A stretch of 64,000 bases of DNA, from contig JBBRWS010000001.1 of the NCBI GenBank assembly GCA_038249055.1, positions 78,244-142,243 of the forward strand, given 5' to 3'. This stretch comes from Minisyncoccia bacterium (GTDB taxonomy: Bacteria; Patescibacteriota; Minisyncoccia; Phycocordibacterales; UBA9973). Shown here piece after piece: positions 1-64,000 of the stretch (positions are counted from its first letter, which is position 1; each line of letters begins with the position of its first letter). The position numbers were made by a program, and so were the translations under genes. The notes beneath the pieces are model-generated. The model saw nothing but the letters and a program-made list of their open reading frames with translations, ran no database searches and was not told the origin of the DNA.

Positions 1-76
1 TTATTGGAATTCGATTATAGAAAATATAAGGGGATTTAAGATATTAAATTATTAAATTATAAGTTATAATTTAATA

Positions 77-589
77 ATGGAAAATATTACAGAAAATAGT
101 AGTAATTTAATTATTAACGAAAAGAAAACAAAAAGTCGCGTATCTTTTTATATTGGCTTATTAATTAAGTCTATTATTTTTTTTATTTTTATATTAATTA
201 TATTAAAATCAATATTTCGTCCTACAGGAAGAGAATTTGATGGAATACAATATTTTTATTATTCTTTTATTATAACAATAATTTTATTTTCTATATTTTC
301 AGTTATCTATGAAATTAAAAGATACAATATAAAATTATTAACTGGAAGCAATATAATATCAATTACAAAAATTAGATCTTTATCAATTATAATGTTAATA
401 ATATCTTGTTTATTAATATTAAAGTATTTAGAATCTTCTGTATCAGTAGCCAATTATATTTTGTATCTTTCTGTGTTTCTAAGTTTAATGATTTACTCTT
501 TAACAATATTTAATAAAAAATATGCTAATATATTATTTATTATTAGTTTTCCAATATATATTATTACAATATTAATATCAATATTTTAG
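77..589 (+). CDS. hypothetical polytopic membrane protein (very AT-rich, hydrophobic; may be over-called)
   Basis: 170-aa ORF, multiple hydrophobic helices, no recognisable motif. Confidence 0.3.
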   Translation: MENITENSSNLIINEKKTKSRVSFYIGLLIKSIIFFIFILIILKSIFRPTGREFDGIQYFYYSFIITIILFSIFSVIYEIKRYNIKLLTGSNIISITKIRSLSIIMLIISCLLILKYLESSVSVANYILYLSVFLSLMIYSLTIFNKKYANILFIISFPIYIITILISIF

Positions 590-600
590 ATATTTAAAAT

Positions 601-940
601 GTGTGACCATACAGAGACTATGAGTACATTTATCGGCTACCACGTAGTCACCCAGTAGGTCAATTAACTAATTGAGGTATTTCGCTCTAGTTAGCACTAG
701 AGAACGAAAGATCTTTCTATTCTCCTCACGGTTCGATTGACTAATTGTCTGAAGCACGTGACGAAGGTCACGTGCTTAGGGTCACAAATAAATAATCGAC
801 TTAAGTCGGATTTTATCTGTGAGGGTTCTCGAGATAGAACAAGTTGATACATTGCCCAGTAAAGCTTGTTTTAATAATTTTACTTAAAATTTTTTAGCCT
901 TCTTGTGAGATTATAAAAAGTGGCAGTACTAAGACTATTA
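601..940 (+). repeat. Family A repeat, copy 1 (contains tRNA-Glu 3'-half-like fragments and GC-rich hairpins)
   Basis: about 85% identical over ~230 bp to 17258-17472. Contains GGTTCGATT, TCTG...TAGGGTCAC and the palindrome AAGCACGTGAC-GAAG-GTCACGTGCTT. Its 5' end GTGTGACCATACAGAGA resembles the tRNA-Glu 3' end seen at 39725. Confidence 0.7.
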
Positions 941-1045
941 AAATTATTACAGAATGCTGTATATTTACATTTAGATATGCATTGACATTTCATATTTTTA
1001 TGATATTATTTCAAAAAATGCTATTTAAAAACCAATACATAAAGT

Positions 1046-1861
1046 ATGAATATAAAAGGAACAGGAAACAAGATTTATGCTACTGTAAGACAGCTTGCAT
1101 CAAATCCAAACTTTAATCTCTATGAATGTTTGGAAGGAGAACAGACCTATTTTCTTAAAATTGCCAAAAGCAAAGCTGAAAATGGGACTCTTGAAAAAGA
1201 GGAGTATATCCTAAAAACATTAAAAGAGGTTTCGGACAATGTTGAGATTGAATACGCAAAGAAAAGAACAAGACCGGATTCAGTATTGAACAACCACTTT
1301 TTTTTCCCAGAGATTGTTGATTCATTTATTTGTAAGGAACAGCAAAATCGCAGGGTCCTAATTTTGGGACTCACGAGTGTTTCAAAACAAACTAGTGATT
1401 TAGCACCCATCTCTTTTATTACAAAAAGGGATATGGTTAAAATCGACCCAAAAACAAGTGTTTGGATTCTTGGAAAACTTTTGAAAATGCTTGTTTTTAC
1501 TCACGGTCAAAATGTTTTGGTTCGTGATTTAAGTGCAGACAATATTCTTGTAAATAAAGCACAGCATTATGTTTCAGTTTTAAACTGGGGAGATGCTTTG
1601 ATTTTGAACAGGGAGTTGGAGCAAAAAGAATGCTTAATTGAAATTGTTGGTGTCACCAAGGAAGTTGTAAAACTTTTAGGTGGAAATCCTACGACAGGAG
1701 AAATTCCCGAAGATGAACAAATGGAAGATTCTCGATATCAAGATTTATTAAAAAAATTGATTCGAGGAGAATATCATGATGCTTATCTTGCACACTCTGA
1801 TTTTTATGGAATTGTTAGGTCTATATGGCCGAGTAAATTCCATCCTTATACAACAAAGTAA
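1046..1861 (+). CDS. protein-kinase-like fold protein (atypical, possibly pseudokinase)
   Basis: FLKIAK (beta3 Lys-like) and VRDLSADNILV resembling the HRDLKPENIL catalytic loop but with H->V and K->A. Lies in a locally GC-rich block. Confidence 0.5.
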   Translation: MNIKGTGNKIYATVRQLASNPNFNLYECLEGEQTYFLKIAKSKAENGTLEKEEYILKTLKEVSDNVEIEYAKKRTRPDSVLNNHFFFPEIVDSFICKEQQNRRVLILGLTSVSKQTSDLAPISFITKRDMVKIDPKTSVWILGKLLKMLVFTHGQNVLVRDLSADNILVNKAQHYVSVLNWGDALILNRELEQKECLIEIVGVTKEVVKLLGGNPTTGEIPEDEQMEDSRYQDLLKKLIRGEYHDAYLAHSDFYGIVRSIWPSKFHPYTTK

Positions 1862-1895
1862 ATTTTTTATTTTTTCACAATTAAAATCATTTAAA

Positions 1896-2996
1896 ATGAA
1901 CGACAAAGATGTCTTATCAGACAAGGTTTACAAAGACTTTAAAAGTAATGTAAACACTGATCACGTAACCTCAAAGGCGCAGGAACGTCACGAAAAAGGC
2001 TTAGGCCTTGATCCTCTGGTGGATCCAGCAAGTAATGGCGTCATTAGACGCTCTCTCAACCGCATGGAACCCGAAGGTTTATTATTCAGGCTGGTTATGG
2101 GGATTGCAATGCTTGTCGAAGAGCGACTCGATACAACGGGTTCATTCAAGAGAAATGTTGACATAGCTTTCAGAGTTCTTCCAAGAACATATGAACTTTT
2201 AAGAAAGGTTCTTGGGCGCTATGACCTTCAGATGATCAATGCAATTTTTGCTGATGCTTTGGACGATTACATTCTCTGCCGGTCACATGCCGAAATGGGG
2301 ATAAAGATTGCCGAGCAAATGACGCTTATGGTGCCAGAGGGTGGAGGAAAGGGAAATCACGGAGAAGATCCTCAATATGGATTGTTCGGTGGAGCATATC
2401 TGACAAGTGCAGATATTAATCGCTATGGTTTAAAGTCTTACGACTTTACTGTAACAGATGAGCCTTCTCATGAGCCAGTTCTTAAATCGCAGCTTGAAAG
2501 GGTTTTTGGAAAAGAAGTTTTCGATAAGGTTAAGGAAAACGGTTTTGAAATTGACCCAAACAATCTACCTTCTGTAAAACAGGTGATAGACAAGTTGCTC
2601 GAAAGAGCTCATGCGTTCGTGTTTCTTGTAGACATGGACGGTGAAGCCAATGATTACTGGACTACTGTAATTGCTCAAAACAGGATTATTTACCTGGAAG
2701 ACACCAATTATTTACCCGAAGTAAAAGCTGCAATTATCGGCTTAACTGAAGGAGTTTTGACCCTATCTGATCTGGAAGACTTTTTGGTCAACGAGGCAAA
2801 CGTTTCAAAAGACGTTGCCAAGATGATTAAACGCGCCGTAGCCGGAATTCCAATCGGTGCACAAGCTCTACTTGAAAACTTTGACAAAATCCCACTGAAG
2901 GGTGACTTGTTCAAAGAAAAGAGAGATATATGGCCGACAGATGAAATTCCCGAAGAAGATGGTTCTGAAGAACCTCCTAAAACAGAATGGTTGTAA
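1896..2996 (+). CDS. hypothetical protein (GC-rich block)
   Basis: long ORF. Start moved to the ATG at 1896 to avoid overlap with the upstream gene. No motif recognised. Confidence 0.5.
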   Translation: MNDKDVLSDKVYKDFKSNVNTDHVTSKAQERHEKGLGLDPLVDPASNGVIRRSLNRMEPEGLLFRLVMGIAMLVEERLDTTGSFKRNVDIAFRVLPRTYELLRKVLGRYDLQMINAIFADALDDYILCRSHAEMGIKIAEQMTLMVPEGGGKGNHGEDPQYGLFGGAYLTSADINRYGLKSYDFTVTDEPSHEPVLKSQLERVFGKEVFDKVKENGFEIDPNNLPSVKQVIDKLLERAHAFVFLVDMDGEANDYWTTVIAQNRIIYLEDTNYLPEVKAAIIGLTEGVLTLSDLEDFLVNEANVSKDVAKMIKRAVAGIPIGAQALLENFDKIPLKGDLFKEKRDIWPTDEIPEEDGSEEPPKTEWL

Positions 2997-3003
2997 AACA
3001 TTG

Positions 3004-3038
3004 ATGAGGTGACCTATAAATTATTTAGGTCACCTCAT
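3004..3038. terminator. perfect 12-bp stem-loop between genes (attenuator or terminator-like)
   Basis: ATGAGGTGACCT-loop-AGGTCACCTCAT. Confidence 0.4.
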
Positions 3039-3054
3039 TTAAAAAACTTTACGA

Positions 3055-4458
3055 ATGAAAGAAAAGAAAATCTTTGTGATAGTTGATGTTGGCTTTGGTG
3101 ATAATGTAAAAGGTGGAACAGCACATAAAGTAGGTGTTGTTAAGAAAGCCCATACATTTATCAAAGTCGGTGGGTGCCAATGTAGCCACGGTGTTTTTAC
3201 TTCAGATGGTAAAGAAAATAATTTTCATCATTTTGGATGTGGAACATTTGAAGGCTCAAAAACCTACATTAGCGAGAGAATGGTTATTGAACCATATAGA
3301 TTATTGATTGAAGCAAGTAACTTGCAAGATGAATGGGGAATTCACAACATTTTTGATTATCTAACTATTGATAGAAATTGTCTTTGTGTGACTCCTTTTC
3401 ATACCTTGAGTTCAAGGTTCAGGGAGTTGCTTCGAAAAGATAATCCTAAAGGTATCGTTGGTGTAGGTGTTGGAGAAACACTTCGCGATCAGAAAGATTT
3501 TCCCGATGAAGCAATTTATGCTAAAGATTTAAACAGTCCAAGTCTTAGAAAAAAACTCGAATTAGTAAGAGAAAGAAAGTTTGAAGAATTCAAAAACATA
3601 CTTTCTTATGATTGCAATTTGTTAGATTATTTTCATAAGGCAGATATTGAAAAAGCTTCCGAGTTTATTGATTTATTTCACGACAGTGATTTTATAAATC
3701 GCATCGTTGATGTTTTCAATGAAGTTTACTCAAAAATTACTATTACAGATGAAATTTATTTCAGGAATCTTCTTGAAAAAGATGGAGTCATGGTGATGGA
3801 GAGTTCTCATGGAGTTTTGAATGATAGATTGTACGGTTTCCAACCTCACGTTACTGAATTGCGAATTCTACCTCAGCTCAACATTGAAATGCTAAATAAA
3901 TATGGCTTTTCAGGTGATTTGGTAAAATTAGGAGCTACTCGTGCTTACCAGGTACGACATGGAGCTGGCTCTATTGTTACTTACGATCAAGAGATGACTA
4001 AAAATTTAATTCCAGATGGAAATAAGTTAGACAATCGCTGGCAAGGTAAAGTTCGTGCTGGAGCTCTTGATTTTGTGTCATTACAATACGCTATCGATAT
4101 TTGCGGAGGGCCTGAATTTTTTGATGGGATTTCTGTTAGTTGGCTTGATCAAATAGAACTTTTGAAAAAATGGGACATTTGTGATAGTTACAATGGTAAC
4201 AATGATTTAGATTTTTTCTTGCCAGATGGAAAGATAAAAGTTTATAAGCCAGTAGATGACCAAGCTTTGGTCGAGCATCAAAAGTTGCTAACCATGCAAT
4301 TAGACAGATGCACTCCAAATCTAAAATCCTATGACATCAAAGGGATGTCGAGAGAATTGTTCCTACGTTTATGTTCATCTGTGTTTGAAGAAAAACTGAA
4401 AGTCCCAGTAAAAATGGCGAGTTTTGGTAAGTCCGAAAACGACAGAATACTTATGTAA
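3055..4458 (+). CDS. adenylosuccinate synthetase (PurA)-like protein, highly divergent paralogue
   Basis: collinear with PurA: GDNVKGG vs GDEGKGK, GGCQCSH vs GGHNAGH, GIVGVGVGETLRD vs IGTTGRGIGPAYED, VMVMESSHGVLND vs FVMFEGAQGTLLD, YQVRHGAGS vs YSTRVGAGP. Asp13 and His41 equivalents are kept. The P-loop lysine, Gln224 and the Arg cluster are altered. Confidence 0.6.
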   Translation: MKEKKIFVIVDVGFGDNVKGGTAHKVGVVKKAHTFIKVGGCQCSHGVFTSDGKENNFHHFGCGTFEGSKTYISERMVIEPYRLLIEASNLQDEWGIHNIFDYLTIDRNCLCVTPFHTLSSRFRELLRKDNPKGIVGVGVGETLRDQKDFPDEAIYAKDLNSPSLRKKLELVRERKFEEFKNILSYDCNLLDYFHKADIEKASEFIDLFHDSDFINRIVDVFNEVYSKITITDEIYFRNLLEKDGVMVMESSHGVLNDRLYGFQPHVTELRILPQLNIEMLNKYGFSGDLVKLGATRAYQVRHGAGSIVTYDQEMTKNLIPDGNKLDNRWQGKVRAGALDFVSLQYAIDICGGPEFFDGISVSWLDQIELLKKWDICDSYNGNNDLDFFLPDGKIKVYKPVDDQALVEHQKLLTMQLDRCTPNLKSYDIKGMSRELFLRLCSSVFEEKLKVPVKMASFGKSENDRILM

Positions 4459-4470
4459 ATTGATTAAAAA

Positions 4471-4500
4471 GGTGGAGCTTAGGCTTCACCTTTTTTTTAT
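4471..4500 (+). terminator. rho-independent terminator
   Basis: GGTGGAGC...GCTTCACC hairpin followed by a T-run. Confidence 0.55.
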
Positions 4501-4660
4501 TTTTATCTAAAATCTACCCCTTGACAAAACGGCAGATGTTATATAATATATGCACTAAGATTGAAAGAATTAAGTTCTTCTAAAGTAAATAATTTAAAAA
4601 ACGAAATTACAATAAAAAATTTTGATTTAAACCATTTTTTCTAACTTAAAAAACAAAAAG

Positions 4661-5767
4661 ATGAATGAAGAATTGAAAGCCCTATTGATTGGGTTAGGTC
4701 TTAATGAAGACCAAATTCAGAACCTTGCCAACGAAGGTGTTGTGACCATTGAAGACTTAAAATTGTTTTCAGAGCAGGATATCAAAGAAAAAACTGGAGC
4801 CGGACTTGTTACTGTGAGAAAAATTGTAGCAACTTTGTTTCCAAAGATTGAAAATCCTGTTTCTACCACAGCAATGTCGTTTAGCGCAGATGTTTTGCCG
4901 GAAATACCATCAGAAGAATCATGGCTCAGCGCTTTACGTGCCGGCGGAGTCCTTAAGGTAGAACAATCAACTGTGATTTCTGCAATCAGAGCGGCTCTTG
5001 CCGATAAGGTTGGTCTCTATGATCTTCCTTCAAAAATTGTGAAGGCCATGGAAACTTTCGCTGATGCTAATGCAGAACCGGTTCCTGCAAAAGAATTTTT
5101 TGCAATCAGAAAGCAACTTGTTAGAAAAAGCTATGCTGACATCTTTGAAGCCATTGATGGTCTCGACGGGAGTTTTGTTACTGATGCCAGGAAAAATGCT
5201 TTCCTTAAAAAAGTTGATGAACTTTTGTGGCCTGCGATTGTGTCATTCTATGCTCAGCTTAAAGCTTGGGTTGATGCATGGCAACAAGGAGCTTCTAACC
5301 CGGGAACGATGATGAACATCATGGCTACTGTTATGGCTGGTGGTAAAGTGCCTGCAGGAATGATCTCTGCTCCTCCTGAAACTGGAACACTTCGTGATGA
5401 GGCCGACGCCTTGAACGATGGTATAAACAAAGTTTTTTCTGGAGTAGGTGCCCAGATTGCAGCAGCTTTGGCATATGAAGCATCAAGTATTAAAAAGATG
5501 CTTGAAAATACCCAGCTGCCATCAATGATTGGGGTTGCTAACCGCGAACAAATGTTGAGAACTCTTAAAGCAGATGTTCCCGCTACGTATCCGCGTTTGG
5601 AAACAAACCTCTCTAAATTCGTACTTGGAGTATTGAAAGTAAAAGACATCGCCGATGGTGATGAAGCACTTCAATACTTTACCTCACTTCACATGCTCGG
5701 GGCACAAATTCCCTGGGATAAGCTTGGCAAAGGTAATGCCTCTTTAAACATGGGAAGGCAGTTGTAA
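4661..5767 (+). CDS. hypothetical protein (GC-rich block)
   Basis: 368-aa ORF with coding-like composition, no motif recognised. Confidence 0.55.
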   Translation: MNEELKALLIGLGLNEDQIQNLANEGVVTIEDLKLFSEQDIKEKTGAGLVTVRKIVATLFPKIENPVSTTAMSFSADVLPEIPSEESWLSALRAGGVLKVEQSTVISAIRAALADKVGLYDLPSKIVKAMETFADANAEPVPAKEFFAIRKQLVRKSYADIFEAIDGLDGSFVTDARKNAFLKKVDELLWPAIVSFYAQLKAWVDAWQQGASNPGTMMNIMATVMAGGKVPAGMISAPPETGTLRDEADALNDGINKVFSGVGAQIAAALAYEASSIKKMLENTQLPSMIGVANREQMLRTLKADVPATYPRLETNLSKFVLGVLKVKDIADGDEALQYFTSLHMLGAQIPWDKLGKGNASLNMGRQL

Positions 5768-5791
5768 TCGTTCTTTTAAACAAAAAACAAA

Positions 5792-5826
5792 AAGACTCAC
5801 CATTTTTACGGTGGGTCTTTTTATTT
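5792..5826. terminator. bidirectional terminator between convergent genes
   Basis: AGACTCACC...GGTGGGTCT hairpin flanked by A-run and T-run. Confidence 0.55.
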
Positions 5827-7785
5827 TTCAAGTTGAGGTAAAAATACTTTTGTGATAAATAACTTTGTTGCTAGTCTTCGGTATCCTGAATCCCAGAACA
5901 TACTATTCCCATCAATATCTTTAGAGTTTTTAGTTTTAATTCCTCCTTGTTCCGCATTTAAACGCGCATATCCTTTGTGAAGTAATCTGTATTGGAGAGT
6001 ATCTCTCTCGAGTTCTTTCATCCATATTCTGCGAGCATCTATGTCTGCTATCTTTTTATCTTTAGAATATAAAAATCCTGGAAGTAATTTTTCATATAGT
6101 TCTTTTATTGCTTCTTTTTTACCACACCATGCACCTTCTAGTAGTACGCTTATTGTTGCACTGCTTGCTTGTTTGTCATCGCTATCTTCTAAATCTTGAA
6201 TCTGTAGTTCACCCCCTTCATTTTTTAGCCAAAATTCAAGAGCTTTACCGTTTATTTTTTTTTCTGTAAATGTTTCATTTAGAAGTTTTCTAATATTTGT
6301 TTTTTCATCGTTAGAAACATTTGGTTTAACAAAAATAGCGATATCAGTGTCTGAATTTTTTGTTCCATAACCTTTTATTTTTGAACCATACACTATTGAA
6401 ATAGGGTATATATACTTACTAAGTTCAGTATTATTTTCAATAGATTCGGTTATTTTTGAAATATAGTTTATTTCTTCAATTGTTTCTTGTTTATTATTTG
6501 AAAAAAATGGAGTATCAATTTTTTGTATTTGGATATTATTTTTATCTATATATTTATCGTCTATAATACCAACAGATGCAAATCTTGACCATGTGCCAAT
6601 AAGAGCATCTTCTACTTCTGGTGTACTTTCGTTTTGTAAACTTTGCAATATTGGTTCAAATTTCTCTAATGATTTCTGAGATTCTTCTATATTTGTAGTT
6701 GCCTTATTTTCAATATACTTACGTATACCATCTATTACGATTTGTTTAGATATAGATATTTCGTTTGCTTCCATCCATTTTTGGATATCGTTCAAAGATA
6801 GAGATTCGTTTTCTATGCCCTTAAATAAATTATCGGAATATTTATTTATTAGTTTTTTTAAATTTTCTTGTTTAATCCAAGCCGCTCTTTCTTTTGTAAA
6901 ATTAGAAAATTCTTCCTGTTTGCCATCTGATAGGTTTAAGTCTTTTTCAATTTCATCGTTTATTCCACTTAGCCAATTTTTATCATAATTTTTTTCATCT
7001 ACATTCTCATTATTTATTTTTCCTTCACCAGCTTTTATGATTGGATACATATTTCTAATTAATATTTCTTTTGAATTTAAAATCAATTCAAAATCATTTT
7101 CTGAAATCAAACCCATATCATTTAAGACGGGGAGGGTGTCAGCAATACTATTTTTTAAAACATTGTCGTCACTATCTTCCATTATTTTAATTACTTCAGA
7201 AAAAGGTAGTAGATTCTTCTTCACAATAATCGGTATAAGGTGAGCAGCCTTGTTTACTTTTTCGTGTGGTCCATTTCTTAGCTCTGGTTCAAGTAGGTCA
7301 CCATCTATAAAATTTGCACGAAAATCATTAACAGAAAGAAGTTCTTTCCATTTTTCCATATAAGTAGTAGAGAAATTGTTTATTGATTGTGAGAGTTCTT
7401 TATTTTCAGTTTCAATATCTTTTTGTGGTAAAAGTTCAAAAGGGAAGTATAATACCATTCTATTATTGTAAGGGTCACTTTCGAGTAGCTCTGAAAGCTT
7501 GTTGTACATATCTGTAGCTTTTTCTATAGGTAACAGTTTTTTCTCTAGTATCTCTTCTATCTCCATAGTATATGGAATAGAGGAAAGTGAATCAAAATGA
7601 TTTGATAAATTTTGTCTTAATTGAGCTTGTTCTATTAGTTCTTTGTTGTTATTGATTTCATTAGGCCAAAGAGAATCTTTTTGTCCTGGATATAGTAATG
7701 ATTCTCCTGCTGGAGCTACAATTACATTTTTGGATTCTATAGTTTCAATCTTTATTTGAGGTGGTTTTTGGTCAGGTTTAAACAT
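5821..7785 (-). CDS. nucleotidyltransferase-domain protein (Pol-beta superfamily) with ~450-aa N-terminal region of unknown function
   Basis: GS-x10-DxD motif (YGSKIKGYGTKNSDTDIAIF) in the C-terminal third. Confidence 0.5.
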   Translation of the reverse strand: MFKPDQKPPQIKIETIESKNVIVAPAGESLLYPGQKDSLWPNEINNNKELIEQAQLRQNLSNHFDSLSSIPYTMEIEEILEKKLLPIEKATDMYNKLSELLESDPYNNRMVLYFPFELLPQKDIETENKELSQSINNFSTTYMEKWKELLSVNDFRANFIDGDLLEPELRNGPHEKVNKAAHLIPIIVKKNLLPFSEVIKIMEDSDDNVLKNSIADTLPVLNDMGLISENDFELILNSKEILIRNMYPIIKAGEGKINNENVDEKNYDKNWLSGINDEIEKDLNLSDGKQEEFSNFTKERAAWIKQENLKKLINKYSDNLFKGIENESLSLNDIQKWMEANEISISKQIVIDGIRKYIENKATTNIEESQKSLEKFEPILQSLQNESTPEVEDALIGTWSRFASVGIIDDKYIDKNNIQIQKIDTPFFSNNKQETIEEINYISKITESIENNTELSKYIYPISIVYGSKIKGYGTKNSDTDIAIFVKPNVSNDEKTNIRKLLNETFTEKKINGKALEFWLKNEGGELQIQDLEDSDDKQASSATISVLLEGAWCGKKEAIKELYEKLLPGFLYSKDKKIADIDARRIWMKELERDTLQYRLLHKGYARLNAEQGGIKTKNSKDIDGNSMFWDSGYRRLATKLFITKVFLPQLEK

Positions 7786-7967
7786 AAATTTTATATTGTT
7801 TATTGTTAGATAATAACACTTTGATGTTGTTATTCAAAGCTGGGGTGTGGAGGTATTTTGAAACAATGGATGAGGTTAACAACTAATTTGCTGGAACTCG
7901 ATTATTAATAATATGTTGATTTCTATTCTAATGTGATGTTACTCAAAAATAATGATATAATTACAAA

Positions 7968-8132
7968 ATGCAGGATAAGAATATAATATCTAAAATTAAT
8001 GAAATATACACTAATTTTACAAATAAAATTGGTGATCTTCTTAATAAAAGAAAGGACCTACTTAAAACCTATCGTCAAAAATTAGAAGAAGCTAGAATTA
8101 AAGAAGTCAGGGATTCAATTCTAAAACAATAA
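7968..8132 (+). CDS. small ORF (54 aa) tightly coupled to the downstream gene, not in the ORF track
   Basis: ATG at 7968, stop TAA at 8130-8132, 1 nt before the 8134 start. Basic and helical composition. Confidence 0.25.
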   Translation: MQDKNIISKINEIYTNFTNKIGDLLNKRKDLLKTYRQKLEEARIKEVRDSILKQ

Positions 8133-8133
8133 T

Positions 8134-9537
8134 ATGAAAGAAGGACTATCAAATACAGAAACCCTAGAAGTAAAAGAACAAGTTTCAGCTACTTTAGAAA
8201 ACAAAGAAAGTGGACAAGAATTTGCGAATAAAATACTTGATAAAATAAAGGGATACATGAACTCTTTTCTTTCAAAGAAAGAGGCTATTGAAAAGATTGA
8301 AAGCACTGTTAACTTCGACGACCCAACAATTAAAGAACAAATTAGAAATGAGATTAATTTAGATAATGAACTATCTAATATAGATAATGAAGTTGAAAAA
8401 GTTCAAACTGAAGCTTCTGAAAATGTTAACTCAACTGTTGGTAATTTTAGTAAGGCCTATCATCATCCAGACTATAGAGATAAAGTAGCAAAACAAATAA
8501 TTGAAGCTAGAAACTCTGGGCAAGATGCTGAAGCTGTCAGAAGTGGGTTCTATGATAAGACTGCTTCAGAGAAAGAAAACTTTGAGTCTCAAGAAAAAGA
8601 AAGAAGTGTAGCAGAGATAATGAAGGAGAAGGATATGGTGATTGTTCATGCAATACCATTAACTTCTTTAGATAGAAAAAGCACTCCAGAAAACAATCTA
8701 ATATTAAAATCAAATGGGTATCAAGATTTTAGGACTAGTGTTGAAATTCTTTCTGGTCTTTCTCCAACAATTTCAACATCTATTCCGTCATCAGACAAAA
8801 GCCAAAATGGTTTATATTATCCTAGTGGTGTAATTTTAGGAGAAGGAAAAGTTTTAACTGCTCAGTCAGAAGACTCTGGGTCAGTTGCACATGGTTTATA
8901 TAAGAGAATTCCAAAATTTGGAGCGGAAAACGAAACCGCAATTCAATCAAAAATAGATATTAATAAAACAGCGGAAGAAGGTTCCAGATATAATGAGCTT
9001 ACAGTAGAGAACCCTCAGATTGCTGGTTTGTTTTATGATTTAACTGAAGAAGACTCTGAACTACCATTGGAGAATCCAAAAAAGAATCAATTAATGGAAA
9101 ATATTGTTAATTCTAGTAGAAGAGAGATGAGCCAAGAAGAAATACAAAAAGAAATAAATAAAATTGATGAAAGATGGAATGAATACGTAGAGGGAAAAGA
9201 GAAAGAAAGACAGCAAAAAAAAATTGCACATAAATTTCAGTTGAATACAATGAAAAATTATTCCGAGGAAATGAATGTCCCTCTCTACATTTTTAAGACA
9301 GAGAAAGGGGAGTTAAAAAAATACAAAATAAAATTTTTACCAAAAGAAACCGAAAGTAAAATGATAGAGGAGTCAGACTATGATTTAGAGGAAGTTACAG
9401 CAAAAGATATTTATGAATCAAAAAGGGATGTCTCAGATGAAGAAAGAAAAAAAATGATTGAGGATATTAAAAGTAAGGGTATTTTATCAGACTCGGCAGA
9501 AAAGGAGGTTGGTAAGAAATTTCAAAGGTTAGAATAA
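8134..9537 (+). CDS. hypothetical acidic, K/E-rich protein
   Basis: 467-aa ORF, no motif. Confidence 0.5.
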   Translation: MKEGLSNTETLEVKEQVSATLENKESGQEFANKILDKIKGYMNSFLSKKEAIEKIESTVNFDDPTIKEQIRNEINLDNELSNIDNEVEKVQTEASENVNSTVGNFSKAYHHPDYRDKVAKQIIEARNSGQDAEAVRSGFYDKTASEKENFESQEKERSVAEIMKEKDMVIVHAIPLTSLDRKSTPENNLILKSNGYQDFRTSVEILSGLSPTISTSIPSSDKSQNGLYYPSGVILGEGKVLTAQSEDSGSVAHGLYKRIPKFGAENETAIQSKIDINKTAEEGSRYNELTVENPQIAGLFYDLTEEDSELPLENPKKNQLMENIVNSSRREMSQEEIQKEINKIDERWNEYVEGKEKERQQKKIAHKFQLNTMKNYSEEMNVPLYIFKTEKGELKKYKIKFLPKETESKMIEESDYDLEEVTAKDIYESKRDVSDEERKKMIEDIKSKGILSDSAEKEVGKKFQRLE

Positions 9538-9540
9538 AAT

Positions 9541-9720
9541 TAGAAAAGTCTTTCGATTTTTTGACAAACATGACGTAGGTAATGTGCTTAGGGTCACGCA
9601 AAAAAAGAGACTCACTTTCGTGAGTCTCTTTTCTCAACGCGTGAGCCCAGTAGAAATTCGATTGGAATAAAATTTATAAATAAAAATGACCCTAAACTTT
9701 CGTTTGTAGGGTCATTCTTT
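9541..9720 (+). repeat. Family A repeat, partial copy, with two terminator-like hairpins
   Basis: TCTTTCGATTTTTTGACA...GACGTAGG...GTGCTTAGGGTCAC shared with copies at 601 and 17128. Hairpins AGAGACTCAC/GTGAGTCTCT and AATGACCCTA.../TAGGGTCATT. Confidence 0.55.
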
Positions 9721-10215
9721 TATTATTCCAAATCCATGAAAATCTAATATTTCTTGGGTTTGGTCATTACCATAATCAAGCATTTTTATTAAACCATTAA
9801 ATTCACAAAAATTCTCTGGTTTGAGAAAATCAATACTCTTTATTTCTCTTTTGATAATTTTCTTTAGAAATTTTACCCATCGAGGATTAGAAGAGTTAAA
9901 AACATTACCCCTTGGTTGAATTATTATATAACCAAATAAGAATGCTTTTATTACTGGCAATAATGTTTCTTCTTCTTGATGTTTCTTAAAATACAGATAC
10001 TCTCTTCTGTTTGAAGATAATATATGAAAGATATAAAAAGGAATAGATAATATTTTATTTTTACCATAACGATTAGCTTTCTCATTAAAAATACCTTCAT
10101 CTTTATATTTTAAAAAACATTTAATAAGCAGAACAAAATTTATCCACGGAATTTTGATAGCATAGTCTCCATGTATGAAGACCAGTCTGCTCAATCCTTG
10201 AGTAATAATCTTCAT
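9712..10215 (-). CDS. hypothetical protein
   Basis: 167-aa ORF. Confidence 0.4.
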   Translation of the reverse strand: MKIITQGLSRLVFIHGDYAIKIPWINFVLLIKCFLKYKDEGIFNEKANRYGKNKILSIPFYIFHILSSNRREYLYFKKHQEEETLLPVIKAFLFGYIIIQPRGNVFNSSNPRWVKFLKKIIKREIKSIDFLKPENFCEFNGLIKMLDYGNDQTQEILDFHGFGIIKE

Positions 10216-10386
10216 AACTTTTTAAATTTTAGCTAGAAATTATGCGAATTTATCCATAGATTACTTTTTGTTTAGATAATTGTCAAATAAGTTAAGTCCA
10301 ATCCATATTCGAGTAAGGACCGTTTTTGCAAATTTATTGCACTAATCTAATTCATTACTATGTAATGATATTTTTAGTATACAAAA

Positions 10387-10425
10387 AAGCCCAGAATCAT
10401 ATTATTGGATTCTGGGCTTTTGTAT
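10387..10425. terminator. bidirectional rho-independent terminator
   Basis: GCCCAGAATC...GATTCTGGGC flanked by A and T runs. Confidence 0.6.
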
Positions 10426-10446
10426 TTTTAAGGCGTAGAGTATTGT

Positions 10447-10923
10447 TTATTGATTAAAGAATAGAACGCATTCTTCACCTTTTGGAATACTTGGAAGTTT
10501 CAGGGTTTTTTTATACCTGCAATTTTTTCCTTCGTATGATTCCGCTTCACCTCTCAAGATGAATGTTCTGGGATTATTTGTTGGACTTTTTTCAACCAAC
10601 TCTTTTCGTACAAAACGGAGAGAGATTTCTTTCCCATTCTTTGGATTAAAATCAAATATAAACATATTGATACCGCCTTTTTCATTAGGGTTTAATTCTC
10701 TTAATTTTCCCACAGTATTGGCAGGGATAACAAGAGAATCAACTCTTACCTCTGTTCTTATAAAAAAAACTGACGAACTTTTAATCTTGTAATCGTCAAG
10801 ATATTCAGTCCCAGCTATTTTTTGTTGCTCGGCGCAACTACAAAGATATAGAACTACAATGCTTAAAAAGGCAATTGGCATTAACACTTTAATTATCCAA
10901 GACCAAATTTTATTTTTCACCAT
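10447..10923 (-). CDS. putative lipoprotein
   Basis: N-terminal signal with lipobox-like LYLCSC. Confidence 0.5.
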   Translation of the reverse strand: MVKNKIWSWIIKVLMPIAFLSIVVLYLCSCAEQQKIAGTEYLDDYKIKSSSVFFIRTEVRVDSLVIPANTVGKLRELNPNEKGGINMFIFDFNPKNGKEISLRFVRKELVEKSPTNNPRTFILRGEAESYEGKNCRYKKTLKLPSIPKGEECVLFFNQ

Positions 10924-11104
10924 GATATATAGCTTTAAATCATTTTATTTATATCCTCAAAATGAGAAACAAATAAAACTATGACATTTGGTGGTATTAA
11001 ATCATATTTATATTGTAGTGTCAATTTTAATTCAAATTTGATAAAGTCCATATTTGTGGTATAACGGGGGAAATAGATAAATCTTCACTTAAAAAACAAA
11101 CCTA

Positions 11105-11749
11105 ATGTATTTATACAAAAGTTTTATATTGCTCATTATCGGGATAATATTTTTTGCTAGTTGCGAAAAAGAAGCATCAGATGGTCCGACAGATTCATTG
11201 TATATTAAATCAGCCGGAATCGATGAGGCGAAAGTCCTATGTATCGATGGAAGAGAAAGGTATTATTTTCCGAATGATATTTTGTTTATAATTCCTGTAC
11301 TAAAAAGTACTCCAGAGATTTTAAATAATTCTATGCTTAAAATAGAAGATTTTAAAATTTTGTCCAATAATCAAGTAAATTTTACCGTATCGGAGATAGG
11401 TTCTGAAATGATCGTCGTACCCGCTTATAAGCTGCCGTTTTGTGATTCTGATTATGATTTTCAATCCGAAAGTGGTGTTAAAAAATTCAATGGTATTTTG
11501 AAATCTGGTGATTTTGTTTTTGCTGTAAAAGTTACAGATGAAAAAATTAATATCAAAATTTTAGATTTAAAAACGAACTATTTAACTACAACCATTGCGA
11601 GTTATAGCAATAATGCTTTAATATTTAAAGTTGGTGCTGAAATATGGCAATTATGGTTAAGTAAAATTTCCAACAGGGGTAATATTTTTCAGATGTTTGT
11701 AGAAGGGAAGGGTTATATTTGTTATTCTTTGTATTTAGCTAAAAATTAG
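11105..11749 (+). CDS. putative lipoprotein
   Basis: signal peptide ending FFASC. Confidence 0.5.
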   Translation: MYLYKSFILLIIGIIFFASCEKEASDGPTDSLYIKSAGIDEAKVLCIDGRERYYFPNDILFIIPVLKSTPEILNNSMLKIEDFKILSNNQVNFTVSEIGSEMIVVPAYKLPFCDSDYDFQSESGVKKFNGILKSGDFVFAVKVTDEKINIKILDLKTNYLTTTIASYSNNALIFKVGAEIWQLWLSKISNRGNIFQMFVEGKGYICYSLYLAKN

Positions 11750-11760
11750 TAGGTATAAAT

Positions 11761-11797
11761 AAAAAAGGTCAATACTTAATAGTATTGACCTTTTTAA
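11761..11797. terminator. bidirectional terminator
   Basis: GGTCAATACT...AGTATTGACC with flanking A/T runs. Confidence 0.6.
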
Positions 11798-11814
11798 TTT
11801 AGATTAATTCATCA

Positions 11815-12171
11815 TCATTTCTTTAATTTATTTATTAATTCAATAGTAAAAGGAAATTTACCCCAAATGGGTTGTTTGTATTTCTCCTTTATACCATCAA
11901 TATAATAATAACCAATCTCGGTTTTTTTAAGATTAATTACTGTAATTTTCTTTCTAACAACAACAGTGTTAATTGTAGCCAAAATAATAAAAATAAGGAC
12001 TAAAATTACAACTGTTACAAATATTAATTTCCAGTCTGGTTCTTTGTTTGTAATTACTACAAAGGCTAAACTAATGAAAATTAATATAACAGAAATTATT
12101 GAGATTACAAGAAACGCAGAGTTTACCGGTTCCTTTGATACAGATAAAAAATACCTTTTTATTGTTTTCAT
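11815..12171 (-). CDS. small membrane protein
   Basis: 118 aa, two hydrophobic helices. Confidence 0.4.
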   Translation of the reverse strand: MKTIKRYFLSVSKEPVNSAFLVISIISVILIFISLAFVVITNKEPDWKLIFVTVVILVLIFIILATINTVVVRKKITVINLKKTEIGYYYIDGIKEKYKQPIWGKFPFTIELINKLKK

Positions 12172-12245
12172 CGGTTAGTTTTTTTTAAGTGAATTGATTA
12201 TTTAAAGAGAGTATTTTTTATAAATTTAACATTAGCATATATAAC

Positions 12246-12290
12246 TGTCAATTTGACAGATTTTATAGAATATTTATAGATTTATATGTA
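12246..12290 (+). promoter_or_regulatory. promoter/operator-like motif, copy 1 (palindrome TGTCAATTTGACA plus a downstream TATAGAT-like box)
   Basis: a perfect TTGACA sits 17 bp upstream of a TATAGA-like hexamer. The motif recurs at 12408. Confidence 0.4.
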
Positions 12291-12407
12291 GAGAGAACGA
12301 TGGTGCTTACATATTCATTATATTAATTCAATAAATATAACTTTTAGCATAAAAAAACCAATAATTACGTTTTTTACCATAGTAAATAAAACATTTATTT
12401 GGATGCT

Positions 12408-12452
12408 TGTCAATTTGACAGAGTTATACATATTTGATAGATTTTAGTCAAA
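12408..12452 (+). promoter_or_regulatory. promoter/operator-like motif, copy 2 (TGTCAATTTGACA palindrome)
   Basis: second copy, about 160 bp upstream of the 12611 gene. Confidence 0.4.
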
Positions 12453-12610
12453 TCATGTTTCTTAAAAATGCTTACAAATTGTATTGCTTGAGAGCAAAAC
12501 ATGCGTTTTTACAAATTCGCCCAAAATATTAAAGACTCGGGGTAACCCACTCTATATATAAAAAACCAATTTTTTTCTAATTTTTATTTATTTACTTAAA
12601 TCATTCTATT

Positions 12611-13246
12611 ATGAAAAAGTTAATTTTTGTTTTGGCGATTATGTTCGCTACAGTTGCTTATGTGAATGCACAGACTCCTGTAAATTTTAATCTTTCGATG
12701 CAGGTTGCAAAGTACATTGAAACGACTACGGGCCCGCTTGCTTTTAATTTTGGAACAGCAACTCACAACGTGTACTATGGTGCTCCTGGGAACATGGATT
12801 TGTACTATCCGGCCACTGGATCATGGGATCTCGCTTATGCAAATTGTGGATTTTCTGTAACTCTTGCAGGTGACAATCCGGCTAGCCAAGGTGTTCCGCG
12901 TTTTGCTAAAGTAGAAGAAGGTACTCATGGAGCTGGGTGGGATGTTTTGAATACCGTTTACCAGATTGGTATTTGGACTAATGGTGAAGTTCAGAATGAT
13001 GCTTTTGGTCATGTTTGGGGATTTGGAGCAAGTTCATTTCCTAAGACAGCAAATTTTACTGAAACTCCTCACAATGGTCAGGTTAAAATGACAATGCTTG
13101 CACACGTGAACTCACACTGGCAGAATGATAAAGATGCCGGTATTCCAATCAGAGAAACAGTCATTAATCCTGCTTTCACTTACCAGCAGTCGGCCGATGA
13201 AGGAACCTACACAGCGAATATGGTTGTTACTTTGGTAGCTCTGTAA
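12611..13246 (+). CDS. secreted protein (locally GC-rich gene)
   Basis: signal peptide MKKLIFVLAIMFATVAYVNA; GC well above the neighbouring DNA. Confidence 0.55.
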   Translation: MKKLIFVLAIMFATVAYVNAQTPVNFNLSMQVAKYIETTTGPLAFNFGTATHNVYYGAPGNMDLYYPATGSWDLAYANCGFSVTLAGDNPASQGVPRFAKVEEGTHGAGWDVLNTVYQIGIWTNGEVQNDAFGHVWGFGASSFPKTANFTETPHNGQVKMTMLAHVNSHWQNDKDAGIPIRETVINPAFTYQQSADEGTYTANMVVTLVAL

Positions 13247-13428
13247 TTATTAAGCATTTTTGTTAAAGTATCCTGTTAAAGGATTCTTAAATTTTAGAAA
13301 AGGCATCTCTATGAGGTGCCTTTTTTGCATCATGTAAATTTTGACAAAACATCAATATTATGATATATTCACAGCAAATTATTAGGATATTTGAAAGTTA
13401 AATACTAACTAAATGAAAGGAAAAAAGA

Positions 13429-13926
13429 ATGAAATTACTATTTGTTTTTGTTTTGTTAATACCAATACTTTGTTTATCTCAGGAAGTTGTATTGAAAAAT
13501 ATAAATATCCCTGGAGATAAAAGTTTAGGTGTTATAAATGGGGCAATATTGAGTGAAAACTTAATTGGTCCTCGTAAAGTAATTTTTGAGAAAAATCCAA
13601 ATCAAATGGTTCTACAAAAAATAGAAGAGAGAAAGTCTTTTCGTTTTGGACTAGAATCCTCTGATATGGATAAACTCAGCACTCTATATTCAGGAAAAAT
13701 ATTTTCTCCTGGAATAACTGAACCTTTTATCTTCGAGAATAAAACACCCGAAGAATTGTCAGTACTTGAAGTAGTTGTTTTTCCTGTAATATTGGAACAA
13801 CCATATACTTTATATATTGACTTGAAAGTTCAAGTTTCTTCAAAAACTGTTTCGGTGAATCAAATAGATTCTGATGACGCAGGAACTTATAATGCAAAAA
13901 TAACAATATATCTAACAGAAATTTAA
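13429..13926 (+). CDS. secreted hypothetical protein
   Basis: signal peptide, 165 aa. Confidence 0.45.
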   Translation: MKLLFVFVLLIPILCLSQEVVLKNINIPGDKSLGVINGAILSENLIGPRKVIFEKNPNQMVLQKIEERKSFRFGLESSDMDKLSTLYSGKIFSPGITEPFIFENKTPEELSVLEVVVFPVILEQPYTLYIDLKVQVSSKTVSVNQIDSDDAGTYNAKITIYLTEI

Positions 13927-13937
13927 AAAAAGCTGGA

Positions 13938-15140
13938 ATGAAAAGAAAAATTTTATTTTGTTTAACGCTTATCTTATTTATAAGTTATGCGTATGCTGTA
14001 AAAGTGTCACCAGTTCGGTTTGATATGACTATTGCTCGTGGTGTAAGTCAAGAATTTGTTATAAATTTAACGGGTACTAAAGGGTCTTATAATCAGGATT
14101 TATTAATATATCCTTCAGACCTTTTTATGTCTCGTGTTGGAACTTTATCTTTTGACACTATTGTAGGAAATAAAAATTCTGCAATAAATTGGATAAAAAT
14201 GGAAAATAATAAAATTTCTTTACTTGAAGATCAGGCAAAAGAAATTAAATTTAAAGTTTCCATACCTTCCAATGCTACACCTGGAGAGTACTATGCTGTG
14301 ATTATGGTAGAACCTGATAAATTTACTAAAATTAAGGATGAGAAGAATCCTTATGCTTTTAAAATGAAAACAAGGGTCGCTGTAGTCGTGGTTTTAGATG
14401 TTCCCGGTAGAGCTTATGAAAAAAAAGGAGAAGTTACTGAAGTTAAAATTCTTGAAACAGACAGCATTGTAAAGATAGCTTCTACTTTTAAAAACACTGG
14501 TGATATACATCTAGATGTAGTTGCTGAAGCCATAATAAGGAGTGCAGATGGTAGAGTTAACTTTGGGAAGTTTGATTTAGGAGCTTTGAGTAGTTCAAAA
14601 AAAGAAGCTTTTATTTTTCCTGATGCTATGCGCGATTTTGAAGGAGCTCTCAGAAGGCAATTGCCGACTGGTGACTATATGGCAGAAGTGTCATATAACT
14701 ATGGTTATGACTTCAAAAAAGCCAAGCAAATTGAAAAATTTTCTGTAAAAAGGAAAATATCACTTAATGAAAACAGTAACGAATTCCTTAGTTTAAAAAA
14801 CGAGGAGTTGAGACTATTGATTCCAAAAGGTGGAAGGAGAACTCAAGTGGTCACAGTTACAAATACCGACTACAGAGTTTTGAATGTGGATATAGCATCT
14901 AGCGATTGGGTTCAAGCTACTCCAAGTATTTTGAATCTAAAACCTGGCGAAGTGCGTAATGTTATGCTTACAATTTCTGCAACTGATTACGATTTGTCTC
15001 AAGAAAAAGAGACGACTCTATCTTTTAAAACAGATAGAGGGAAAAGTGCTGAAATGAAAGTATTTATAACTGGATTGAAAGAAAATCTTGTGAAAAAAAC
15101 CGAAACAAAAAAAGAAGTTAGTCTAAACCTTAAAAAGTAG
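13938..15140 (+). CDS. secreted hypothetical protein, possibly secretin-associated
   Basis: signal peptide; immediately precedes and is co-oriented with the secretin gene. Confidence 0.5.
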   Translation: MKRKILFCLTLILFISYAYAVKVSPVRFDMTIARGVSQEFVINLTGTKGSYNQDLLIYPSDLFMSRVGTLSFDTIVGNKNSAINWIKMENNKISLLEDQAKEIKFKVSIPSNATPGEYYAVIMVEPDKFTKIKDEKNPYAFKMKTRVAVVVVLDVPGRAYEKKGEVTEVKILETDSIVKIASTFKNTGDIHLDVVAEAIIRSADGRVNFGKFDLGALSSSKKEAFIFPDAMRDFEGALRRQLPTGDYMAEVSYNYGYDFKKAKQIEKFSVKRKISLNENSNEFLSLKNEELRLLIPKGGRRTQVVTVTNTDYRVLNVDIASSDWVQATPSILNLKPGEVRNVMLTISATDYDLSQEKETTLSFKTDRGKSAEMKVFITGLKENLVKKTETKKEVSLNLKK

Positions 15141-15143
15141 GAA

Positions 15144-16454
15144 ATGAAAAAGTTAAGTTTAATTTTAGTAGTTTGTATCAGCATGCTTATAGTAAGCTGT
15201 GCTACAATTCGTGAACCTATCCCTGTTAACAAAAAAGTAACTTTGACTCAGGCAGAAATCCAAAGTTTGGAACAAACAGAAGACAATGCCACAGAGGTAA
15301 AGTATCTTTCGATAACAGAAGAACAAAAGGGTACCGCAACGCATCCTCTTGTAAGTAATGTATTTGTTGAGACCGACATTCGTGCCGTCTTGATGGATAT
15401 ATCTACTCAGTCAGGTGTTAATATAATTCCTGATAATACAGTTGAAGGCTCAGTATCACTTACTCTTAACAATGTATCTCTTGAAAAAGCATTCGATATG
15501 ATTTTGTATCCTGGTGGATACAAATATCGTTATGTACAAGATGGTAATTATTACATTGTGGGTAAATCACTTCCGGAGAATAGTAGTTTTGACGCATTAA
15601 CTGTTACAAAGGTGATTAAAACAAACAGAGGTGCTGAAAAGGTACTTTCTCAGTTATCTTCATTTTTTCAGTCGTTCGTTAAAGCTGATGGTCAGACTAT
15701 CACAATCACTGCAACTCCCGATATGATAAATCGTATTGAGAGAGATATCGCATTAATCGACAAGTCAAAAAGATTGATTGAAATATCGGCACAGTTTGTG
15801 ATGGTAGAGTGGAGTAAAGGTGTAAACCTTGGAGTACAATGGAGCGACATTAATTTGAGTGCCATTGGTATTGCAGACATTATAAAAGGTGGAGCGACCG
15901 CTATGTCTTCAAATCTTACTTCAAGTCTTAGTGCCTTTTTATCTTCAAATGGATACGACACTAAAATCAAAACAATCGCTGAGCCCAGGATTGTCGTAGA
16001 AGATGGTGAAAAAGCAGAACTGAACATTACCGAAGAGCATTTATTTTTAATACTCTCTGGTGGAGGTGCTGCTTATAACTATTTTACAACGAAGGAAGTA
16101 TCTGTAGGTATTAAACTGAAAGTACAACCCTTCGTTACTCGTGATGGTCAGGTTCGTCTAGCTATTAATCCCGAAGTTGCTGATATTATCGGCGAAAGGG
16201 AATTCAAGTCAAATGGTGGACCTAGTCAGAAGTTGCCTATAATTGCTCGTCGCTCTACTCAGACTACATTAAAAGTTCAGAATGGAGAGACAATAGCGAT
16301 AGGAGGTCTGATAACAAAAATGGATCAAAATAAGAAGAGTGGAATTCCATTCTTTCGCAAGATTCCATTAGTTGGTTTTGTTTTTGGAAGCCAAAATAAG
16401 GCAGCCAAAGAAACTGAATTGGTAATTTTTATCACTTCCAGGGTAATTGGTTAA
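15144..16454 (+). CDS. secretin (PilQ/GspD family) lipoprotein
   Basis: C-terminal secretin-like signature ETIAIGGLITKMDQNKKSGIPFFRKIPLVGFVFG...ELVIFITSRVI; N-terminal lipobox LIVSC. Confidence 0.6.
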   Translation: MKKLSLILVVCISMLIVSCATIREPIPVNKKVTLTQAEIQSLEQTEDNATEVKYLSITEEQKGTATHPLVSNVFVETDIRAVLMDISTQSGVNIIPDNTVEGSVSLTLNNVSLEKAFDMILYPGGYKYRYVQDGNYYIVGKSLPENSSFDALTVTKVIKTNRGAEKVLSQLSSFFQSFVKADGQTITITATPDMINRIERDIALIDKSKRLIEISAQFVMVEWSKGVNLGVQWSDINLSAIGIADIIKGGATAMSSNLTSSLSAFLSSNGYDTKIKTIAEPRIVVEDGEKAELNITEEHLFLILSGGGAAYNYFTTKEVSVGIKLKVQPFVTRDGQVRLAINPEVADIIGEREFKSNGGPSQKLPIIARRSTQTTLKVQNGETIAIGGLITKMDQNKKSGIPFFRKIPLVGFVFGSQNKAAKETELVIFITSRVIG

Positions 16455-16488
16455 ATTTAGTTAGTTATTTGAATAAAGAATGAATAAA

Positions 16489-16521
16489 AGAAGCAGTACA
16501 AGTGACTGCTTCTTTTTTAGT
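16489..16521 (+). terminator. rho-independent terminator
   Basis: GAAGCAGT...ACTGCTTC followed by TTTTTT. Confidence 0.6.
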
Positions 16522-16660
16522 TTTATTTTTAATACAAACAATATTATAAAAATAATATTCTCGATGGCGGATAATAAAATGGAATGGACAAAAATTATAA
16601 TATGTGTTAAATTAATAAAAATATTGCTCGCAGTGCTTTGAACTCTAAAAATAAAATATT

Positions 16661-17074
16661 ATGAAAAATGTTTTTATTGGGTGTCACTCGGCACCTTCAT
16701 TTGTTAGTGAAGGTAAAACCTTTTTAATAAATCCTAGTTTTATTATTAACAACGAGTTAGAGTCAATATATTTTGATTGGGAAATAAAATGCATTAATGA
16801 ATTACCGGAAATTTCTTTGAGAGTCATAAAAATTACATCTGGCAGAGGTGCGCATATTACAGATATTTCAGAATATTTTATTTTTCCAGAAGAAAAAAAA
16901 TTTGCTGTAATTAAGGCTGTAAAACCTAGAATGAGTGCCATATTAAACACAAAATGTATAATTAAATTTGTAGAAAATATGATTATACCAATTGGAAAAT
17001 TTAGTATTGTTGCTGAAATTAGGTTCTGGGACCAAAGTAAAACTATTTCTCAAATTTTTCATTTAAGAAAATAA
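16661..17074 (+). CDS. hypothetical protein
   Basis: 137-aa ORF. Confidence 0.4.
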   Translation: MKNVFIGCHSAPSFVSEGKTFLINPSFIINNELESIYFDWEIKCINELPEISLRVIKITSGRGAHITDISEYFIFPEEKKFAVIKAVKPRMSAILNTKCIIKFVENMIIPIGKFSIVAEIRFWDQSKTISQIFHLRK

Positions 17075-17078
17075 TTAA

Positions 17079-17113
17079 AAAACGATATGGCTTTTGCCCT
17101 CTATCGTTTTTTA
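17079..17113 (+). terminator. rho-independent terminator
   Basis: AACGATA...TATCGTT followed by a T-run. Confidence 0.55.
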
Positions 17114-17127
17114 TAGTTTTTGTAATA

Positions 17128-17472
17128 TTACAGAGAGAATGAAAATCTTTTCGATTTACTAATCGTCTGACGCACGTGACGTAGGGAACAGAGACCGCGA
17201 GTACGCTTATCGAACCTTACAGGTTCAGTACACCTTTTCGTTTTGATTAACATCAAAAAACGAAAAGCTTTTCGATTCTCTGACGCAAGCAAAGCAGTTT
17301 GCTTGCTTAGGGTCACAACAAAAAAACCGACATAAGTCGGAATTTTTTGTGAGGGTTCTCGAGATAGAACCAGTTGGTTCATTGCCCAGTAAAGCTTGTT
17401 TTACTAATTTTACTTTAAAAGTTTTAACCTTCTCGTGAGACTATAAAAAGTGACAAAAGTGACAGTACTTAG
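17128..17472 (+). repeat. Family A repeat, copy 2 (two tandem tRNA-fragment-like units plus conserved 3' part)
   Basis: 17258-17472 is about 85% identical to 703-938. Contains TTCGATTCTCTG, a 25-nt perfect hairpin, then TAGGGTCAC, which reads as the tRNA-Glu T-loop/acceptor 3' strand split by an inserted hairpin. Also contains the terminator-like CCGACATAAGTCGG followed by TTTTTT. Confidence 0.7.
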
Positions 17473-17482
17473 GCATATAAAG

Positions 17483-18787
17483 TTACTGACTAGTGTCATC
17501 TTTTCTTCTTTGAGCTTCTATAATATTATCTGATAATATTTGCCATTTACCTCTTTGGCCTCTAACCATTCTTTTTATAACAATATCATTTGCTTCTTCT
17601 AGATCAAACCCAGCAGGAATTTTTTGACCCTCTTGATTTTTAATTTTCTCAAATGCTTTATCCATATGCTCTTTTAATCCCTCTGGTACTTTGATATCTT
17701 GAGATGTATTTTTGTTATTAGAATTACCACCACTTAACCTCCATGAAGGTTTCATATCATCCCACAATCTAGTAGTTAAAAATCTATTATTATCTGGTGG
17801 GTACCACGCAAAACTGTATATACCTTGGCTCTTCTCTTCCTTGGATTTTAAATTATCAAAATACATATCTAATTCGGATAAATCTTTTTTTAAATCTTCA
17901 CCCCAAATAAATCTTTGGTCTGATTCCAAAAATAGAGGAACCGCTCTTTTGTGTAATTTATCTGATGAAGTAAATATATTAGTGAATGGTAGATAATAAA
18001 GATATGCAATATCTGCTCTATTACTTTTACGATCCCTAGATATTAAACCAGTGCTAGTGCATAAAATAAAAAATATATCTACTTTTAAAACATATGAAGC
18101 ATATGGTGCAAAAGATTGAATTGGAATCATATTTTCTTTATTCCACATACTTATTATTTCCTTAAATGCTTTGTCGTTAATATTAAGGAAATCTCTTACT
18201 AGTTTAAAAGTTTTATATCTATTACCATGACCTTTTACTATTTTATCTGCTGTATCATAAGCATCTTCTAGTGACTTAGGTTTTTTAAAATCTGAACCTA
18301 ATATATTTTGTATAAGATTCAAATAATAATCATAATCAAATTCTGCCAATAATTTTCTCCACAATGAAGCTGATTCTTTTTCAATTTCTTCAAACTCTTG
18401 TTTTTGCCATCTTTGAAAAGCTTTAATTTCTGGGTGTTGATCATACACAACACCACGTTTACCATTTTCCATAATATATGATTCTCCATGATTAAGTATC
18501 GGGTATCTTGAAAAACTAACTGGATAACCTAAAAGGTCACCGATACATAATTCTCTATGATGTGTGTTTGGACTAGGCCCCATTTCTGGAACTTTTTTTG
18601 ATATCACTTGAACAATTTCTTCTGCTGATCTTGTTTCTGACTCTTTGCTTAAATCAGCTAATGTTTCAATGTAAAATAATGGGGTTATTATTGAATGATA
18701 AAATGCATCAAGCCAAACAGCTTCATCTTCACTTAAAGATTGAAGTAATGATTTATCAAAAATTATTGTTGGTCCCAAGGCTGACAT
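17483..18787 (-). CDS. hypothetical protein, last gene of the thsB-thsA operon
   Basis: 434-aa ORF abutting the upstream gene (18787/18788). Confidence 0.5.
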   Translation of the reverse strand: MSALGPTIIFDKSLLQSLSEDEAVWLDAFYHSIITPLFYIETLADLSKESETRSAEEIVQVISKKVPEMGPSPNTHHRELCIGDLLGYPVSFSRYPILNHGESYIMENGKRGVVYDQHPEIKAFQRWQKQEFEEIEKESASLWRKLLAEFDYDYYLNLIQNILGSDFKKPKSLEDAYDTADKIVKGHGNRYKTFKLVRDFLNINDKAFKEIISMWNKENMIPIQSFAPYASYVLKVDIFFILCTSTGLISRDRKSNRADIAYLYYLPFTNIFTSSDKLHKRAVPLFLESDQRFIWGEDLKKDLSELDMYFDNLKSKEEKSQGIYSFAWYPPDNNRFLTTRLWDDMKPSWRLSGGNSNNKNTSQDIKVPEGLKEHMDKAFEKIKNQEGQKIPAGFDLEEANDIVIKRMVRGQRGKWQILSDNIIEAQRRKDDTSQ

Positions 18788-19492
18788 TTATATTTTATTA
18801 GAGGATGTTCCAATTATAGTAATAATTTCCTTAATTATTTCATAACTTTTTTCATAATTATTATCAAGTAATCTTTTATATAAATTTTGATATGATTTAA
18901 AATCAGAAGGTTGGGCTGTTTTTAAGTGAATAATATCATCTCTTAATTTAATTAATTCCATAAGCCCAATCCATCTTTCATAATCCTCAGCTATGTTAAT
19001 TCCTGTTAAATTTTTTATGACCTTTTTAATCTTATTTTCTATAGACCAGCTAGACTCTATTTCAGTTTTTGAAATGCGTTTATCTTTTTCATTATAAATA
19101 AAATCACTTGGTATAATTTGATTAATAAAAGATTCTAAAGATGTAATAGAAAAAATACAAAAATTAATATTCTGCAACAAAAGTAAATTTATTTTTTTAA
19201 CATCATTTTTTATTTCAACTTCAAGTCTTCTTATTTCCTCTAGACTTTTATATGTTGAAAAAAGATAAAACTCAATTGGATTTGGTGCTGGAAACATTAT
19301 GTTGGGGAATTTTACAGATCCTATATCTCCATGATTCATAACAAAAGTTGTCCCAGGTTCATGTCTTTTAAGTGGATCTTCAATAATTTCTCCGTCAAAT
19401 AAATGAGAAATATTTAATATGTCTTTTGGTTCAAGGTTTAAAGTTCTTGGTTTAAATCTTACTTGTATTTGGTTTGATTTTAGTTCACTCAT
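18788..19492 (-). CDS. hypothetical protein with a C-terminal Rx4H (HEPN-like) motif
   Basis: LIKLRDDIIHLK near the C-terminus; lies inside the operon. Confidence 0.45.
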   Translation of the reverse strand: MSELKSNQIQVRFKPRTLNLEPKDILNISHLFDGEIIEDPLKRHEPGTTFVMNHGDIGSVKFPNIMFPAPNPIEFYLFSTYKSLEEIRRLEVEIKNDVKKINLLLLQNINFCIFSITSLESFINQIIPSDFIYNEKDKRISKTEIESSWSIENKIKKVIKNLTGINIAEDYERWIGLMELIKLRDDIIHLKTAQPSDFKSYQNLYKRLLDNNYEKSYEIIKEIITIIGTSSNKI

Positions 19493-19493
19493 A

Positions 19494-20075
19494 TTATTTA
19501 TATATACAAATATTATTTACTATAGGATATAAAACTTGAAAAATTTGACCTAAAAATACACCAAATACTATTGCATAAATTAATAAAACTAACCAGTGAT
19601 CTTTACCGTTGTTTATCTCTCGAAATATCTTAAATGTTCCTTTTTTATTCAAATCATTTTCTGAATTTTTATCACCAAATAATTCTTTATACAATGTTCC
19701 AATAAATATAATAATTGTATAAAATAACCCAAAACCTATGAATACTTTTAGTGAGCTGTCTGAAATGCGCAATTCCATTGGAACTTTACAATATTCCTGA
19801 GCAATGAATATGATTAAAGAAAATCCTGCACCAGCAATAAAAAGAGATTTAAAGATTGACATACCAGCTTTAATCCAAATTATTATAAATAATATAGACA
19901 AGAAAAATAGAACTATAATTGTTGTTAAGCTATTCATATTAACACCCAAAATCTTTGATAGCATACCTATAAAAATAACACCAATAACAAAAATTAAAAA
20001 TTTAATGAATTTATCTTTTTTTTCATTCTCAAATTTTTTATCAAAAATTAATTTAACCTTTTTATATAATTTCAT
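19494..20075 (-). CDS. integral membrane protein (4 predicted TM helices)
   Basis: hydrophobic helices; operon position. Confidence 0.5.
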   Translation of the reverse strand: MKLYKKVKLIFDKKFENEKKDKFIKFLIFVIGVIFIGMLSKILGVNMNSLTTIIVLFFLSILFIIIWIKAGMSIFKSLFIAGAGFSLIIFIAQEYCKVPMELRISDSSLKVFIGFGLFYTIIIFIGTLYKELFGDKNSENDLNKKGTFKIFREINNGKDHWLVLLIYAIVFGVFLGQIFQVLYPIVNNICIYK

Positions 20076-20091
20076 ATTTAATTTAAATCTA

Positions 20092-20997
20092 TTAACTTAT
20101 AGAATTTAAAGCACTAGGAATTATGTTTTTTGCAAAATCAGCATATTTTGTTTGTAATTTTGTAAATTCTATTAATTCATCTACGTTTATTTTATATTTA
20201 GTTATGTCTTCATCACGAAGAACAATCGTCATTTTTTCACAATAACTCTTGCCTGAACATGAAGCTATGAATGACCTAACTATTTCTTTATAAACTTCCT
20301 CTCTTTGCATTTTGAGTCTACCATTACCAGTTCCAATAAGAGGGATAGATATATGTTCTTTTGCTCCATATGAAGATATATAAGACCATAAGCCACCTAG
20401 TGTTCTTGATAGTCCATCTTCATCTGCTTCAACTCTAGAAGCATTCAGTTTGTGCGAGTTAACGACAAAATAAAAAGCTTTTTTCTTATCATCGGTTTCG
20501 ACTCTCACAGTAGTTCCAAGTATGTATTTTCCATCATTTTTTTGATCAGAATAGATTTTGCTCCTAAGTTCTTTGGATATTTTTTGTTTAATAACGGAAT
20601 GTTTTCCGTCAAAGTATTTTTTAATAATCATAGATTTTACACTGTGAGCAACTTGAACACTTCCATTAAGGTTCATATCAAAATCAGAATTAACAGGTAC
20701 AATATAGGCAGATTTAACTTTTTCAATACTCCCTATATTTATTGCAAGTTCAATATCACGGTTATTTATTTTAAAAACGAAATTATTTTTTGGTCTATTT
20801 TTTGAGATACTATAAATAAAGGAAATGACTATAGCTATTATTAAACTAGATGTTTTTTTAAAAATAATTGCTGTTGACTCAAAAAATGGGAAAAATTCTA
20901 CTAATGCAATAATCACAGTAAAAAGACCTAAGACGCTTAATATGTCTTTAACCATAGACCAAATTCGTTTTAATTTAAACCATCTGCCACTTATCAT
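20092..20997 (-). CDS. thsA: ThsA-like effector: N-terminal TM helices plus macro domain
   Basis: two N-terminal hydrophobic helices. Macro-like motifs SAYIVPVNSDFDMNLNG (compare AIVNAANssLlgGGG) and ISIPLIGTGNGRL (compare IAFPaIStGvyGyP). 4-nt ATGA overlap with the TIR gene. Confidence 0.55.
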   Translation of the reverse strand: MISGRWFKLKRIWSMVKDILSVLGLFTVIIALVEFFPFFESTAIIFKKTSSLIIAIVISFIYSISKNRPKNNFVFKINNRDIELAINIGSIEKVKSAYIVPVNSDFDMNLNGSVQVAHSVKSMIIKKYFDGKHSVIKQKISKELRSKIYSDQKNDGKYILGTTVRVETDDKKKAFYFVVNSHKLNASRVEADEDGLSRTLGGLWSYISSYGAKEHISIPLIGTGNGRLKMQREEVYKEIVRSFIASCSGKSYCEKMTIVLRDEDITKYKINVDELIEFTKLQTKYADFAKNIIPSALNSIS

Positions 20998-21500
20998 AGA
21001 TTTAGATCTGTATAAACTGATTCCTTATAATGATATGGTTCAGATTTTCCTTCTCTCGTATATGATTCATGAGAGGATGGCCATTTTTCTATTGCTCGTT
21101 GTATTATAGCTCTATTAAATGACACATGGATAGCCAGTTTATTTTCTCTAAGTATTAATGGACACCTTGTTTCATCGATAGATCTTTTCCCATTTAGATT
21201 TACGGCTATTATAGGTAGACCTAATTTTAAGGCTTGTTCGATTTCCCATCTCACGTATGTATTTTGGAATTTTGTTTTTTCTCCGATAAGTAGAATAAAT
21301 ATTTTTGAATTTTTAATTCTTTCTCTCAAGGCTGTTTTTATTGAATCTTCACTGCTCCATGAACGAATTTCATTTAAATCATGTGCATTATTGAAATCAA
21401 AAACTGTATTATCATTTTGTTTCCATGCCTGCATTAATCGATAATAGTGAATATCACTATCTGCGTCGAATGCTGTATATATTTTACTTCTATATGCCAT
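20994..21500 (-). CDS. thsB: TIR-like (DUF1863 / ThsB-like) domain protein
   Basis: KIYTAFDADSDIHYY...IFILLIGEKTKFQNTYVRWEIEQALKLGLPIIAVNLN matches the ThsB layout, including the conserved Glu in VRWEI. Confidence 0.65.
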   Translation of the reverse strand: MAYRSKIYTAFDADSDIHYYRLMQAWKQNDNTVFDFNNAHDLNEIRSWSSEDSIKTALRERIKNSKIFILLIGEKTKFQNTYVRWEIEQALKLGLPIIAVNLNGKRSIDETRCPLILRENKLAIHVSFNRAIIQRAIEKWPSSHESYTREGKSEPYHYKESVYTDLNL

Positions 21501-21784
21501 ATATTAATGTTATTTTTATAATGTGTCCTCAAGATGTTTTTGGGCATACATATTATATACCCCCATGTAAATATTTGACAACAGTTTTGTAATAAAATCA
21601 ACACTATGTAAAAATATAATGATTACGTCAACACTTTTCAAAAATCATCGATGTTTTTATGATAAAATTCATATTTTAAAGGATATTTTGGAACTAAAAA
21701 TATGATTAGCTAGAATTCTAAAAATACCTTTAAAATTGCAATTTTTAGGGTATAAATCAACTAAATGTTTGGTATACTTGTGGT

Positions 21785-22195
21785 ATGGAATACCAAGTAC
21801 AAATTGATGAACCAAAAACAGGACCTAATAAGGGAGATATTATTTTAGAAATAACTGACGTTATGTTACATTCTACTCTTAAGGAAACTAAGTCAGTTGG
21901 TAAGACAATTGATAGGTCTATTGAACAAAATCAACCAGGAAGAATTTATTCTAAAATTGAAACTAAAAACCTAAGTAATGAAAATACTGATAATAATAAA
22001 ATTCAATTTTTAAATATGGTTAAACAAGATCCTAATATGATAGCGATGTTACAGAAATATAAGCAACAGGGTAAACGAGTATTTTTTCATTTTCCTAAAG
22101 AAGGAGTTCCTGTATTTGCAGGGAAAGATACAAAAGAATTTATGAAAAGTAAAAATGGCAAGAGAATTATCAGAGGTGTTGCAAAAAATAAATAA
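21785..22195 (+). CDS. hypothetical protein
   Basis: 136-aa ORF. Confidence 0.4.
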   Translation: MEYQVQIDEPKTGPNKGDIILEITDVMLHSTLKETKSVGKTIDRSIEQNQPGRIYSKIETKNLSNENTDNNKIQFLNMVKQDPNMIAMLQKYKQQGKRVFFHFPKEGVPVFAGKDTKEFMKSKNGKRIIRGVAKNK

Positions 22196-22374
22196 CAGGA
22201 TTACAATGTATTTGTTAGTTTCTGCGTAGTAAAAAGTAGAATAGTGTATCGCCACCAAAGCATGCCTATTCCGCGCAAGAAATAAATTGAGTTTAGTCAA
22301 ACTTCTTTTATTTCGTGTACGGAATAGGCTTTTTCTATATCTATACATTTTATTAAATTTATTAATAAAATAAT

Positions 22375-23658
22375 ATGAGTAAACTCATATGGACTACGGT
22401 CCAAAGAAAGGTTAATGATCTTATCCCTCAAAAGATCAATCCTCGTAAAATATCTGACAAGCAAATGTCAGATATCAAGAAAAGTTTGCAGAAGTATAAT
22501 TTAGTTGAGATTCCTGCTATTGATAAAACAGGAGTTATTTTGGCAGGACACCAAAGGATTAGGGCTTTACAGTTATTAGATCGTGGAGAAGAAATAATTG
22601 ATGTAAGAATTCCAAATAGAAAGCTTACAGAAATAGAATCGAAGCAATATCTAATTGCTTCAAATAAATTAGGTGGTGACTGGGATTATGATCTCCTTAA
22701 ATCTTTTAACATGGAGCTTCTTCAGCTCGCAGGGTTTGAAGATATGGAAATTGCTAAATTCTGGGATGATGATACAGAAGTTAAAAATGATTCTTTCGAT
22801 GTTGAAAAAGAATTAAAGAAAATAAAGGAACCTAAAACAAAATTAGGAGATATTATTATTCTCGGGAAACACAAAATTCTTTGTGGTGATTCAACTAAAC
22901 CAGAAAACTTAAAAAGATTACTAGGAGATGAGAAGGTGTCTATGATTTATAGTGACCCCGTCTACAATCTTGATATAGATTATGATGGTGGAATTGGTGG
23001 AAATAAAGAATACGGAGGTAGTGTAAAAGATTCCAGAACTTTTGAAGAATATAAAACATTTATTCGAGAAAGTTTAGAATCAGCACTTGCTGTATCTAAT
23101 CCGAATACTCACGTTTTCTATTATTGTGATCAAGTCTACATCGGATTAATTCAGGATATATACAGATCGCTTGGTGTATCTAATAAACGAGTGTGCTTGT
23201 GGCTGAAGAATTCACAGAACCCTGTACCTAAAATATTCTGTAATAAAGCATATGAACCTGCTGTCTATGGTATTCGTGGACGACCATACCTTGCAGAATC
23301 AGTAACAAATCTTAATGAAGTATTAAATAAAGAATTTGGAACAGGAAATGAACTTGTAGCACAAGTTGATGATTTTCTTGAGATTTGGACTGCTAAAAGA
23401 CTTTCCGCTAAAGACTATGAACATGCAACTTCCAAACCTATAACTCTCCATGAAAAAGCTATTAAACGTTGCACAAAACCGAATGACATAATTTTAGATA
23501 GTTTCTTGGGTTCAGGTAGCACTCTTCTTGCAGGAGAACAATTGGGTCGAAGAGTATATGGCTTAGAGCTTGAGCCAAAATTTTGTGACTTGATAATAAG
23601 ACGTTACGAATTATTTACTGGTAAAAAAGCTCAGATAGAATCCTATGAAGAAAAATAA
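22375..23658 (+). CDS. ParB-like nuclease domain fused to an N6-adenine/N4-cytosine DNA methyltransferase (beta class)
   Basis: ParB N-terminal domain (HQRIRALQLL). Motif IV SDPVY sits before the FxGxG motif I (ILDSFLGSGSTLLAG), which is the beta-class order. Confidence 0.75.
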   Translation: MSKLIWTTVQRKVNDLIPQKINPRKISDKQMSDIKKSLQKYNLVEIPAIDKTGVILAGHQRIRALQLLDRGEEIIDVRIPNRKLTEIESKQYLIASNKLGGDWDYDLLKSFNMELLQLAGFEDMEIAKFWDDDTEVKNDSFDVEKELKKIKEPKTKLGDIIILGKHKILCGDSTKPENLKRLLGDEKVSMIYSDPVYNLDIDYDGGIGGNKEYGGSVKDSRTFEEYKTFIRESLESALAVSNPNTHVFYYCDQVYIGLIQDIYRSLGVSNKRVCLWLKNSQNPVPKIFCNKAYEPAVYGIRGRPYLAESVTNLNEVLNKEFGTGNELVAQVDDFLEIWTAKRLSAKDYEHATSKPITLHEKAIKRCTKPNDIILDSFLGSGSTLLAGEQLGRRVYGLELEPKFCDLIIRRYELFTGKKAQIESYEEK

Positions 23659-24061
23659 ATCACAAGATCAATTCTTTGAAGAGTTGAGGAAAGTTCCCAT
23701 TGTCCAAGTCGCTTGTGAAAAAACAGGGCTATCTCGCAATAGTGTCTATCGTTGGAAAAAAGAAGATAGTGAATTCTCAAAAAAGATGGACCTGGCGATG
23801 GCTGACGGCGTTGCGTTCGTGAACGACATGAGCGAATCACAATTGCTTACTATGATCAAAGAAAAGAATTGGTCAGCAATTTCTTTTTGGTTGAAACATA
23901 GAAATGATAATTACAAGAGTAAGATAGAAATTACTACAAAAGAAGATTTTGAAGAGCTTACTCCTGAACAAGAAAAAATTGTTAGAGAAGCACTTAAACT
24001 AGGAGCAACTATTACCAATAATCAAAATGAAGATTATGGAAAAGATAAAAATAACTCCTGA
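23645..24061 (+). CDS. phage terminase small subunit-like HTH protein
   Basis: HTH segment VACEKTGLSRNSVYRWKKE; directly upstream of and overlapping the large terminase. Confidence 0.45.
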   Translation: MKKNKSQDQFFEELRKVPIVQVACEKTGLSRNSVYRWKKEDSEFSKKMDLAMADGVAFVNDMSESQLLTMIKEKNWSAISFWLKHRNDNYKSKIEITTKEDFEELTPEQEKIVREALKLGATITNNQNEDYGKDKNNS

Positions 24062-25499
24062 GTTGATGGAGATAATGATTAAGGATCGTAAAGTAAGAAC
24101 TGAAATCACCAAGAAAAGTCATTGGTTTTTCTTTCATTTCTATTTTTCTCACTACGTAAAATACGAGACTGCTCCATACCAAAATGAAATATTTAATCTT
24201 ACTCAAAATGAGGACTTGGGCAACTTATATATTGTTGCCTTTAGAGGAAGTAGTAAATCGACAATTCTAAATACATCTTATTCAATCTGGTCAATTCTAG
24301 GAGAACAACAGAAAAAATTTGTTTTAATTTTAAGTAAAACACAAACTCAAGCAAAGCAACACATGATGAACCTAAGAAGTGAATTAGAAAGTAATAATCT
24401 TCTAAAAAATGACTTAGGTCCGTTTAAAGAATTTTCAGAGGAATGGGGTTCTTTCTCTTTGGTCTTTTCAAAATTGAATGCCAGAATTACTGTTGCTTCT
24501 TCTGAGCAAAGTATTAGAGGATTAAGACATAATCAGAATAGGCCTGATCTCGTTATAGGAGATGACGTGGAAGATGTAGATTCAGTAAAAACCAGAGAAG
24601 GAAGAAATAAAACTTACGAGTGGTGGACTAGTGAAGTAATTCCAATTGGACAAAAGAATACTAGATTTGTACTTATTGGAAATCTTTTACATGAAGATTC
24701 TTTGTTAATGAGAATAAAAGAAAATGTTGATAAAAAAGAAATTGATGGAATATTTAAGGAATATCCATTAATTAGAAATGAAAATATACTATGGCCAGGT
24801 AAATATCCTTCAATGGAAGAAGTTGAAAATGAAAGAAGAAAAGCAGGTAATGAATATTCTTGGCAAAGAGAATATTTATTACATATAGTTCCAAATGAAG
24901 AACAAGCTATTTATCGTGAATGGATAATGTACTACAACGAAATACCAAAGGGTTTGAAAGACTGGCAAGGATATTCAATGAATGAGGAAATTAGAATAGG
25001 TATAGATTTAGCAATCTCTCAAAAAGAAACCGCTGATTATACTGCCATGGTTCCTGCATTAGTTATGGGAGAAGGTAAAGAAACTAAAATATATATCTTA
25101 CCTAAAATTATTAATAGAAGAATGACTTTCCCTGAGACTGTCGATTTATGTAAAGTGATTCATACTTCTTATTGTGAAAAAGATTGGAAAACCCCAACTT
25201 TAGTAATTGAAGATGTCGCTTATCAAAGAGCATTACCTCAACAATTAGAAAATGAAGGTATCACTAATGTAAAAACAATTAGACCTGGTAATCACGATAA
25301 AAGAAGTAGACTTGTTATGACTGCTCCAATGATAAAGTCTGGAAAAATTCTTTTCCCTCTAACAGGAGCAGAGGAATTAATTTCTCAGATTGTTCATTTT
25401 GGTGTAGAAAAACATGATGACTTAGCTGATGCCTTTTCAAATGTTGTATTAAATGTTCTTGAGGATCCTCCTTATGTGCCCAGATTCTTTTTTGTTTAG
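24027..25499 (+). CDS. phage terminase large subunit
   Basis: Walker A-like AFRGSSKST, Walker B-like LVIGDDVEDVD, C-terminal nuclease-like region. Confidence 0.7.
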   Translation: MKIMEKIKITPELMEIMIKDRKVRTEITKKSHWFFFHFYFSHYVKYETAPYQNEIFNLTQNEDLGNLYIVAFRGSSKSTILNTSYSIWSILGEQQKKFVLILSKTQTQAKQHMMNLRSELESNNLLKNDLGPFKEFSEEWGSFSLVFSKLNARITVASSEQSIRGLRHNQNRPDLVIGDDVEDVDSVKTREGRNKTYEWWTSEVIPIGQKNTRFVLIGNLLHEDSLLMRIKENVDKKEIDGIFKEYPLIRNENILWPGKYPSMEEVENERRKAGNEYSWQREYLLHIVPNEEQAIYREWIMYYNEIPKGLKDWQGYSMNEEIRIGIDLAISQKETADYTAMVPALVMGEGKETKIYILPKIINRRMTFPETVDLCKVIHTSYCEKDWKTPTLVIEDVAYQRALPQQLENEGITNVKTIRPGNHDKRSRLVMTAPMIKSGKILFPLTGAEELISQIVHFGVEKHDDLADAFSNVVLNVLEDPPYVPRFFFV

Positions 25500-25577
25500 A
25501 GGAAGCATACGACCACACTACGTATCTTTAGTTTTGCATAGGCTTAGCAAAAGACTAAATCTCTGACATCATTAGGT

Positions 25578-26900
25578 ATGGAAACAACCAATATAGGGCT
25601 AATATATAACCCAATAATAGCAACCGAAACAAGGATTAAATATGTGCTGTATGCACGAAAATCGACTGAATCTGATGAGCAACAAGCTTTATCAATAGAT
25701 TCTCAAGTTAAGGAAATGACAGCCATAGCAGAGCGTTTAAAGCTCAATGTAGTAGCCATAAAAAGAGAATCACACTCAGCTAAAGCCTCAGGTCAAAGAC
25801 CTGTATTTAAAGAACTATTAGAGGAGATTAATAAAGGTATCTATAACGGAATACTAACCTGGGCACCTGATAGACTTTCAAGAAATGCAGGAGATCTAGG
25901 TACTGTTGTTGACCTTATGGATGAAAAGAAATTAATTCATATCCAAACCTTTGGACAAACTTTTTCTAATTCACCAAATGAAAAATTTCTCCTAATGATT
26001 TTATGTTCTCAAGCAAAACTTGAGAATGATAATAAAAGTATAAATGTAAAACGTGGACTAAGAGCGAGGGTAGAGATGGGTTTGTGGCCGTGCCGTCCAC
26101 CAACTGGTTATACAAAGTTTAAAAGAATGGATCAGAAATGTGAATCAATTATTGATCCAGTTCGTGCACCTGTAATAAAACAAATATTTGAAAAAGTTGG
26201 TTATCAAAATTGGAGTGGTAGAAAAGTATTTCATTGGCTAAAGCATGATCTTGATTTTAAAACAGAAACTAATATGCATTTAAGTTTGGGTAATTTATAT
26301 GTTCTACTTTCAAATACTTTCTATTATGGAAAGTTTGAGTTTCCAAAAGGATCAGGTAATTGGTACAACGGAGCACACGAACCGATCATCTCAAAAGAAT
26401 TATATGATTTAGTTCAAGGACAAATTAAAAGCCAAACCATGGAACCAAGATCTAAACAAAAAGAATTCGCATTCACTAGAATTATGACTTGTGGTTTGTG
26501 TGGTTCAGGAATTACAGCTGATGAGAAATTTAAACATCATAAGGATGGAACATCTAGTCGCTATGTTTACTACAAGTGTACTAGGACGAAAGATTCAAAG
26601 TGTAAAAGTGGTTACATAAACGAAGATGACTTAATCAATCAGTTACAGAATCTTATTGATGACCTTGAAATACAGACGGTCCCGATGAGAGAAAAGATTA
26701 CAAGTGAGGTAAAAAGATTTAAGATTTTTGAAAGTATGTTATTAGGAAGAAAAAGCCCTGTGGTTATTAAAGATATAGATATACGTAATTATGCCAAGTT
26801 TATACTCCAAGAGGGGTCTATGGAGGAAAAGAGGGAGTTCTTAGGATGTCTGAAAAGTGAGATATTATTAAGTAATAAGAAAATTGAACTAAAGGTTTAG
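25578..26900 (+). CDS. large serine recombinase (resolvase/invertase N-terminal domain + recombinase domain + zinc ribbon)
   Basis: YVLYARKSTESDEQQALSIDSQ catalytic-serine region; CGLCGSG...YYKC zinc ribbon. Confidence 0.85.
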   Translation: METTNIGLIYNPIIATETRIKYVLYARKSTESDEQQALSIDSQVKEMTAIAERLKLNVVAIKRESHSAKASGQRPVFKELLEEINKGIYNGILTWAPDRLSRNAGDLGTVVDLMDEKKLIHIQTFGQTFSNSPNEKFLLMILCSQAKLENDNKSINVKRGLRARVEMGLWPCRPPTGYTKFKRMDQKCESIIDPVRAPVIKQIFEKVGYQNWSGRKVFHWLKHDLDFKTETNMHLSLGNLYVLLSNTFYYGKFEFPKGSGNWYNGAHEPIISKELYDLVQGQIKSQTMEPRSKQKEFAFTRIMTCGLCGSGITADEKFKHHKDGTSSRYVYYKCTRTKDSKCKSGYINEDDLINQLQNLIDDLEIQTVPMREKITSEVKRFKIFESMLLGRKSPVVIKDIDIRNYAKFILQEGSMEEKREFLGCLKSEILLSNKKIELKV

Positions 26901-26908
26901 TTTGACAT

Positions 26909-26929
26909 GTATACCCCAAGGGGGTATAC
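26909..26929. other. perfect palindrome GTATACCCC-AAG-GGGGTATAC immediately 3' of the recombinase gene (candidate recombination site or terminator)
   Basis: 9-bp arms, 3-nt spacer, 9 bp after the recombinase stop codon. Confidence 0.4.
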
Positions 26930-26989
26930 TATAAAAAGTATAAATTTAGTTGCATTTAAAAAACAAATGATGATATAATAATTACCTAT

Positions 26990-27433
26990 ATGAATTTAAT
27001 GACAAAAAACAATAAATTTGGACAAGTACTGATTATAATATCAGCTGTACTTTTCTTGTGGATTAGTTCTTTTGGACTACTCTATCATATGAACGAAATG
27101 AGACTTGAATCAACTAAAAATAGTTGTTTGTTTAGTGGTTCAGAAGAAGCGTGTGCTATGACTTTCTCCGAACATCTTACTCTTTGGCAAGGAATGACAA
27201 CAAGTTTACCTCAGGATATTTTAGGTGTAATGAGTATTCTATTATTGATGGTTGCGTTGGCTTTAGTGTTTACTTTTTACAGAAATTATCTTTTCGAATT
27301 TACTAGGCGAATTTCTTCTCGGTATCGACTTTATATAAAACAACATCCGCAAATCAATCTTTTTAATTATCTAGGAGAAGTTTTTTCTCGCGGTATTCTT
27401 AATACAAAAAAATATAAATTAGCAACAATATAG
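26990..27433 (+). CDS. membrane protein
   Basis: hydrophobic helices, 147 aa. Confidence 0.4.
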   Translation: MNLMTKNNKFGQVLIIISAVLFLWISSFGLLYHMNEMRLESTKNSCLFSGSEEACAMTFSEHLTLWQGMTTSLPQDILGVMSILLLMVALALVFTFYRNYLFEFTRRISSRYRLYIKQHPQINLFNYLGEVFSRGILNTKKYKLATI

Positions 27434-27529
27434 TTTTGCATTTTACCAAGTTTAGTTTGGTCGCTTTTGGTAAATAATAATGCAAGGCTTTTTTTGTTGT
27501 TTATTTATCAAATAAATCTTACTAACGTA

Positions 27530-28021
27530 ATGAAAAAAACTATAATTATCACCCTCCTTATTGTGGCAGGCCTTATAGGTCTAATATGGTTGGGTAGTAA
27601 AAATCAAAAACCACCAGTGGAAGACTCTGGTATAAAAAGTGCTCTCACTTCTTCAGAATATGTGTATGATTTTGGTTCTATCTCAATGAAAGATGGTGAT
27701 GTAACTAAAGAATTTACAGTAACTAATGGAACTGATAAAGACATTGTTTTTCCAACTCTTGTGACTTCATGTATGTGTACAAAAGCTTACTTTGTATCAC
27801 CTGATGGCGAAACAAAAGGACCTTTCGGTATGCCTGGTATGGGATATGTACCTCCTCTAGACGAAACAATCAAAGCTGGAGAAAGTCGCATAATTAGAGC
27901 TGTATATGATCCTAATGCTCATGGTCCAGCAGGAGTTGGTGTCATAGATAGATTCATAACTCTTACTGACACAACTGGAAGTAGTCTCAAATTAGAAATT
28001 AAAGCGGTGGTAACGCCATAA
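27530..28021 (+). CDS. DUF1573-like secreted/membrane-anchored protein
   Basis: YDFGSISMKDGDVTKEFTVTNGTDKDIVFP...SCMCT pattern. Start moved to MKKTIIITLL. Confidence 0.5.
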   Translation: MKKTIIITLLIVAGLIGLIWLGSKNQKPPVEDSGIKSALTSSEYVYDFGSISMKDGDVTKEFTVTNGTDKDIVFPTLVTSCMCTKAYFVSPDGETKGPFGMPGMGYVPPLDETIKAGESRIIRAVYDPNAHGPAGVGVIDRFITLTDTTGSSLKLEIKAVVTP

Positions 28022-28026
28022 TAATT

Positions 28027-28806
28027 ATGAAAAAAACAATAACAATTTTAATTGTCATAGTTGTTGCTATCCTGGGAATTATATTCTTGAAATATAATTC
28101 TGGTACATCTTCATTCATTTGGAACTTAAGTAATAGTGGTGCATGGCTTCTACCCCTTGTTCTCGTATCGGCACTTCTTGATAGTGTTCATCCTTGTTCA
28201 TTCTCAATTCTTCTGATTACAATTGCTTTCTTATTTGGGATGCAATTAACTAGAAAGAAAATTCTACAAATAGGCGGAACATATATTGCAGGAATATTCA
28301 CAGCTTACTTCTTGATTGGTCTTGGAATACTAAAAGTCTTACATATCTTCAACACTCCACATTTTATGGGAAAGCTTGGAGCTTCACTTTTGATTGTCTT
28401 CGGATTAATTAATCTTTTAAGTTGGTTATTCCCAAAGTTCCCAATCAAACTAAAAATTCCATCAGTATCTCATACAGCTATGGGAAGACTAATGGAAAAA
28501 GCATCTTTTCCCGCAGCGTTCGGGCTTGGTTTACTTGTCGGTATCTGTCAGTTTCCTTGTATGGGTGGACCATACTTAATGGTCATCGGACTATTGAAAG
28601 ATCAAGTGACATATCTTGCTGGTTCAGGTTACTTACTCCTTTATAACTTAATTCTTATCGTTCCTCTTGTTGCAGTTCTATGGATATCTGCTGATAAATT
28701 AGTTGTAAATAAAATACAGGACTGGAAAAGAACAAATTTGAAAGGCTTAAAATTCTGGGCAGGTCTTGCCATGATTATTATTGGAATCTTAATCTTATTT
28801 ATGTAA
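28027..28806 (+). CDS. CcdA/DsbD-like thiol-disulfide transporter membrane protein
   Basis: polytopic; Cys in TM segments (HPCSFSIL and CQFPCMGGPYL). Confidence 0.5.
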   Translation: MKKTITILIVIVVAILGIIFLKYNSGTSSFIWNLSNSGAWLLPLVLVSALLDSVHPCSFSILLITIAFLFGMQLTRKKILQIGGTYIAGIFTAYFLIGLGILKVLHIFNTPHFMGKLGASLLIVFGLINLLSWLFPKFPIKLKIPSVSHTAMGRLMEKASFPAAFGLGLLVGICQFPCMGGPYLMVIGLLKDQVTYLAGSGYLLLYNLILIVPLVAVLWISADKLVVNKIQDWKRTNLKGLKFWAGLAMIIIGILILFM

Positions 28807-28809
28807 TTT

Positions 28810-29298
28810 ATGAACAAACTAACAATTGATGAATTCTTAATTAAAATAGAAAGTTTAAAAGAAAAAGCTGGTGTTGACCTATCAACAACAGAAGACTTAA
28901 GTCTAGCTGTCATGAATTTAATTAGTCTAGAAGAACATTTCTTTTTTACTGGTGTGAAATTAAACAAAGATGAATATTTTGAAACTTCAAATGAGATTCG
29001 AAATCTTCGTAAAGAATTATTAAAAGAATTAATGCCAAATCACGAAGGAGAGACATGGTGTATATCAAAACACCTGCTTTCCTCCACGATGAGGCTAATA
29101 GAAGTCGGCAATAAGCTTTCATCTGATGATAAAAAAGATGAGGCAAAAATAATGTTTGAACGTGCATATAAAGTTTACTCGATATTTTGGGCTCTAAAGT
29201 TAAAATTAATAGATGGTCAATTAATTAAGGATACAGCAAAAACAAGTTCTAATCTCGAAGACTTGGTCGGCAAATTAGCTGATTGTTGTAATGAATAA
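28810..29298 (+). CDS. hypothetical protein
   Basis: 162-aa ORF. Confidence 0.4.
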   Translation: MNKLTIDEFLIKIESLKEKAGVDLSTTEDLSLAVMNLISLEEHFFFTGVKLNKDEYFETSNEIRNLRKELLKELMPNHEGETWCISKHLLSSTMRLIEVGNKLSSDDKKDEAKIMFERAYKVYSIFWALKLKLIDGQLIKDTAKTSSNLEDLVGKLADCCNE

Positions 29299-29305
29299 AT
29301 AATAT

Positions 29306-30337
29306 ATGGAACACGAAAAACAAAATGAAGTGTTATTAGAAAACAAAGAAGAAATATCAAATCACTTACTTGAGGTTAAGGCGGTTAAAAAGGACCGTAT
29401 ACTTTCTGCAAGTATTTTAATCTCTTCTATTATTTTAGGTGGAGCTTTAATCTATACTGTAGGACCTAAGAGTTCGACAGGACAGAGTGCAAATGCTGCG
29501 GGACAACAAACACCATTATCGGAATTAGAAGGAAAAGTTTTACCAGCAAAGGGTGTAACACTGCCTGTGGTTTGGGGCGATCTAGGAGCAAAATTAGTAG
29601 ATGCTGGCGTTATTGATGCAGATAAATTCAAATCAATCTACGAACAAAGAGGTCAGTTTACAGAAGAATATAGAAAATTACTTCTTGACCAAAACAATGG
29701 AAAAATAAAAATAACGAAAGAAAATTCTGGTTATATTTTGAATCTATTTTGGGCTCTTGGTTTAGCGAACAAGAATGAGATATTAGAAAAAGGAGAAATG
29801 GTAGATCCTCAGTATGGAGGGGCAAAAGGATTTGCTTCAACTGGAGGTTGGACTATTGCTAAAGGTGGAGCAATGGAACATTACAGTAAACATACACTAG
29901 TTAATCTGACACCTGAACAGCAAGCCCTTGTAGATAAAGTATCTCGTGGTATATATCGTCCATGTTGTGGTAATTCAGTTCATTTTCCTGATTGTAATCA
30001 CGGAATGGCAATGCTTGGATTGCTTGAGTTAATGGCTTCACAAGGTGTTAGTGAACAAGATATGTGGAATACAGCACTAACTGTCAATTCATACTGGTTC
30101 CCAAATAATTACCTAACTATTGCTACTTACATGCAAAGTAAAGGTATTGATTGGAAGAATGTTAATCCACAAGAAATGCTAAGTGCACAGTATTCTAGTT
30201 CTAGAGGTTATGCCAATATTGCTTCTCAAGTAACACAGCCTAGTAGTCAGAGTGCTGGTGGAAGTGGTTGTGGTTTAGGTGATGCTGGTGCGTCTGCTCC
30301 TGCCCCTCAAAGTCAGCAGACTGGTTGCGGGTTGTAA
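29306..30337 (+). CDS. membrane-anchored protein with Cys/His motif (RPCCGNSVHFPDCNHG) and a Gly/Ser/Cys-rich tail
   Basis: N-terminal TM helix; possible metal-binding motif; sits in the metal island. Confidence 0.45.
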   Translation: MEHEKQNEVLLENKEEISNHLLEVKAVKKDRILSASILISSIILGGALIYTVGPKSSTGQSANAAGQQTPLSELEGKVLPAKGVTLPVVWGDLGAKLVDAGVIDADKFKSIYEQRGQFTEEYRKLLLDQNNGKIKITKENSGYILNLFWALGLANKNEILEKGEMVDPQYGGAKGFASTGGWTIAKGGAMEHYSKHTLVNLTPEQQALVDKVSRGIYRPCCGNSVHFPDCNHGMAMLGLLELMASQGVSEQDMWNTALTVNSYWFPNNYLTIATYMQSKGIDWKNVNPQEMLSAQYSSSRGYANIASQVTQPSSQSAGGSGCGLGDAGASAPAPQSQQTGCGL

Positions 30338-30353
30338 TTAAATACATTGATTT

Positions 30354-30587
30354 ATGAAAGAAAAAATAATTCATCAGCTTAAGATTGAAGAAAACAAGAT
30401 TAAAAGAATAATCAAAGCTATTGATAGTAATAAATGTATAGATGATGTTCTTGTTCATATAAGTGATGCTAAGAAAACATTATTAACTATTAGATGTATG
30501 ATTTTACAAGAATATCTATTAAAGGTTGCAAAACAAAACAACTTTCCTAAAAATAAAGTTCTTAAATATTACAAATTAACAAACTAA
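30354..30587 (+). CDS. CsoR/RcnR-family metal-sensing repressor-like protein
   Basis: 77 aa; KIKRIIKAIDSNKCIDDVLVHISDAKK resembles the CsoR helix with the conserved Cys. Confidence 0.45.
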   Translation: MKEKIIHQLKIEENKIKRIIKAIDSNKCIDDVLVHISDAKKTLLTIRCMILQEYLLKVAKQNNFPKNKVLKYYKLTN

Positions 30588-30609
30588 AATATGAAAAACT
30601 ATTATTGAA

Positions 30610-32376
30610 ATGAATAAAATTATGAAAAATAAAGAATTTAAAAAAGTAAAACTTAAAATCCATGGTATGCACTGTGCAAGCTGTGAAGTCTTGATAGAAC
30701 GAAAATTCAAAAATGTTTCTGGGGTAGAAAAAGTTAATATTAATCATGCAAGTGGACACGCGGAACTCATATGTTCACAGGAACCAAATCTAAAACAATT
30801 AAATAGTCTAGTTAATGATGATGGTTATCATGTAACTACTTGGGAAGATCGTAATGAAAGTATTCCTGATAATCTTGTTAAAAAAAATAAAGCGATTGAT
30901 TACTTACAGATGGGGTGGATTTTCCTAATAATTGTTTCTTTATATTTTATATTGAAACAATTTGATTTTCTTCCAAGTATTTCTGTTGATGGCAGTATGA
31001 GTTATGGTGTTATATTTGTTATTGGATTAGTAGCGGCTGTTTCTTCGTGTATAGCTGTAGTCGGAGGGTTATTATTAGCACTTGCGGAAAAATATAACGA
31101 AGCACATCCTAATCTTACTGGAGTTCAAAAATTTAAACCACACATATACTTCAACATTGGACGTGTTTTAGGATATACAGTGTTTGGTGCTTTAGTAGGA
31201 GCATTGGGTTCAGTCTTTACACTTTCTCCAAGAGCCAATGGATTCCTTATGGTATTTGTAAGTATCATAATGCTCATGCTTGGATTCCAATTATTAAATC
31301 TGTTTCCACAATTAAGAAGATTTAGTCCAAGAATGCCAAAATGGATTAGTCACAAAATTCATGATTTAAGTGGAAAAGATAATAAAGGTGCCCCAATGAC
31401 GCTGGGTGCCCTAACCTTCTTTCTTCCTTGTGGATTCACTCAAGCATTACAGTTATATGTTTTAGCTAGTGGTGATTGGAAAGTTGGAGCATTAACAATG
31501 CTTGTGTTCTCTTTGGGAACAATGCCAGCATTAGTGTCATTAAGTGCGGTATCTAGTTTTGCAAAAGGTGTATTTCAAAAACACTTCCTTCGGTTTGCAG
31601 GGGTCTTAGTTGTTATGCTTGCGTTGTTCAACATAAATAATGGGATAACTCTTGCTGGATACAATTTTAATCCAGCCGCAATTTTTGCTTCAAAATCAAG
31701 TGGTACAGAAAGTTCCAATATGCCTAAAGCAGAAATAGTGGATGGAAAACAAATTGTCAGAATGAAAGTTAGTGGTTACACTTATACTCCTAATAAATTC
31801 ACAGTTGTTGAGGGTATCCCTGTTGAATGGCAAATCGATGGAGCTTCTGCATCTGGTTGTGGAAAGGTAGTTGTTATGCCATCCTTGGGATTAAGTAAAT
31901 ATTTGTCACCTGAAGGTATTACAACAATAAACTTTACTCCAACACAAACAGGGACAATCCCATTTAACTGTAGTATGGGAATGATGACACGTGGATCTCA
32001 ATTTACGGTAATCCCAAACACTACTGGAATCGTTGGTGCAAAAATAGAAACCCCAGTGGAAACACCAACACCAGCATGTGATCCTGCTGTCTCAAAATGT
32101 CCAGATACTCAAAAACTCTCTATTGAAGTTTCTCAAGAAAAAGGTGTTTACCCTAGATCATTAACTGCTAAAAAAGGGGTACCGATTGAATTAACAATAA
32201 ATAATAAAGTTGCACTTGGTGGCTGTATGTCTATTTGGGTTATACCTAAATACAATATTACTATGCCAATGAAAATTGGTGTTATTAAAAATACTTTTAC
32301 ACCGACAGAAACTGGCGTCTTAAATATTACTTGTAGTATGGGGTCGAAAATGGCTGAAATAATTATTAAGGATTAA
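30610..32376 (+). CDS. fusion protein: metal-binding HMA domain, polytopic permease-like domain, and two C-terminal cupredoxin-like (Cys/Met-rich) domains
   Basis: GMHCASCE (HMA); about 8 TM helices with LPCGFTQ; two repeats ending NCSMGMM and TCSMGSKM, resembling the cupredoxin_1 C...M site. Confidence 0.55.
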   Translation: MNKIMKNKEFKKVKLKIHGMHCASCEVLIERKFKNVSGVEKVNINHASGHAELICSQEPNLKQLNSLVNDDGYHVTTWEDRNESIPDNLVKKNKAIDYLQMGWIFLIIVSLYFILKQFDFLPSISVDGSMSYGVIFVIGLVAAVSSCIAVVGGLLLALAEKYNEAHPNLTGVQKFKPHIYFNIGRVLGYTVFGALVGALGSVFTLSPRANGFLMVFVSIIMLMLGFQLLNLFPQLRRFSPRMPKWISHKIHDLSGKDNKGAPMTLGALTFFLPCGFTQALQLYVLASGDWKVGALTMLVFSLGTMPALVSLSAVSSFAKGVFQKHFLRFAGVLVVMLALFNINNGITLAGYNFNPAAIFASKSSGTESSNMPKAEIVDGKQIVRMKVSGYTYTPNKFTVVEGIPVEWQIDGASASGCGKVVVMPSLGLSKYLSPEGITTINFTPTQTGTIPFNCSMGMMTRGSQFTVIPNTTGIVGAKIETPVETPTPACDPAVSKCPDTQKLSIEVSQEKGVYPRSLTAKKGVPIELTINNKVALGGCMSIWVIPKYNITMPMKIGVIKNTFTPTETGVLNITCSMGSKMAEIIIKD

Positions 32377-32389
32377 ATAAAATAAATAT

Positions 32390-32605
32390 ATGAATAAAAA
32401 TATTGTTTTTACAATAAAAGGCACTCACTGTAACTCTTGCAAAATATTGATTGAAGATGTTTGTAAGGATATTAAAGGAGTTAAATCGTGTTGTGTGGAT
32501 GTTCAAACAGGAAAAACATTATTAGAATATGATAAAAATTTTGACTTTGCTGTTTTTAAAAAAGAGGTCGAGGAATTAGGTCAGTATAAAGTAGAAATTA
32601 ATTAA
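32390..32605 (+). CDS. copZ: copper chaperone CopZ-like (single HMA domain)
   Basis: 71 aa; GTHCNSC metal-binding motif. Confidence 0.7.
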
Positions 32606-32606
32606 T

Positions 32607-35600
32607 ATGAATACAAATAAGTTATCCTTCTTAATAGAAGGAATGCATTGCGGTTCTTGTGAAATAATTATCAAGAATGAGTTGTCTGAATTACTTGGAG
32701 TAAGTGATATTTCTGTTAATTCTAAATTAGGGATAGCCGAGTTAACTCTTGATAGTTCAAAAAATAGCATTGAAGATGTCGTTTCAGCAATAAAACAAGC
32801 TGGATATAATGCCGAACTTCAATCTGAATCAAAAACTGAAGATGATAAAAAGGATGTAACAATCTCAACAAATTATTCGGATAGCAAAGAACCTTTAAAA
32901 ATTAAATTGGAATCAAAAACTTTAGCAGAGGGAAAAGTTTTAGAGGATGATAATGGAAAACATTATTTTGATGGGGTCATTAAAACTGATCGTTCCGCAG
33001 AATTTACAATTCCTGAGAACTCTCCTGAGATTGATAATTTGGTTGGTCAGTTGAGTAAAACAACTACTATCGCTCGATTGTTTGATATCGTATCAGGTGA
33101 AAGTTCTAATAAAGAAATAGTCAAACTTCCTCAATCTCAAAATAAATCCAGTGGAATAATACCTGTTGTGACTGAAAGCAATTCTAATCAAAGAATCAGT
33201 TTGTCTCTTTTTGGTATGCATTGTTCTTCATGTGCAAACATCATTGAACGGTCTTTAAAGAAAGTGCCAGGTGTTAAACAAGCTAATGTTAACTTTGCTG
33301 CAGAAAAAGCAAGTATTGTTTATGATCAATCACAAGCAACAACACAGAATTTAATTGACGCTATAGGCAAGGCTGGCTATAAAGCAGAATTAGTTGATTC
33401 GAAAGATGGAGATTATGAACGCAAAAAACGTGAAAAACAAACTAATTTATTCTTTAAATTATTTTGGTATAGTTTTGCTTTGAGTGTCCCAATGTTGTAC
33501 TTCATGCTACTAGATTTCTTTGCCATACCAGGGAAAACAGCAGTTCTGCCGTATGTTGGTATTATTTCTCTTGTATTAACTATCCCAATTCAATTTATAA
33601 TTGGATCAGGTTTTTATAAAGGAATGTGGTCATCGCTCAAAATGAAAACGTTCAATATGGACAGTTTGATTGCTATTGGTACATCCACAGCTTTCTTTTA
33701 TAGTTTATTTAATTTTGTAAATTACTTTGTAAAAACTGGATCATTAATAGGTCTTAATGGAAAAATTCCAGAGTTATATTTTGAGACAGCAGCATTTTTA
33801 ATCACATTTGTCATTCTTGGAAAATGGTTAGAAATAAGAACAAAGAGTAAAACAGGAGATGCTATTAAAAAATTGATGGGGTTACAAGCTAAAACTGCAC
33901 GTGTAATTAGAAACGGAGTTACCATTGATGTGCCAGTTGAAGATGTAATACATGGTGATATCATTATGGTTCGTCCAGGTGAAAAAATACCTGTAGATGG
34001 AAAAATAACGAAAGGAATATCTGCAATAGATGAATCAATGATTACAGGTGAAAGTCTACCTGTTGAAAAGAAAGTTGGAGATAATGTAATTGGAAGTACA
34101 GTAAACAAAACAGGTAGTTTTGAATTTGAAGCTACTAAGGTTGGAAGTGAAACGGCTTTAGCTCAAATAATCCGATTGATTGAAGATGCTCAAGGTTCAA
34201 AAGCTCCAATTCAAGGATTTTCAGATAGAATATCTGCAGTCTTTGTGCCGATAGTTATTGGTATTGCAATACTAACTTTTGTAGTTTGGTATTTGTTTTT
34301 AGGATCAACACTAGCTTTTGCATTAATGGCATTTACTGCCGTAATTGTAATAGCCTGTCCTTGTGCCTTAGGTTTAGCTACACCAACATCATTGATGGTT
34401 GGTACAGGTAAAGGTGCTGAATACGGTATCTTAATAAAGGGTGGCGAACCATTAGAAGCAGCTTGTCACATAAATACTGTTGTGTTTGATAAAACTGGTA
34501 CTTTAACAAAAGGTAAACCAGAAGTTACAGATATTATTTCTTTTGAAAGTACAGATGAAGATGAAATATTAACAATTTCTGCAAGCCTAGAGAGATTGTC
34601 AGAACATCCTTTAGCAGAAGCAATTTATACTTATGCAAATGAAGAATCAGTTAGCTTAGATGAGGTTAAAGACTTTTCAGCTATTCCAGGGCATGGTGTA
34701 AAAGGTACAATTGATAATACCGAATATTATTTTGGAAATCGTCGTTTGATCATAGATATCCTTGGTCTTTCTATTAGTAAAGTTGATCGCAAGTTAACTA
34801 AATTAGAAGAGCAAGGAAAAACAGCGATGATTCTAGCTACTAAAGAAAAAATATTAGGTGCTGTTGCTGTTGCTGACACTGTGAAGCCTACCTCTTTTGA
34901 GGCTGTAGCTAAATTGAAAAAAATGGGAATCACAGTATATATGATTACTGGTGATAATGAACGAACTGCCAGAGCAATTGCTTCTCAAGTTGGAATTGAA
35001 AATGTTTTAGCTGAAGTATTACCAGAAGACAAAGCAAATGAAGTTAAAAAACTTCAACAAAACAACAATAAAGTTGCGATGGTCGGAGATGGTATCAATG
35101 ATGCCCCTGCTCTTGCACAAGCGAATCTTGGTATAGCCATGGGTTCTGGAACTGATGTAGCTATGGAAACAGGAGGTATTGTGATAATGAAAAATGATTT
35201 AAATGATGTTGTTACTGCATTTCAATTATCAAGAGAAACAATGTGGAAGATTAAACAAAATATGTTTTTTGCATTATTCTATAACATAATTGGAATACCT
35301 ATTGCAGCCCGTATATTTATAGGTTTTGGACTAGTCTTAAAACCTGAATTAGCTGGTCTTGCAATGGCGTTAAGTTCTATTTCAGTAGTTGGTAATTCCT
35401 TATTATTAAAATACTTTAAACCAAATAAGAGAAATTATATATCATTAATTGCTCCGCTTGTGATGGTCCTTGTATTTACATTTGGATTTATAGAATTTGC
35501 TAAATTAAGTTCAGGTATGGAAAATGAAGGACCTAAACCAATGGTATCTATTGAGGGTGCATCAACACTTAATACATTTATCGCAAATGGACAGACCAAG

Positions 35601-36293
35601 ATAAATTTTGCCGAAGGTAATCCTAAATTATTTTTAGGAGCAAATAGTATGCCAGGCATGTTGAAAGCTAATCAAGGTACCTTAGTTTTAGGTGATAACG
35701 AAATTATTATAGGTTACGATGAAGCAATGATGATGATAAAAGAAAACCTAATCAAAGGATCAGGAGACGTTTTGACAAACTTCTTTGGTTTGCCAAGTGT
35801 AAAAATTGTAGGAATTATTGAACCTACTGGAACATTGATTGATAGTTATCATTTCGTAAATAATGCAACATTGGCTAATATGACAAATGGAGCTACTGTT
35901 AAGTATGTCGCAGAAAAAGAAATTATAAAAAGTTTCTACTTTGATGTAGCACCTGTTGCTCCATTAATAGAAGTTACAGATTGGTACGGAGTAAAAACAT
36001 TTATCAAAGATCCAAAAGTGATTGTTGATGAAAGTATCCCAACACCAGAAAAATTAAAGAATAATATTCAAGGATTTAATGAGATATATTTAGGTGATAA
36101 AAAATATTTACCTATCTATATTGGATCTAGTGAAGCAAAAATGATGATAGACGCTAAATTGTTTACAAAAGTTGGTGATACAATTGAGAATTTCTTCGGT
36201 AATAATGTAATGGTCGCAGGAATATTACCAGAAACTAAAACCAGTCTTGATACAATGCATTTTGTAGGACAAGGGTTTGTATTAGTAAAATAA
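32607..36293 (+). CDS. copA: Cu+-exporting P1B-type ATPase (CopA) with two HMA domains and a ~270-aa C-terminal repeat-containing extension
   Basis: GMHCGSCE and GMHCSSCAN; TGES, CPC, DKTGT, GDGIND motifs. After the last canonical TM there is an extra hydrophobic helix plus a 250-aa domain with an internal duplication. Confidence 0.85.
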
Positions 36294-36308
36294 ATTAAAT
36301 ATAAAAAT

Positions 36309-36710
36309 ATGAACAAAAAAATTGTTTTTTCATTATTTGGAGTTGTAATAGTTGGATTATCTATTCTCCTGTTGAAAGGTAGCAATATTGTACCCTCCAT
36401 TAAAGTAAATAATCAGCTTATTAGTAATGATAGTGTTGTTGTGGAGAGTGTAACAGCAGTATCTCCTAGTTGGCTTGTTATACAGACAGAGACTAATGGA
36501 ATACAGGGTCCTGTAATTGGATATACTAAAATCAATAAAGGTGAGAACAAAAATATCAGTGTTAAAATCGATTCAGGTCAAAAAACTCCTAAGCTCTTTG
36601 CTATGATACATGAAGATAATGGTGAAAAAAATAAATTTGATTTCCCTGATAATGATATGCCATTATTTTATAATGGTGAAATGGTTCTCCAATTATTTTC
36701 TATTGAATAA
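36309..36710 (+). CDS. secreted/membrane-anchored hypothetical protein
   Basis: signal-anchor; 133 aa. Confidence 0.4.
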   Translation: MNKKIVFSLFGVVIVGLSILLLKGSNIVPSIKVNNQLISNDSVVVESVTAVSPSWLVIQTETNGIQGPVIGYTKINKGENKNISVKIDSGQKTPKLFAMIHEDNGEKNKFDFPDNDMPLFYNGEMVLQLFSIE

Positions 36711-36761
36711 TAGTTTCAAAGTATTATAATTAATACATTAACAGATTAACACCTAATTAAA

Positions 36762-36983
36762 ATGAAATTATCAAAATTATTACATGTAGCTAGTATTGTT
36801 GTAGGAGTAACTGGGATTATTGTGTTTATAAGTGCAATTATCGGAGGTTCTGATAATGTTGTATTTGGTATAACTAAGTTTGATGCTTTGGCTTGTGCTG
36901 GTGTAATTATTCTTATAGCAATATGGCTTGGAATCGGGACAATTCATCATGTAATACTTGAAAGAAAAGGAGAAATTCTGTAA
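36762..36983 (+). CDS. small membrane protein
   Basis: 73 aa, two TM helices. Confidence 0.35.
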   Translation: MKLSKLLHVASIVVGVTGIIVFISAIIGGSDNVVFGITKFDALACAGVIILIAIWLGIGTIHHVILERKGEIL

Positions 36984-37037
36984 TTTTTAACAAATAAAAT
37001 AGTCGTCATTATTAAGATAATTAAATTATAAAAAATT

Positions 37038-37277
37038 ATGATGTACGGAATATATAATGGGTGGGGTACGGGAAGTATGATGGGCTGGTTTGGTGGTAGT
37101 ATTATGATGGTTTTGTTTTGGGGAGCAATTATTTATTTCATTGTTTGGCTTGTTCATAATAATAAAACAAATGGAGAAAGTGGAAAGAAGTCCATTGATA
37201 TCTTAAAAGAACGATACGCCAAAGGTGAAATTGATAAAAAAGAATTTGAAGAAAAGAAAAAAGATTTAACTTCTTAA
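37038..37277 (+). CDS. SHOCT-domain membrane protein
   Basis: TM helix followed by [23 protein letters not shown] (SHOCT signature). Confidence 0.6.
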
Positions 37278-37394
37278 AAATTGAGATTGCTATATCGTGT
37301 AGTTATCATAGAGAAAACGTGTTAATATTTAATTATATTAACACGTTTTCAATTTAGTCGGATTAAATATTTTTAGATTAAATAATAAAAAAAT

Positions 37395-39635
37395 ATGAAT
37401 CATAACCATACTCACTCGATGGAAGGAGAAGAGAAAGCGATATATACCTGTGTCATGCATCCAGAAGTTCTTTCTGACAAGCCTGGTGTTTGTCCTAAGT
37501 GCGGAATGGTGCTTGTTAAAAAAGAAGAGGAAAAAATGGTTCACGATGTTCATTCTGGACATACGATGAGCAATCCATCAAAAATAAGTTTTTGGCAAAA
37601 ATTTAAAATGAGTATGTCTATGACTATGGGCATGGATCACACGGGTCTAGCTGGTCGAGAAATGTCTCGTCTTATGGAAATAGATATTCGTAATAAATTC
37701 TTTTTTTCTTTGATACTTACAATTCCAATAATTTTATATTCACCTCTAGGAACTGAATATCTAAAACTTAATCTACCATCTCCACTTCCTATTCCTTGGC
37801 TTCTTTTTGCTTTAACTACACCAGTATTTTTATATTCTGGATGGATTTTTCTATATTCAACATACTTCGCGTTGCGAGATAAGATGCTTAATATGGCAGT
37901 TCTTATTGCAGTCGGAATCACAGCAGCTTACGGCTTTAGTGTTTTACTAACCATACTTGGAAGTAGTGATTCGTATTATGAAGCTGCGGCTATGTTGATA
38001 ACATTTGTTCTCTTTGGTCATTGGATGGAAATGAAATCTCGTAGAGGGACGACTGATGCCTTGCAAGCACTATTTAATCTTGTACCTCCTCAGGCTAGAG
38101 TCTATAAAGATGGCAAAGAAATAATGGTTTCTACTTCTGACATACAACTAGGAGATATTGTTATCCTTAAACCAGGTGATAAAGTTCCTGTTGATGGAGA
38201 AATTATTGAAGGTGAAACCGCTATTGATGAATCTTTAGTTACAGGAGAATCAATTCCTACTTCTAAAAATATTGGGGATAAAGTAATTGGAGGATCAATC
38301 AATGTTACAGGTTCAGTAAAATTTAAGGCAACAAAAATCGGTAAGGATACTGCCTTAGCTCGAATTGTCGCAATGGTTGAAAAAGCACAAAATTCTAAAG
38401 CTCCAGGACAAAGACTAGCAGATAAATTTGCAAAATATCTTGTTATTGCAGCAGTAGGTTCAGGTCTTTTGGTATTTATTATTTGGTATTTTATTATTGG
38501 ATCACCACTTCTTTTAGCTCTCTCTTTTGCTATAGCCACAGTTGTTATTGCTTGCCCAGATGCTCTAGGATTGGCTACTCCGACCGCTGTTGCTGTTGGT
38601 ACAGGTCTCGGTGCTAAACATAATATTCTTATAAAAGATGCACCTACCCTTGAGCAGGTTTCAAAAATTCAAGCAATTGTTATGGATAAAACAGGTACGC
38701 TCACCGAGGGAAAACCAAAAGTAACCGATGTCGCAACAGTAGAAGGATTCGAATCAAACGAAGCACTTCGTCTAGTTGGTGCAGCCGAAGCAAAATCATC
38801 TCATCCATTAGCTGGTGCTGTTTTAGATGAGCTTAAGGTTCGCAATCTTACTCTACCAGAATCTGTTGAGAAGTTTGAAAATCTTTCAGGGCTTGGAGTA
38901 AAAGCTGTTGTTGATGGAAAAACTTTGCTGATAGGTACAGTTAAGTTAATGAAAGAGAATAATATTCCATTAGGTGTTTTGGAACAAAAAATAAATGAGT
39001 TTTTGGATAAAGGAGAGACGATTATGATTTTAGCTGTTGATGGAATGATTAAGGCTGTTGTTGGAGCACAAGATCCAATAAAACTTAATGCTTTAAAAGC
39101 AGTTGAGCGGATGAAAAAACTAGGAATTGAAATTGTCATGATCACTGGGGATAACAAAATGACTGCGGATAAGGTAGCTGGTCAAATAGGCATTCAAAGA
39201 GTTTTTGCAGAAGTTATGCCAGAAGATAAAGCCAGTTATGTTAAAAAGTTACAAGAGGAAGGTAAATTTACTGCAATGGTTGGAGATGGAGTTAATGATG
39301 CGCCTGCACTTGCTCAAGCTGATGTGGGCATTGCTATTGGTGCTGGTACTGATGTTGCTATCGAAACTGCTAAAGTCGTTCTAATGAAGTCTGACCCGTT
39401 AGACATACTTCGTGCAATTACTTTAAGTAAGGCAACTGTACGCAAAATGAAACAAAATCTTTTCTGGGCTTCAATTTATAATGTTTTAGCGATACCAATT
39501 GCAGGTGGAATTCTATATCCAAACTTTGGTATTATGCTCCGTCCAGAGTTTGCCGCACTTTTAATGAGTGTATCCTCCATAATTGTTGCAACAAATGCTG
39601 TGTTATTGAAACGAGTTGAAAAAGATCTAATATAG
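37395..39635 (+). CDS. heavy-metal P1B-type ATPase with His-rich/CxxC...CPKCGM N-terminal metal-binding region and an unusual CPD transmembrane motif
   Basis: YTCVMHPEV...CPKCGM; TGES, ACPDALGLATP, DKTGT, GDGVND. Confidence 0.85.
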   Translation: MNHNHTHSMEGEEKAIYTCVMHPEVLSDKPGVCPKCGMVLVKKEEEKMVHDVHSGHTMSNPSKISFWQKFKMSMSMTMGMDHTGLAGREMSRLMEIDIRNKFFFSLILTIPIILYSPLGTEYLKLNLPSPLPIPWLLFALTTPVFLYSGWIFLYSTYFALRDKMLNMAVLIAVGITAAYGFSVLLTILGSSDSYYEAAAMLITFVLFGHWMEMKSRRGTTDALQALFNLVPPQARVYKDGKEIMVSTSDIQLGDIVILKPGDKVPVDGEIIEGETAIDESLVTGESIPTSKNIGDKVIGGSINVTGSVKFKATKIGKDTALARIVAMVEKAQNSKAPGQRLADKFAKYLVIAAVGSGLLVFIIWYFIIGSPLLLALSFAIATVVIACPDALGLATPTAVAVGTGLGAKHNILIKDAPTLEQVSKIQAIVMDKTGTLTEGKPKVTDVATVEGFESNEALRLVGAAEAKSSHPLAGAVLDELKVRNLTLPESVEKFENLSGLGVKAVVDGKTLLIGTVKLMKENNIPLGVLEQKINEFLDKGETIMILAVDGMIKAVVGAQDPIKLNALKAVERMKKLGIEIVMITGDNKMTADKVAGQIGIQRVFAEVMPEDKASYVKKLQEEGKFTAMVGDGVNDAPALAQADVGIAIGAGTDVAIETAKVVLMKSDPLDILRAITLSKATVRKMKQNLFWASIYNVLAIPIAGGILYPNFGIMLRPEFAALLMSVSSIIVATNAVLLKRVEKDLI

Positions 39636-39644
39636 GTAATAATG

Positions 39645-39672
39645 CAAAAAACACCTAATAGGGTGTTTTTTG
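39645..39672 (+). terminator. rho-independent terminator
   Basis: AAAACACCTA-ATA-GGGTGTTTTTT. Confidence 0.65.
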
Positions 39673-39724
39673 GTATAAGACATTTTTTATCAAACAACTC
39701 GACGTATCTCGTGCTAGCACGTGA

Positions 39725-39799
39725 TGGTGACCCTACAGAGAATCGAACTCTGATTCCATCCTTGAGAAGGATGTGTCCTAACCGTTAGACGATAAGGCC
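39725..39799 (-). tRNA. tRNA-Glu (anticodon CUC), CCA encoded
   Basis: manual cloverleaf: acceptor GGCCTTA/TAGGGTC, D-arm GTCT-AACGGTTA-GGAC, anticodon arm CATCC-TTCTCAA-GGATG, T-arm CAGAG-TTCGATT-CTCTG, discriminator A, CCA. Confidence 0.85.
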
Positions 39800-39937
39800 G
39801 ATATTAATTACTAATTAATAATTACAAATTAAGAATTACTAACTTTATTTAATTCGTAATTATTAATTCATAATTATTATGAATACTCTTATAAAATACC
39901 AGAAATTAGGTTATTTTACAAGATTATAATTAATAAG

Positions 39938-39973
39938 AAAAAAGCCTGATTAATAAATAAATCAGGCTTTTTA
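39938..39973. terminator. bidirectional terminator
   Basis: AAGCCTGATT...AATCAGGCTT flanked by A/T runs. Confidence 0.55.
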
Positions 39974-40207
39974 AAGATAAGCATTAGAATAAAAATCAAA
40001 AAAAGCTTTTTTCGTGAATTTGATTTTTTTACTAATAGGGTAGTTATACAAATCATTTGTTAATTCAGTCTCAAACTTTTTTATTACATCTAGAGATTGA
40101 ATTTTAGTCTTTCGAAATTCATGCTCGAATTCGTCTTCAAATTCAGAATAGATAATAACTAATTTATCTATTTCTAGCGAATCATAATTCTCATCCATAT
40201 ATTTCAA
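39971..40207 (-). CDS. small acidic hypothetical protein
   Basis: 78-aa ORF. Confidence 0.3.
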   Translation of the reverse strand: MKYMDENYDSLEIDKLVIIYSEFEDEFEHEFRKTKIQSLDVIKKFETELTNDLYNYPISKKIKFTKKAFFDFYSNAYL

Positions 40208-40320
40208 ATTTAAAGTTTAATCTAATTGTTACAGTTTAAAAACAATTAGTCAAAGTTAATTTAAAAAGGTGGTTTATCTACAAAAGATAAACCACCTTAG
40301 AATTGAAAAATAAAAATAGT

Positions 40321-40518
40321 TTAGGTTGGGAATATAACATGTTCATCATCGTGATTGCGATGACGGCTTGATTTGAAGAATGTAAATTCTTCTTCCTTTT
40401 CCTTGTTGTTTAATACACTGTCTTGCTCATTTTTATTTTCTGTTTCAACTGGATTTTTTGGGGTAGGTAGCTCGCCAAAATGCAATCCTCTAACTTCTTT
40501 AAAGAAATTTTTTTTCAT
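40321..40518 (-). CDS. small hypothetical protein
   Basis: 65-aa ORF; terminator hairpin at 40264-40298 lies downstream. Confidence 0.3.
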   Translation of the reverse strand: MKKNFFKEVRGLHFGELPTPKNPVETENKNEQDSVLNNKEKEEEFTFFKSSRHRNHDDEHVIFPT

Positions 40519-40773
40519 AATACTCTTATGGCATCCTTTATGCCGTTTAAATGATTATTTTTAGAAATATTATCATATAATCGTTATAAATTCAACTATT
40601 TTAAATATTATGATTATTTGTTATTATAATAAGGAAGTAAAGTTCCTTGAAGTATATTGACAAATAGTGATATTTGTGATATACTATAAAGGAGTTTGAT
40701 TGATTAAGTTGGTTAATTTGAATAGGTGATTTAAGAGTCATTTATTCAAATTAACTCACTTAAAATCAAAAAT

Positions 40774-41103
40774 ATGAAAGCTGTACGTTTTTACAAGAAT
40801 GATAGTTATGGAAAATTAACTTTTTCTGTAATTATTAACAAAGAAGAGTTTAGTAAAAAAGTTTCAAATTTTTCCAATCAAGCAATATTTTATTTTTTTG
40901 TTCTATGTGGTCTTGTGTCTTTCTTGACTGCTGGATACTGTGTGGAACAAATGAGTATGTCGTTTGATCAGTTTATCCTAATCGTTGCATTAGGTGCCAT
41001 TGGATCGATTCCTTTAATTATTCTCCATTGGGAGAAAGTTAAAGAATTGTTTGCAATTGCAAAGGAAAAAACAGAGGCATTAATTCTAAGAATTTTTGCT
41101 TAA
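40774..41103 (+). CDS. small membrane protein
   Basis: 109 aa, two TM helices. Confidence 0.4.
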   Translation: MKAVRFYKNDSYGKLTFSVIINKEEFSKKVSNFSNQAIFYFFVLCGLVSFLTAGYCVEQMSMSFDQFILIVALGAIGSIPLIILHWEKVKELFAIAKEKTEALILRIFA

Positions 41104-41171
41104 AATAATTAAATTCGGCCCGATTCACTTATGTGTTTCGGGCTAAATTTTTATGTTATACTCTAAATATA

Positions 41172-41297
41172 TGATCCCGTTAGAGATGTGCATGTTATAT
41201 TATACGGGTAAGTTTGAATTATTTATAAAATTTATATTATTAACTAAAATTAATAAGATACGTCCCATCTAATGAGGGACTATCTCTAATGGGATGA
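41172..41297 (+). repeat. Family B element, copy 1 (inverted repeats ATCCCGTTAGAGAT / ATCTCTAATGGGA; flanking TGA duplication; 3' end coincides with the rsmI ATG)
   Basis: arm sequences co-vary relative to the other copies (AGAGAT/ATCTCT vs AGAAGC/GCTTCT). TGA at 41172-41174 and 41295-41297. Confidence 0.7.
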
Positions 41298-41989
41298 CAC
41301 AAGAAGAAACAGGAATTTTATATATAGTAGCAACTCCAATCGGTAATTTGGAAGATATCACTCTTCGGGCACTTCGCACTCTTAAAGAAGTGGATACTAT
41401 TCTTTGTGAAGATACTCGCACTACAAGAGTACTACTTAATAAATACGATATTCATACAAAGACAATGAGTTACAATGCTCATGCTACAGATAATAAGGAA
41501 TCAATAATTATTAAGATGTTGAAAGAAGGTAAAAATTTGGCCTTAGTGTCAGATGCAGGAACTCCGTGTATTTCTGATCCAGGTGTAATGCTTGTTGCCA
41601 ATGTAAAAAATGAACTAGGCGATGATGCCAAAGTAGTACCTATACCTGGACCAAGTGCTTTAGTCTCTGCATTATCTGCAAGTGGGGTATCATCAGCAGA
41701 ATTTGTTTTTCTTGGTTTTCTTCCTCATAAAAAAGGTAGAGAGACTTTGTTTAAAGAAATTGCGAATAGTAAAAGAGTAATAGTTTTTTATGAATCTACT
41801 CATCGTATTTTAAAAACGCTGTTATCTTTATCAAAACATGCACCAGAATTTAAAGTTGTTATAGGGAGGGAAATTACAAAGCAATTTGAGGAATTTGTGC
41901 AAGGTACACCTGCGGAAGTTTTAGAATATTTTACTGTGCATAATGATAAACAAAGAGGGGAATTTGTTGTGATTGTAGAGCCGAAATAA
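41294..41989 (+). CDS. rsmI: 16S rRNA (cytidine1402-2'-O)-methyltransferase RsmI
   Basis: GILYIVATPIGNLEDITLRALRTLKEVDTILCEDTR. Confidence 0.85.
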   Translation: MTQEETGILYIVATPIGNLEDITLRALRTLKEVDTILCEDTRTTRVLLNKYDIHTKTMSYNAHATDNKESIIIKMLKEGKNLALVSDAGTPCISDPGVMLVANVKNELGDDAKVVPIPGPSALVSALSASGVSSAEFVFLGFLPHKKGRETLFKEIANSKRVIVFYESTHRILKTLLSLSKHAPEFKVVIGREITKQFEEFVQGTPAEVLEYFTVHNDKQRGEFVVIVEPK

Positions 41990-42011
41990 ATAATATATAA
42001 TGTAACAGTTA

Positions 42012-42139
42012 TGAGTCCCGTTAGAAGCCGCGGTCACGGAGAGCGGGATATAAGATTATTGAATTATTAAAAAATTAATATTAAGCATGTTGTGTTTGTT
42101 ACCTATAATGGTGATCGCGACCTGCTTCTAACGGGATGA
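42012..42139 (+). repeat. Family B element, copy 2
   Basis: TGAG|TCCCGTTAGAAGCCGCGGTCACGG ... GATCGCGACCTGCTTCTAACGGGA|TGAG; ends at the ATG of the 42136 gene. Confidence 0.75.
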
Positions 42140-42351
42140 GAAAAGAAAAAACATTATTTATTATAGGCTTATGGATTGTATTATTATCATTTTCAGGATT
42201 TTCACCTTTTGTGCGCAAGATCTTATTTTCGATTACAGGTTTAGCCATTATGTATCTAGCTTATTTATATTATTTAGAAGTTAAATTTCGTCTATCAAAA
42301 GATATAAATAATAGTAAAACATTTGTAGACAATATAGGAAGTAGTGAATAA
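42136..42351 (+). CDS. small membrane protein
   Basis: 71 aa, two TM helices. Confidence 0.4.
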   Translation: MRKEKTLFIIGLWIVLLSFSGFSPFVRKILFSITGLAIMYLAYLYYLEVKFRLSKDINNSKTFVDNIGSSE

Positions 42352-42353
42352 CT

Positions 42354-43580
42354 ATGTCATTTAATAAAAATACAAAAAGATTTATTTTTATTGGCCTCGC
42401 AATTTTTGTTTGCGGGGTTATTGTTTATTATTTTTTATCAATGATTTATGGTAATGATATAAAATACGATATAAATCAAAATTTAATTAATAACAATGTT
42501 GGTGTATTAAAAAGTGATGTAGAAGATTTAAAAGAGAAAAATTTAATAGAAGAAAATCTTAAAGAGATAGTTCCGGTTACTCACATAGAAACCCCGAAAC
42601 AAGTAAAATCTCTCTATATGTCTGGCTGGGTTGCGGGGTCTAAAGATTTTGTTACGTCTCTAATAAAAATAGTAGATGAAACAGAACTCAATGCTGTTGT
42701 AATAGACATTAAAGATTCTACTGGTCGTCTTAGTTTTCAAATAGATGAGCCTAGTATACAAAAAATTGGAAGTGCCGAAAATCGAATTAAAGATGTAAAA
42801 GCACTTACTGCATTACTTCATTCTAAAAATATTTATATTATAGGAAGAATTTCAACATTTCAAGATCCATATCTAACAAAATTAAAACCAGAATGGGCAA
42901 TAAAGAAAAGTAGTAATGGTGAAGTTTGGAAAGACAGAAAAGGGCTATCTTTTCTTGATCCGACAAATAAGGAGGTACATAAATATCTTGTGTCTATTGC
43001 TTTAAGTTCTTATGAATTAGGGTTTGATGAAATGAATTTTGATTATATAAGATATCCTTCCGATGGTAATATGAAAGATATAAATTATAATTTAAAAAAT
43101 GGTGATACGAGATCTGATAATATGGAAAAGTTTTTTAAGTATCTCAGAGATGAAATTAAAAAAGATATAGATATTCCCATATCAGCTGATCTTTTTGGTT
43201 TAACAACAGAAGCAGATGGTGATATGGGAATAGGTCAATTATGGGAAAAAACTATTCCGTACTTTGATTTCGTTTGTCCCATGGTATATCCATCACATTA
43301 TCCTAGTGGATATTCTGGATATAAAAATCCATCACTTTATCCTTATGAAGTTGTAAATAAAGCTCTAGCAAGTGCTGTAGTTAAAACAAAAGCTATTAAC
43401 GAAGATATTTCTAAAATACGTCCCTGGTTACAGGATTTTGATTTAGGTGCTACTTATACCAAGGAGATGATGAGGGCTCAAATGAAGGCAACTTACGACA
43501 ATGGATTAAATTCTTGGATGTTATGGGACCCAAGCAATAAATATACTCCTTCTGCATTAAAACTTGAAACTATTAATTAA
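42354..43580 (+). CDS. membrane-anchored putative glycoside-hydrolase-like (GHL10/DUF187-type) protein
   Basis: N-terminal TM helix; NFDYIRYPS motif. Confidence 0.4.
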   Translation: MSFNKNTKRFIFIGLAIFVCGVIVYYFLSMIYGNDIKYDINQNLINNNVGVLKSDVEDLKEKNLIEENLKEIVPVTHIETPKQVKSLYMSGWVAGSKDFVTSLIKIVDETELNAVVIDIKDSTGRLSFQIDEPSIQKIGSAENRIKDVKALTALLHSKNIYIIGRISTFQDPYLTKLKPEWAIKKSSNGEVWKDRKGLSFLDPTNKEVHKYLVSIALSSYELGFDEMNFDYIRYPSDGNMKDINYNLKNGDTRSDNMEKFFKYLRDEIKKDIDIPISADLFGLTTEADGDMGIGQLWEKTIPYFDFVCPMVYPSHYPSGYSGYKNPSLYPYEVVNKALASAVVKTKAINEDISKIRPWLQDFDLGATYTKEMMRAQMKATYDNGLNSWMLWDPSNKYTPSALKLETIN

Positions 43581-43600
43581 TTTTGTAATAATAAGAAAAG

Positions 43601-44824
43601 ATGAATAAAAATATTAATTTAAAAAAGTTAGGTTATGTAATAATTTTTCTCCTTGTTATTTTGGGTTTTTTGGGTTTTGGTGTTTATATTGGATATTCTC
43701 AAAGACCTGAAATAGAAAAAATTTCTTCTATAGTGAATAAAGAAACACAAGTAGAGACAGGAGCCGATTTTAGTGCTTTTTGGAAGGTATGGAATATATT
43801 AAATGAAAAATCAATATATGCTGAAAAAACAAAAGATCAAGACCGTGTTTGGGGAGCTATATCTGGTCTAGCATCATCAATGGGAGATCCTTATACAGTA
43901 TTTTTCCCACCCAAAGAGAATAAATCCTTTAATGAAGAAATATTGGGTTCTTTTGAGGGGATAGGGGCTGAAATAGGGATAAAAGATAAAATACTTACAA
44001 TTATTGCCCCTCTAAAAGATACTCCAGCGTTTAGATCTGGGTTAAAAGCTGGAGATAAAGTCATAAAAATTAATAACACTACTACACTTGGGATGACAAT
44101 AGATGAAGCTATTGATTTGATTCATGGGCCAGGTGGAACTAATGTTACCATTGTTGTTCTTCGTCCAGGAGAAAAAGAAACAAGAGAATTTATTATAAAA
44201 AGAGAAACAATTCAGATTCCTACGTTAGATACAGAATTGAGAGATGATGGAATATTTGTTATTAAACTCTATAGTTTTTCGGAAAACTCAGACAATTTAT
44301 TTAAAGATGCGATTATTAAATTCATAGATGCAAAATCTAGTAAATTAGTATTAGATTTAAGAGGTAATCCAGGAGGATACTTGGGTTCCGCTGTAAATAT
44401 TGCGTCATGGTTTATAGATGAAGGTAAGACCATATTAATTGAAGATTCTGCGGATGGAAGTAAACCCAAAATTTATAGAAGTCATGGGCCAAGACTGTTC
44501 AATGAAAATCTTTCATTTGTTGTATTAGTAGATGGTGGTTCAGCTTCTGCTTCTGAAATATTAGCTGGTGCACTCAAGGAACATGGGATTGCAACTTTGG
44601 TTGGAGAAAAAACTTTTGGTAAGGGTTCTGTTCAAGAACTTATAAAAATAACAGAAGATACTTCTCTTAAGGTTACAGTGGCCAATTGGCTTACACCAAA
44701 CGGAGTTTCTATATCATTATCTGGACTTGAGCCTGATGTAAAAATCCCATATACTTCAAAAGATGCAGAATCAAAAAAAGATCCACAAATGGATAAAGCA
44801 ATTGAAATATTAAATGCTAAATAG
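43601..44824 (+). CDS. ctpA: carboxyl-terminal processing protease (S41 family, PDZ domain)
   Basis: GIGAEIG, LRGNPGGYL, DGGSASASEI motifs. Confidence 0.8.
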   Translation: MNKNINLKKLGYVIIFLLVILGFLGFGVYIGYSQRPEIEKISSIVNKETQVETGADFSAFWKVWNILNEKSIYAEKTKDQDRVWGAISGLASSMGDPYTVFFPPKENKSFNEEILGSFEGIGAEIGIKDKILTIIAPLKDTPAFRSGLKAGDKVIKINNTTTLGMTIDEAIDLIHGPGGTNVTIVVLRPGEKETREFIIKRETIQIPTLDTELRDDGIFVIKLYSFSENSDNLFKDAIIKFIDAKSSKLVLDLRGNPGGYLGSAVNIASWFIDEGKTILIEDSADGSKPKIYRSHGPRLFNENLSFVVLVDGGSASASEILAGALKEHGIATLVGEKTFGKGSVQELIKITEDTSLKVTVANWLTPNGVSISLSGLEPDVKIPYTSKDAESKKDPQMDKAIEILNAK

Positions 44825-44839
44825 AAGTTTAATGGAGAA

Positions 44840-44966
44840 TGAATCCTGTTAGAATCTACGGTCACGGTTTTGATGGGATAAATAAATATTACTAGTTTAA
44901 TATAAAATAAGTAGAGCGTTGTTATTTATAAAATAATGACCGCGACCTGCTTCTAAACGGGATGAA
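44840..44966 (+). repeat. Family B element, copy 3
   Basis: TGAA|TCCTGTTAGAATCTACGGTCACGG ... GACCGCGACCTGCTTCTAAACGGGA|TGAA; ends at the rplI ATG. Confidence 0.75.
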
Positions 44967-45402
44967 AGTTATTTTACTTACAGATATACCAAAGATTGGT
45001 AATAAATATGATGTTAAAGATTTTAAAGAAGGTTATGCTCAAAATGTACTTTTAGCTAAAGGATTGGCTTGCCTTGCTACTAAATCAGAACTCGCAAAGA
45101 TTGAAGACAGAAAAAAACAATTAAATAAGAAAAAAGAAGAAGAAATAGAATCTTTCAAAAATTTAATCTCATCTGTAGGTGGTAAAATTATTAAAATAAA
45201 AGCAAAAGCAAATGAGAAAGGTCATTTATTTAAGGCAGTTGGACCTCATGATGTAGTTTTGGCGATTAAAGAAATAACGGGAATTGAAATTAGTGAAAAC
45301 TCCATAAAAATGGACCATATTAAAGTTCTTGGACAGCATTCTGTTTCAATAAAAAAAGGCGATATGAAAGGGGAGTGTGGAATAGTTATTGAGGCTATTT
45401 AA
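44962..45402 (+). CDS. rplI: 50S ribosomal protein L9
   Basis: MKVILLTDIPKIGNKYDVKDFKEGYAQNVLLAKGLA. Confidence 0.8.
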   Translation: MKVILLTDIPKIGNKYDVKDFKEGYAQNVLLAKGLACLATKSELAKIEDRKKQLNKKKEEEIESFKNLISSVGGKIIKIKAKANEKGHLFKAVGPHDVVLAIKEITGIEISENSIKMDHIKVLGQHSVSIKKGDMKGECGIVIEAI

Positions 45403-45405
45403 AAT

Positions 45406-45440
45406 AAAAACCCCTAAGACCAGGGTCTGAGGGGTTTTTA
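45406..45440. terminator. bidirectional terminator between rplI and rpmA
   Basis: AACCCCTAAGACC...GGTCTGAGGGGTT flanked by A/T runs. Confidence 0.6.
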
Positions 45441-45713
45441 TTATATAACGTGAACGATTTTCTTAACTGAAGATGTTCTATTGAAATTTACTTTTCTTTT
45501 AGTTCCAAATTTAACTTTTCCTTCTTTAAGAGCAAATAGAGTATGGTCTTTACCAAGTCCTACATTAGTTCCAGGTAGAATTCTAGTTCCACGTTGACGT
45601 ATGATAATTGATCCTGCTTTAGCTTGTTCTCCAGCATAAAGTTTCGTACCGAGGTACTTTGGATTTGAGTCTTTTAAGTTTTTAGCCGAACCTCCGGCCT
45701 TCCTATGTGCCAT
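45441..45713 (-). CDS. rpmA: 50S ribosomal protein L27
   Basis: [24 protein letters not shown]... Confidence 0.85.
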
Positions 45714-45764
45714 ATATTATTATTGCTAATCAGTAGCCAATTTATTAATTATAATCAAGTAAGT

Positions 45765-46163
45765 ATGAGTATACCTAATATTATCTATAAAATCAAGAGG
45801 AAGAGTGGTATTGACATAAACTCTATTATGTTTCTTCTTATAATAGTGGGGGTGGGGATAGGTTCCTTTGGTTTAGGTAGAATGTCTGTTAATACTACCA
45901 TTAGTGAAGGAGTTAATAATGAGTCAAATATTTCAGAAAAAGATAAAAATATTGAAAATATAAGTGATGATGGTATTATAATTTCAGCAGTTCCATTAAT
46001 ACAAACTAGAGAAAAGAGGTATGTAGCTTCAAAAAATGGTAAAATATATTATAGTATTGGATGTAGTGGTATAAGTCGAATTAAATTAGAGAATCAAATT
46101 TGGTTTAGTACAAAAGAAGATGCAGAAAAGTCTGGATATACCTTATCTACAACATGTCATTAA
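45765..46163 (+). CDS. small protein with Ada-like Zn-binding domain
   Basis: YVASKNGKIYYSIGCSGISRIKLENQIWFSTKEDAEKSGYTLSTTC. Start moved to MSIPN at 45765 to avoid overlap with rpmA. Confidence 0.5.
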   Translation: MSIPNIIYKIKRKSGIDINSIMFLLIIVGVGIGSFGLGRMSVNTTISEGVNNESNISEKDKNIENISDDGIIISAVPLIQTREKRYVASKNGKIYYSIGCSGISRIKLENQIWFSTKEDAEKSGYTLSTTCH

Positions 46164-46177
46164 TAAACATACATATA

Positions 46178-46307
46178 TGAATCCCGTTAGAAGCCGCGGT
46201 CGCAGTGTATTTATTATAATGTTGTAAATATTATTAATTATTTTTTGAAGTAGAGTCAGTGAGTTAATTTTTAAAATTGACCGCTACCTGCTTCTAAACG
46301 GGATGAA
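46178..46307 (+). repeat. Family B element, copy 4
   Basis: TGAA|TCCCGTTAGAAGCCGCGGTCGCAG ... GACCGCTACCTGCTTCTAAACGGGA|TGAA; ends at the ATG of the 46303 gene. Confidence 0.75.
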
Positions 46308-47199
46308 ATTATTTTATAAAATTTGTATAGTCGCATCATTAGCTTTATCAATCTTTGTTGCCAGAGATGATATTCTTTCTGTCGTAAATAATTTCTCCTC
46401 TTATATAAAAAAGGATATTGAAGAACCAATAATTACATTAGAAGAAAAAAAAGAAATTCAATTAACGGAAAAGGTTGATATGCCGGGAGCTCTTCGTGTA
46501 GTAGTGGATGATATAATTAATGGCAATATTAAATTATCTGGAAGTAATATAATAAAATTCACAAATAAATATAGGAATGAAAATGGTGCCTTAGCTCCAC
46601 TAAGTGAAAATCAAAAATTAAATATCTCTGCAGAAAATAAATTACAAGATATGTTTAATGGTCAGTATTTTGAGCATATATCTCCAAGTGGTGTTGCAGT
46701 CGGAGACTTAGGTGATCAAGTTGGCTATGAATATATCCTAATTGGCGAGAATTTGGCCTTAGGTAATTTTAAAGATGATTTAGCTTTAGTTGATGCATGG
46801 ATGGCAAGTCCTGGTCATAGAGCCAATATCTTGAATGAACATTATACTGAAATTGGAGTTGCTGTTGGTAAAGGTGTTTTTGAAGGCAAAAGTGTTTGGA
46901 TCTCTGTTCAGCATTTTGGTACACCAAGAAGTGTTTGTCCTCCTGTAGACCAAGTTCTTTATGGAATAATTGACATAAACCAAAATCAAATAAAAATAAT
47001 GGAAGATAGTCTTGCTCTAAGTAAAGAGAAAATAGACAAAATGGCCATATTTGAAGGGAATACCTATTTTGAACAAGTTAAACAATATAATAGTTTTATA
47101 GAAATTTATAATAAATTAATTGCGGAAACAAAAGAAAAAATAATTGATTATAATAATCAGGTGAGGGATTTTAATCTTTGCTTATTGAACTATAAATAA
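46303..47199 (+). CDS. CAP/SCP/PR-1-like (YkwD-type) secreted protein
   Basis: signal peptide; MASPGHRANILNEHYTEIGVAVG. Confidence 0.6.
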   Translation: MKLFYKICIVASLALSIFVARDDILSVVNNFSSYIKKDIEEPIITLEEKKEIQLTEKVDMPGALRVVVDDIINGNIKLSGSNIIKFTNKYRNENGALAPLSENQKLNISAENKLQDMFNGQYFEHISPSGVAVGDLGDQVGYEYILIGENLALGNFKDDLALVDAWMASPGHRANILNEHYTEIGVAVGKGVFEGKSVWISVQHFGTPRSVCPPVDQVLYGIIDINQNQIKIMEDSLALSKEKIDKMAIFEGNTYFEQVKQYNSFIEIYNKLIAETKEKIIDYNNQVRDFNLCLLNYK

Positions 47200-47362
47200 T
47201 TTTGGTTATTTGTAGTTGGGGGAGTGTTTTTTATCCTATTTAAGTGTTGATAAAAAATATGATAGAGTGTCGCACAATATATCTTTTACGACACTTAATC
47301 TTAAAATATAGTTATATATTACTTATATTCTTTAAAATATAATTTTTACTCACCCTTTATCT

Positions 47363-47956
47363 TTATTCTAAATTGTTTTCACTTATTATTAATTCTAGTT
47401 CCACTTCATCCGTAAATAAATATGATTTAATCCCCACTTCACTTGCAGCTAATAAATTTTTTTCTTGATCATCAAAATAAATACAATCTTCTGGATTAAG
47501 ATTATTTTCAGAAAGTATCAATTGCCATGCTCTTGTGTCTGGCTTAATAAACCCCGTTTTCCACGAAAAATACACCTTATCGGCGGATTCATGTATCCAT
47601 TGATAATTATTGTAATATTCAGATCTTTCTTTGAAGTTATTGGACAGTATGAATACTTTAATACCACTAGAACGCAATTTTGAGGCGTATTGTATCATTT
47701 GTTCCGATGGTATTTCTGACTTAAACCAATAATCCCAAAATTCTGATTCAGAAAATTTCAAATTCAATTCTTCAAAAAATGGTTTCCAGTATTCAAATGT
47801 AGGTCTTGCTTTGGGTTTTCGGACTGCTTCCATAATTTCGTTTAATTTTATTTTAAAAATTTCAGCATCAATATGAAAGTCCTTCTCAAACCTATCACTA
47901 AGTTTAGGGCTTTGTAAAAATATTCCATTTAAATCAAATATTACTGCTTTTATCAT
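47363..47956 (-). CDS. HAD-family hydrolase
   Basis: MIKAVIFDLNGIF motif I. Confidence 0.6.
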   Translation of the reverse strand: MIKAVIFDLNGIFLQSPKLSDRFEKDFHIDAEIFKIKLNEIMEAVRKPKARPTFEYWKPFFEELNLKFSESEFWDYWFKSEIPSEQMIQYASKLRSSGIKVFILSNNFKERSEYYNNYQWIHESADKVYFSWKTGFIKPDTRAWQLILSENNLNPEDCIYFDDQEKNLLAASEVGIKSYLFTDEVELELIISENNLE

Positions 47957-47964
47957 ATTTTTTA

Positions 47965-48198
47965 TTATCTTAGATTATCAATACTTCCAGCATCTTTTAC
48001 TTTTTTAAATCCAAAATTTTCCATTAGTTGTTTAGCCATCATCGATCTGTTTCCAGATTCACAATATAAAAACATTTCTTTATTTTTGTCAATATCTGGG
48101 TAAATACCTTCCATCATACTCATAATGTCGTGATGAATTGCTCCGTCTATATGTTCTCGTTCAAACTCCCCTTTTGTTCTCACATCAATTAAAATCAT
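47965..48198 (-). CDS. rhodanese-domain protein
   Basis: 77 aa; rhodanese active-site-like CESGNRS. Confidence 0.6.
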   Translation of the reverse strand: MILIDVRTKGEFEREHIDGAIHHDIMSMMEGIYPDIDKNKEMFLYCESGNRSMMAKQLMENFGFKKVKDAGSIDNLR

Positions 48199-48262
48199 TT
48201 TTGATTATTTTAGCGAAACAAATTATTTTTATTCGAATTTGTTTCATCTGTTTTATTAGTAA

Positions 48263-49417
48263 TTACTTTTTTCTTTTTTCTAAATATTTTTTATTTTTTA
48301 ATTTTTCTGGTAATAAATTATTATTTGTATATTTTTCATAATTTTTACCATAACCAAGTTCTTTGTTAAATTTAGTTGTAGGGTTACGAATATCAAGTGG
48401 AATTGATAAATTACCATATTTTTTAACATCCTCTAATGCCAGTAAATAAGCATTATATGCGCTCCTATCCTTTGGGGCCTGAGATAGATAAACTACTCCA
48501 TGTGCGAGGTTTATAGCACATTCTGGCATACCTATAGTCTCAATAGCACGAAAGACATCATTAGCAACAACTAATGCTGTAGGAAGAGCCAATCCAATGT
48601 CTTCTGAAGCAAATATAACCATACGTCTTGCAATAAATTTTGGATCTTCTCCAGATTCAAGCATTCTTGCTAAATAGTATAGAGCAGCGTCTGGTTGGCT
48701 TGCTCGCATACTTTTTATAAATGCACTTATTGTATTGTAATGTTCATCACCTTTTTTATCATATCGAAGAAATTTTGATTGAAGAGTATTTTTAAAATTT
48801 TCAATATTAATTTCTTTATATAAAGAAATAGTATTTTCAATCATCGCGATTGCTTGTCTTGCGTCACCTTGGGCCATAGAGATAAGCCAATCAGACGCAT
48901 CTTTTTTTATTTTATACCCAGTCCTTTTTATTATTTTTCGCATGTCTTCATTTGAAAATTCTTCCAAAATAAAAACTCTACATCTTGAAAGTAAAGCAGG
49001 AATAACCTCAAAGCTTGGATTTTCTGTTGTTGCACCAATTAATACAAGTCTACCACTTTCAACATAAGGAAGTAAAAAATCTTGTTGAGCTTTATTGAAA
49101 CGATGTATTTCGTCAAGAAAAAGAATTTTAGGACCTAAAAGAGTACCACTTCCACTTGGAGAAGAATTAAGTATTTGACGAATGTCTTCTTTACCGGCAG
49201 AAACTGCAGAAAGCTCGTGGTAGTCAGCATTTAGTGATTTTGCATAAATCTTAGCAAGAGTTGTTTTTCCTACTCCAGGTGGCCCCCAAAGAATAAATGA
49301 AAATATATGTTTTTCTGAAATAGCAATAGAAATAGGCTTATTAGGACCAACCAGATGTTCTTGGCCAATAAATTCAGTTAATTTTTGAGGTCTAATTTTT
49401 GAAGCTAATGGTTCCAT
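48263..49417 (-). CDS. rarA: replication-associated recombination protein A (AAA+ ATPase RarA/MgsA)
   Basis: WGPPGVGKTTLAKIYA, Walker B LFLDEIHRF. Confidence 0.85.
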   Translation of the reverse strand: MEPLASKIRPQKLTEFIGQEHLVGPNKPISIAISEKHIFSFILWGPPGVGKTTLAKIYAKSLNADYHELSAVSAGKEDIRQILNSSPSGSGTLLGPKILFLDEIHRFNKAQQDFLLPYVESGRLVLIGATTENPSFEVIPALLSRCRVFILEEFSNEDMRKIIKRTGYKIKKDASDWLISMAQGDARQAIAMIENTISLYKEINIENFKNTLQSKFLRYDKKGDEHYNTISAFIKSMRASQPDAALYYLARMLESGEDPKFIARRMVIFASEDIGLALPTALVVANDVFRAIETIGMPECAINLAHGVVYLSQAPKDRSAYNAYLLALEDVKKYGNLSIPLDIRNPTTKFNKELGYGKNYEKYTNNNLLPEKLKNKKYLEKRKK

Positions 49418-49507
49418 GTGTCTGTATTATAGCTTTATAATGTTATAAATTCCACTTAAATAATAAAACCCCCCAATTTTAAAATCGAGGGGGTTTTATT
49501 ATTTTAA

Positions 49508-49762
49508 TTAAATATTTTGAAGTTCTTGATCTATCGGTAACATGTCTGTATCACTAGTATCAGTTACATCAATATTATTCAAACTCGTATTTATAGATGT
49601 TGTGGAATCTGATACAACTGCAGTATTTAATTCAGTTTCTGTCTGAGTTAATACTTTTTCAGGTTCTGTTTTTTTACTACTATTTTTTATTAAAATTGTA
49701 GCCATAACCCCAACGATAATAATAACTATTATCGTCACTATTAAATTATTTTTTTTATCCAT
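49508..49762 (-). CDS. small membrane-anchored protein
   Basis: 84 aa, one TM helix. Confidence 0.35.
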   Translation of the reverse strand: MDKKNNLIVTIIVIIIVGVMATILIKNSSKKTEPEKVLTQTETELNTAVVSDSTTSINTSLNNIDVTDTSDTDMLPIDQELQNI

Positions 49763-49773
49763 ATAATAAATTT

Positions 49774-50610
49774 TTAGTTGTTATTTGTAGTATTATCATT
49801 TTCGACCACATTAGAAATTTCATCTTCATCAACTCTTGGAACTTTTGCAAGTGTTGTAGCGGTATCCCTTACCGCAGTGTGTGCTAATTTTATTTTTTCA
49901 TTTAGAGCTTTTATATCAGAGCCAAATGTGTCTCTTAGTTTTTTCATTTCAGTCCTAAGTGAGGACTCATCTGTTATAGTCTTTGATATTGAATAAGTTT
50001 TACTTATTTGTTTTTGTATTTCTGATCTAGCTAATTCAATAGCCTTTTCCGCAGATACTAATTTTGAGGATATTTCGGATACATTTAAAATTTTATTTTC
50101 AGCTTTAGAGATTCGTGAATTTATACTAAAAAGTACATTTTCTATTTGATTTATTTTTTCAGTAAGTTGATCTGTTCTTTTTATATTTAATTCCTCTATG
50201 TTGCTTACAATTTTTTCGGCAGAAATTTTCTTTTTCTCATCTTTTATTTTTGTAAGACCTTCTCTTAGTTTATTTTTTAGTTCTTCAAATTTTAATTTTG
50301 ATTCTTCTTTTTTTAGTTCTAATTCTTTTTTAAATTCCTCACGTTTTAACTTTGTTTGTTGCATCATTTGCTCTATTTTGATTTTATACATTTCCCTTTT
50401 TGATTCCAATTCATCTCTCATATTTTTTGCTTCATTTTTTGCTGCTTCCATTGCTTGTTCACGTTTTATTTTATTTTCTTCTCTGTTTAAATTATTATTC
50501 AACTGAGTATCTTCAGGTGTGTTGTTATCCTCGGCGGAAGCTATAAAACCAAAAATCAAAGATAATATTATGACAATTGACGATATACTATATTTTATAT
50601 TTTTTCTCAT
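49774..50610 (-). CDS. secreted coiled-coil protein
   Basis: signal peptide; long K/E-rich heptad-like region. Confidence 0.5.
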   Translation of the reverse strand: MRKNIKYSISSIVIILSLIFGFIASAEDNNTPEDTQLNNNLNREENKIKREQAMEAAKNEAKNMRDELESKREMYKIKIEQMMQQTKLKREEFKKELELKKEESKLKFEELKNKLREGLTKIKDEKKKISAEKIVSNIEELNIKRTDQLTEKINQIENVLFSINSRISKAENKILNVSEISSKLVSAEKAIELARSEIQKQISKTYSISKTITDESSLRTEMKKLRDTFGSDIKALNEKIKLAHTAVRDTATTLAKVPRVDEDEISNVVENDNTTNNN

Positions 50611-50802
50611 TGTTTTTTGAAGTAAATTACATATTATATATATAATTTACAAGATTAAATTTATAAATTAAAATTAAATTTTTTATTTCATTATTAACTG
50701 CGACCGTATTCATAATGAACTCACTATATAATTGTAAACTATTTATTCAGTAAATCAAATAAAGACCCCTTATAAAAAATATATTTTATAAGGGGTCTTT
50801 AT

Positions 50803-51774
50803 TTATTTTATAACACTGTTTATAACTTTCCCTGTTTCTAGCGCGGCAATAATATTTTTTGCAGCAATTTCTGCCATCATGTCGCGAGCTGATTGTCTAG
50901 CTGAAGCAATATGCGGGGTAAGAATTACATTTGATAATTTAATAAGTCCTGGAGTAAGTTTTGGTTCGAATTCATAAACATCTAACGCTGCTCCTTTTAT
51001 AGTCCCCTTTTTCAATGCAGATACTAATGCTTTTTCATCAACAACAGGACCCCTTGAAGTATTAATTAAGAAGGAAGTTTTTTTCATCATTTTTAATGAT
51101 TCTTTATTTATAAGATGATGAGTTGTTGGAAGTAATGGAACGTGAAGGGATATAATATCAGCCTCCTTAAGAATTTCGAAGGTTTCTTTTTTAATTGTTC
51201 CTGGAACTTTTTCAATCTCAAGATTTGGAACTATGTCACTGTAAAGAATATTAACTCCAAATCCATAATGAAGCATTTTTGCTACCTCTGTTCCTATTTG
51301 TCCTGCACCAATTAATCCCAGTGTTTTACCTTTTAAGTCAGTACCTATCAATAAATATGGATCCCATCCTTTATATTTTCCTTGGCGCATAAATCTATCT
51401 CCTTCATTTAGTCTTGTTGTTAACGCTAAAATAAGAGCAACCGTGTGTTCAGCTACAGCAATAACAGACGTTCCTGGAGTATTTGATGCACAAATATTTC
51501 TTTTTTTAGCTTCCTCAATATCAATATTGTTGTATCCGACAGAAAAATTGGCGCAAACCTTAGCGGTTGGACAGGAATCAAAAACTTCTTTATCTATAGG
51601 GTCTGTTAAAAATGAAATAATACCATCATAAGATTTTTTCTTTAATGCTTTTACAAGTTCTTTTTTTGTTGGAGGGAGTTTTGATGTACCAACGTCAAAA
51701 CTTATTCCTTTTTCTCTCAACAATTTAAGACCAGCTTCAGGAATTTTTCTTGTAATGTATATTTTTTTATCCAT
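50803..51774 (-). CDS. D-isomer-specific 2-hydroxyacid dehydrogenase (glycerate/hydroxypyruvate-reductase type)
   Basis: GLIGAGQIGTEVAKML NAD-binding motif; catalytic domain pattern. Confidence 0.8.
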   Translation of the reverse strand: MDKKIYITRKIPEAGLKLLREKGISFDVGTSKLPPTKKELVKALKKKSYDGIISFLTDPIDKEVFDSCPTAKVCANFSVGYNNIDIEEAKKRNICASNTPGTSVIAVAEHTVALILALTTRLNEGDRFMRQGKYKGWDPYLLIGTDLKGKTLGLIGAGQIGTEVAKMLHYGFGVNILYSDIVPNLEIEKVPGTIKKETFEILKEADIISLHVPLLPTTHHLINKESLKMMKKTSFLINTSRGPVVDEKALVSALKKGTIKGAALDVYEFEPKLTPGLIKLSNVILTPHIASARQSARDMMAEIAAKNIIAALETGKVINSVIK

Positions 51775-51789
51775 ATAAATATTTGTTAA

Positions 51790-52590
51790 TTAATAACCAA
51801 TTTTAATTGAATCACGATTTTTTTCTGCAACCAAGGAAATTCTTTCCATCATAGCCACTGCTTCTACTGGATATTTACCTTTAGCAGATTCTTCTGAAAG
51901 CATAACTCCGTCAGCTCCATCAAGTATTGCATAAGCAACGTCTGAAACCTCAGCTCTAGTTGGGGTTGGGCTATCAACCATTGATAGAAGCATTTGAGTT
52001 GCCACGATTACCATTTTGCCAGCTTTTTTACATTCTTGAATTATATGATGTTGAACGAATGGTATTTCTTCGAGAGGAAATTCATTACCAAGGTCTCCGC
52101 GGGCTACCATAATTGCGTCCGTTTCTTTTATAATTTCTGCAAGGTTTTCAAAAGCCATTTTTCTTTCTATTTTTGCTATCACTTTTTGATTACCTCCCTT
52201 TTCTTTAATAAGTTGTTTAAGTTTGATAACATCAGACGCTTGACCTACAAAGGATAATGCAATATAGTCTACACCTTGTTGTATTCCGAAAGTAAGGTCA
52301 GAAATATCTTTTTCTGTTATTACCTCTTCACCTTCTTCTCCACCAAAACGATGTTCAGAACCTTCTTGCACTCTTGGTCCAGATAAATCTTGAATAATAG
52401 GAATATATAAATTATGCTGTTCTTTTGATACTTCACGAATATTTTTTATTATTTCTGTATGCCATTCATAAGTACCCCATGAGAAATTTAAGCGAGCGAT
52501 ATCCATATGATGCTTTATTAATTCAGAAATAATTTCTCTACTGTTACTAGCCGGTCCTATTGTTGCTACTATTTTTGTTATAGATTCCAT
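51790..52590 (-). CDS. pyk: pyruvate kinase-like protein consisting only of the A (TIM-barrel) domain; B and C domains absent
   Basis: [72 protein letters not shown]. The B domain is replaced by about 15 residues. The ORF ends right after the A domain. Confidence 0.7.
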
Positions 52591-52723
52591 TTTGCGGTGA
52601 AGAATGATATTATTTGTTCGCCATTCTTTTATTTATTAAATAATTTATAATTGTTTTTGTATTATATACAAAAACAAACGATTTTTCAAGGCTATAATAT
52701 GGAGTGAAAAGAAATAACTTATA

Positions 52724-52750
52724 TAAAAACACCCAATATTGGGTGTTTTT
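52724..52750 (-). terminator. rho-independent terminator
   Basis: AAAACACCCA-ATATT-GGGTGTTTT followed by T-rich sequence on the minus strand. Confidence 0.6.
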
Positions 52751-52757
52751 ATATAAG

Positions 52758-52826
52758 TTATTTCTTTGGTGGAGTAGCTTTTTTGGGTTTCTTAACTTCC
52801 TTGCGAGCACCTGTGCCTTTTGCCAT
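52758..52826 (-). CDS. tiny basic ORF (22 aa, MAKGTGARKEVKKPKKATPPKK), not in the ORF track
   Basis: ATG..TAA directly followed by the terminator hairpin; very basic composition. Confidence 0.25.
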   Translation of the reverse strand: MAKGTGARKEVKKPKKATPPKK

Positions 52827-52999
52827 ATATTTAAAATTTTTTTATTATTAATAATAGCTACATTGTAACATTATTAAACTATTTTAAAAAATTTATAAAT
52901 CTATTATATAGATTACTATAGAACAACGTCATTCGGACGTAATGCAATTAAAGATTACTTTATTTGCACCCGCTCCTCACTTGTTGTTATAATAGAAAA

Positions 53000-53113
53000 A
53001 TGGGTCCCTTTAGGGGCCACGGTCGCAGTATGTGACGGGAATTATAAATTTAATTTTAACAGATTGCGAGATTAGTAAATAATATTAATCGCGATTTGCT
53101 TCTAATAGAATGG
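53000..53113 (+). repeat. Family B element, copy 5 (degenerate)
   Basis: GTCCCTTTAGGGGCCACGGTCGCAG ... AATCGCGATTTGCTTCTAATAGAATGGA; ends at the ATG of the small zinc-ribbon ORF. Confidence 0.6.
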
Positions 53114-53277
53114 ATGAAGAAGATGATGTTCAAGAAAAAGGTGAAGTAAAAGAACCAGTTTGCCCTCGTTGTGGTTTACGCTCGTATGACGATATTTGTA
53201 AAAATTGCGGAACCCCAATTGTTGATAAAAGTGATGATGAAGAGGAAGATTATAACTGGAGAGAAAAACACAGATAA
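53110..53277 (+). CDS. small zinc-ribbon protein (55 aa: CPRCG...CKNCG), not in the ORF track
   Basis: MDEEDDVQEKGEVKEPVCPRCGLRSYDDICKNCGTPIVDK...; starts at the element's 3' end and is followed by a terminator. Confidence 0.5.
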   Translation: MDEEDDVQEKGEVKEPVCPRCGLRSYDDICKNCGTPIVDKSDDEEEDYNWREKHR

Positions 53278-53279
53278 AT

Positions 53280-53320
53280 AAACACCCCGTAGTATATACT
53301 ACGGGGTGTTTATTTTTTTT
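53280..53320. terminator. bidirectional terminator
   Basis: AACACCCCGTAGTATATACTACGGGGTGTT followed by TTTTTTTT. Confidence 0.65.
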
Positions 53321-53362
53321 ACTTTATAAAGAAAATTTTGTATATTGGGTTTTCTTTGTTAA

Positions 53363-54151
53363 TTAATTTATTTCAAATTTTGTAACAGTAATAATTTGTG
53401 GATTTTTTTGGTATTCGTAAGTAAAATTTGCTTTACTTTGAATATGGCCGTCTTCATAAATAATTTCCCCATTATGACTTGGTGGATTTGCAACAACAGA
53501 TATTGTATACCAAGTTCCACCTAAAACAGGTTTATTGGTTGCTATTATATTTATATTTTCTTTTATATATTTTTCGGTAAATACTTTTTCATCAAGAGTC
53601 TCACAATCAATTTGGCTCATTTGCTCTGAGTAAGTAAGATTTGTCTTATCTTTATACACATATACTCCATCTCCCCTATCTACCATTTCTCCAAATCCCA
53701 CACTTGCACTTCCATCTCCAAAAACGATTTCAAGTTCTTCTTTTACATTCATACCTTCGGCAAGTGAGTTCCACCAAACATTTGCTCTTCGCCCCATTAT
53801 TTTTTGTTCCAATGGTCCTACTGTTCCTTCAAATAATCCAACCTTCGAATCTTTTTCTGCTGGAATATTGTTAAATTCGCCTTTAATTTTTTCTCCTTCT
53901 ATGTTTAATATAATCCATGATTTATCATAAAAACCGCTATCTGTCTTTTTATAATTGGAATAACACAGATTAAATATTTTAGGTTCCTCAGCTTTTTCGG
54001 TGTTGCTATTTTCAGTTACTATATTATTTTCTGGAGCTATTATTGTAATGGATTTCTTTTTAAAAATAAAACCCGAAATGACAGCACCAACTATTATAAA
54101 AATAAGTACTATTAGAATTATTTGTTTTATTTTAAATTTATTCTCCATCAC
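53363..54151 (-). CDS. secreted hypothetical protein
   Basis: signal-anchor; 262 aa. Confidence 0.5.
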   Translation of the reverse strand: MMENKFKIKQIILIVLIFIIVGAVISGFIFKKKSITIIAPENNIVTENSNTEKAEEPKIFNLCYSNYKKTDSGFYDKSWIILNIEGEKIKGEFNNIPAEKDSKVGLFEGTVGPLEQKIMGRRANVWWNSLAEGMNVKEELEIVFGDGSASVGFGEMVDRGDGVYVYKDKTNLTYSEQMSQIDCETLDEKVFTEKYIKENINIIATNKPVLGGTWYTISVVANPPSHNGEIIYEDGHIQSKANFTYEYQKNPQIITVTKFEIN

Positions 54152-54282
54152 ATTAAAAATTTTTATTATTAATAATAAGGTAATTTGACCTATACCACCT
54201 TAAATTTTAAGTATTTAATAACTTTCCCAAAAATTTCTAATGGGACAAGTACTACTTAGATTATATCATTTATATAAAAATT

Positions 54283-55965
54283 TTATATAAATAATTTTGC
54301 AATTCGGATTTCTTCAAAAGTTAAATTTATACCCTCTTTATCCAATATTGCTTTAATAGGGCTTAATTTACCCTTTTCATCCCCTTTTAATTTATCGTTT
54401 GTTTTTTTTACTGATTTTATATCCTTATCTTTAGGTTTTATATGTTTAATATTAGTATTTGGATATTTTTTAATAATATCTTCTATGTGTTGTATTATAG
54501 TTCCTCTTACTAAATTTCTTTCTTCCACTATTTCATTAATATTTTTACCAAGTTCCAATAGTTCTTTAGTAATTTCAATTGAGGGAATTTTTATATCTTT
54601 AATTTTTTTATCTTTTAATTTTTTATTACCCGTTTGTATAGTTCCTCCCATTCTATTTATAAAATCTTCTTCAAGTTTTTTCTGTTCTTCTGCCTTTAGT
54701 TTTTTAAACAATAATTCATTACTAAAACTTTGGTTCTTTAAATCTTGATCAAATTCTAAAACCTTGGGATCAACACGAAGAGCATCACTATTAAATCCAA
54801 CCAAACTGATACCTTCTAGCGTTCGTACTCGAGAAAGTGCAACATACCCCATTCCATATGAAAATGTTCGAGAAAGGTCTATTTCTGCGTTATCTAGAGA
54901 CATTCCCTGGCTTTTATGAATAGTAATAGCCCAGGCAAGACGAAGTGGTATTTGTGATAATGATGCTTTTATTTTTCCATCTTCTTCAATAGCCCATAAT
55001 TCTTGCTTTAAAGTAATTTTTTTGCCGTTATATAATTCTATGATAGGATTTCCATTTTCTTTGTTAAACCCTATGATTTTACCACGAGAACCGTTTACAT
55101 AACCCTCCTCAAAATTATTTTTAATACACATTATTTCAGCACCAATTTTTAATTTTAATTTTTCGTGAGCGAGGCAACTTTTTTTCAATATATCTGTTAA
55201 CATTTCAGGTCCACTTGATGTCATATGAGAAATTCTTTCCTCATTTTCAATTAAAGAAAGTTCGATATTGTTTATATCATCTACATTAACATTGTGCGTA
55301 TAGAGTTTTGTAGCTTTTACATTATTTTTTAATTCAGCACCAATCCGACTTTGTAATAATTCATAATGTTTTTCTTCTACAGAATTAGTTCTAATTGAAT
55401 TTAAAATTTCTGTTAAATTATCATCTTCTTGTCTGTGTTGTTCTTCTATATAACAAATTGCTGGATTTAATATCTGCCATGCTTTACCATTAAAAATCAT
55501 ACCACTTTCATTTTCATCGCCACTTTTATTTATAGGTGGTAGTTGGAAAAAATCTCCTGAAAGTATCACTTGTAGTCCTCCAAAAGGTTTATCATTTCTT
55601 TTAAACCTACGACAAACACGCTCAATCATATCAAGCTGGCTAGCATGTAACATTGATACTTCATCTATAATAAGTACGCGTGCTTTTTCGAATCTTTTCC
55701 AGAGATACTTTTTATCCTCCAATTGTTCTAAATCTTTTTCTTCAAGAAAACTTCTAATACCTATTCCAGACCAAGAATGAATTGTCATACCATTCATGTG
55801 GGTTGCTGCAATCCCCGTAGATGCTGTAATAGCTACTGGTATATCATGGCTTTCAAGATATGATATATATTTGTTTAAAAGAAATGTTTTACCACTACCA
55901 GCACTTCCTGTTAGGTAAATATTTACTCCAGTTTTCATTATTAAAAAAGCCTGTTCTTGTGTCAT
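54283..55965 (-). CDS. PIF1/RecD-like SF1 helicase with a C-terminal extension
   Basis: TGSAGSGKTFLL Walker A, DEVSML Walker B, downstream helicase motifs. Confidence 0.8.
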   Translation of the reverse strand: MTQEQAFLIMKTGVNIYLTGSAGSGKTFLLNKYISYLESHDIPVAITASTGIAATHMNGMTIHSWSGIGIRSFLEEKDLEQLEDKKYLWKRFEKARVLIIDEVSMLHASQLDMIERVCRRFKRNDKPFGGLQVILSGDFFQLPPINKSGDENESGMIFNGKAWQILNPAICYIEEQHRQEDDNLTEILNSIRTNSVEEKHYELLQSRIGAELKNNVKATKLYTHNVNVDDINNIELSLIENEERISHMTSSGPEMLTDILKKSCLAHEKLKLKIGAEIMCIKNNFEEGYVNGSRGKIIGFNKENGNPIIELYNGKKITLKQELWAIEEDGKIKASLSQIPLRLAWAITIHKSQGMSLDNAEIDLSRTFSYGMGYVALSRVRTLEGISLVGFNSDALRVDPKVLEFDQDLKNQSFSNELLFKKLKAEEQKKLEEDFINRMGGTIQTGNKKLKDKKIKDIKIPSIEITKELLELGKNINEIVEERNLVRGTIIQHIEDIIKKYPNTNIKHIKPKDKDIKSVKKTNDKLKGDEKGKLSPIKAILDKEGINLTFEEIRIAKLFI

Positions 55966-55997
55966 ATCGAGTAGTATATCATTATTATAGAATTATA

Positions 55998-56567
55998 TTA
56001 TTCGTACTTTCTAATAATAGCTTTTACTACTGCAGTAATATTTAAATACATTTTTGGGTATATAGGTTTGAAATCTTTATTTGCTGGTTCTAACCATATC
56101 TTATCTCCACTTTTTCTTAAATATTTCATTGTGAATTCACCATCTACATCTGCTATTACGATCTGTCCATCGCGAGCGATGTTTGTTTTTTCTACTAGTA
56201 CCATATCTCCATTTGCGATATGAGCATCTATCATTGAATCTCCATCAACGGTAAGCATATAAGAATTACCTTTTTTATTTATCAAATAGTCGTCGATATT
56301 TATGGTATCATTTAATTCCTCACTCACATCTGTTGGAAAACCTGCTTTTACGTAACCCAACATTGGGATAGAATTAAATGATACATCGGCAATAAGACGA
56401 CCAAGATGATCTTTACTTACTATTCCTTCTTCAATAAATTTATCAACAAGTCTAGCTACTGCATTCTTTGATTTAAATCCAAATAGATTCATCATCTCTG
56501 AGTATGTCGGCATTCGCCTATCTCTATTGTAAAAATTAATTAGTTTATCTTTGTAATTGTTGTACAT
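55998..56567 (-). CDS. lexA: LexA repressor (S24 peptidase)
   Basis: N-terminal HTH; VDGDSM Ser and downstream Lys in the catalytic dyad. Confidence 0.85.
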   Translation of the reverse strand: MYNNYKDKLINFYNRDRRMPTYSEMMNLFGFKSKNAVARLVDKFIEEGIVSKDHLGRLIADVSFNSIPMLGYVKAGFPTDVSEELNDTINIDDYLINKKGNSYMLTVDGDSMIDAHIANGDMVLVEKTNIARDGQIVIADVDGEFTMKYLRKSGDKIWLEPANKDFKPIYPKMYLNITAVVKAIIRKYE

Positions 56568-56581
56568 ACAACTATAGTATA

Positions 56582-56794
56582 TTAGATATTAGAAAATATT
56601 GTAAATCTATTAAGTTGATTAAAAAAATTACCCCAAAAACCCCTACGTGAATGCTGACGGATTTTATGAAGAAGCTGTTTGTGTTCAAGAGCTTCTCTCT
56701 TATAATCTATTCCTTTAAGTATTTTTACATCAATCTTTTTATTAATACTATGAATCTCACGTTCTATTATTTTTAAATATTCTTCTTTTCTCAT
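56582..56794 (-). CDS. small hypothetical protein, first gene of the lexA operon
   Basis: 70 aa; lies between the LexA box and lexA. Confidence 0.4.
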   Translation of the reverse strand: MRKEEYLKIIEREIHSINKKIDVKILKGIDYKREALEHKQLLHKIRQHSRRGFWGNFFNQLNRFTIFSNI

Positions 56795-56873
56795 ATATTT
56801 ATATACGTGCCCTGGAGTGAGCGTGCTCTACTTCTAGGGTAATTATTATTAATTAATTGTATATATAGTATAT

Positions 56874-56889
56874 GTGAACGAGCGTTCAC
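56874..56889. promoter_or_regulatory. LexA (Cheo-type) box GTGAACGAGCGTTCAC
   Basis: GAAC-N4-GTTC palindrome about 80 bp upstream of the operon containing lexA. Confidence 0.65.
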
Positions 56890-56929
56890 AGTCAAGAAAA
56901 AACTGTGGATAACTCCTTAACCCGCTAAT

Positions 56930-57526
56930 TTATTTAATAATTTGTTTTTTAGATATTAAATATAAAGTACTTGTAATAAATGCGCCTAGTACATCCATGA
57001 ACATATCCTTCTGTGCGTCCCAAATATCTCCTTGAGAGCCTAGAAAAGCTGCTCCAGCATCACCTCCCCATAATTCTGCATACCACCATTCTATCCATTC
57101 ATAAAATACAGCAACGAATGCGATTGCAAAAATGGAATAAGTTACGGCCACTATTTTTTTTGAAACAAGTTGGCGCATTTCCAAATATTCAATAATCGCG
57201 ATTGCATATAATCCAACCGCAAAATGACCTACTCGATCAAACATGTTTCTTGTAAATCCAAAAAGATTATTAAACCAATCGAATGGTACTAACTCAAAAG
57301 TGTAATGCCCTCCTATTGTGTGCATAAATGGTAAAACAAACATTAAAATATATGCAATATTTGAAAAACGAATTCCCTTCCAATATAAATATACAATAAA
57401 TAATACAAGGGCTAATATAGGAATATTTTCAGCGTACCAAACACTGCGAGAAAACGGATTAATTCCTGCAATAATAAATTCAATAGTATAAATCGATAGC
57501 AATAAATGTGGTATATATTTTTTCAT
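56930..57526 (-). CDS. integral membrane protein
   Basis: 198 aa, about 6 TM helices. Confidence 0.5.
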   Translation of the reverse strand: MKKYIPHLLLSIYTIEFIIAGINPFSRSVWYAENIPILALVLFIVYLYWKGIRFSNIAYILMFVLPFMHTIGGHYTFELVPFDWFNNLFGFTRNMFDRVGHFAVGLYAIAIIEYLEMRQLVSKKIVAVTYSIFAIAFVAVFYEWIEWWYAELWGGDAGAAFLGSQGDIWDAQKDMFMDVLGAFITSTLYLISKKQIIK

Positions 57527-57551
57527 TTATAAATTTTAGTTAATTAATAAT

Positions 57552-58466
57552 TTAAATAAAAGATTCTTCTATTTTAATTGGTGAAATATTTGGAAACAAT
57601 ACTTGGCTACGTTTGTTTGTTACTATCATTTCGTTTTGAAAACTATCAAGCATGCATCGACCGACCCTCGCTTGTATTTTTGGTATAAAAAATTTAAGAA
57701 ATAAACCAGCTATTTTTTCAGGAAGAATTGAAATTCGAATAATTATATTTTTTTTATTTCGAAATTTAGCATATTTTTTTATAAATTCTTCGTACGACAT
57801 TATTTCGGGGCCTCCAATTTCTATAATTTCAGAGTTATTAATTTTAACGTCAATGGATTCTTTTAAATAAAGAAGAGCATCTTTAATTCCAATAGGCTGA
57901 GTTTTAGTCTTTGACCATCTAGGTAAAGTTATTATTGGGCTTTTTTCAACTAGATTTTTAACTATCTCAAATGATGTACTTCCTGCTCCTATTATCATTG
58001 ACGCACGAAGCTCGATTACTTCGTTATTGTATTTTCTAAGAATATCACCAGTATTATGCCTACTTGAAAGATGATGTGATAATGTATCTTTATCGTTGCC
58101 TAATCCACTCATGTATATAACTCGTTTAACTCCTGTTTGTTGTAGTGCACGTCCCGTATTATCGGCAGCAATTTCTTCTTTTTTATAAAAATTATTTATA
58201 TCTGTAGTTGCCATCATATGTACTAAATAATAAGCTACATCGATATCATTCAATGAATTTTTTATTTGTTCATAATCAAGCACATCAGCGTTTAATTTTT
58301 TTACTCTAGATTTATATTTTTCATCTATAATAATATTTGTAGAATTTTGCGAAATAGCAAAAATATTATGCTTAGTATTTTCCAATAAATGTTTTATTTG
58401 ATTTTTTTCTACAAAACCCGATGCCCCAATAACTGCTATATTCATCCGGTTAGTGAGAAATGACAT
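57552..58466 (-). CDS. NAD(P)-binding Rossmann-fold protein (NmrA / epimerase-dehydratase family)
   Basis: IAVIGASGFVEKNQIKHLL. Confidence 0.6.
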   Translation of the reverse strand: MSFLTNRMNIAVIGASGFVEKNQIKHLLENTKHNIFAISQNSTNIIIDEKYKSRVKKLNADVLDYEQIKNSLNDIDVAYYLVHMMATTDINNFYKKEEIAADNTGRALQQTGVKRVIYMSGLGNDKDTLSHHLSSRHNTGDILRKYNNEVIELRASMIIGAGSTSFEIVKNLVEKSPIITLPRWSKTKTQPIGIKDALLYLKESIDVKINNSEIIEIGGPEIMSYEEFIKKYAKFRNKKNIIIRISILPEKIAGLFLKFFIPKIQARVGRCMLDSFQNEMIVTNKRSQVLFPNISPIKIEESFI

Positions 58467-58588
58467 TATGGTTTCATCATATCTCTATTTATTTTGATAA
58501 TGTTTCAATAATATATTTACTACGTTTATCTCTTTGTTTTGTTTTTTAAACAATGTCATTTTCTACTACGGGATTCATTTATTTATAT

Positions 58589-59122
58589 TTAGTTAAATAA
58601 AAATGAAACTAAATCCCAAGGAAGACTCATGCTAAAGATTACAGCATATAGTACAATAAAAATTATTGGTATATTTTTTTCTATTGATGAAATTCTTCTA
58701 TATTTAGTAGAGTCCAAACCTTTTCCTAATAGTTCCCATTCAGTTTTAAATAGCGATAGTGGTAATTTCTCTTCTATATTATGAATAACTTTAAATTTAG
58801 CTTTATTTAGTTGTTTGTATGAGATAATAATTTCATACCAACAGTAACATATTGCTATACCAACAAATGGAGCAAATAAAAAAATTACAGAAGTATTATT
58901 TGTTGGAGTACGTGTTTCTAAATATCCCAGAACAGCAATGATGGCTGTATTTAATCCAAGAAAAAACTCATTAGAACCATTTCTTCTATCACTAGTACTA
59001 TTGAAGATATGAAGATACATTCGATATTGTTCCAAATAATGGTTTTCGTAATTTAGGTCTTCCCCATCATTATAATTTTTCACCCTAGAATACAACATGC
59101 TATCTAATTTATCTTTTTCCAT
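58589..59122 (-). CDS. membrane protein
   Basis: 177 aa, several TM helices. Confidence 0.45.
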   Translation of the reverse strand: MEKDKLDSMLYSRVKNYNDGEDLNYENHYLEQYRMYLHIFNSTSDRRNGSNEFFLGLNTAIIAVLGYLETRTPTNNTSVIFLFAPFVGIAICYCWYEIIISYKQLNKAKFKVIHNIEEKLPLSLFKTEWELLGKGLDSTKYRRISSIEKNIPIIFIVLYAVIFSMSLPWDLVSFLFN

Positions 59123-59233
59123 ATGGTTTTATTTTTAATATTATAACTTTAATTTTAACAGATATTTATCAAAATGTCAGTATAATAAAATCCCATAGTT
59201 ATGTATGGGATTTTATTATATATATTTTAAAAT

Positions 59234-61189
59234 CTATTTCATTGAATTCATCTTTGTTTTTGTCTTTGGTCCTACAATACCATCTGCTACTAAATTATTC
59301 GCTCTTTGCCATATTTTTATTACCGCAATTGTTTTTGGACCTAGTTTACCATCAATGACTAGATTAAGATTTAAAATCTCATTTAAAAATCTTTGTAATT
59401 CTTTAACTGCTTCACCCCTGCTTCCATTTTTAAGGTTTGTTGTTCCAAAATTATAATTTATTCGTGATTGGATGTTTGGACCTGTAATAATAAGTGCTGG
59501 TGGAATAGCAATAACTGGACTTGTTGGTGTGGTAGGAATTAATAATGATTCTAAATATAACTTGTATACTGATGAAGAAGAACCACTACTACCTCTACGT
59601 ACAGCTGTAACAGTTAAAGTTGCAGTTGAAGCAGCTGAAACATTTCCTGTAGCATCAATCACATATAATTTATAATCCCCTACAGTCTCTGGGGCAGTAA
59701 TACTTGTTGCTGTTCCGCCTGCTGTTGTCATGGTATTACCCGCTGTGAATGTCGTTGTTCCTGGTGGAGCAAACCAAATTGCTCCACCAGTTTCAGAAGC
59801 TGAAACAACAGTAACAGTTGCTCCACTTGTTTCAGAAATTGATGTTGCGAAAACTGTGTCCTGGTTTGTTGGAGCAGTATTATCAGAATCAAATTCACTA
59901 AAACCAGTTGTTGTAAAAGTTAAAGTCTGAGCTGTCCCATTCCACGTAAAGCTGCCTAATGTTTTACCCCCAACAACAACATCGCTTGAAGCATTGTTAG
60001 AAACGTAGCCATCAACAGTACCGGTGTTGTCCTTAACGATTAGTCCTGGTCTAACTGCACTACTCATTTTCATTGTTAAAGTTGCACCACCATCAAAAGC
60101 AGCTAGGGCACTAGAATCTACTCGCATAACACTTCCACTAACTGTCATATTTGTACCAAGAGATTGTAATCCAGTTATAGTTGCTGTTTCAGTAAGATTA
60201 ACTGGACCAGTAAGAACCAAGGTTCCAACATCAACGGCACTAATATTAGCATTAAAGGTAAGATTACTTACGTTAGTAAAATCAAGAATACCCGACCAGT
60301 CAGTGGTGGTAGCATTATTTAATTCTGTAATTAAAGTCTTTGGGTCAATACCAAAAACTCCAGTAAAAGATTCACTTGGAAGTGTACCGTAAGTTATATT
60401 TCCAGCAGCATCAGTTAATTGAATATTAAGAGGATAACCACCGGCAGTTGTGGGTAATGTTGCTAGTGATAATGAAGATAGTGCTGTATTAAAAGCATAA
60501 ATATTTCCACTTGGATTTGTAGCGAAATTTATATAATCAGTACCTGGGGTTCCAGTAGAAAATTCTGCTGCATCACAAGTTAAGGCAGAGTTATTACCCG
60601 TGATGGATTGTACACAAGCTTTAACTGCTGATAATGGTTCATTTGCAGTAACTGTAAACCTTAAACTTTTACCCGAATAATAATACCAAATATTTGTCGA
60701 TGAAGACGTTGCAGAACCATCTTGTTTAAGAGTAAGAACTGAAGTAAATGATGGGTCTTGTCCATCAGTAATTGCGGTAGAAGAACTATGAGCTACTACA
60801 ATGTTTGTGTCCCCATTTGAATCTGTAACACCTACTGCATCAACATATAAACCCTCGGCGGCGCTATAGGTTTTTGCTGGGTCACTAAAAGGTGTACCTG
60901 AGAAAGTTAAAGTTATTGTCCATGGAGCCGTTGGTGAAGTAATAACTGCACTAGTGGGAGTTAATGAAGCAGTCCCACCATCACCAACATCAACATGCCA
61001 TTTTGTATAATCTACAGAAGTTAAATTATGACCAGGATTGGCAATATCTACCAGGATTGTATTTGAAGATTCAATCTCAGATGAAGTAATAACAATATCC
61101 TCGGCAGCTTGTACTTTAGAAGTAGAAAATATAAAAACAGTTATGATGATTAAACTAAGAGTAAATAAAAACAAATTAATTTTTTTCAT
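59234..61189 (-). CDS. large secreted Thr/Ser/Gly-rich surface protein with C-terminal peptidoglycan-binding (PG_binding_1) domain
   Basis: signal peptide; C-terminal GSRGEAVKELQRFLN...DGKLGPKTIAVIKIWQRANNLVADGIVGPKT. Confidence 0.65.
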   Translation of the reverse strand: MKKINLFLFTLSLIIITVFIFSTSKVQAAEDIVITSSEIESSNTILVDIANPGHNLTSVDYTKWHVDVGDGGTASLTPTSAVITSPTAPWTITLTFSGTPFSDPAKTYSAAEGLYVDAVGVTDSNGDTNIVVAHSSSTAITDGQDPSFTSVLTLKQDGSATSSSTNIWYYYSGKSLRFTVTANEPLSAVKACVQSITGNNSALTCDAAEFSTGTPGTDYINFATNPSGNIYAFNTALSSLSLATLPTTAGGYPLNIQLTDAAGNITYGTLPSESFTGVFGIDPKTLITELNNATTTDWSGILDFTNVSNLTFNANISAVDVGTLVLTGPVNLTETATITGLQSLGTNMTVSGSVMRVDSSALAAFDGGATLTMKMSSAVRPGLIVKDNTGTVDGYVSNNASSDVVVGGKTLGSFTWNGTAQTLTFTTTGFSEFDSDNTAPTNQDTVFATSISETSGATVTVVSASETGGAIWFAPPGTTTFTAGNTMTTAGGTATSITAPETVGDYKLYVIDATGNVSAASTATLTVTAVRRGSSGSSSSVYKLYLESLLIPTTPTSPVIAIPPALIITGPNIQSRINYNFGTTNLKNGSRGEAVKELQRFLNEILNLNLVIDGKLGPKTIAVIKIWQRANNLVADGIVGPKTKTKMNSMK

Positions 61190-61388
61190 ATATTTTTTAT
61201 TGTTAATAAATTAAAAAACCCGCACTTAATAAAAATTACGAGCTTCTCGAGCTTCAATTTTTTAAACATTAAACTAAAAAACCCGAACCAAAATGGTTAC
61301 GGGCCTCTTTTAGAGCCTCTTTTTTTATAAACTTATTATATCATTACTTTAAAATTAATAGTAAAGTTATCCACAATCAATTTTAATA

Positions 61389-62090
61389 TTATTTATTTAA
61401 ATAATATAATCTTTTCTTTTCGGGCAAGCGCTCAATAGAATATCTGAGCATAGTACGAGGCATCTGGTGCACATATATATCAAGGAATGAGGTTAATTTC
61501 TTTTCAGATACCTTTTTTCCAACCTCTCGTAGCATCCATCCACAAGCTTTATGAATAAGGTCATGTTTGTCTTTTAAAAGTAATTTAACGATACGAAATG
61601 TCCATTCAGACTCCCCTTTATAAATAAAAGCAAAAGTCGAAATAATTGCTATTCGGCGTTCCCATAGATTTTTTGATTTAGCTAATTTTTCTAAAATTTT
61701 TGGGTCTTTATTTAATAAAAAATCCCCAATTATATAATGAGCAGATAAATCAACTAAATCCCAGTTATTTATATATTTAGTATTTTTTAAATAAAAATTA
61801 TATATTTTTCTCTTTATAATTTCATTTTTAGCTTGTTTATATTGATGAACTAAAATAAGTAGAGCAATAAGTCGGACCTCATGATATTTATTCATAAGTA
61901 GTTTTGAAATATCAGAAAATGATATGTTTTTGTATTTTGTTGCAAGTATACGTGATAATGGTACAGTAATCCCTAAAAATAAATCACCCTCGCCATATTG
62001 ACCAGGACCAGTTTTAAAAAATCGTGTAAGGAATGCACCTTTATCTTTATTTCTATTTAATATTATTTCTTTTAGTATTTTTTGATTCAT
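61389..62090 (-). CDS. DNA alkylation repair protein (AlkD-like HEAT-repeat glycosylase family)
   Basis: overall AlkD-family pattern (FFKTGPGQYGEGDLFLGI...). Confidence 0.65.
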   Translation of the reverse strand: MNQKILKEIILNRNKDKGAFLTRFFKTGPGQYGEGDLFLGITVPLSRILATKYKNISFSDISKLLMNKYHEVRLIALLILVHQYKQAKNEIIKRKIYNFYLKNTKYINNWDLVDLSAHYIIGDFLLNKDPKILEKLAKSKNLWERRIAIISTFAFIYKGESEWTFRIVKLLLKDKHDLIHKACGWMLREVGKKVSEKKLTSFLDIYVHQMPRTMLRYSIERLPEKKRLYYLNK

Positions 62091-62235
62091 TTTTTATTTT
62101 AACTTCAAAAAAATTATATCATTTTTATAAAAATATGTATTATTTAACGTTATAAATCAATAATAATTTATTTGACCCCTTATATAAAATAACATAGAAT
62201 TAAGATAAATCTCGTAAATTTAATAAATAAAAGTT

Positions 62236-62766
62236 ATGGACCTTAAAATGTCTTATATCGTGTATTTCCTCACGGGAATGGTTATTTGTATGGTTATTTT
62301 TCTGTTTTGGGGGAAATTTGTTGAGAAAATTTTAAGGGCTTATGGTTTTCTCAATAACTCTTTTTCAAGATTTTTAATTTTTGGACCAATTTTTTCTTCA
62401 ATTGCTCATGTTTTAATAGAAGGAAGATGGGAAAAATTAAAAATTATTTACGAATATTATTTTGTAACTGAAAAAACCCTGATCTCTGGTAAAATCATTA
62501 ATATTACTGAAGATAAGTATGACATGCCACTTATTTCATCAGAAATTAATGAAAATATTGGTACAGCTAGTTTATCTACTCCATTAACAGATTATATTGT
62601 TAAAATTGAAAAAGATGACGGAGAAGTTGTTTTAATTGATTTTGATATTGATTCAGATTCTTTTAAGAAAATGAATCTGAAAGTTGATGAAAAAGTAGTA
62701 GATATACCTTGTACTAAAAAAAAGTTTGATAAATTTTTTTATTTCAAAAGTATTACTCGATGGTAA
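62236..62766 (+). CDS. hypothetical membrane-anchored protein
   Basis: 176-aa ORF. Confidence 0.4.
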   Translation: MDLKMSYIVYFLTGMVICMVIFLFWGKFVEKILRAYGFLNNSFSRFLIFGPIFSSIAHVLIEGRWEKLKIIYEYYFVTEKTLISGKIINITEDKYDMPLISSEINENIGTASLSTPLTDYIVKIEKDDGEVVLIDFDIDSDSFKKMNLKVDEKVVDIPCTKKKFDKFFYFKSITRW

Positions 62767-62800
62767 AAAATTAAAAAAATAATTTAACTTTTAAATTAAA

Positions 62801-62833
62801 AAGCCACCCTAGAAAATTTGAGGTGGCTTTTTT
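62801..62833. terminator. bidirectional terminator
   Basis: AAGCCACCCT...AGGTGGCTT flanked by A/T runs. Confidence 0.6.
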
Positions 62834-62842
62834 AATTAAATA

Positions 62843-63286
62843 TTATTTTCTATATTTTTTGGTTCTCCATTTGTCAGCTATTTTAATTCTATTTAGGGAA
62901 CGTTCTAATTCTGTTTCAAAATGCTCAAAATCTACTATTTCATTATTTTCTGCTTGTTTACGCAACTGTTCAGCACGAGCTTTTGCTTTTTCAATTTCAA
63001 TATCAGAAATAGAAGAAACATATTCAGCAAAGTCAGCTAAAATTGTAACAGTTGTTAAATCGTTTTCTTTTTTAGTTTCAATAAATCCACCAACAACCGC
63101 CATTGGTATATGTTCACCACCCGATACTGCTACAATATCTCCACTTGCAATAGTTGCGATAAGAGGAACATGGTCAGGAAGTATTGTTATTTCCCCTTCT
63201 GTAGTAGGTATTGTTACTTGATCAACTAATTCTTCTAAAATTAATTTTTCAGGTGTGACAATTTTTAATTGTAATTTTTTACTCAT
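62843..63286 (-). CDS. atpC: F0F1 ATP synthase epsilon subunit
   Basis: MSKKLQLKIVTPEKLILEEL...; start taken at the MSKK codon (63286) rather than at the ORF-track start. Confidence 0.8.
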   Translation of the reverse strand: MSKKLQLKIVTPEKLILEELVDQVTIPTTEGEITILPDHVPLIATIASGDIVAVSGGEHIPMAVVGGFIETKKENDLTTVTILADFAEYVSSISDIEIEKAKARAEQLRKQAENNEIVDFEHFETELERSLNRIKIADKWRTKKYRK

Positions 63287-63374
63287 TTTTAATTTTTTTA
63301 TTTGATTAAATAAATTTTTCTCTTCGAGGTTGGACCTCGGGCTCTTTTTGAGGTACAACCTCAAGAATAAAAAT

Positions 63375-64000
<626 letters not shown>

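What the first reader, a model, noticed from the sequence alone, without database searches (positions are those of the whole stretch)
32607..36293. CopA-type Cu+ ATPase with extra C-terminal TM helix and a ~250-aa internally duplicated domain
After the eighth canonical TM (...[13 protein letters not shown]) the protein continues with another hydrophobic helix. Then comes a soluble domain made of two similar halves ([26 protein letters not shown]...HFVNN and [26 protein letters not shown]...HFVGQ). A ninth TM would place this Met/His-containing repeat domain outside the cytoplasm, at the exit side of the pump. I do not recall such a fusion being described for P1B ATPases. It could be a built-in periplasmic/extracellular copper acceptor or a regulatory domain.
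Basis: seen in the sequence. Interest (0 to 1): 0.6.

Follow-up and report, generated by a model that had tools for sequence, protein, structure and literature searches.

The report
Copper pump with built-in outside domain
A copper-exporting pump from a tiny uncultured bacterium carries an extra membrane helix and an undescribed two-part domain on the outer face of the membrane. The same domain is a separate gene beside the copper pump in tiny archaea, so it looks like a previously unnoticed partner that handles copper where it leaves the cell.

Summary
ORF 32607..36293 (1228 aa) is a complete Cu+-type P1B-1 ATPase with DKTGT, CPC, YN and MxxSS motifs and two HMA domains. After the canonical end (aa 940) it continues with a ninth hydrophobic helix (aa 944-966) and a 261-aa domain made of two homologous repeats (31% identity; z 16.8 against shuffles).

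The fusion is not an artefact. The same single open frame occurs in 7 of 10 related Patescibacteria genomes and in dozens of metagenome proteins.

The domain matches no Pfam or NCBIfam family at threshold. AlphaFold models are confident. One repeat alone hits only extracytoplasmic domains of type VII ABC permeases (MacB, LolC/E, YbbP, HrtB) as its 38 best PDB matches (TM 0.45-0.59), and weak sequence hits to MacB_PCD and YtrF agree.

A profile search found at least 55 stand-alone homologues (about 250-280 aa, N-terminal anchor helix). All five that carry names are from DPANN archaea. All eight contexts examined lie in copper gene clusters, four directly beside CopA.

Each repeat keeps an invariant E-x-x-x-M ... 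D-x-x-H set, and these are the only two His residues in the domain.

Best reading: a tethered extracytoplasmic acceptor or hand-off module for exported Cu(I). Copper binding is inferred, not shown.

I classify it as a new variant of a known kind, interest 0.65.

The parts
32607..36293 (+). Whole gene: Cu+-type P1B-1 ATPase (CopA) fused to a ninth TM helix and a tandem-repeat extracytoplasmic domain; 1228 aa plus stop
   Evidence: ORF list. TIGR01511 copper-translocating ATPase scores 628.8 bits against a cutoff of 397; PRK10671 CopA aligns aa 179-940 to model positions 88-837 of 838.
32619..32816 (+). First N-terminal HMA metal-binding domain (about aa 5-70, GMHCGSC)
   Evidence: Pfam HMA, two stretches; motif read in the translation.
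33201..33383 (+). Second HMA domain (aa 199-259, GMHCSSC)
   Evidence: Pfam HMA best stretch aa 199-259.
33444..35426 (+). Canonical pump core (aa ~280-940): eight TM helices and the A, P and N domains. TGE 480, CPC 584, DKTGT 628, GDGIND 827, YN 892, MALSS 920.
   Evidence: Pfam E1-E2_ATPase aa 426-604 and Hydrolase aa 622-840; motif positions; hydropathy.
35436..35504 (+). Ninth, non-canonical TM helix (aa 944-966, [23 protein letters not shown]), preceded by KPNKRN (cytoplasmic side)
   Evidence: Kyte-Doolittle peak 2.36; AF2 helix at model residues 7-33; flank charges +3.9 / -0.4 in 36 of 36 fused homologues.
35580..35894 (+). Repeat 1 of the extracytoplasmic domain (aa 992-1096), with a SABRE-like / MacB_PCD-like fold. 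Conserved G1036, E1039, M1043, G1053-D1054, G1061, T1074, D1079, H1082.
   Evidence: AF2 pLDDT 92.9, pTM 0.86. Foldseek top 38 PDB hits are all type VII ABC permease extracytoplasmic domains, TMq 0.45-0.59. Conservation over 106 sequences.
35895..36290 (+). Repeat 2 of the extracytoplasmic domain (aa 1097-1228). Conserved P1169, G1173, E1176, A1177, M1180, G1190-D1191, G1198, T1210, D1215, H1218.
   Evidence: Internal repeat statistics; AF2 of aa 938-1228 with pLDDT 86.5; conservation.
35952..36035 (+). Lineage-specific insertion of about 28 aa (aa ~1116-1143) at the start of repeat 2. It is absent from most homologues.
   Evidence: Alignment of the window with P0001-P0035; lower pLDDT of 69-83 in this stretch.
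32390..32605 (+). CopZ-like HMA copper chaperone gene. Its ORF ends one base before the pump's start codon.
   Evidence: Pfam HMA. The same gene order is seen in related loci L004 and L011.
30610..32376 (+). Operon partner: HMA + DsbD_2 membrane domain + extracytoplasmic cupredoxin-like domain(s). Candidate downstream acceptor.
   Evidence: Pfam HMA, DsbD_2, Cupredoxin_1. It recurs next to fused and split forms.
30354..30587 (+). CsoR-like metal-sensing repressor (sub-threshold Pfam match)
   Evidence: Trns_repr_metal E 7.8e-4, 20.2 bits against a cutoff of 22.8. A clear CsoR sits in the same position in L001, L004 and L011.

Best explanation
The gene encodes a normal Cu(I)-exporting P1B-1 ATPase. 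Its cytoplasmic C-terminus has been extended by one more membrane-spanning helix (TM9). TM9 carries a 261-aa domain to the outer face of the membrane. The domain is a tandem duplication of a ~105-aa module with the fold of the upper ('SABRE') part of the extracytoplasmic domain of MacB/LolC/FtsX-type (type VII) ABC permeases, but without their four-helix permease. The same two-repeat domain, anchored by its own N-terminal helix, is a separate gene in copper clusters of DPANN archaea, usually next to CopA. It is therefore a dedicated CopA partner that is fused in Patescibacteria and split in DPANN, much like a beta-subunit. Proposed mechanism (inferred): the helix packs against the pump's membrane domain and holds the tandem domain over the exit side. 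Cu(I) released in the E2P state is caught by a conserved Glu / Met / Asp / His site, one per repeat. It is then passed on to co-encoded cupredoxin-like extracytoplasmic proteins or released away from the membrane. This would prevent re-entry and surface damage in cells that lack a periplasmic CusF/CusCBA route. Shown here: the architecture, the repeat, the outside topology (indirectly), the fold relationship, the fused/split distribution and the gene linkage. Inferred: contact with the pump, copper binding and hand-off.
For: - **Pump identity:** P1B-1 signatures are present.
- **TM9 and topology:** hydropathy and predicted helix. Positive-inside flanks in 36 of 36 fused forms. Stand-alone forms have an N-terminal anchor with a mean charge of +0.9 on the N side and -0.4 on the C side.
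- **Repeat:** E 2e-12 and z 16.8.
- **Fusion is real:** 7 of 10 species-representative Patescibacteria genomes have one open frame of 1169-1238 aa containing DKTGT, CPC and the domain. Many metagenome fragments run from CopA M5-M6 through TM9 into the domain.
- **Fold:** AF2 gives pLDDT 86.5 for the whole C-terminal part and 92.9 for repeat 1. For the whole C-terminal part the 12 best Foldseek PDB hits are all type VII ABC extracytoplasmic domains, and for repeat 1 the 38 best are. Repeat 1 gives TMq 0.45-0.59 and probability 0.47-1.0 (0.87 or more for the 26 best).
- **Sequence echo of the fold:** the best PDB sequence hit of the repeat profile is the ABC permease YtrF, E 0.012. Pfam MacB_PCD is the top sub-threshold hit in three relatives, E 5.7e-4, 0.0091 and 0.045.
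- **Partner evidence:** at least 55 complete stand-alone homologues. All eight contexts examined are copper clusters. Four are directly adjacent to a 687+ to 731-aa CopA that lacks TM9. One is one gene away from CopA. One is followed by an HMA-starting ORF cut by the contig end. A cupredoxin-like gene is adjacent or one gene away in five.
- **Candidate site:** E, M, D and H are 87-100% conserved in both repeats across 106 fused and split sequences. They are the only two His residues in a Cys-free domain, and Met is enriched at 4.6% against 2.4%. In the YtrF alignment the Glu and Met positions are Phe and Leu, so they are specific to this family.
- **Precedents:** CopA hands Cu(I) to periplasmic CusF, which uses a His/Met site (PMC7558416). 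S. aureus CopL is an extracellular copper-binding lipoprotein encoded with a copper ATPase (PMC8546587).
Against: - Whether E1039, M1043, D1079 and H1082 cluster in space and are solvent-exposed is unknown.
- The invariant Met sits where MacB-type domains have a core Leu, so it may be structural.
- The His is replaced by N, Q, Y or V in a few stand-alone members.
- The domain is not Met-rich like CopC, PcoE or CusF.
- SABRE-type domains are known mainly for protein-protein and peptide binding (PMC8277102). That favours a docking role over direct metal binding.
- Contact between the domain and the pump's exit loops was not modelled.
Confidence: 0.5

Rival explanations
1. The domain is a non-metal-binding accessory or docking module. 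It is still outside the cell and still a CopA partner, but it works by protein-protein contact. Either it stabilises or matures the pump as the Na,K-ATPase beta-subunit or Cdc50 do, or it recruits the co-encoded cupredoxin-like acceptor to the exit site, as the LolC SABRE domain recruits LolA. The conserved E/M/D/H residues would then be interface or core residues.
For: [quoted passage not shown] Cupredoxin-like genes are adjacent or one gene away in five of eight stand-alone contexts, and the HMA-DsbD_2-cupredoxin gene sits in the fused operons. The Met aligns with a core Leu of YtrF. The His is not strictly invariant.
Against: The same four typical copper-ligand residues are 87-100% identical in both repeats, across bacteria and archaea that are only about 30% identical overall. 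This is more than a hydrophobic core or a generic interface usually shows. The two His residues are the only ones in the domain.
Confidence: 0.3
2. The domain acts by mechanotransmission. E1/E2 movements of the pump's helices are passed through TM9 to the MacB-like domain, which opens and closes to push copper, or a copper-loaded partner, away from the membrane, as MacB does with its substrates.
For: The fold relationship to MacB-type domains, whose function is mechanotransmission. The covalent link to a pump with large conformational cycles.
Against: MacB-type transmission needs two long stalk helices per protomer and a dimer of domains. Here there is a single anchor helix, a flexible low-confidence linker (pLDDT about 45 at model residues 31-39) and no porter subdomain detected. 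The split archaeal form is not covalently linked to the pump at all.
Confidence: 0.07
3. The extra helix does not span the membrane, and the domain is a cytoplasmic regulatory or metal-sensing tail, like C-terminal metal-binding tails of some P1B pumps.
For: C-terminal cytoplasmic regulatory or metal-binding domains exist in other P1B ATPases (PMC10654040). Topology was not measured.
Against: The helix is among the most hydrophobic in the protein. Charge flanks fit an inside-to-outside helix in 36 of 36 cases. All fold relatives are extracytoplasmic. Stand-alone homologues consist only of an N-terminal anchor helix followed by the domain. There are no Cys residues in the domain.
Confidence: 0.03
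4. The long ORF is an assembly chimera or a read-through artefact that joins CopA to an unrelated downstream gene.
For: Some relatives are called as separate overlapping genes (P0012, P0014, P0032).
Against: Those split calls lie inside otherwise fragmented CopA genes, so they are frameshifted copies. Seven independent genomes and many metagenome proteins carry the uninterrupted fusion. Composition is even across the junction. TM9 is conserved together with the domain.
Confidence: 0.01

Closest known systems
E. coli CopA handing Cu(I) to periplasmic CusF (Padilla-Benavides et al. 2014, as reviewed in PMC7558416)
   Same: A Cu(I) P1B-1 pump delivers the metal to an extracytoplasmic acceptor protein at its exit side rather than releasing it free. 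CusF uses a His/Met site, and the residues conserved here are also His and Met (plus Asp and Glu).
   Different: CusF is a small soluble OB-fold protein of diderm bacteria and feeds CusCBA. Here the candidate acceptor has a different fold (MacB-SABRE-like tandem). It is membrane-anchored or covalently fused to the pump, and it occurs in Patescibacteria and DPANN archaea, where no Cus system was seen in the clusters examined. There is no sequence or Pfam relationship.
Staphylococcus aureus CopL / B. subtilis YdhK (DUF1541), an extracellular copper-binding lipoprotein encoded with the copper ATPase CopB/CopX (PMC8546587)
   Same: A surface-tethered extracytoplasmic protein encoded next to a copper P-type ATPase in cells without an outer-membrane efflux route. 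Its proposed role is copper capture outside the membrane.
   Different: The fold and family are different. CopL is tethered by a lipid anchor rather than a TM helix and is never fused to the pump. CopL's copper binding is experimentally shown, and this domain's is not.
Periplasmic core domain (porter + SABRE) of type VII ABC permeases: MacB, LolC/LolE, YbbP, HrtB, YtrF, FtsX (Pfam MacB_PCD PF12704; PMC8277102)
   Same: Each repeat has the same fold as part of this domain (TMq 0.45-0.59, with the 38 best PDB hits all from this group). It also shares the beta-alpha-beta-beta sequence pattern. Weak sequence hits to MacB_PCD and YtrF agree. Both are extracytoplasmic.
   Different: There is no FtsX four-helix permease, no pair of stalk helices and no ABC ATPase partner. 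The module is duplicated in tandem and hangs from one helix. The family-specific invariant E/M/D/H set is absent from MacB-type domains. Pfam's threshold is not reached. The host machine is a P-type ATPase, a different transporter superfamily.
Single-pass accessory subunits of other P-type ATPases (Na,K/H,K-ATPase beta subunit; Cdc50 of P4 flippases; PMC10654040)
   Same: The archaeal split form is a membrane protein with a bulky extracytoplasmic domain, encoded with and presumably bound to the catalytic subunit. In the bacterial form the same unit is fused as an extra C-terminal helix plus domain.
   Different: There is no homology. No accessory subunit is listed for heavy-metal P1B pumps in the P-type ATPase review consulted (its figure legends attach the KdpFABC subunits to the label 'P1B', which I take to be a slip for P1A). 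Physical association is inferred here only from fusion and gene adjacency.

Membership tests
P1B-1 (Cu+/Ag+) P-type ATPase, CopA type | P-type catalytic motifs: DKTGT phosphorylation site, TGE in the A domain, GDGxND hinge | tested here: met
   DKTGT at aa 628, TGE at 480, GDGIND at 827. Pfam E1-E2_ATPase and Hydrolase are well above cutoff.
P1B-1 (Cu+/Ag+) P-type ATPase, CopA type | Cu+ transmembrane site signature: CPC in M4, YN in M5, MxxSS in M6 | tested here: met
   CPC at 584, YN at 892, MALSS at 920. TIGR01511 copper-translocating ATPase scores 628.8 bits against a cutoff of 397.
P1B-1 (Cu+/Ag+) P-type ATPase, CopA type | N-terminal HMA (CxxC) metal-binding domain(s) | tested here: met
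   Two HMA stretches, 105 bits in total; GMHCGSC and GMHCSSC in the translation.
P1B-1 (Cu+/Ag+) P-type ATPase, CopA type | Eight TM helices with a cytoplasmic C-terminus right after M6 | tested here: not met
   The core aligns to E. coli CopA up to model position 837 of 838 at aa 940. The protein then continues for 288 aa with a ninth helix and a further domain. This is the variant feature and does not exclude membership.
MacB/FtsX (type VII ABC) periplasmic core domain, Pfam MacB_PCD PF12704 | Reaches Pfam's gathering score for MacB_PCD | tested here: not met
   The window domain has no Pfam hit even at E <= 10. The best relatives give 20.7 bits (E 5.7e-4), E 0.0091 and E 0.045, against a cutoff of 27 bits.
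MacB/FtsX (type VII ABC) periplasmic core domain, Pfam MacB_PCD PF12704 | Three-dimensional fold of the domain (SABRE subdomain) | tested here: met
   The repeat 1 model (pLDDT 92.9) has MacB, LolC/E, YbbP, HrtB and the permease domain 3is6 as its 38 best PDB matches, TMq 0.45-0.59. Assigning the match to SABRE rather than porter rests on the contiguous ~110-residue alignment and on my recollection of the MacB and LolC sequences. It is an inference.
MacB/FtsX (type VII ABC) periplasmic core domain, Pfam MacB_PCD PF12704 | Inserted between TM1 and TM2 of a four-helix FtsX permease (PF02687) that pairs with an ABC ATPase | tested here: not met
   There is no FtsX hit in the protein. The domain follows a single helix at the C-terminus of a P-type ATPase, or a single N-terminal anchor in stand-alone forms. 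Neighbouring genes are copper genes, not ABC ATPases.
MacB/FtsX (type VII ABC) periplasmic core domain, Pfam MacB_PCD PF12704 | Porter (beta-alpha-beta x2) subdomain flanking the SABRE | tested here: inconclusive
Known extracytoplasmic copper chaperones and binders (CusF, CopC/PcoC, CopL/DUF1541, cupredoxins) | Sequence membership in the corresponding Pfam or NCBIfam families | tested here: not met
   No such family appears for the window domain or for eight stand-alone homologues at E <= 1 to 10.
Known extracytoplasmic copper chaperones and binders (CusF, CopC/PcoC, CopL/DUF1541, cupredoxins) | Demonstrated Cu(I)/Cu(II) binding through His/Met (or Cys) ligands | not testable with these tools
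   Only conservation of E, M, D and H in both repeats could be shown.

The most novel reading that the evidence does not exclude
This is the first extracytoplasmic accessory module of a heavy-metal P1B-type ATPase. It is a tandem SABRE-like domain recruited from the type VII ABC-transporter lineage. It sits at the pump's exit, binds the exported Cu(I) through a His/Met/Asp/Glu site in each repeat and relays it to cupredoxin-like surface proteins. It is encoded as a beta-subunit-like separate protein in DPANN archaea and fused through a ninth helix in Patescibacteria. If so, copper hand-off on the outside of the membrane is a general requirement that wall-less or monoderm-like ultra-small cells meet with their own dedicated protein.
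Probability: 0.35. Interest if true: 0.8.

Novelty: new variant of a known kind. Interest (0 to 1): 0.65.

Why it matters
How Cu(I) leaves a P1B pump and where it goes next is well studied only in E. coli (CopA to CusF). For monoderm bacteria and archaea the exit side is largely unexplored, and no accessory subunit is listed for heavy-metal P1B pumps in the review consulted.

A covalently attached exit-side domain gives a natural one-polypeptide system in which pump-to-acceptor transfer can be studied structurally and biochemically. The split archaeal version offers the matching two-protein system.

The finding also shows a domain typical of one transporter superfamily (type VII ABC) re-used by another (P-type ATPase). 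It defines an uncharacterised protein family that could be used to annotate copper-resistance loci in CPR and DPANN genomes. In the top-150 listing, about 95 cluster representatives at 50% identity carry most of the domain and further fragments carry part of it. All members that carry a name are labelled 'hypothetical protein'.

Tried and rejected
1. The first homologue search seemed to give stand-alone proteins (P0012, P0014, P0032). Their contexts show they are pieces of frameshifted or fragmented CopA fusions, so I did not count them as stand-alone.
2. The single deep profile search used alignment A1. Its profile unintentionally kept 62 positions of CopA helices M5-M6 (seen). Ordinary CopA hits therefore fill the lower ranks, and any very distant relatives of the domain were hidden. 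True stand-alone members still ranked high.
A single-protein scan worked but reaches only close relatives.
5. The search for homologous proteins with the 78-sequence repeat profile returned only 9 short fragments. With P0087 it returned 6 proteins. These searches gave names but no link to annotated MacB proteins.
6. A profile search of the PDB with A1 found only the CopA part. With the repeat profile A2 it gave YtrF at a marginal E of 0.012.
7. I considered modelling the pump together with the domain. I rejected this because the protein exceeds the 1200-aa limit and the tool returns no coordinates or PAE, so the domain-pump contact could not have been read.
8. I considered a Met-rich CopC/PcoE-like sponge. 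I rejected it because Met content is only 4.6% and there are no Met-rich runs.
9. I rejected the cytoplasmic-tail and chimera readings (see rival explanations).
Full report
**1. The observation**

The window has a single open frame at 32607..36293 (+) of 1228 aa.
- Pfam finds two HMA domains, E1-E2_ATPase (aa 426-604) and the HAD-type hydrolase domain (aa 622-840).
- NCBIfam places it in the copper-translocating P1B ATPases: TIGR01511 scores 628.8 bits against a cutoff of 397. E. coli CopA (PRK10671) aligns from aa 179 to aa 940, which corresponds to model position 837 of 838.
- The Cu+ signature is complete: TGE 480, CPC 584, DKTGT 628, GDGIND 827, YN 892, MALSS 920.

The canonical pump therefore ends, on the cytoplasmic side, at about aa 940.
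- There is a basic stretch (KPNKRN) and then a very hydrophobic segment at aa 944-966. Its Kyte-Doolittle peak is 2.36, second only to the M3/M4 region.
- After that come 261 residues with no Pfam or NCBIfam match even at E <= 10.
- The two halves of this tail are homologous. BLASTP gives 31% identity over 110 columns, E 2e-12. The local alignment score is 113 against 28.2 +/- 5.1 for 2000 shuffles (z 16.8, none reaching it).

**2. The fusion is real**

Composition is even across the junction. A first homologue search with aa 968-1228 returned 35 proteins. All sources that gave an organism name called them Parcubacteria or Patescibacteria. Every one that extends far enough upstream runs from CopA helices M5-M6 through the same extra helix into the domain.

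Three hits looked like separate genes (P0012, P0014, P0032). Each lies directly behind, and overlaps, pieces of a fragmented CopA gene, so these are frameshifted fusions and not independent genes.

A scan of one genome per species with the window's domain found ten loci. All are candidate-phyla-radiation type MAGs (Parcubacteria, Saccharibacteria, Peribacteria, Gracilibacteria and others), the closest 91% identical. In seven of them one uninterrupted frame of 1169-1238 aa contains DKTGT, CPC and the domain. Two are cut by contig ends, and one is a fragment.

**3. Topology**

Canonical CopA ends in the cytoplasm, so a further spanning helix puts the tail outside.
- In 36 of 36 fused homologues, the 12 residues before the helix carry a mean net charge of +3.9 and the 12 after it carry -0.4.
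- AlphaFold predicts one long helix there, followed by a low-confidence linker.
- The fold relatives (section 4) are all extracytoplasmic.
- The stand-alone homologues (section 5) are nothing but an N-terminal anchor helix plus the domain.
- The domain has no cysteine.

I regard the outside location as very likely. It has not been measured.

**4. What the domain is**

AlphaFold2 with a 36-sequence alignment gave a confident model of aa 938-1228: mean pLDDT 86.5, pTM 0.74. It shows a helix followed by two similar alpha/beta units. Foldseek against the PDB ranked type VII ABC-transporter extracytoplasmic domains in the first twelve places (LolE, YbbP, LolC, HrtB, MacB). TM-scores were low, as expected for a query made of a helix plus two units.

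I then modelled repeat 1 alone (aa 992-1096) with 78 sequences: pLDDT 92.9, pTM 0.86. Its 38 best PDB matches are all from the same group: MacB from three species, LolC, LolE, YbbP, HrtB and the permease domain 3is6. Query-normalised TM-scores are 0.45-0.59 and nearly the whole repeat is aligned. The next hits (p97 N domain) drop to TM 0.37.

Sequence evidence is weak but points the same way.
- The best PDB hit of the repeat profile is the ABC permease YtrF, E 0.012, aligned within its extracellular domain.
- MacB_PCD is the top sub-threshold Pfam hit in three relatives: E 5.7e-4, 0.0091 and 0.045, matching model positions ~119-198 of 207.

The literature describes this domain as a porter module with a 'SABRE' subdomain spliced in. 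SABRE is specific to the MacB/FtsX family and is used mainly for protein or peptide binding (PMC8277102). Each repeat aligns as one contiguous ~110-residue unit. It also carries the beta-alpha-beta-beta pattern that, as I recall the MacB and LolC sequences, lies in the SABRE part. I therefore read the tail as a tandem pair of SABRE-like units. That last assignment is an inference.

The domain is not a member of the MacB/FtsX transporter family. There is no FtsX permease, no pair of stalk helices and no ABC ATPase, and Pfam's threshold is not reached.

**5. The domain is a conserved CopA partner: fused in CPR bacteria, split in DPANN archaea**

A profile search of 1.84 billion cluster representatives gave 129 hits below 1e-30. 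The profile had unintentionally kept CopA M5-M6 columns, so some hits are plain CopA. Re-scoring the retrieved sequences with a domain-only HMM gave two groups.
- 36 sequences are fused to CopA, including full-length proteins of 954-1377 aa.
- At least 55 are complete stand-alone proteins of about 240-280 aa. Each has an N-terminal hydrophobic helix carrying a conserved G-(S/T)-x-x-Y-F motif, followed by both repeats.

All five stand-alone members (or close relatives) that carry an organism name are DPANN archaea: Woesearchaeota (two), Micrarchaeota (two) and Nanoarchaeota. All are labelled 'hypothetical protein'.

I examined eight stand-alone contexts, and all eight are copper gene clusters.
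- Four are directly adjacent to a CopA that lacks the ninth helix (three of 720-731 aa; the P0082 neighbour is 687+ aa and cut by the contig end): P0077, P0082, P0079 and P0087.
- One is one gene away from CopA: P0100.
- One is followed by an ORF that starts with an HMA domain and is cut by the contig end: P0067.
- Two are on short contigs among HMA and cupredoxin genes: P0088 and P0093.

A cupredoxin-like gene is adjacent or one gene away in five of the eight. In the fused loci, including the window, the operon order is the same: CsoR-like repressor, an HMA-DsbD_2-cupredoxin membrane protein, CopZ, then the pump. Fusion in one lineage and tight adjacency in another is classical evidence that the two parts work together.

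**6. A candidate functional site**

I compared 106 fused and split sequences that are only about 25-40% identical to the window in repeat 1. Both repeats keep the same set of residues at 87-100%:
- a Gly, then Glu and Met four residues apart on the helix (E1039/M1043 and E1176/M1180);
- a Gly-Asp, a Gly and a Thr;
- an Asp-x-x-His (D1079/H1082 and D1215/H1218).

The two His residues are the only ones in the 261-aa domain. Met is twice as frequent as in the rest of the protein. In the alignment to YtrF the Glu and Met positions are Phe and Leu, so they are specific to this family.

His, Met, Asp and Glu are the usual ligands of extracytoplasmic copper sites. CusF, which takes Cu(I) from E. coli CopA, uses one His and two Met (PMC7558416).

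There are caveats.
- The Met occupies a position that is a core hydrophobic residue in the related fold.
- A few archaeal members replace the His.
- I could not inspect the coordinates to see whether the residues cluster.

**7. Most likely mechanism**

Shown:
- a standard Cu(I) pump;
- an added ninth helix;
- an outside tandem SABRE-like domain (the outside location supported only indirectly);
- a family-wide link to CopA and to cupredoxin-type proteins.

Inferred:
- the helix (or the partner's anchor helix) packs against the pump;
- the domain sits over the exit;
- Cu(I) released from the pump is caught by the conserved His/Met/Asp/Glu site(s);
- the copper is then passed to cupredoxin-like surface proteins or released away from the membrane.

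The main rival keeps everything except direct metal binding. In that reading the domain is a docking or stabilising subunit, comparable to LolC recruiting LolA or to the beta-subunits of other P-type ATPases. The mechanotransmission, cytoplasmic-tail and artefact readings are unlikely, for the reasons given under rival explanations.

**8. Comparison with what is known, and novelty**

The pump core is an ordinary member of the P1B-1 family. The added module is not in Pfam (2025 copy) or NCBIfam (June 2026). Full-text searches and two reviews of P-type ATPases and bacterial copper homeostasis describe no extracytoplasmic domain or accessory subunit for heavy-metal P1B pumps. The search covers open-access papers only, so an earlier description cannot be excluded.

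The closest functional precedents are CopA-to-CusF transfer and the CopL lipoprotein of S. aureus. The closest structural relative is the MacB/LolC SABRE subdomain. I rate it a new variant of a known kind: a copper pump with a new exit-side module, which also defines a new protein family.

**9. Other points seen**

Relatives of this pump carry the ninth helix followed by different modules: a beta-propeller in P0094, an alpha/beta hydrolase in P0156 and a further 264-aa tail in P0185. The ninth helix may therefore be a general device in these lineages for displaying domains outside the cell.

The copper and metal cluster in the window follows genes that look like a mobile element, ending in a serine-recombinase-like gene at 25578..26900 (read from the translation only).

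Noticed in passing
window 30610..32376 (+): A 588-aa protein combines a cytoplasmic HMA domain, a DsbD_2 (CcdA-like) membrane domain, a Pfam-detected cupredoxin-like domain (aa 377-462) and a further ~125-aa C-terminal stretch that may be a second such domain (read from the sequence only). The same architecture recurs beside both fused and split forms of the new domain in CPR and DPANN loci. Its role (copper redox handling outside the cell?) is unknown.
   Followed up: partly
proteins P0094, P0156, P0185, P0121, P0113 (relatives found; Pfam): Related CopA pumps carry the same ninth helix followed by other modules: a YNCE/DUF5074-type beta-propeller (P0094), an alpha/beta hydrolase (P0156), the tandem domain plus a further 264-aa unassigned tail (P0185, 1377 aa), or long unassigned tails (P0121, P0113). 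The ninth helix may be a general way of displaying extracytoplasmic domains on the pump.
   Followed up: partly
window 22375..26900 (+): Just upstream of the metal-resistance cluster lie ORFs that, read from their translations, look like a ParB-like/DNA methyltransferase, a small HTH protein, a terminase-large-subunit-like protein and a serine recombinase (25578..26900). The copper island may be part of, or next to, an integrated mobile element. Not checked against any library.
   Followed up: no
window 29306..30337 (+): A 343-aa ORF with an N-terminal anchor helix and a Cys/His-rich motif (RPCCGNSVHFPDCNHGMAMLG). Its C-terminal Gly/Ser/Ala/Gln-rich tail contains three Cys and ends in ...TGCGL. 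It has no Pfam hit at E <= 0.01. It may be another undescribed extracytoplasmic metal-handling protein of the cluster.
   Followed up: partly
window 37395..39635 (+): A second P1B ATPase (746 aa) has an N-terminal HMBD zinc-ribbon-like metal-binding domain and a His/Met-rich leader. Its M4 motif reads CPD (IACPDALGLATP) instead of CPC. It ends normally after M6, without a ninth helix.
   Followed up: partly
window 32817..33200 (aa 71-198 of the pump): An unusually long (~130 aa) Ser/Asn/Lys-rich linker with no family match separates the two HMA domains of the pump.
   Followed up: no
window 36309..36710 (+) and 37038..37277 (+): Directly downstream of the pump are a secreted or anchored DUF7282 protein (133 aa) and a small SHOCT-domain membrane protein. 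A SHOCT gene also follows the CopA in the archaeal-type locus L006.
   Followed up: partly
loci L001 (3192-6690), L003 (5990-8507), L004 (5213-8621): In three assemblies the fused pump gene is broken into 2-4 overlapping calls. Judging only from their contig names, two of these may be long-read assemblies. The cause is either indel errors or real pseudogenes. This explains why parts of the domain appear in databases as small 'hypothetical proteins'.
   Followed up: partly
proteins P0034, P0035: A subgroup of fused pumps carries only one repeat (the second) after the ninth helix. The duplication is therefore not obligatory.
   Followed up: no

Follow-up and report, generated by a model that had tools for sequence, protein, structure and literature searches.

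Why should five similar repeats in one stretch of a patescibacterial chromosome each stop exactly on the start codon of a gene? The genomes of Patescibacteria are tiny and densely packed, and are regarded as poor in mobile elements. We analysed a 64,000-nucleotide stretch of Minisyncoccia bacterium contig JBBRWS010000001.1 (hereafter the window), its relatives and public sequence collections. All five prove to be copies of a short mobile DNA element, non-coding and widespread in Patescibacteria, that sits almost only at start codons. The copies in the window are as follows.

41171..41174, + strand: left flank of copy 1, ATGA, the retained ancestral start codon plus left duplicate, from comparison of the flanks
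41175..41294, + strand: body of copy 1, subfamily B2, TCCCGTTAGAGAT ... small 3' hairpin ... ATCTCTAATGGGA
42011..42015, + strand: left flank of copy 2, ATGAG, the retained ancestral ATG plus left duplicate
42016..42136, + strand: body of copy 2, subfamily B1; gene at 42136-42351
44839..44843, + strand: left flank of copy 3, ATGAA, the retained ancestral ATG plus left duplicate
44844..44962, + strand: body of copy 3, B1, with three 5'-arm changes; at rplI
46177..46181, + strand: left flank of copy 4, ATGAA, the retained ancestral ATG plus left duplicate
46182..46303, + strand: body of copy 4, B1; at a CAP-domain gene, ORF 46303-47199
53000..53110, + strand: copy 5 (body 53005-53110, left flank ATGGG), degenerate B1; HMM E = 2.4e-9
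50611..50713, - strand: putative sixth copy, decayed, in front of the ATG of ORF 49774-50610

The first-pass annotation had described five repeats in uniform orientation, and both their positions and that orientation were borne out, with each body ending at the A of the ATG of the downstream ORF in the ORF list. Bodies are approximately 105-122 bp long, counted from T to A. The last A of copy 1 is thus the A of the rsmI ATG (41294; ORF 41294-41989, whose syntenic counterpart carries TP_methylase). Ribosomal_L9 and CAP domains were found on the syntenic counterparts of the copy 3 and copy 4 genes, respectively, and the target of copy 5 is a 55-codon zinc-ribbon ORF (53110-53277). Copy 1 belongs to another subfamily, sharing only the outer 11-13 nt or so with copies 2-4, and its B2 relatives were found at other gene starts. 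In copy 2 the outer stem spans 13 bp and the inner one 7 bp, and the 3' arm carries an ACCT bulge. The long terminal stem claimed for all five copies is present in copies 1-4, which fold at -35.8, -46.6, -33.3 and -35.3 kcal/mol (z = -4.2, -5.5, -3.2 and -3.8 against shuffles), and is absent from the degenerate copy 5. An HMM search of the window returned no more intact copies beyond these five. The segment at 50611-50713 is a probable sixth, decayed copy, judged from its HMM match (weak taken alone), its sequence (ATGAAT-ACGGTCGCAGTT..., with the outer 5' repeat lost) and syntenic remnants in the relatives L120-L122, which are absent from L125.

Are these repeats inserted DNA? Syntenic relatives, 78-84% identical in the neighbouring S41 peptidase, gave the answer. 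Empty sites occur in five of them (L121, L122, L124, L125 and L126), and filled ones are present in L120 and L123 as well as in the window. The empty sites read ...ATGAGAAAAG..., ...ATGAAATTATT... and ...ATGAAAGT..., against ATGAG-element-ATGAG, ATGAA-element-ATGAA and ATGAA-element-ATGAA in the window, so that the gene starts in these relatives hold ATGAG or ATGAA once, not twice. The copy 2 site has a single ATGAG in L121, L122 and L124; orthologues of copy 2 with similar interiors lie in L120 and L123. At rplI, the copy 3 site is empty with a single ATGAA in L124-L126, holds a filled orthologue in L123 and retains decayed remnants in L120-L122. The copy 1 site is empty in L120-L122, as is that of copy 4 by its sequence, and gene spacing of 3-6 nt indicates that the copy 4 site is also empty in L123-L126. 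Copy 4 is present in the lineage of the window only, and the insertions private to that lineage are copies 1 and 4, both at start codons. The flanking TGA(R) repeats are therefore real target-site duplications, as had been proposed, and the comparison of filled with empty sites proves that the element inserted with a 4-bp target duplication, TGNN.

The product of insertion is N-TGNN-(element...A)-TGNN in nearly every surviving copy, the cut falling between bases 1 and 2 of the start codon. The gene's ATG is formed from the terminal A of the element and the duplicated TG, confirming the suspicion that the right-hand duplicate builds the start codon. The left flanks of copies 1-5 each hold a complete start codon (ATGA, ATGAG, ATGAA, ATGAA and ATGGG), indicating that the ancestral ATG is retained upstream and a second one rebuilt downstream. 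The terminal A is part of the element, since the base before the left duplicate is G in four copies away from gene starts. The duplicates of such copies are TAAA, TTTA, CATA, CATG and TCAA, and the target duplication overall is 4 bp, roughly TNNA. Among genome contigs, 90 of 131 copies have a flanking repeat of 4-6 bp, and in these repeats the two bases after the ATG covary (AA 42, GA 20, AG 7, CA 3, TA 3, GG 3). In metagenomes, the TGNN duplicate is found in 73/108 start-site copies, and A precedes the left duplicate in all 80 copies with a flanking repeat of at least 3 bp.

The element is general. MITE-like copies bounded by the inverted repeats TCCCGTTAGA...TCTAACGGGA were found at no fewer than 119 genome loci and at least 120 metagenome loci in public scans, the listed loci lying in host DNA of 30-61% GC. 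Two large samples were parsed: 131 copies from genome contigs and an independent 125 from metagenomes, the latter with palindromic termini as the sole criterion; both relied on patterns needing intact termini, which could enrich for copies with arms under selection. At least 250 copies were parsed. They are 78-130 bp long, contain ORFs of 26 codons at most and carry no transposase gene. The superfamily spans a whole class-level clade with near-invariant arms.

Copies adjoin a gene start in 115/131 cases on genome contigs, where the ATG follows immediately 3' of ...CGGG, and in 108/125 cases in metagenomes. In both samples approximately 97% of start-site copies are in sense orientation relative to the gene, and the bulge lies on the sense arm in 70 metagenome copies and on the antisense arm in two. 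The host genes in the genome sample are diverse, functionally unrelated housekeeping genes. The window has around 1375 non-coding TNNA sites and 41 start-codon TGNA sites, so that chance alone would place only some 3% of insertions at starts. The start-codon association is thus general and beyond chance. Copies away from starts and lacking duplications, which the first-pass annotation had named as counting against its reading, were also looked for; 17/125 metagenome copies lie away from starts, several with clean duplications, and the outcome favours the start-codon finding. Our search of the accessible literature found no description of this element.

The inverted repeat consists of 13 outer and 7 inner base pairs, with 95.4% of cells paired over 124 copies. 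Both sides have changed at 9/19 pairs, pair 11 being A-U (81 sequences) or G-C (41). Covariation is thus real across the family, whereas the compensatory change previously attributed to copy 1 is a difference between subfamilies and not an event within that copy. Mismatches in the stem are divided about equally between wobble pairs (37) and A-C (29), and these counts carry no strand-specific sign of selection at the RNA level. Between the window, L120 and L123, copy 2 differs at 1-2/46 arm positions and at around 20% of the interior (by eye). Between random pairs of copies, arm identity is 94% and interior identity 60%, the latter equal to the shuffled baseline (58%).

A bias in reading frames hints at how genes tolerate the insertion. 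In copy 2 an ATG in the loop opens a 14-codon ORF that is terminated by the TAA of the arm. Loop ORFs of 19-26 codons ending at the arm's UAA are found in 52/104 B1 copies, against 7 expected and a shuffle maximum of 16; the other half of B1 copies, copy 4 included, have none. When any interior ATG is counted, 64/111 copies have an ORF in the UAA frame (34 expected). Interior ATGs in the gene's own frame are depleted (3 against 11.4 expected), and the favoured frame stops at the UAA 4 nt before the gene's ATG. At two exceptional copies, those of L059 and L038, the gene no longer has an ATG of its own and a loop ATG lies in its frame; only these yield N-terminal extensions. Only the arm-encoded C-terminus (L)TATC(F/L) of the loop peptide is conserved, the remainder resembling A/T-rich filler, which rejects a conserved peptide; it is likely, from these sequence patterns, that the act of translation is the point of the ORF. 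The frame bias points to a ribosome relay that would keep the gene expressed. The upstream ATG is spread uniformly over the three frames relative to the arm UAA and the gene ATG (27/30/29), so a precise relay from that ATG is not selected and a fixed-frame version of it is ruled out. Translation in frame across the element was likewise rejected, since the three frames are about even (28/30/28) and most upstream ORFs end inside the element.

Insertion leaves the old start codon beside the gene's own upstream signals and provides the gene with a new ATG from the element and the duplicated TG. For what follows we propose this sequence of events. Given that the element shares the orientation of the gene and occupies its start codon, it would be transcribed within the mRNA, where it could fold into a 20-bp hairpin whose 3' arm has a YCU bulge. 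Translation would begin either at the upstream AUG that was retained or at one within the A/U-rich loop; the ribosomes would melt the stem and terminate at the 3'-arm UAA, which lies 4 nt ahead of the gene's AUG, or else at an overlapping UGA. They would then restart at the gene's AUG, so that expression persists. The 3' arm was also considered as an outward promoter of a leaderless transcript beginning at the second ATG, and this was discounted, as no -10-like hexamer lies at the right spacing (by eye). A sigma-70 consensus scan gave 31 sites against 28 expected, close to background for this A/T-rich DNA.

We consider it quite probable that the copies are a non-autonomous DNA transposon of the MITE kind, approximately 80-130 bp long, that inserts at start codons with a 4-bp duplication and keeps the gene expressed by a ribosome relay. 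The start-codon bias itself may have either of two causes. We lean slightly, at about an even chance, towards a loose R|TNNA target followed by strong selective retention, because only the start-codon register leaves a start codon on both sides and because copies there are lost only by precise excision, their arms staying under selection. Active homing to start sites, which we place somewhat short of even, would instead have the machinery read a feature of the initiation region rather than a DNA word and insert in a fixed orientation, making the bias mechanistic. Homing would account for the roughly 200-fold enrichment over other non-coding TNNA sites, for a sense bias of some 97% across many subfamilies whose termini are perfect palindromes, and for both lineage-private insertions being at start codons. 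TAnnnT hexamers also peak 6-7 nt upstream of the target ATG, with one within 5-9 nt at 41/90 sites; at that spacing they suggest that many targets are leaderless-type starts, where transcription begins at the start codon, and the target could be the open complex of a leaderless-gene promoter, with +1 the A of the ATG. However, a -10 box at that spacing is missing from roughly half of the targets, and some sites seem internal to operons, such as that of copy 4, 6 nt past the upstream stop codon. The 17/125 copies away from gene starts also count against homing, as do the lack of any known DNA-level feature common to all start codons for a transposase to read and the fact that no enzyme was identified. 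The fuller proposal, a transposon superfamily that homes to translation start sites in fixed orientation and carries a portable relay (hairpin, loop ORF and UAA-N4-AUG), is possible but on the doubtful side.

Two further readings concern what the element is. A host-encoded structured RNA leader (a regulatory hairpin, RNase III site or riboswitch-like element) that is not mobile, with the flanking repeats as a motif, would explain why arms change much less than interiors, both in orthologous copies and in random pairs, and why the bulge is conserved on the sense strand. Yet close relatives are filled or empty at the same start with an exact 4-5 bp duplication whose variable bases match the gene's second codon, and these empty sites largely refute an RNA leader as the sole explanation. 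Further against it, the host genes are unrelated in function, copies decay while the gene is kept (copy 5, the sixth copy and the rplI copy in L120-L122), one MAG has a nested element at two loci, tandem copies also exist, and no Rfam covariance model matched the elements at gathering score or E <= 1. We regard this reading as very improbable, while a secondary, exapted role at the RNA level may exist. Hairpins of the REP/REPIN type, moved or maintained on single-stranded DNA by a single-copy RAYT-like (HUH/Y1) enzyme, fare scarcely better and are improbable. They would fit the class-level persistence, the near-invariant arms, the folding of the whole element as one hairpin and the absence of a multi-copy autonomous element, but Y1/HUH transposition gives no target duplication, and here more than 160 copies have a duplicate that covaries with the site. 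Moreover, the only genes seen between inverted copies were housekeeping genes, the neighbours of reverse-oriented copies being glyS, rbfA and similar.

The non-autonomous transposon also has to be placed among known elements and enzymes. Its MITE-like nature, as first suggested, is upheld by the terminal inverted repeats, the duplication at filled but not empty sites and the small, multi-copy form without a transposase gene. We infer the transposition chemistry from the inverted repeats and the duplication, no transposase having been found, and the moving enzyme would presumably be of the DDE type, supplied in trans. Neither a transposase nor a full-length partner with matching termini was found in 1.83 Mb of DNA flanking the loci, orphan or distant repeat pairs revealed no autonomous element in that flanking DNA, and a 5'-arm pattern scan of viral contigs gave no match. 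Elements of the IS1031 group duplicate 3 bp, TNA. The present elements resemble MITEs of the IS5/IS1031 type in their short terminal inverted repeats and short, roughly palindromic T...A duplication, but a 4-bp duplication is the rule here (73/108) and no IS with these termini was found. The earlier assignment to IS5/IS1031 is accordingly not supported.

Several other mechanisms were rejected or found no support. IS200/IS605-type insertion 3' of a pentanucleotide conflicts with the covariation of the right-hand repeat with the left. Integron attC sites have the core-site order 5' RYYYAAC ... GTTRRRY 3' in a folded hairpin with extrahelical bases; here the order is reversed on both strands (GTTAGAR 5', YTCTAAC 3') and there is no cassette array. 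The elements are too small for group I or other self-splicing introns or archaeal-type bulge-helix-bulge introns, and the motifs are absent (by eye). Against an intron or ATG-to-ATG translational bypassing, the repeat covers two bases past the codon, like a target duplication, and empty sites mean insertion at the DNA level. Adenine-specific (DGR-like) mutagenesis of the interior is contradicted by invariant A positions in the arms.

The closest precedent is the mycobacterial MIRUs. These are direct (tandem) repeats, 46-101 bp long, that lack terminal inverted repeats and any long hairpin. MIRUs are known only from mycobacterial operons, whereas ours are single-copy hairpins with inverted repeats in another phylum, and no similarity in sequence is expected. 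The likeness, drawn from the summary of Supply et al. 1997 in PMC12548453, is one of behaviour only, namely start-codon position and a coupled ORF. The small ORF of MIRUs overlaps the flanking stop and start codons (-4 overlap), whereas here the UAA lies 4 nt upstream. The target duplication of Correia elements (CREE) of Neisseria is TA, and their distance from genes varies. They are small MITEs with inverted repeats like the present elements, but are not known to be tied to a start codon or to one orientation and can create promoters. PMC2649163 describes them as MITEs of approximately 100-150 bp with inverted repeats of around 26 bp, co-transcribed with neighbouring genes; RNase III can bind or cleave the hairpin in the transcript, which changes how the adjacent gene is expressed. 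Rickettsia palindromic elements (RPE) are likewise small, palindromic and mobile, and are tolerated inside gene boundaries in a reduced genome (PMC10969869). RPEs are in frame and translated with the protein, whereas here ATG-to-ATG distances are even over the frames and interiors hold stops.

Perhaps several per cent of genes thus have their start codon occupied by one superfamily (in the window, 5-6 of about 60 large ORFs), which shows a way for selfish DNA to persist within operons while leaving them intact. Upstream ORFs and long 5' hairpins before ssb, murG, mreB, rplI and rpmJ are relevant to gene callers and expression models, and insertion or loss of elements provides markers for strain-level phylogeny. 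If the bias is mechanistic, a DNA-integrating enzyme able to find start codons would be of interest for mobile-element biology and genome engineering. Were homing true, start codons would form a 'safe haven' target class like tRNA genes or attTn7, the portable relay would make insertion harmless, and the same strategy would have a second, independent instance in MIRUs.

Two points concern the ends of the element. A link between the 3' arm and the D-loop of tRNA-Glu, raised in the first-pass annotation, comes down to an 8-nt match that is not distinguishable from chance. On the other side, a matching left duplicate is absent in about a quarter of start-site copies, which counts against the transposon reading. 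Recurrent left flanks among start-site copies end in TAA, TAG or CTTG.

All five repeats that the first-pass annotation had placed in the window were present, each on the plus strand and ending at the A of an ORF's ATG. An HMM built from the family and run over the whole window found no further intact copies in the 64 kb, and matched a sixth, decayed copy on the minus strand.

Copies of the element in the window (body from first T to last A; in copies 1-5 the last A is the A of the ORF's ATG)
Copy 1: 41175-41294, plus strand; ORF start 41294, rsmI (TP_methylase) by synteny with annotated relatives
Copy 2: 42016-42136, plus strand; ORF start 42136, 71 codons, gene order as in annotated relatives
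Copy 3: 44844-44962, plus strand; ORF start 44962, rplI (Ribosomal_L9) by synteny with annotated relatives
Copy 4: 46182-46303, plus strand; ORF start 46303, CAP-domain gene by synteny with annotated relatives
Copy 5: 53005-53110, plus strand; ORF start 53110, 55 codons with two CxxC pairs
Sixth copy: 50611-50713, minus strand; decayed, outer 5' repeat lost, precedes ORF 49774-50610

Copies 1, 2, 3 and 4 had folding free energies of -35.8, -46.6, -33.3 and -35.3 kcal/mol; relative to dinucleotide-shuffled sequences, the corresponding z-scores were -4.2, -5.5, -3.2 and -3.8. The long terminal stem originally proposed for all five copies is thus supported by folding in copies 1-4, whilst copy 5 is degenerate and lacks it. 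A complete ATG, missed in the first-pass annotation, also stands on the left flank of every one of the five. The left/right flanks of copies 1-5 are ATGA/ATGA, ATGAG/ATGAG, ATGAA/ATGAA, ATGAA/ATGAA and ATGGG/ATGGA.

The family extends well beyond the window. Scan 1, with the 22-nt 5' arm (the 5' half of the terminal stem) as query against one genome per species, returned at least 119 loci. Among the matches listed, 80 loci represented 63 assemblies, with hosts mostly from Nomura-, Kaiser-, Zambryski-, Taylor-, Lloyd-, Wildermuth- and Komeilibacteria or Paceibacterota; locus GC ranged from 30 to 61%. These loci and the window gave a genome sample of 131 parsed copies, 115 of which had an ATG immediately 3' of ...CTAACGGG. 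A 4-6 bp direct repeat starting with ATG flanked 90 of the 131, the next two bases agreeing on both sides (AA 42, GA 20, AG 7, CA 3, TA 3, GG 3, AT 1, TG 1). The downstream ORFs are long and mutually unrelated and, judged from their N-termini, include ssb, rplI, rpmJ, murG, mreB, nusB and ruvX.

Scan 2 was independent of scan 1: it searched metagenome contigs for the palindromic termini only (TCCCGTTAGA-N(85-115)-TCTAACGGGA), a pattern blind to flanks, interior and orientation, and returned at least 120 loci. A gene start abutted exactly one side of 108 of 125 copies. A 4-bp duplicate was present in 73 of these 108 (TGAA 50, TGGA 9, TGAG 7, TGCG 4), and every one of the 80 copies whose flanking repeat reached 3 bp or more had A immediately before its left repeat. 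In an HMM census of all loci, 173 of 195 classifiable copies lay at a gene start. Roughly a quarter of start-site copies lacked a matching left duplicate; their recurrent left flanks ended in TAA or TAG, sometimes the upstream gene's true stop, or in CTTG/CTG. We also noted a minimal form of about 48 nt, barely more than two arms, which adjoins an apparent tRNA gene end (L064:2549-2595; L-numbers denote loci retrieved from other genomes or metagenomes).

Start-codon copies alone leave the ownership of the second ATG's A ambiguous. Non-start copies from scan 2 are flanked by G/CATA...A/CATA, G/CATG...A/CATG, G/TTTA...A/TTTA and G/TAAA...A/TAAA. Because these have G before the left repeat and A before the right, the element runs T...A with perfectly palindromic tips, and on this parse the target duplication is 4 bp, roughly TNNA. 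The TGA(R) duplication read in the first-pass annotation was therefore correct. In three copies (L104, L105, L117) the left-hand triplet is TTG or GTG but the right-hand one is ATG, which fits an A donated by the element; L060, with GTGGA on both sides, fits less simply.

Subfamilies are many and have only the outer 10-13 bp in common. Inner stems vary (CGCGGTC, CGCGATC, CGCGGAC, CTCGGTC and others) and the A/T-rich interiors are unrelated. Window copies 2-5 belong to the CGCGGTC type (B1) and copy 1 to one (B2) that has a small hairpin immediately interior to the 3' arm. Across 124 aligned copies the best stem register paired 13 bp and then 7 bp, with four nucleotides (ACCU) bulged out of the 3' strand between them; an alternative register scored worse. 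In this register 95.4% of cells were paired, falling to 33-43% when the 3' partner was shifted by 1-3 columns. Two-sided changes occurred in 9 of 19 stem pairs; at pair 11, 81 sequences have A-U and 41 have G-C. G-T-type and A-C-type mismatches were about equal (37 vs 29), so the stem tells neither which strand is selected nor whether selection acts on RNA or DNA. Random B1 pairs were 94% identical in the arms, a conservation partly imposed by the search pattern, and 60% in the interiors, against a shuffled interior baseline of 58%. With copies oriented by their gene, the YCT bulge lay in the 3' arm of 70 and the 5' arm of 2, giving about 97% sense orientation despite the palindromic tips. Reverse-oriented copies (L082 at rbfA, L105 at glyS, and L208) are otherwise normal. 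In the B1 3' arm, e.g. window 42113-42136, the sense strand ACCUGCUUCUAA(C)GG resembles the bacterial 16S rRNA 3' tail, which in many bacteria reads ACCUCCUUUCUAAGG. A likeness of the 5' arm to an extended Shine-Dalgarno sequence may follow from this resemblance, and chance may account for it.

Insertion sites were compared in seven syntenic relatives (L120-L126) with the common order rsmI / small ORF / DUF4015 / S41 peptidase / rplI / rpmA / ORF / CAP and 78-84% identity in the S41 peptidase. Filled and empty states were both found at each site.

States of the insertion sites in the window and its relatives
rsmI site (copy 1): filled in the window only; empty in L120-L122
Small ORF site (copy 2): filled in the window, L120 and L123, with clearly homologous interiors; empty in L121, L122 and L124 (...TATAAT...ATGAGAAAAG..., ATGAG once); a different spacer of about 100 nt and no element in L126; this codon occupied by another subfamily in L125
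rplI site (copy 3): filled in the window and L123; decayed remnants in L120-L122; empty in L124-L126 (ATGAAAGT once)
CAP gene site (copy 4): filled in the window only; ATGAA once in L120-L122; merely 3-6 nt between the genes in L123-L126

At each compared site, adding the element and a second ATGNN to the empty sequence yields the filled one, confirming the target duplication proposed earlier. Since this difference is the signature of transposition, the repeats are mobile DNA. The sixth copy has syntenic remnants in L120-L122 and is absent from L125. At L020:~540-760 and L062:~130-360, a B1 element sits nested in the 5' arm of an element from a second subfamily. One MAG has this same composite at two distinct gene starts. 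The nested pair was thus transposed together, and its outer termini were the part mobilised. The 1.83 Mb of loci yielded neither a transposase nor a full-length element bearing these termini, and hence no sign of the full-length IS with the same TIR envisaged in the first-pass annotation. Viral contigs gave zero matches to the 5'-arm pattern. At L123:535-2253, immediately upstream of the rsmI region, there is a large serine recombinase gene (Resolvase and Recombinase domains) accompanied by small ORFs; this is probably an unrelated integrated element.

In kind the element is a MITE. Filled and empty sites in relatives, together with decaying copies, rule out an ordinary host leader RNA. Insertion of REP/REPIN sequences leaves no duplication, so the target duplication excludes these too. 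An in-frame Rickettsia-type element and an attC site were likewise ruled out, and Rfam gave zero family matches at gathering score or E <= 1. The suggested link to the nearby tRNA-Glu did not hold, the 8-nt identity with its D arm (TCTAACGG) being within chance range. Mycobacterial MIRUs, which belong to another phylum, are arranged as direct tandem repeats and lack a hairpin, whereas the present element is a hairpin. They are the nearest behavioural precedent, being described as mobile, as inserting at start codons and as having a gene-coupled ORF (2025 review, PMC12548453). A co-transcribed hairpin and effects on neighbouring genes are among the Correia features described in PMC2649163, but Correia elements do not have the target site in common with the present element. 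Start codons go unmentioned in a 2024 review of prokaryotic MITEs (PMC10969869), and full-text literature searches found nothing relevant on such elements in Patescibacteria or on start-codon insertion. The start-codon family is a solid, phylum-wide finding and apparently undescribed. It raises the question of how a transposon comes to sit at start codons.

On a crude gene map of the window, non-coding TNNA sites number about 1375 and start codons of the TGNA form 41. Were tolerated sites used at random, some 3% of copies would be expected at start codons; 86-89% were observed at gene starts. One account, to which we give an even chance, combines a preference for R/TNNA with survival of the copies at start codons. 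Given that preference, A/TGNA is the sole register near a start that leaves start codons on both sides. Start-codon copies would then be removable only through precise excision, while insertions at other positions would degrade or be removed and thus escape pattern searches, which require intact termini. Retention also agrees with copies persisting between lineages that are about 80% identical in their S41 peptidases, and with the arms of orthologous copies changing much less than the interiors: in copy 2 the arms differ at 1-2 of 46 positions and the interior, by eye, at about 20%.

That initiation sites are actively targeted, the asymmetric bulge fixing the orientation, is a possibility that we lean slightly against. 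It would explain the very large fold-enrichment, the uniform orientation and the position of both insertions private to the window's lineage, which sit at start codons. However, half of the targets are not of leaderless type, and we know of no DNA feature that all start codons have in common.

Upstream of target ATGs, TAnnnT hexamers peaked at a spacing of 6-7 nt, with 41 of 90 sites having one at 5-9 nt, and the box was often TGnTATAAT. A TATAAT-type box at this spacing is the arrangement of leaderless genes. (TGn)TATAAT-like boxes 6-8 nt upstream of the ATG were seen in many targets, e.g. window 41150-41170, 41993-42010 and 52985-52999. G-rich Shine-Dalgarno-like 4-mers were present, but solely 0-3 nt from the ATG; the element's own ...ACGGG-ATG is similar to them. 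About half of the targets had neither signal where expected. These patterns suggest that initiation signals may be unusual in these Patescibacteria.

The upstream ATG, the ancestral start retained on the left, opens a short ORF that usually stops within the loop; the window peptides are MSPVRSRGHGERDIRLLNY, MNPVRIYGHGFDGINKYY, MNPVRSRGRSVFIIML and MGPFRGHGRSM. Its frame is uniformly distributed relative to the gene's ATG (28/30/28) and to the arm's UAA (27/30/29), indicating that there is no fixed-frame design from this ATG. Interior ATGs were more ordered. At B1 positions 25-70, 67 of 98 ATGs were in the frame ending at the UAA of ...UUCUAACGGG-AUG, and an open ORF of 19-26 codons reached that UAA in 52 of 104 B1 copies (interior shuffles: mean 7.1, maximum 16). 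Counting any element ATG, 64 of 111 copies had an ORF in the UAA frame against 34 expected (maximum 48), whilst ATGs in the gene's frame were depleted (3 vs 11.4 expected). The loop-ORF peptides have nothing in common beyond their arm-encoded C-terminal end, (L)TATC(F/L), and no consistent Shine-Dalgarno motif was found upstream of these ORFs. In the window, the loop ORF has 14 codons in copy 2 and, by eye, 6 in copy 3 and 5 in copy 1, with none in copy 4.

We take the interior-ATG pattern to mean that being translated is itself what is selected, in a putative ribosome relay. A ribosome would open the 3' arm and stop 4 nt before the gene's ATG; in a second frame, the stop would be the UGA of AUGA whenever codon 2 starts with A. 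RNA unfolding and termination-reinitiation have been proposed as models of translational coupling (PMC12548453), and both would apply to the element. At L059:3014-3121 (carA/carB junction, carB) and L038 (minus strand, 7112-7230) the gene's ATG after the element is lost (ACT and AGG), and a loop ATG in frame with the gene gives an element-derived N-terminal extension. This suggests that a loop ATG may act as a start. At L059 the upstream carA ORF extends 35 nt into the element.

Gene strand switches at window ~47200-48300, from plus before to minus after, and cumulative GC skew has its maximum here, suggesting a replication terminus or origin. Copy 5 and the sixth copy are oriented with their own genes rather than with the strand bias around them. 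At 52708-52767, about 240 bp upstream of copy 5, there is a perfect palindrome of 60 bp (30 + 30 nt, zero spacer). The window also carries a separate repeat family at 744-925, 9556-9604 and 17275-17455, with two copies of about 113 nt that are 88% identical and a third, partial one that has the common core ...GACGAAGGTCACGTGCTTAGGGTCAC...
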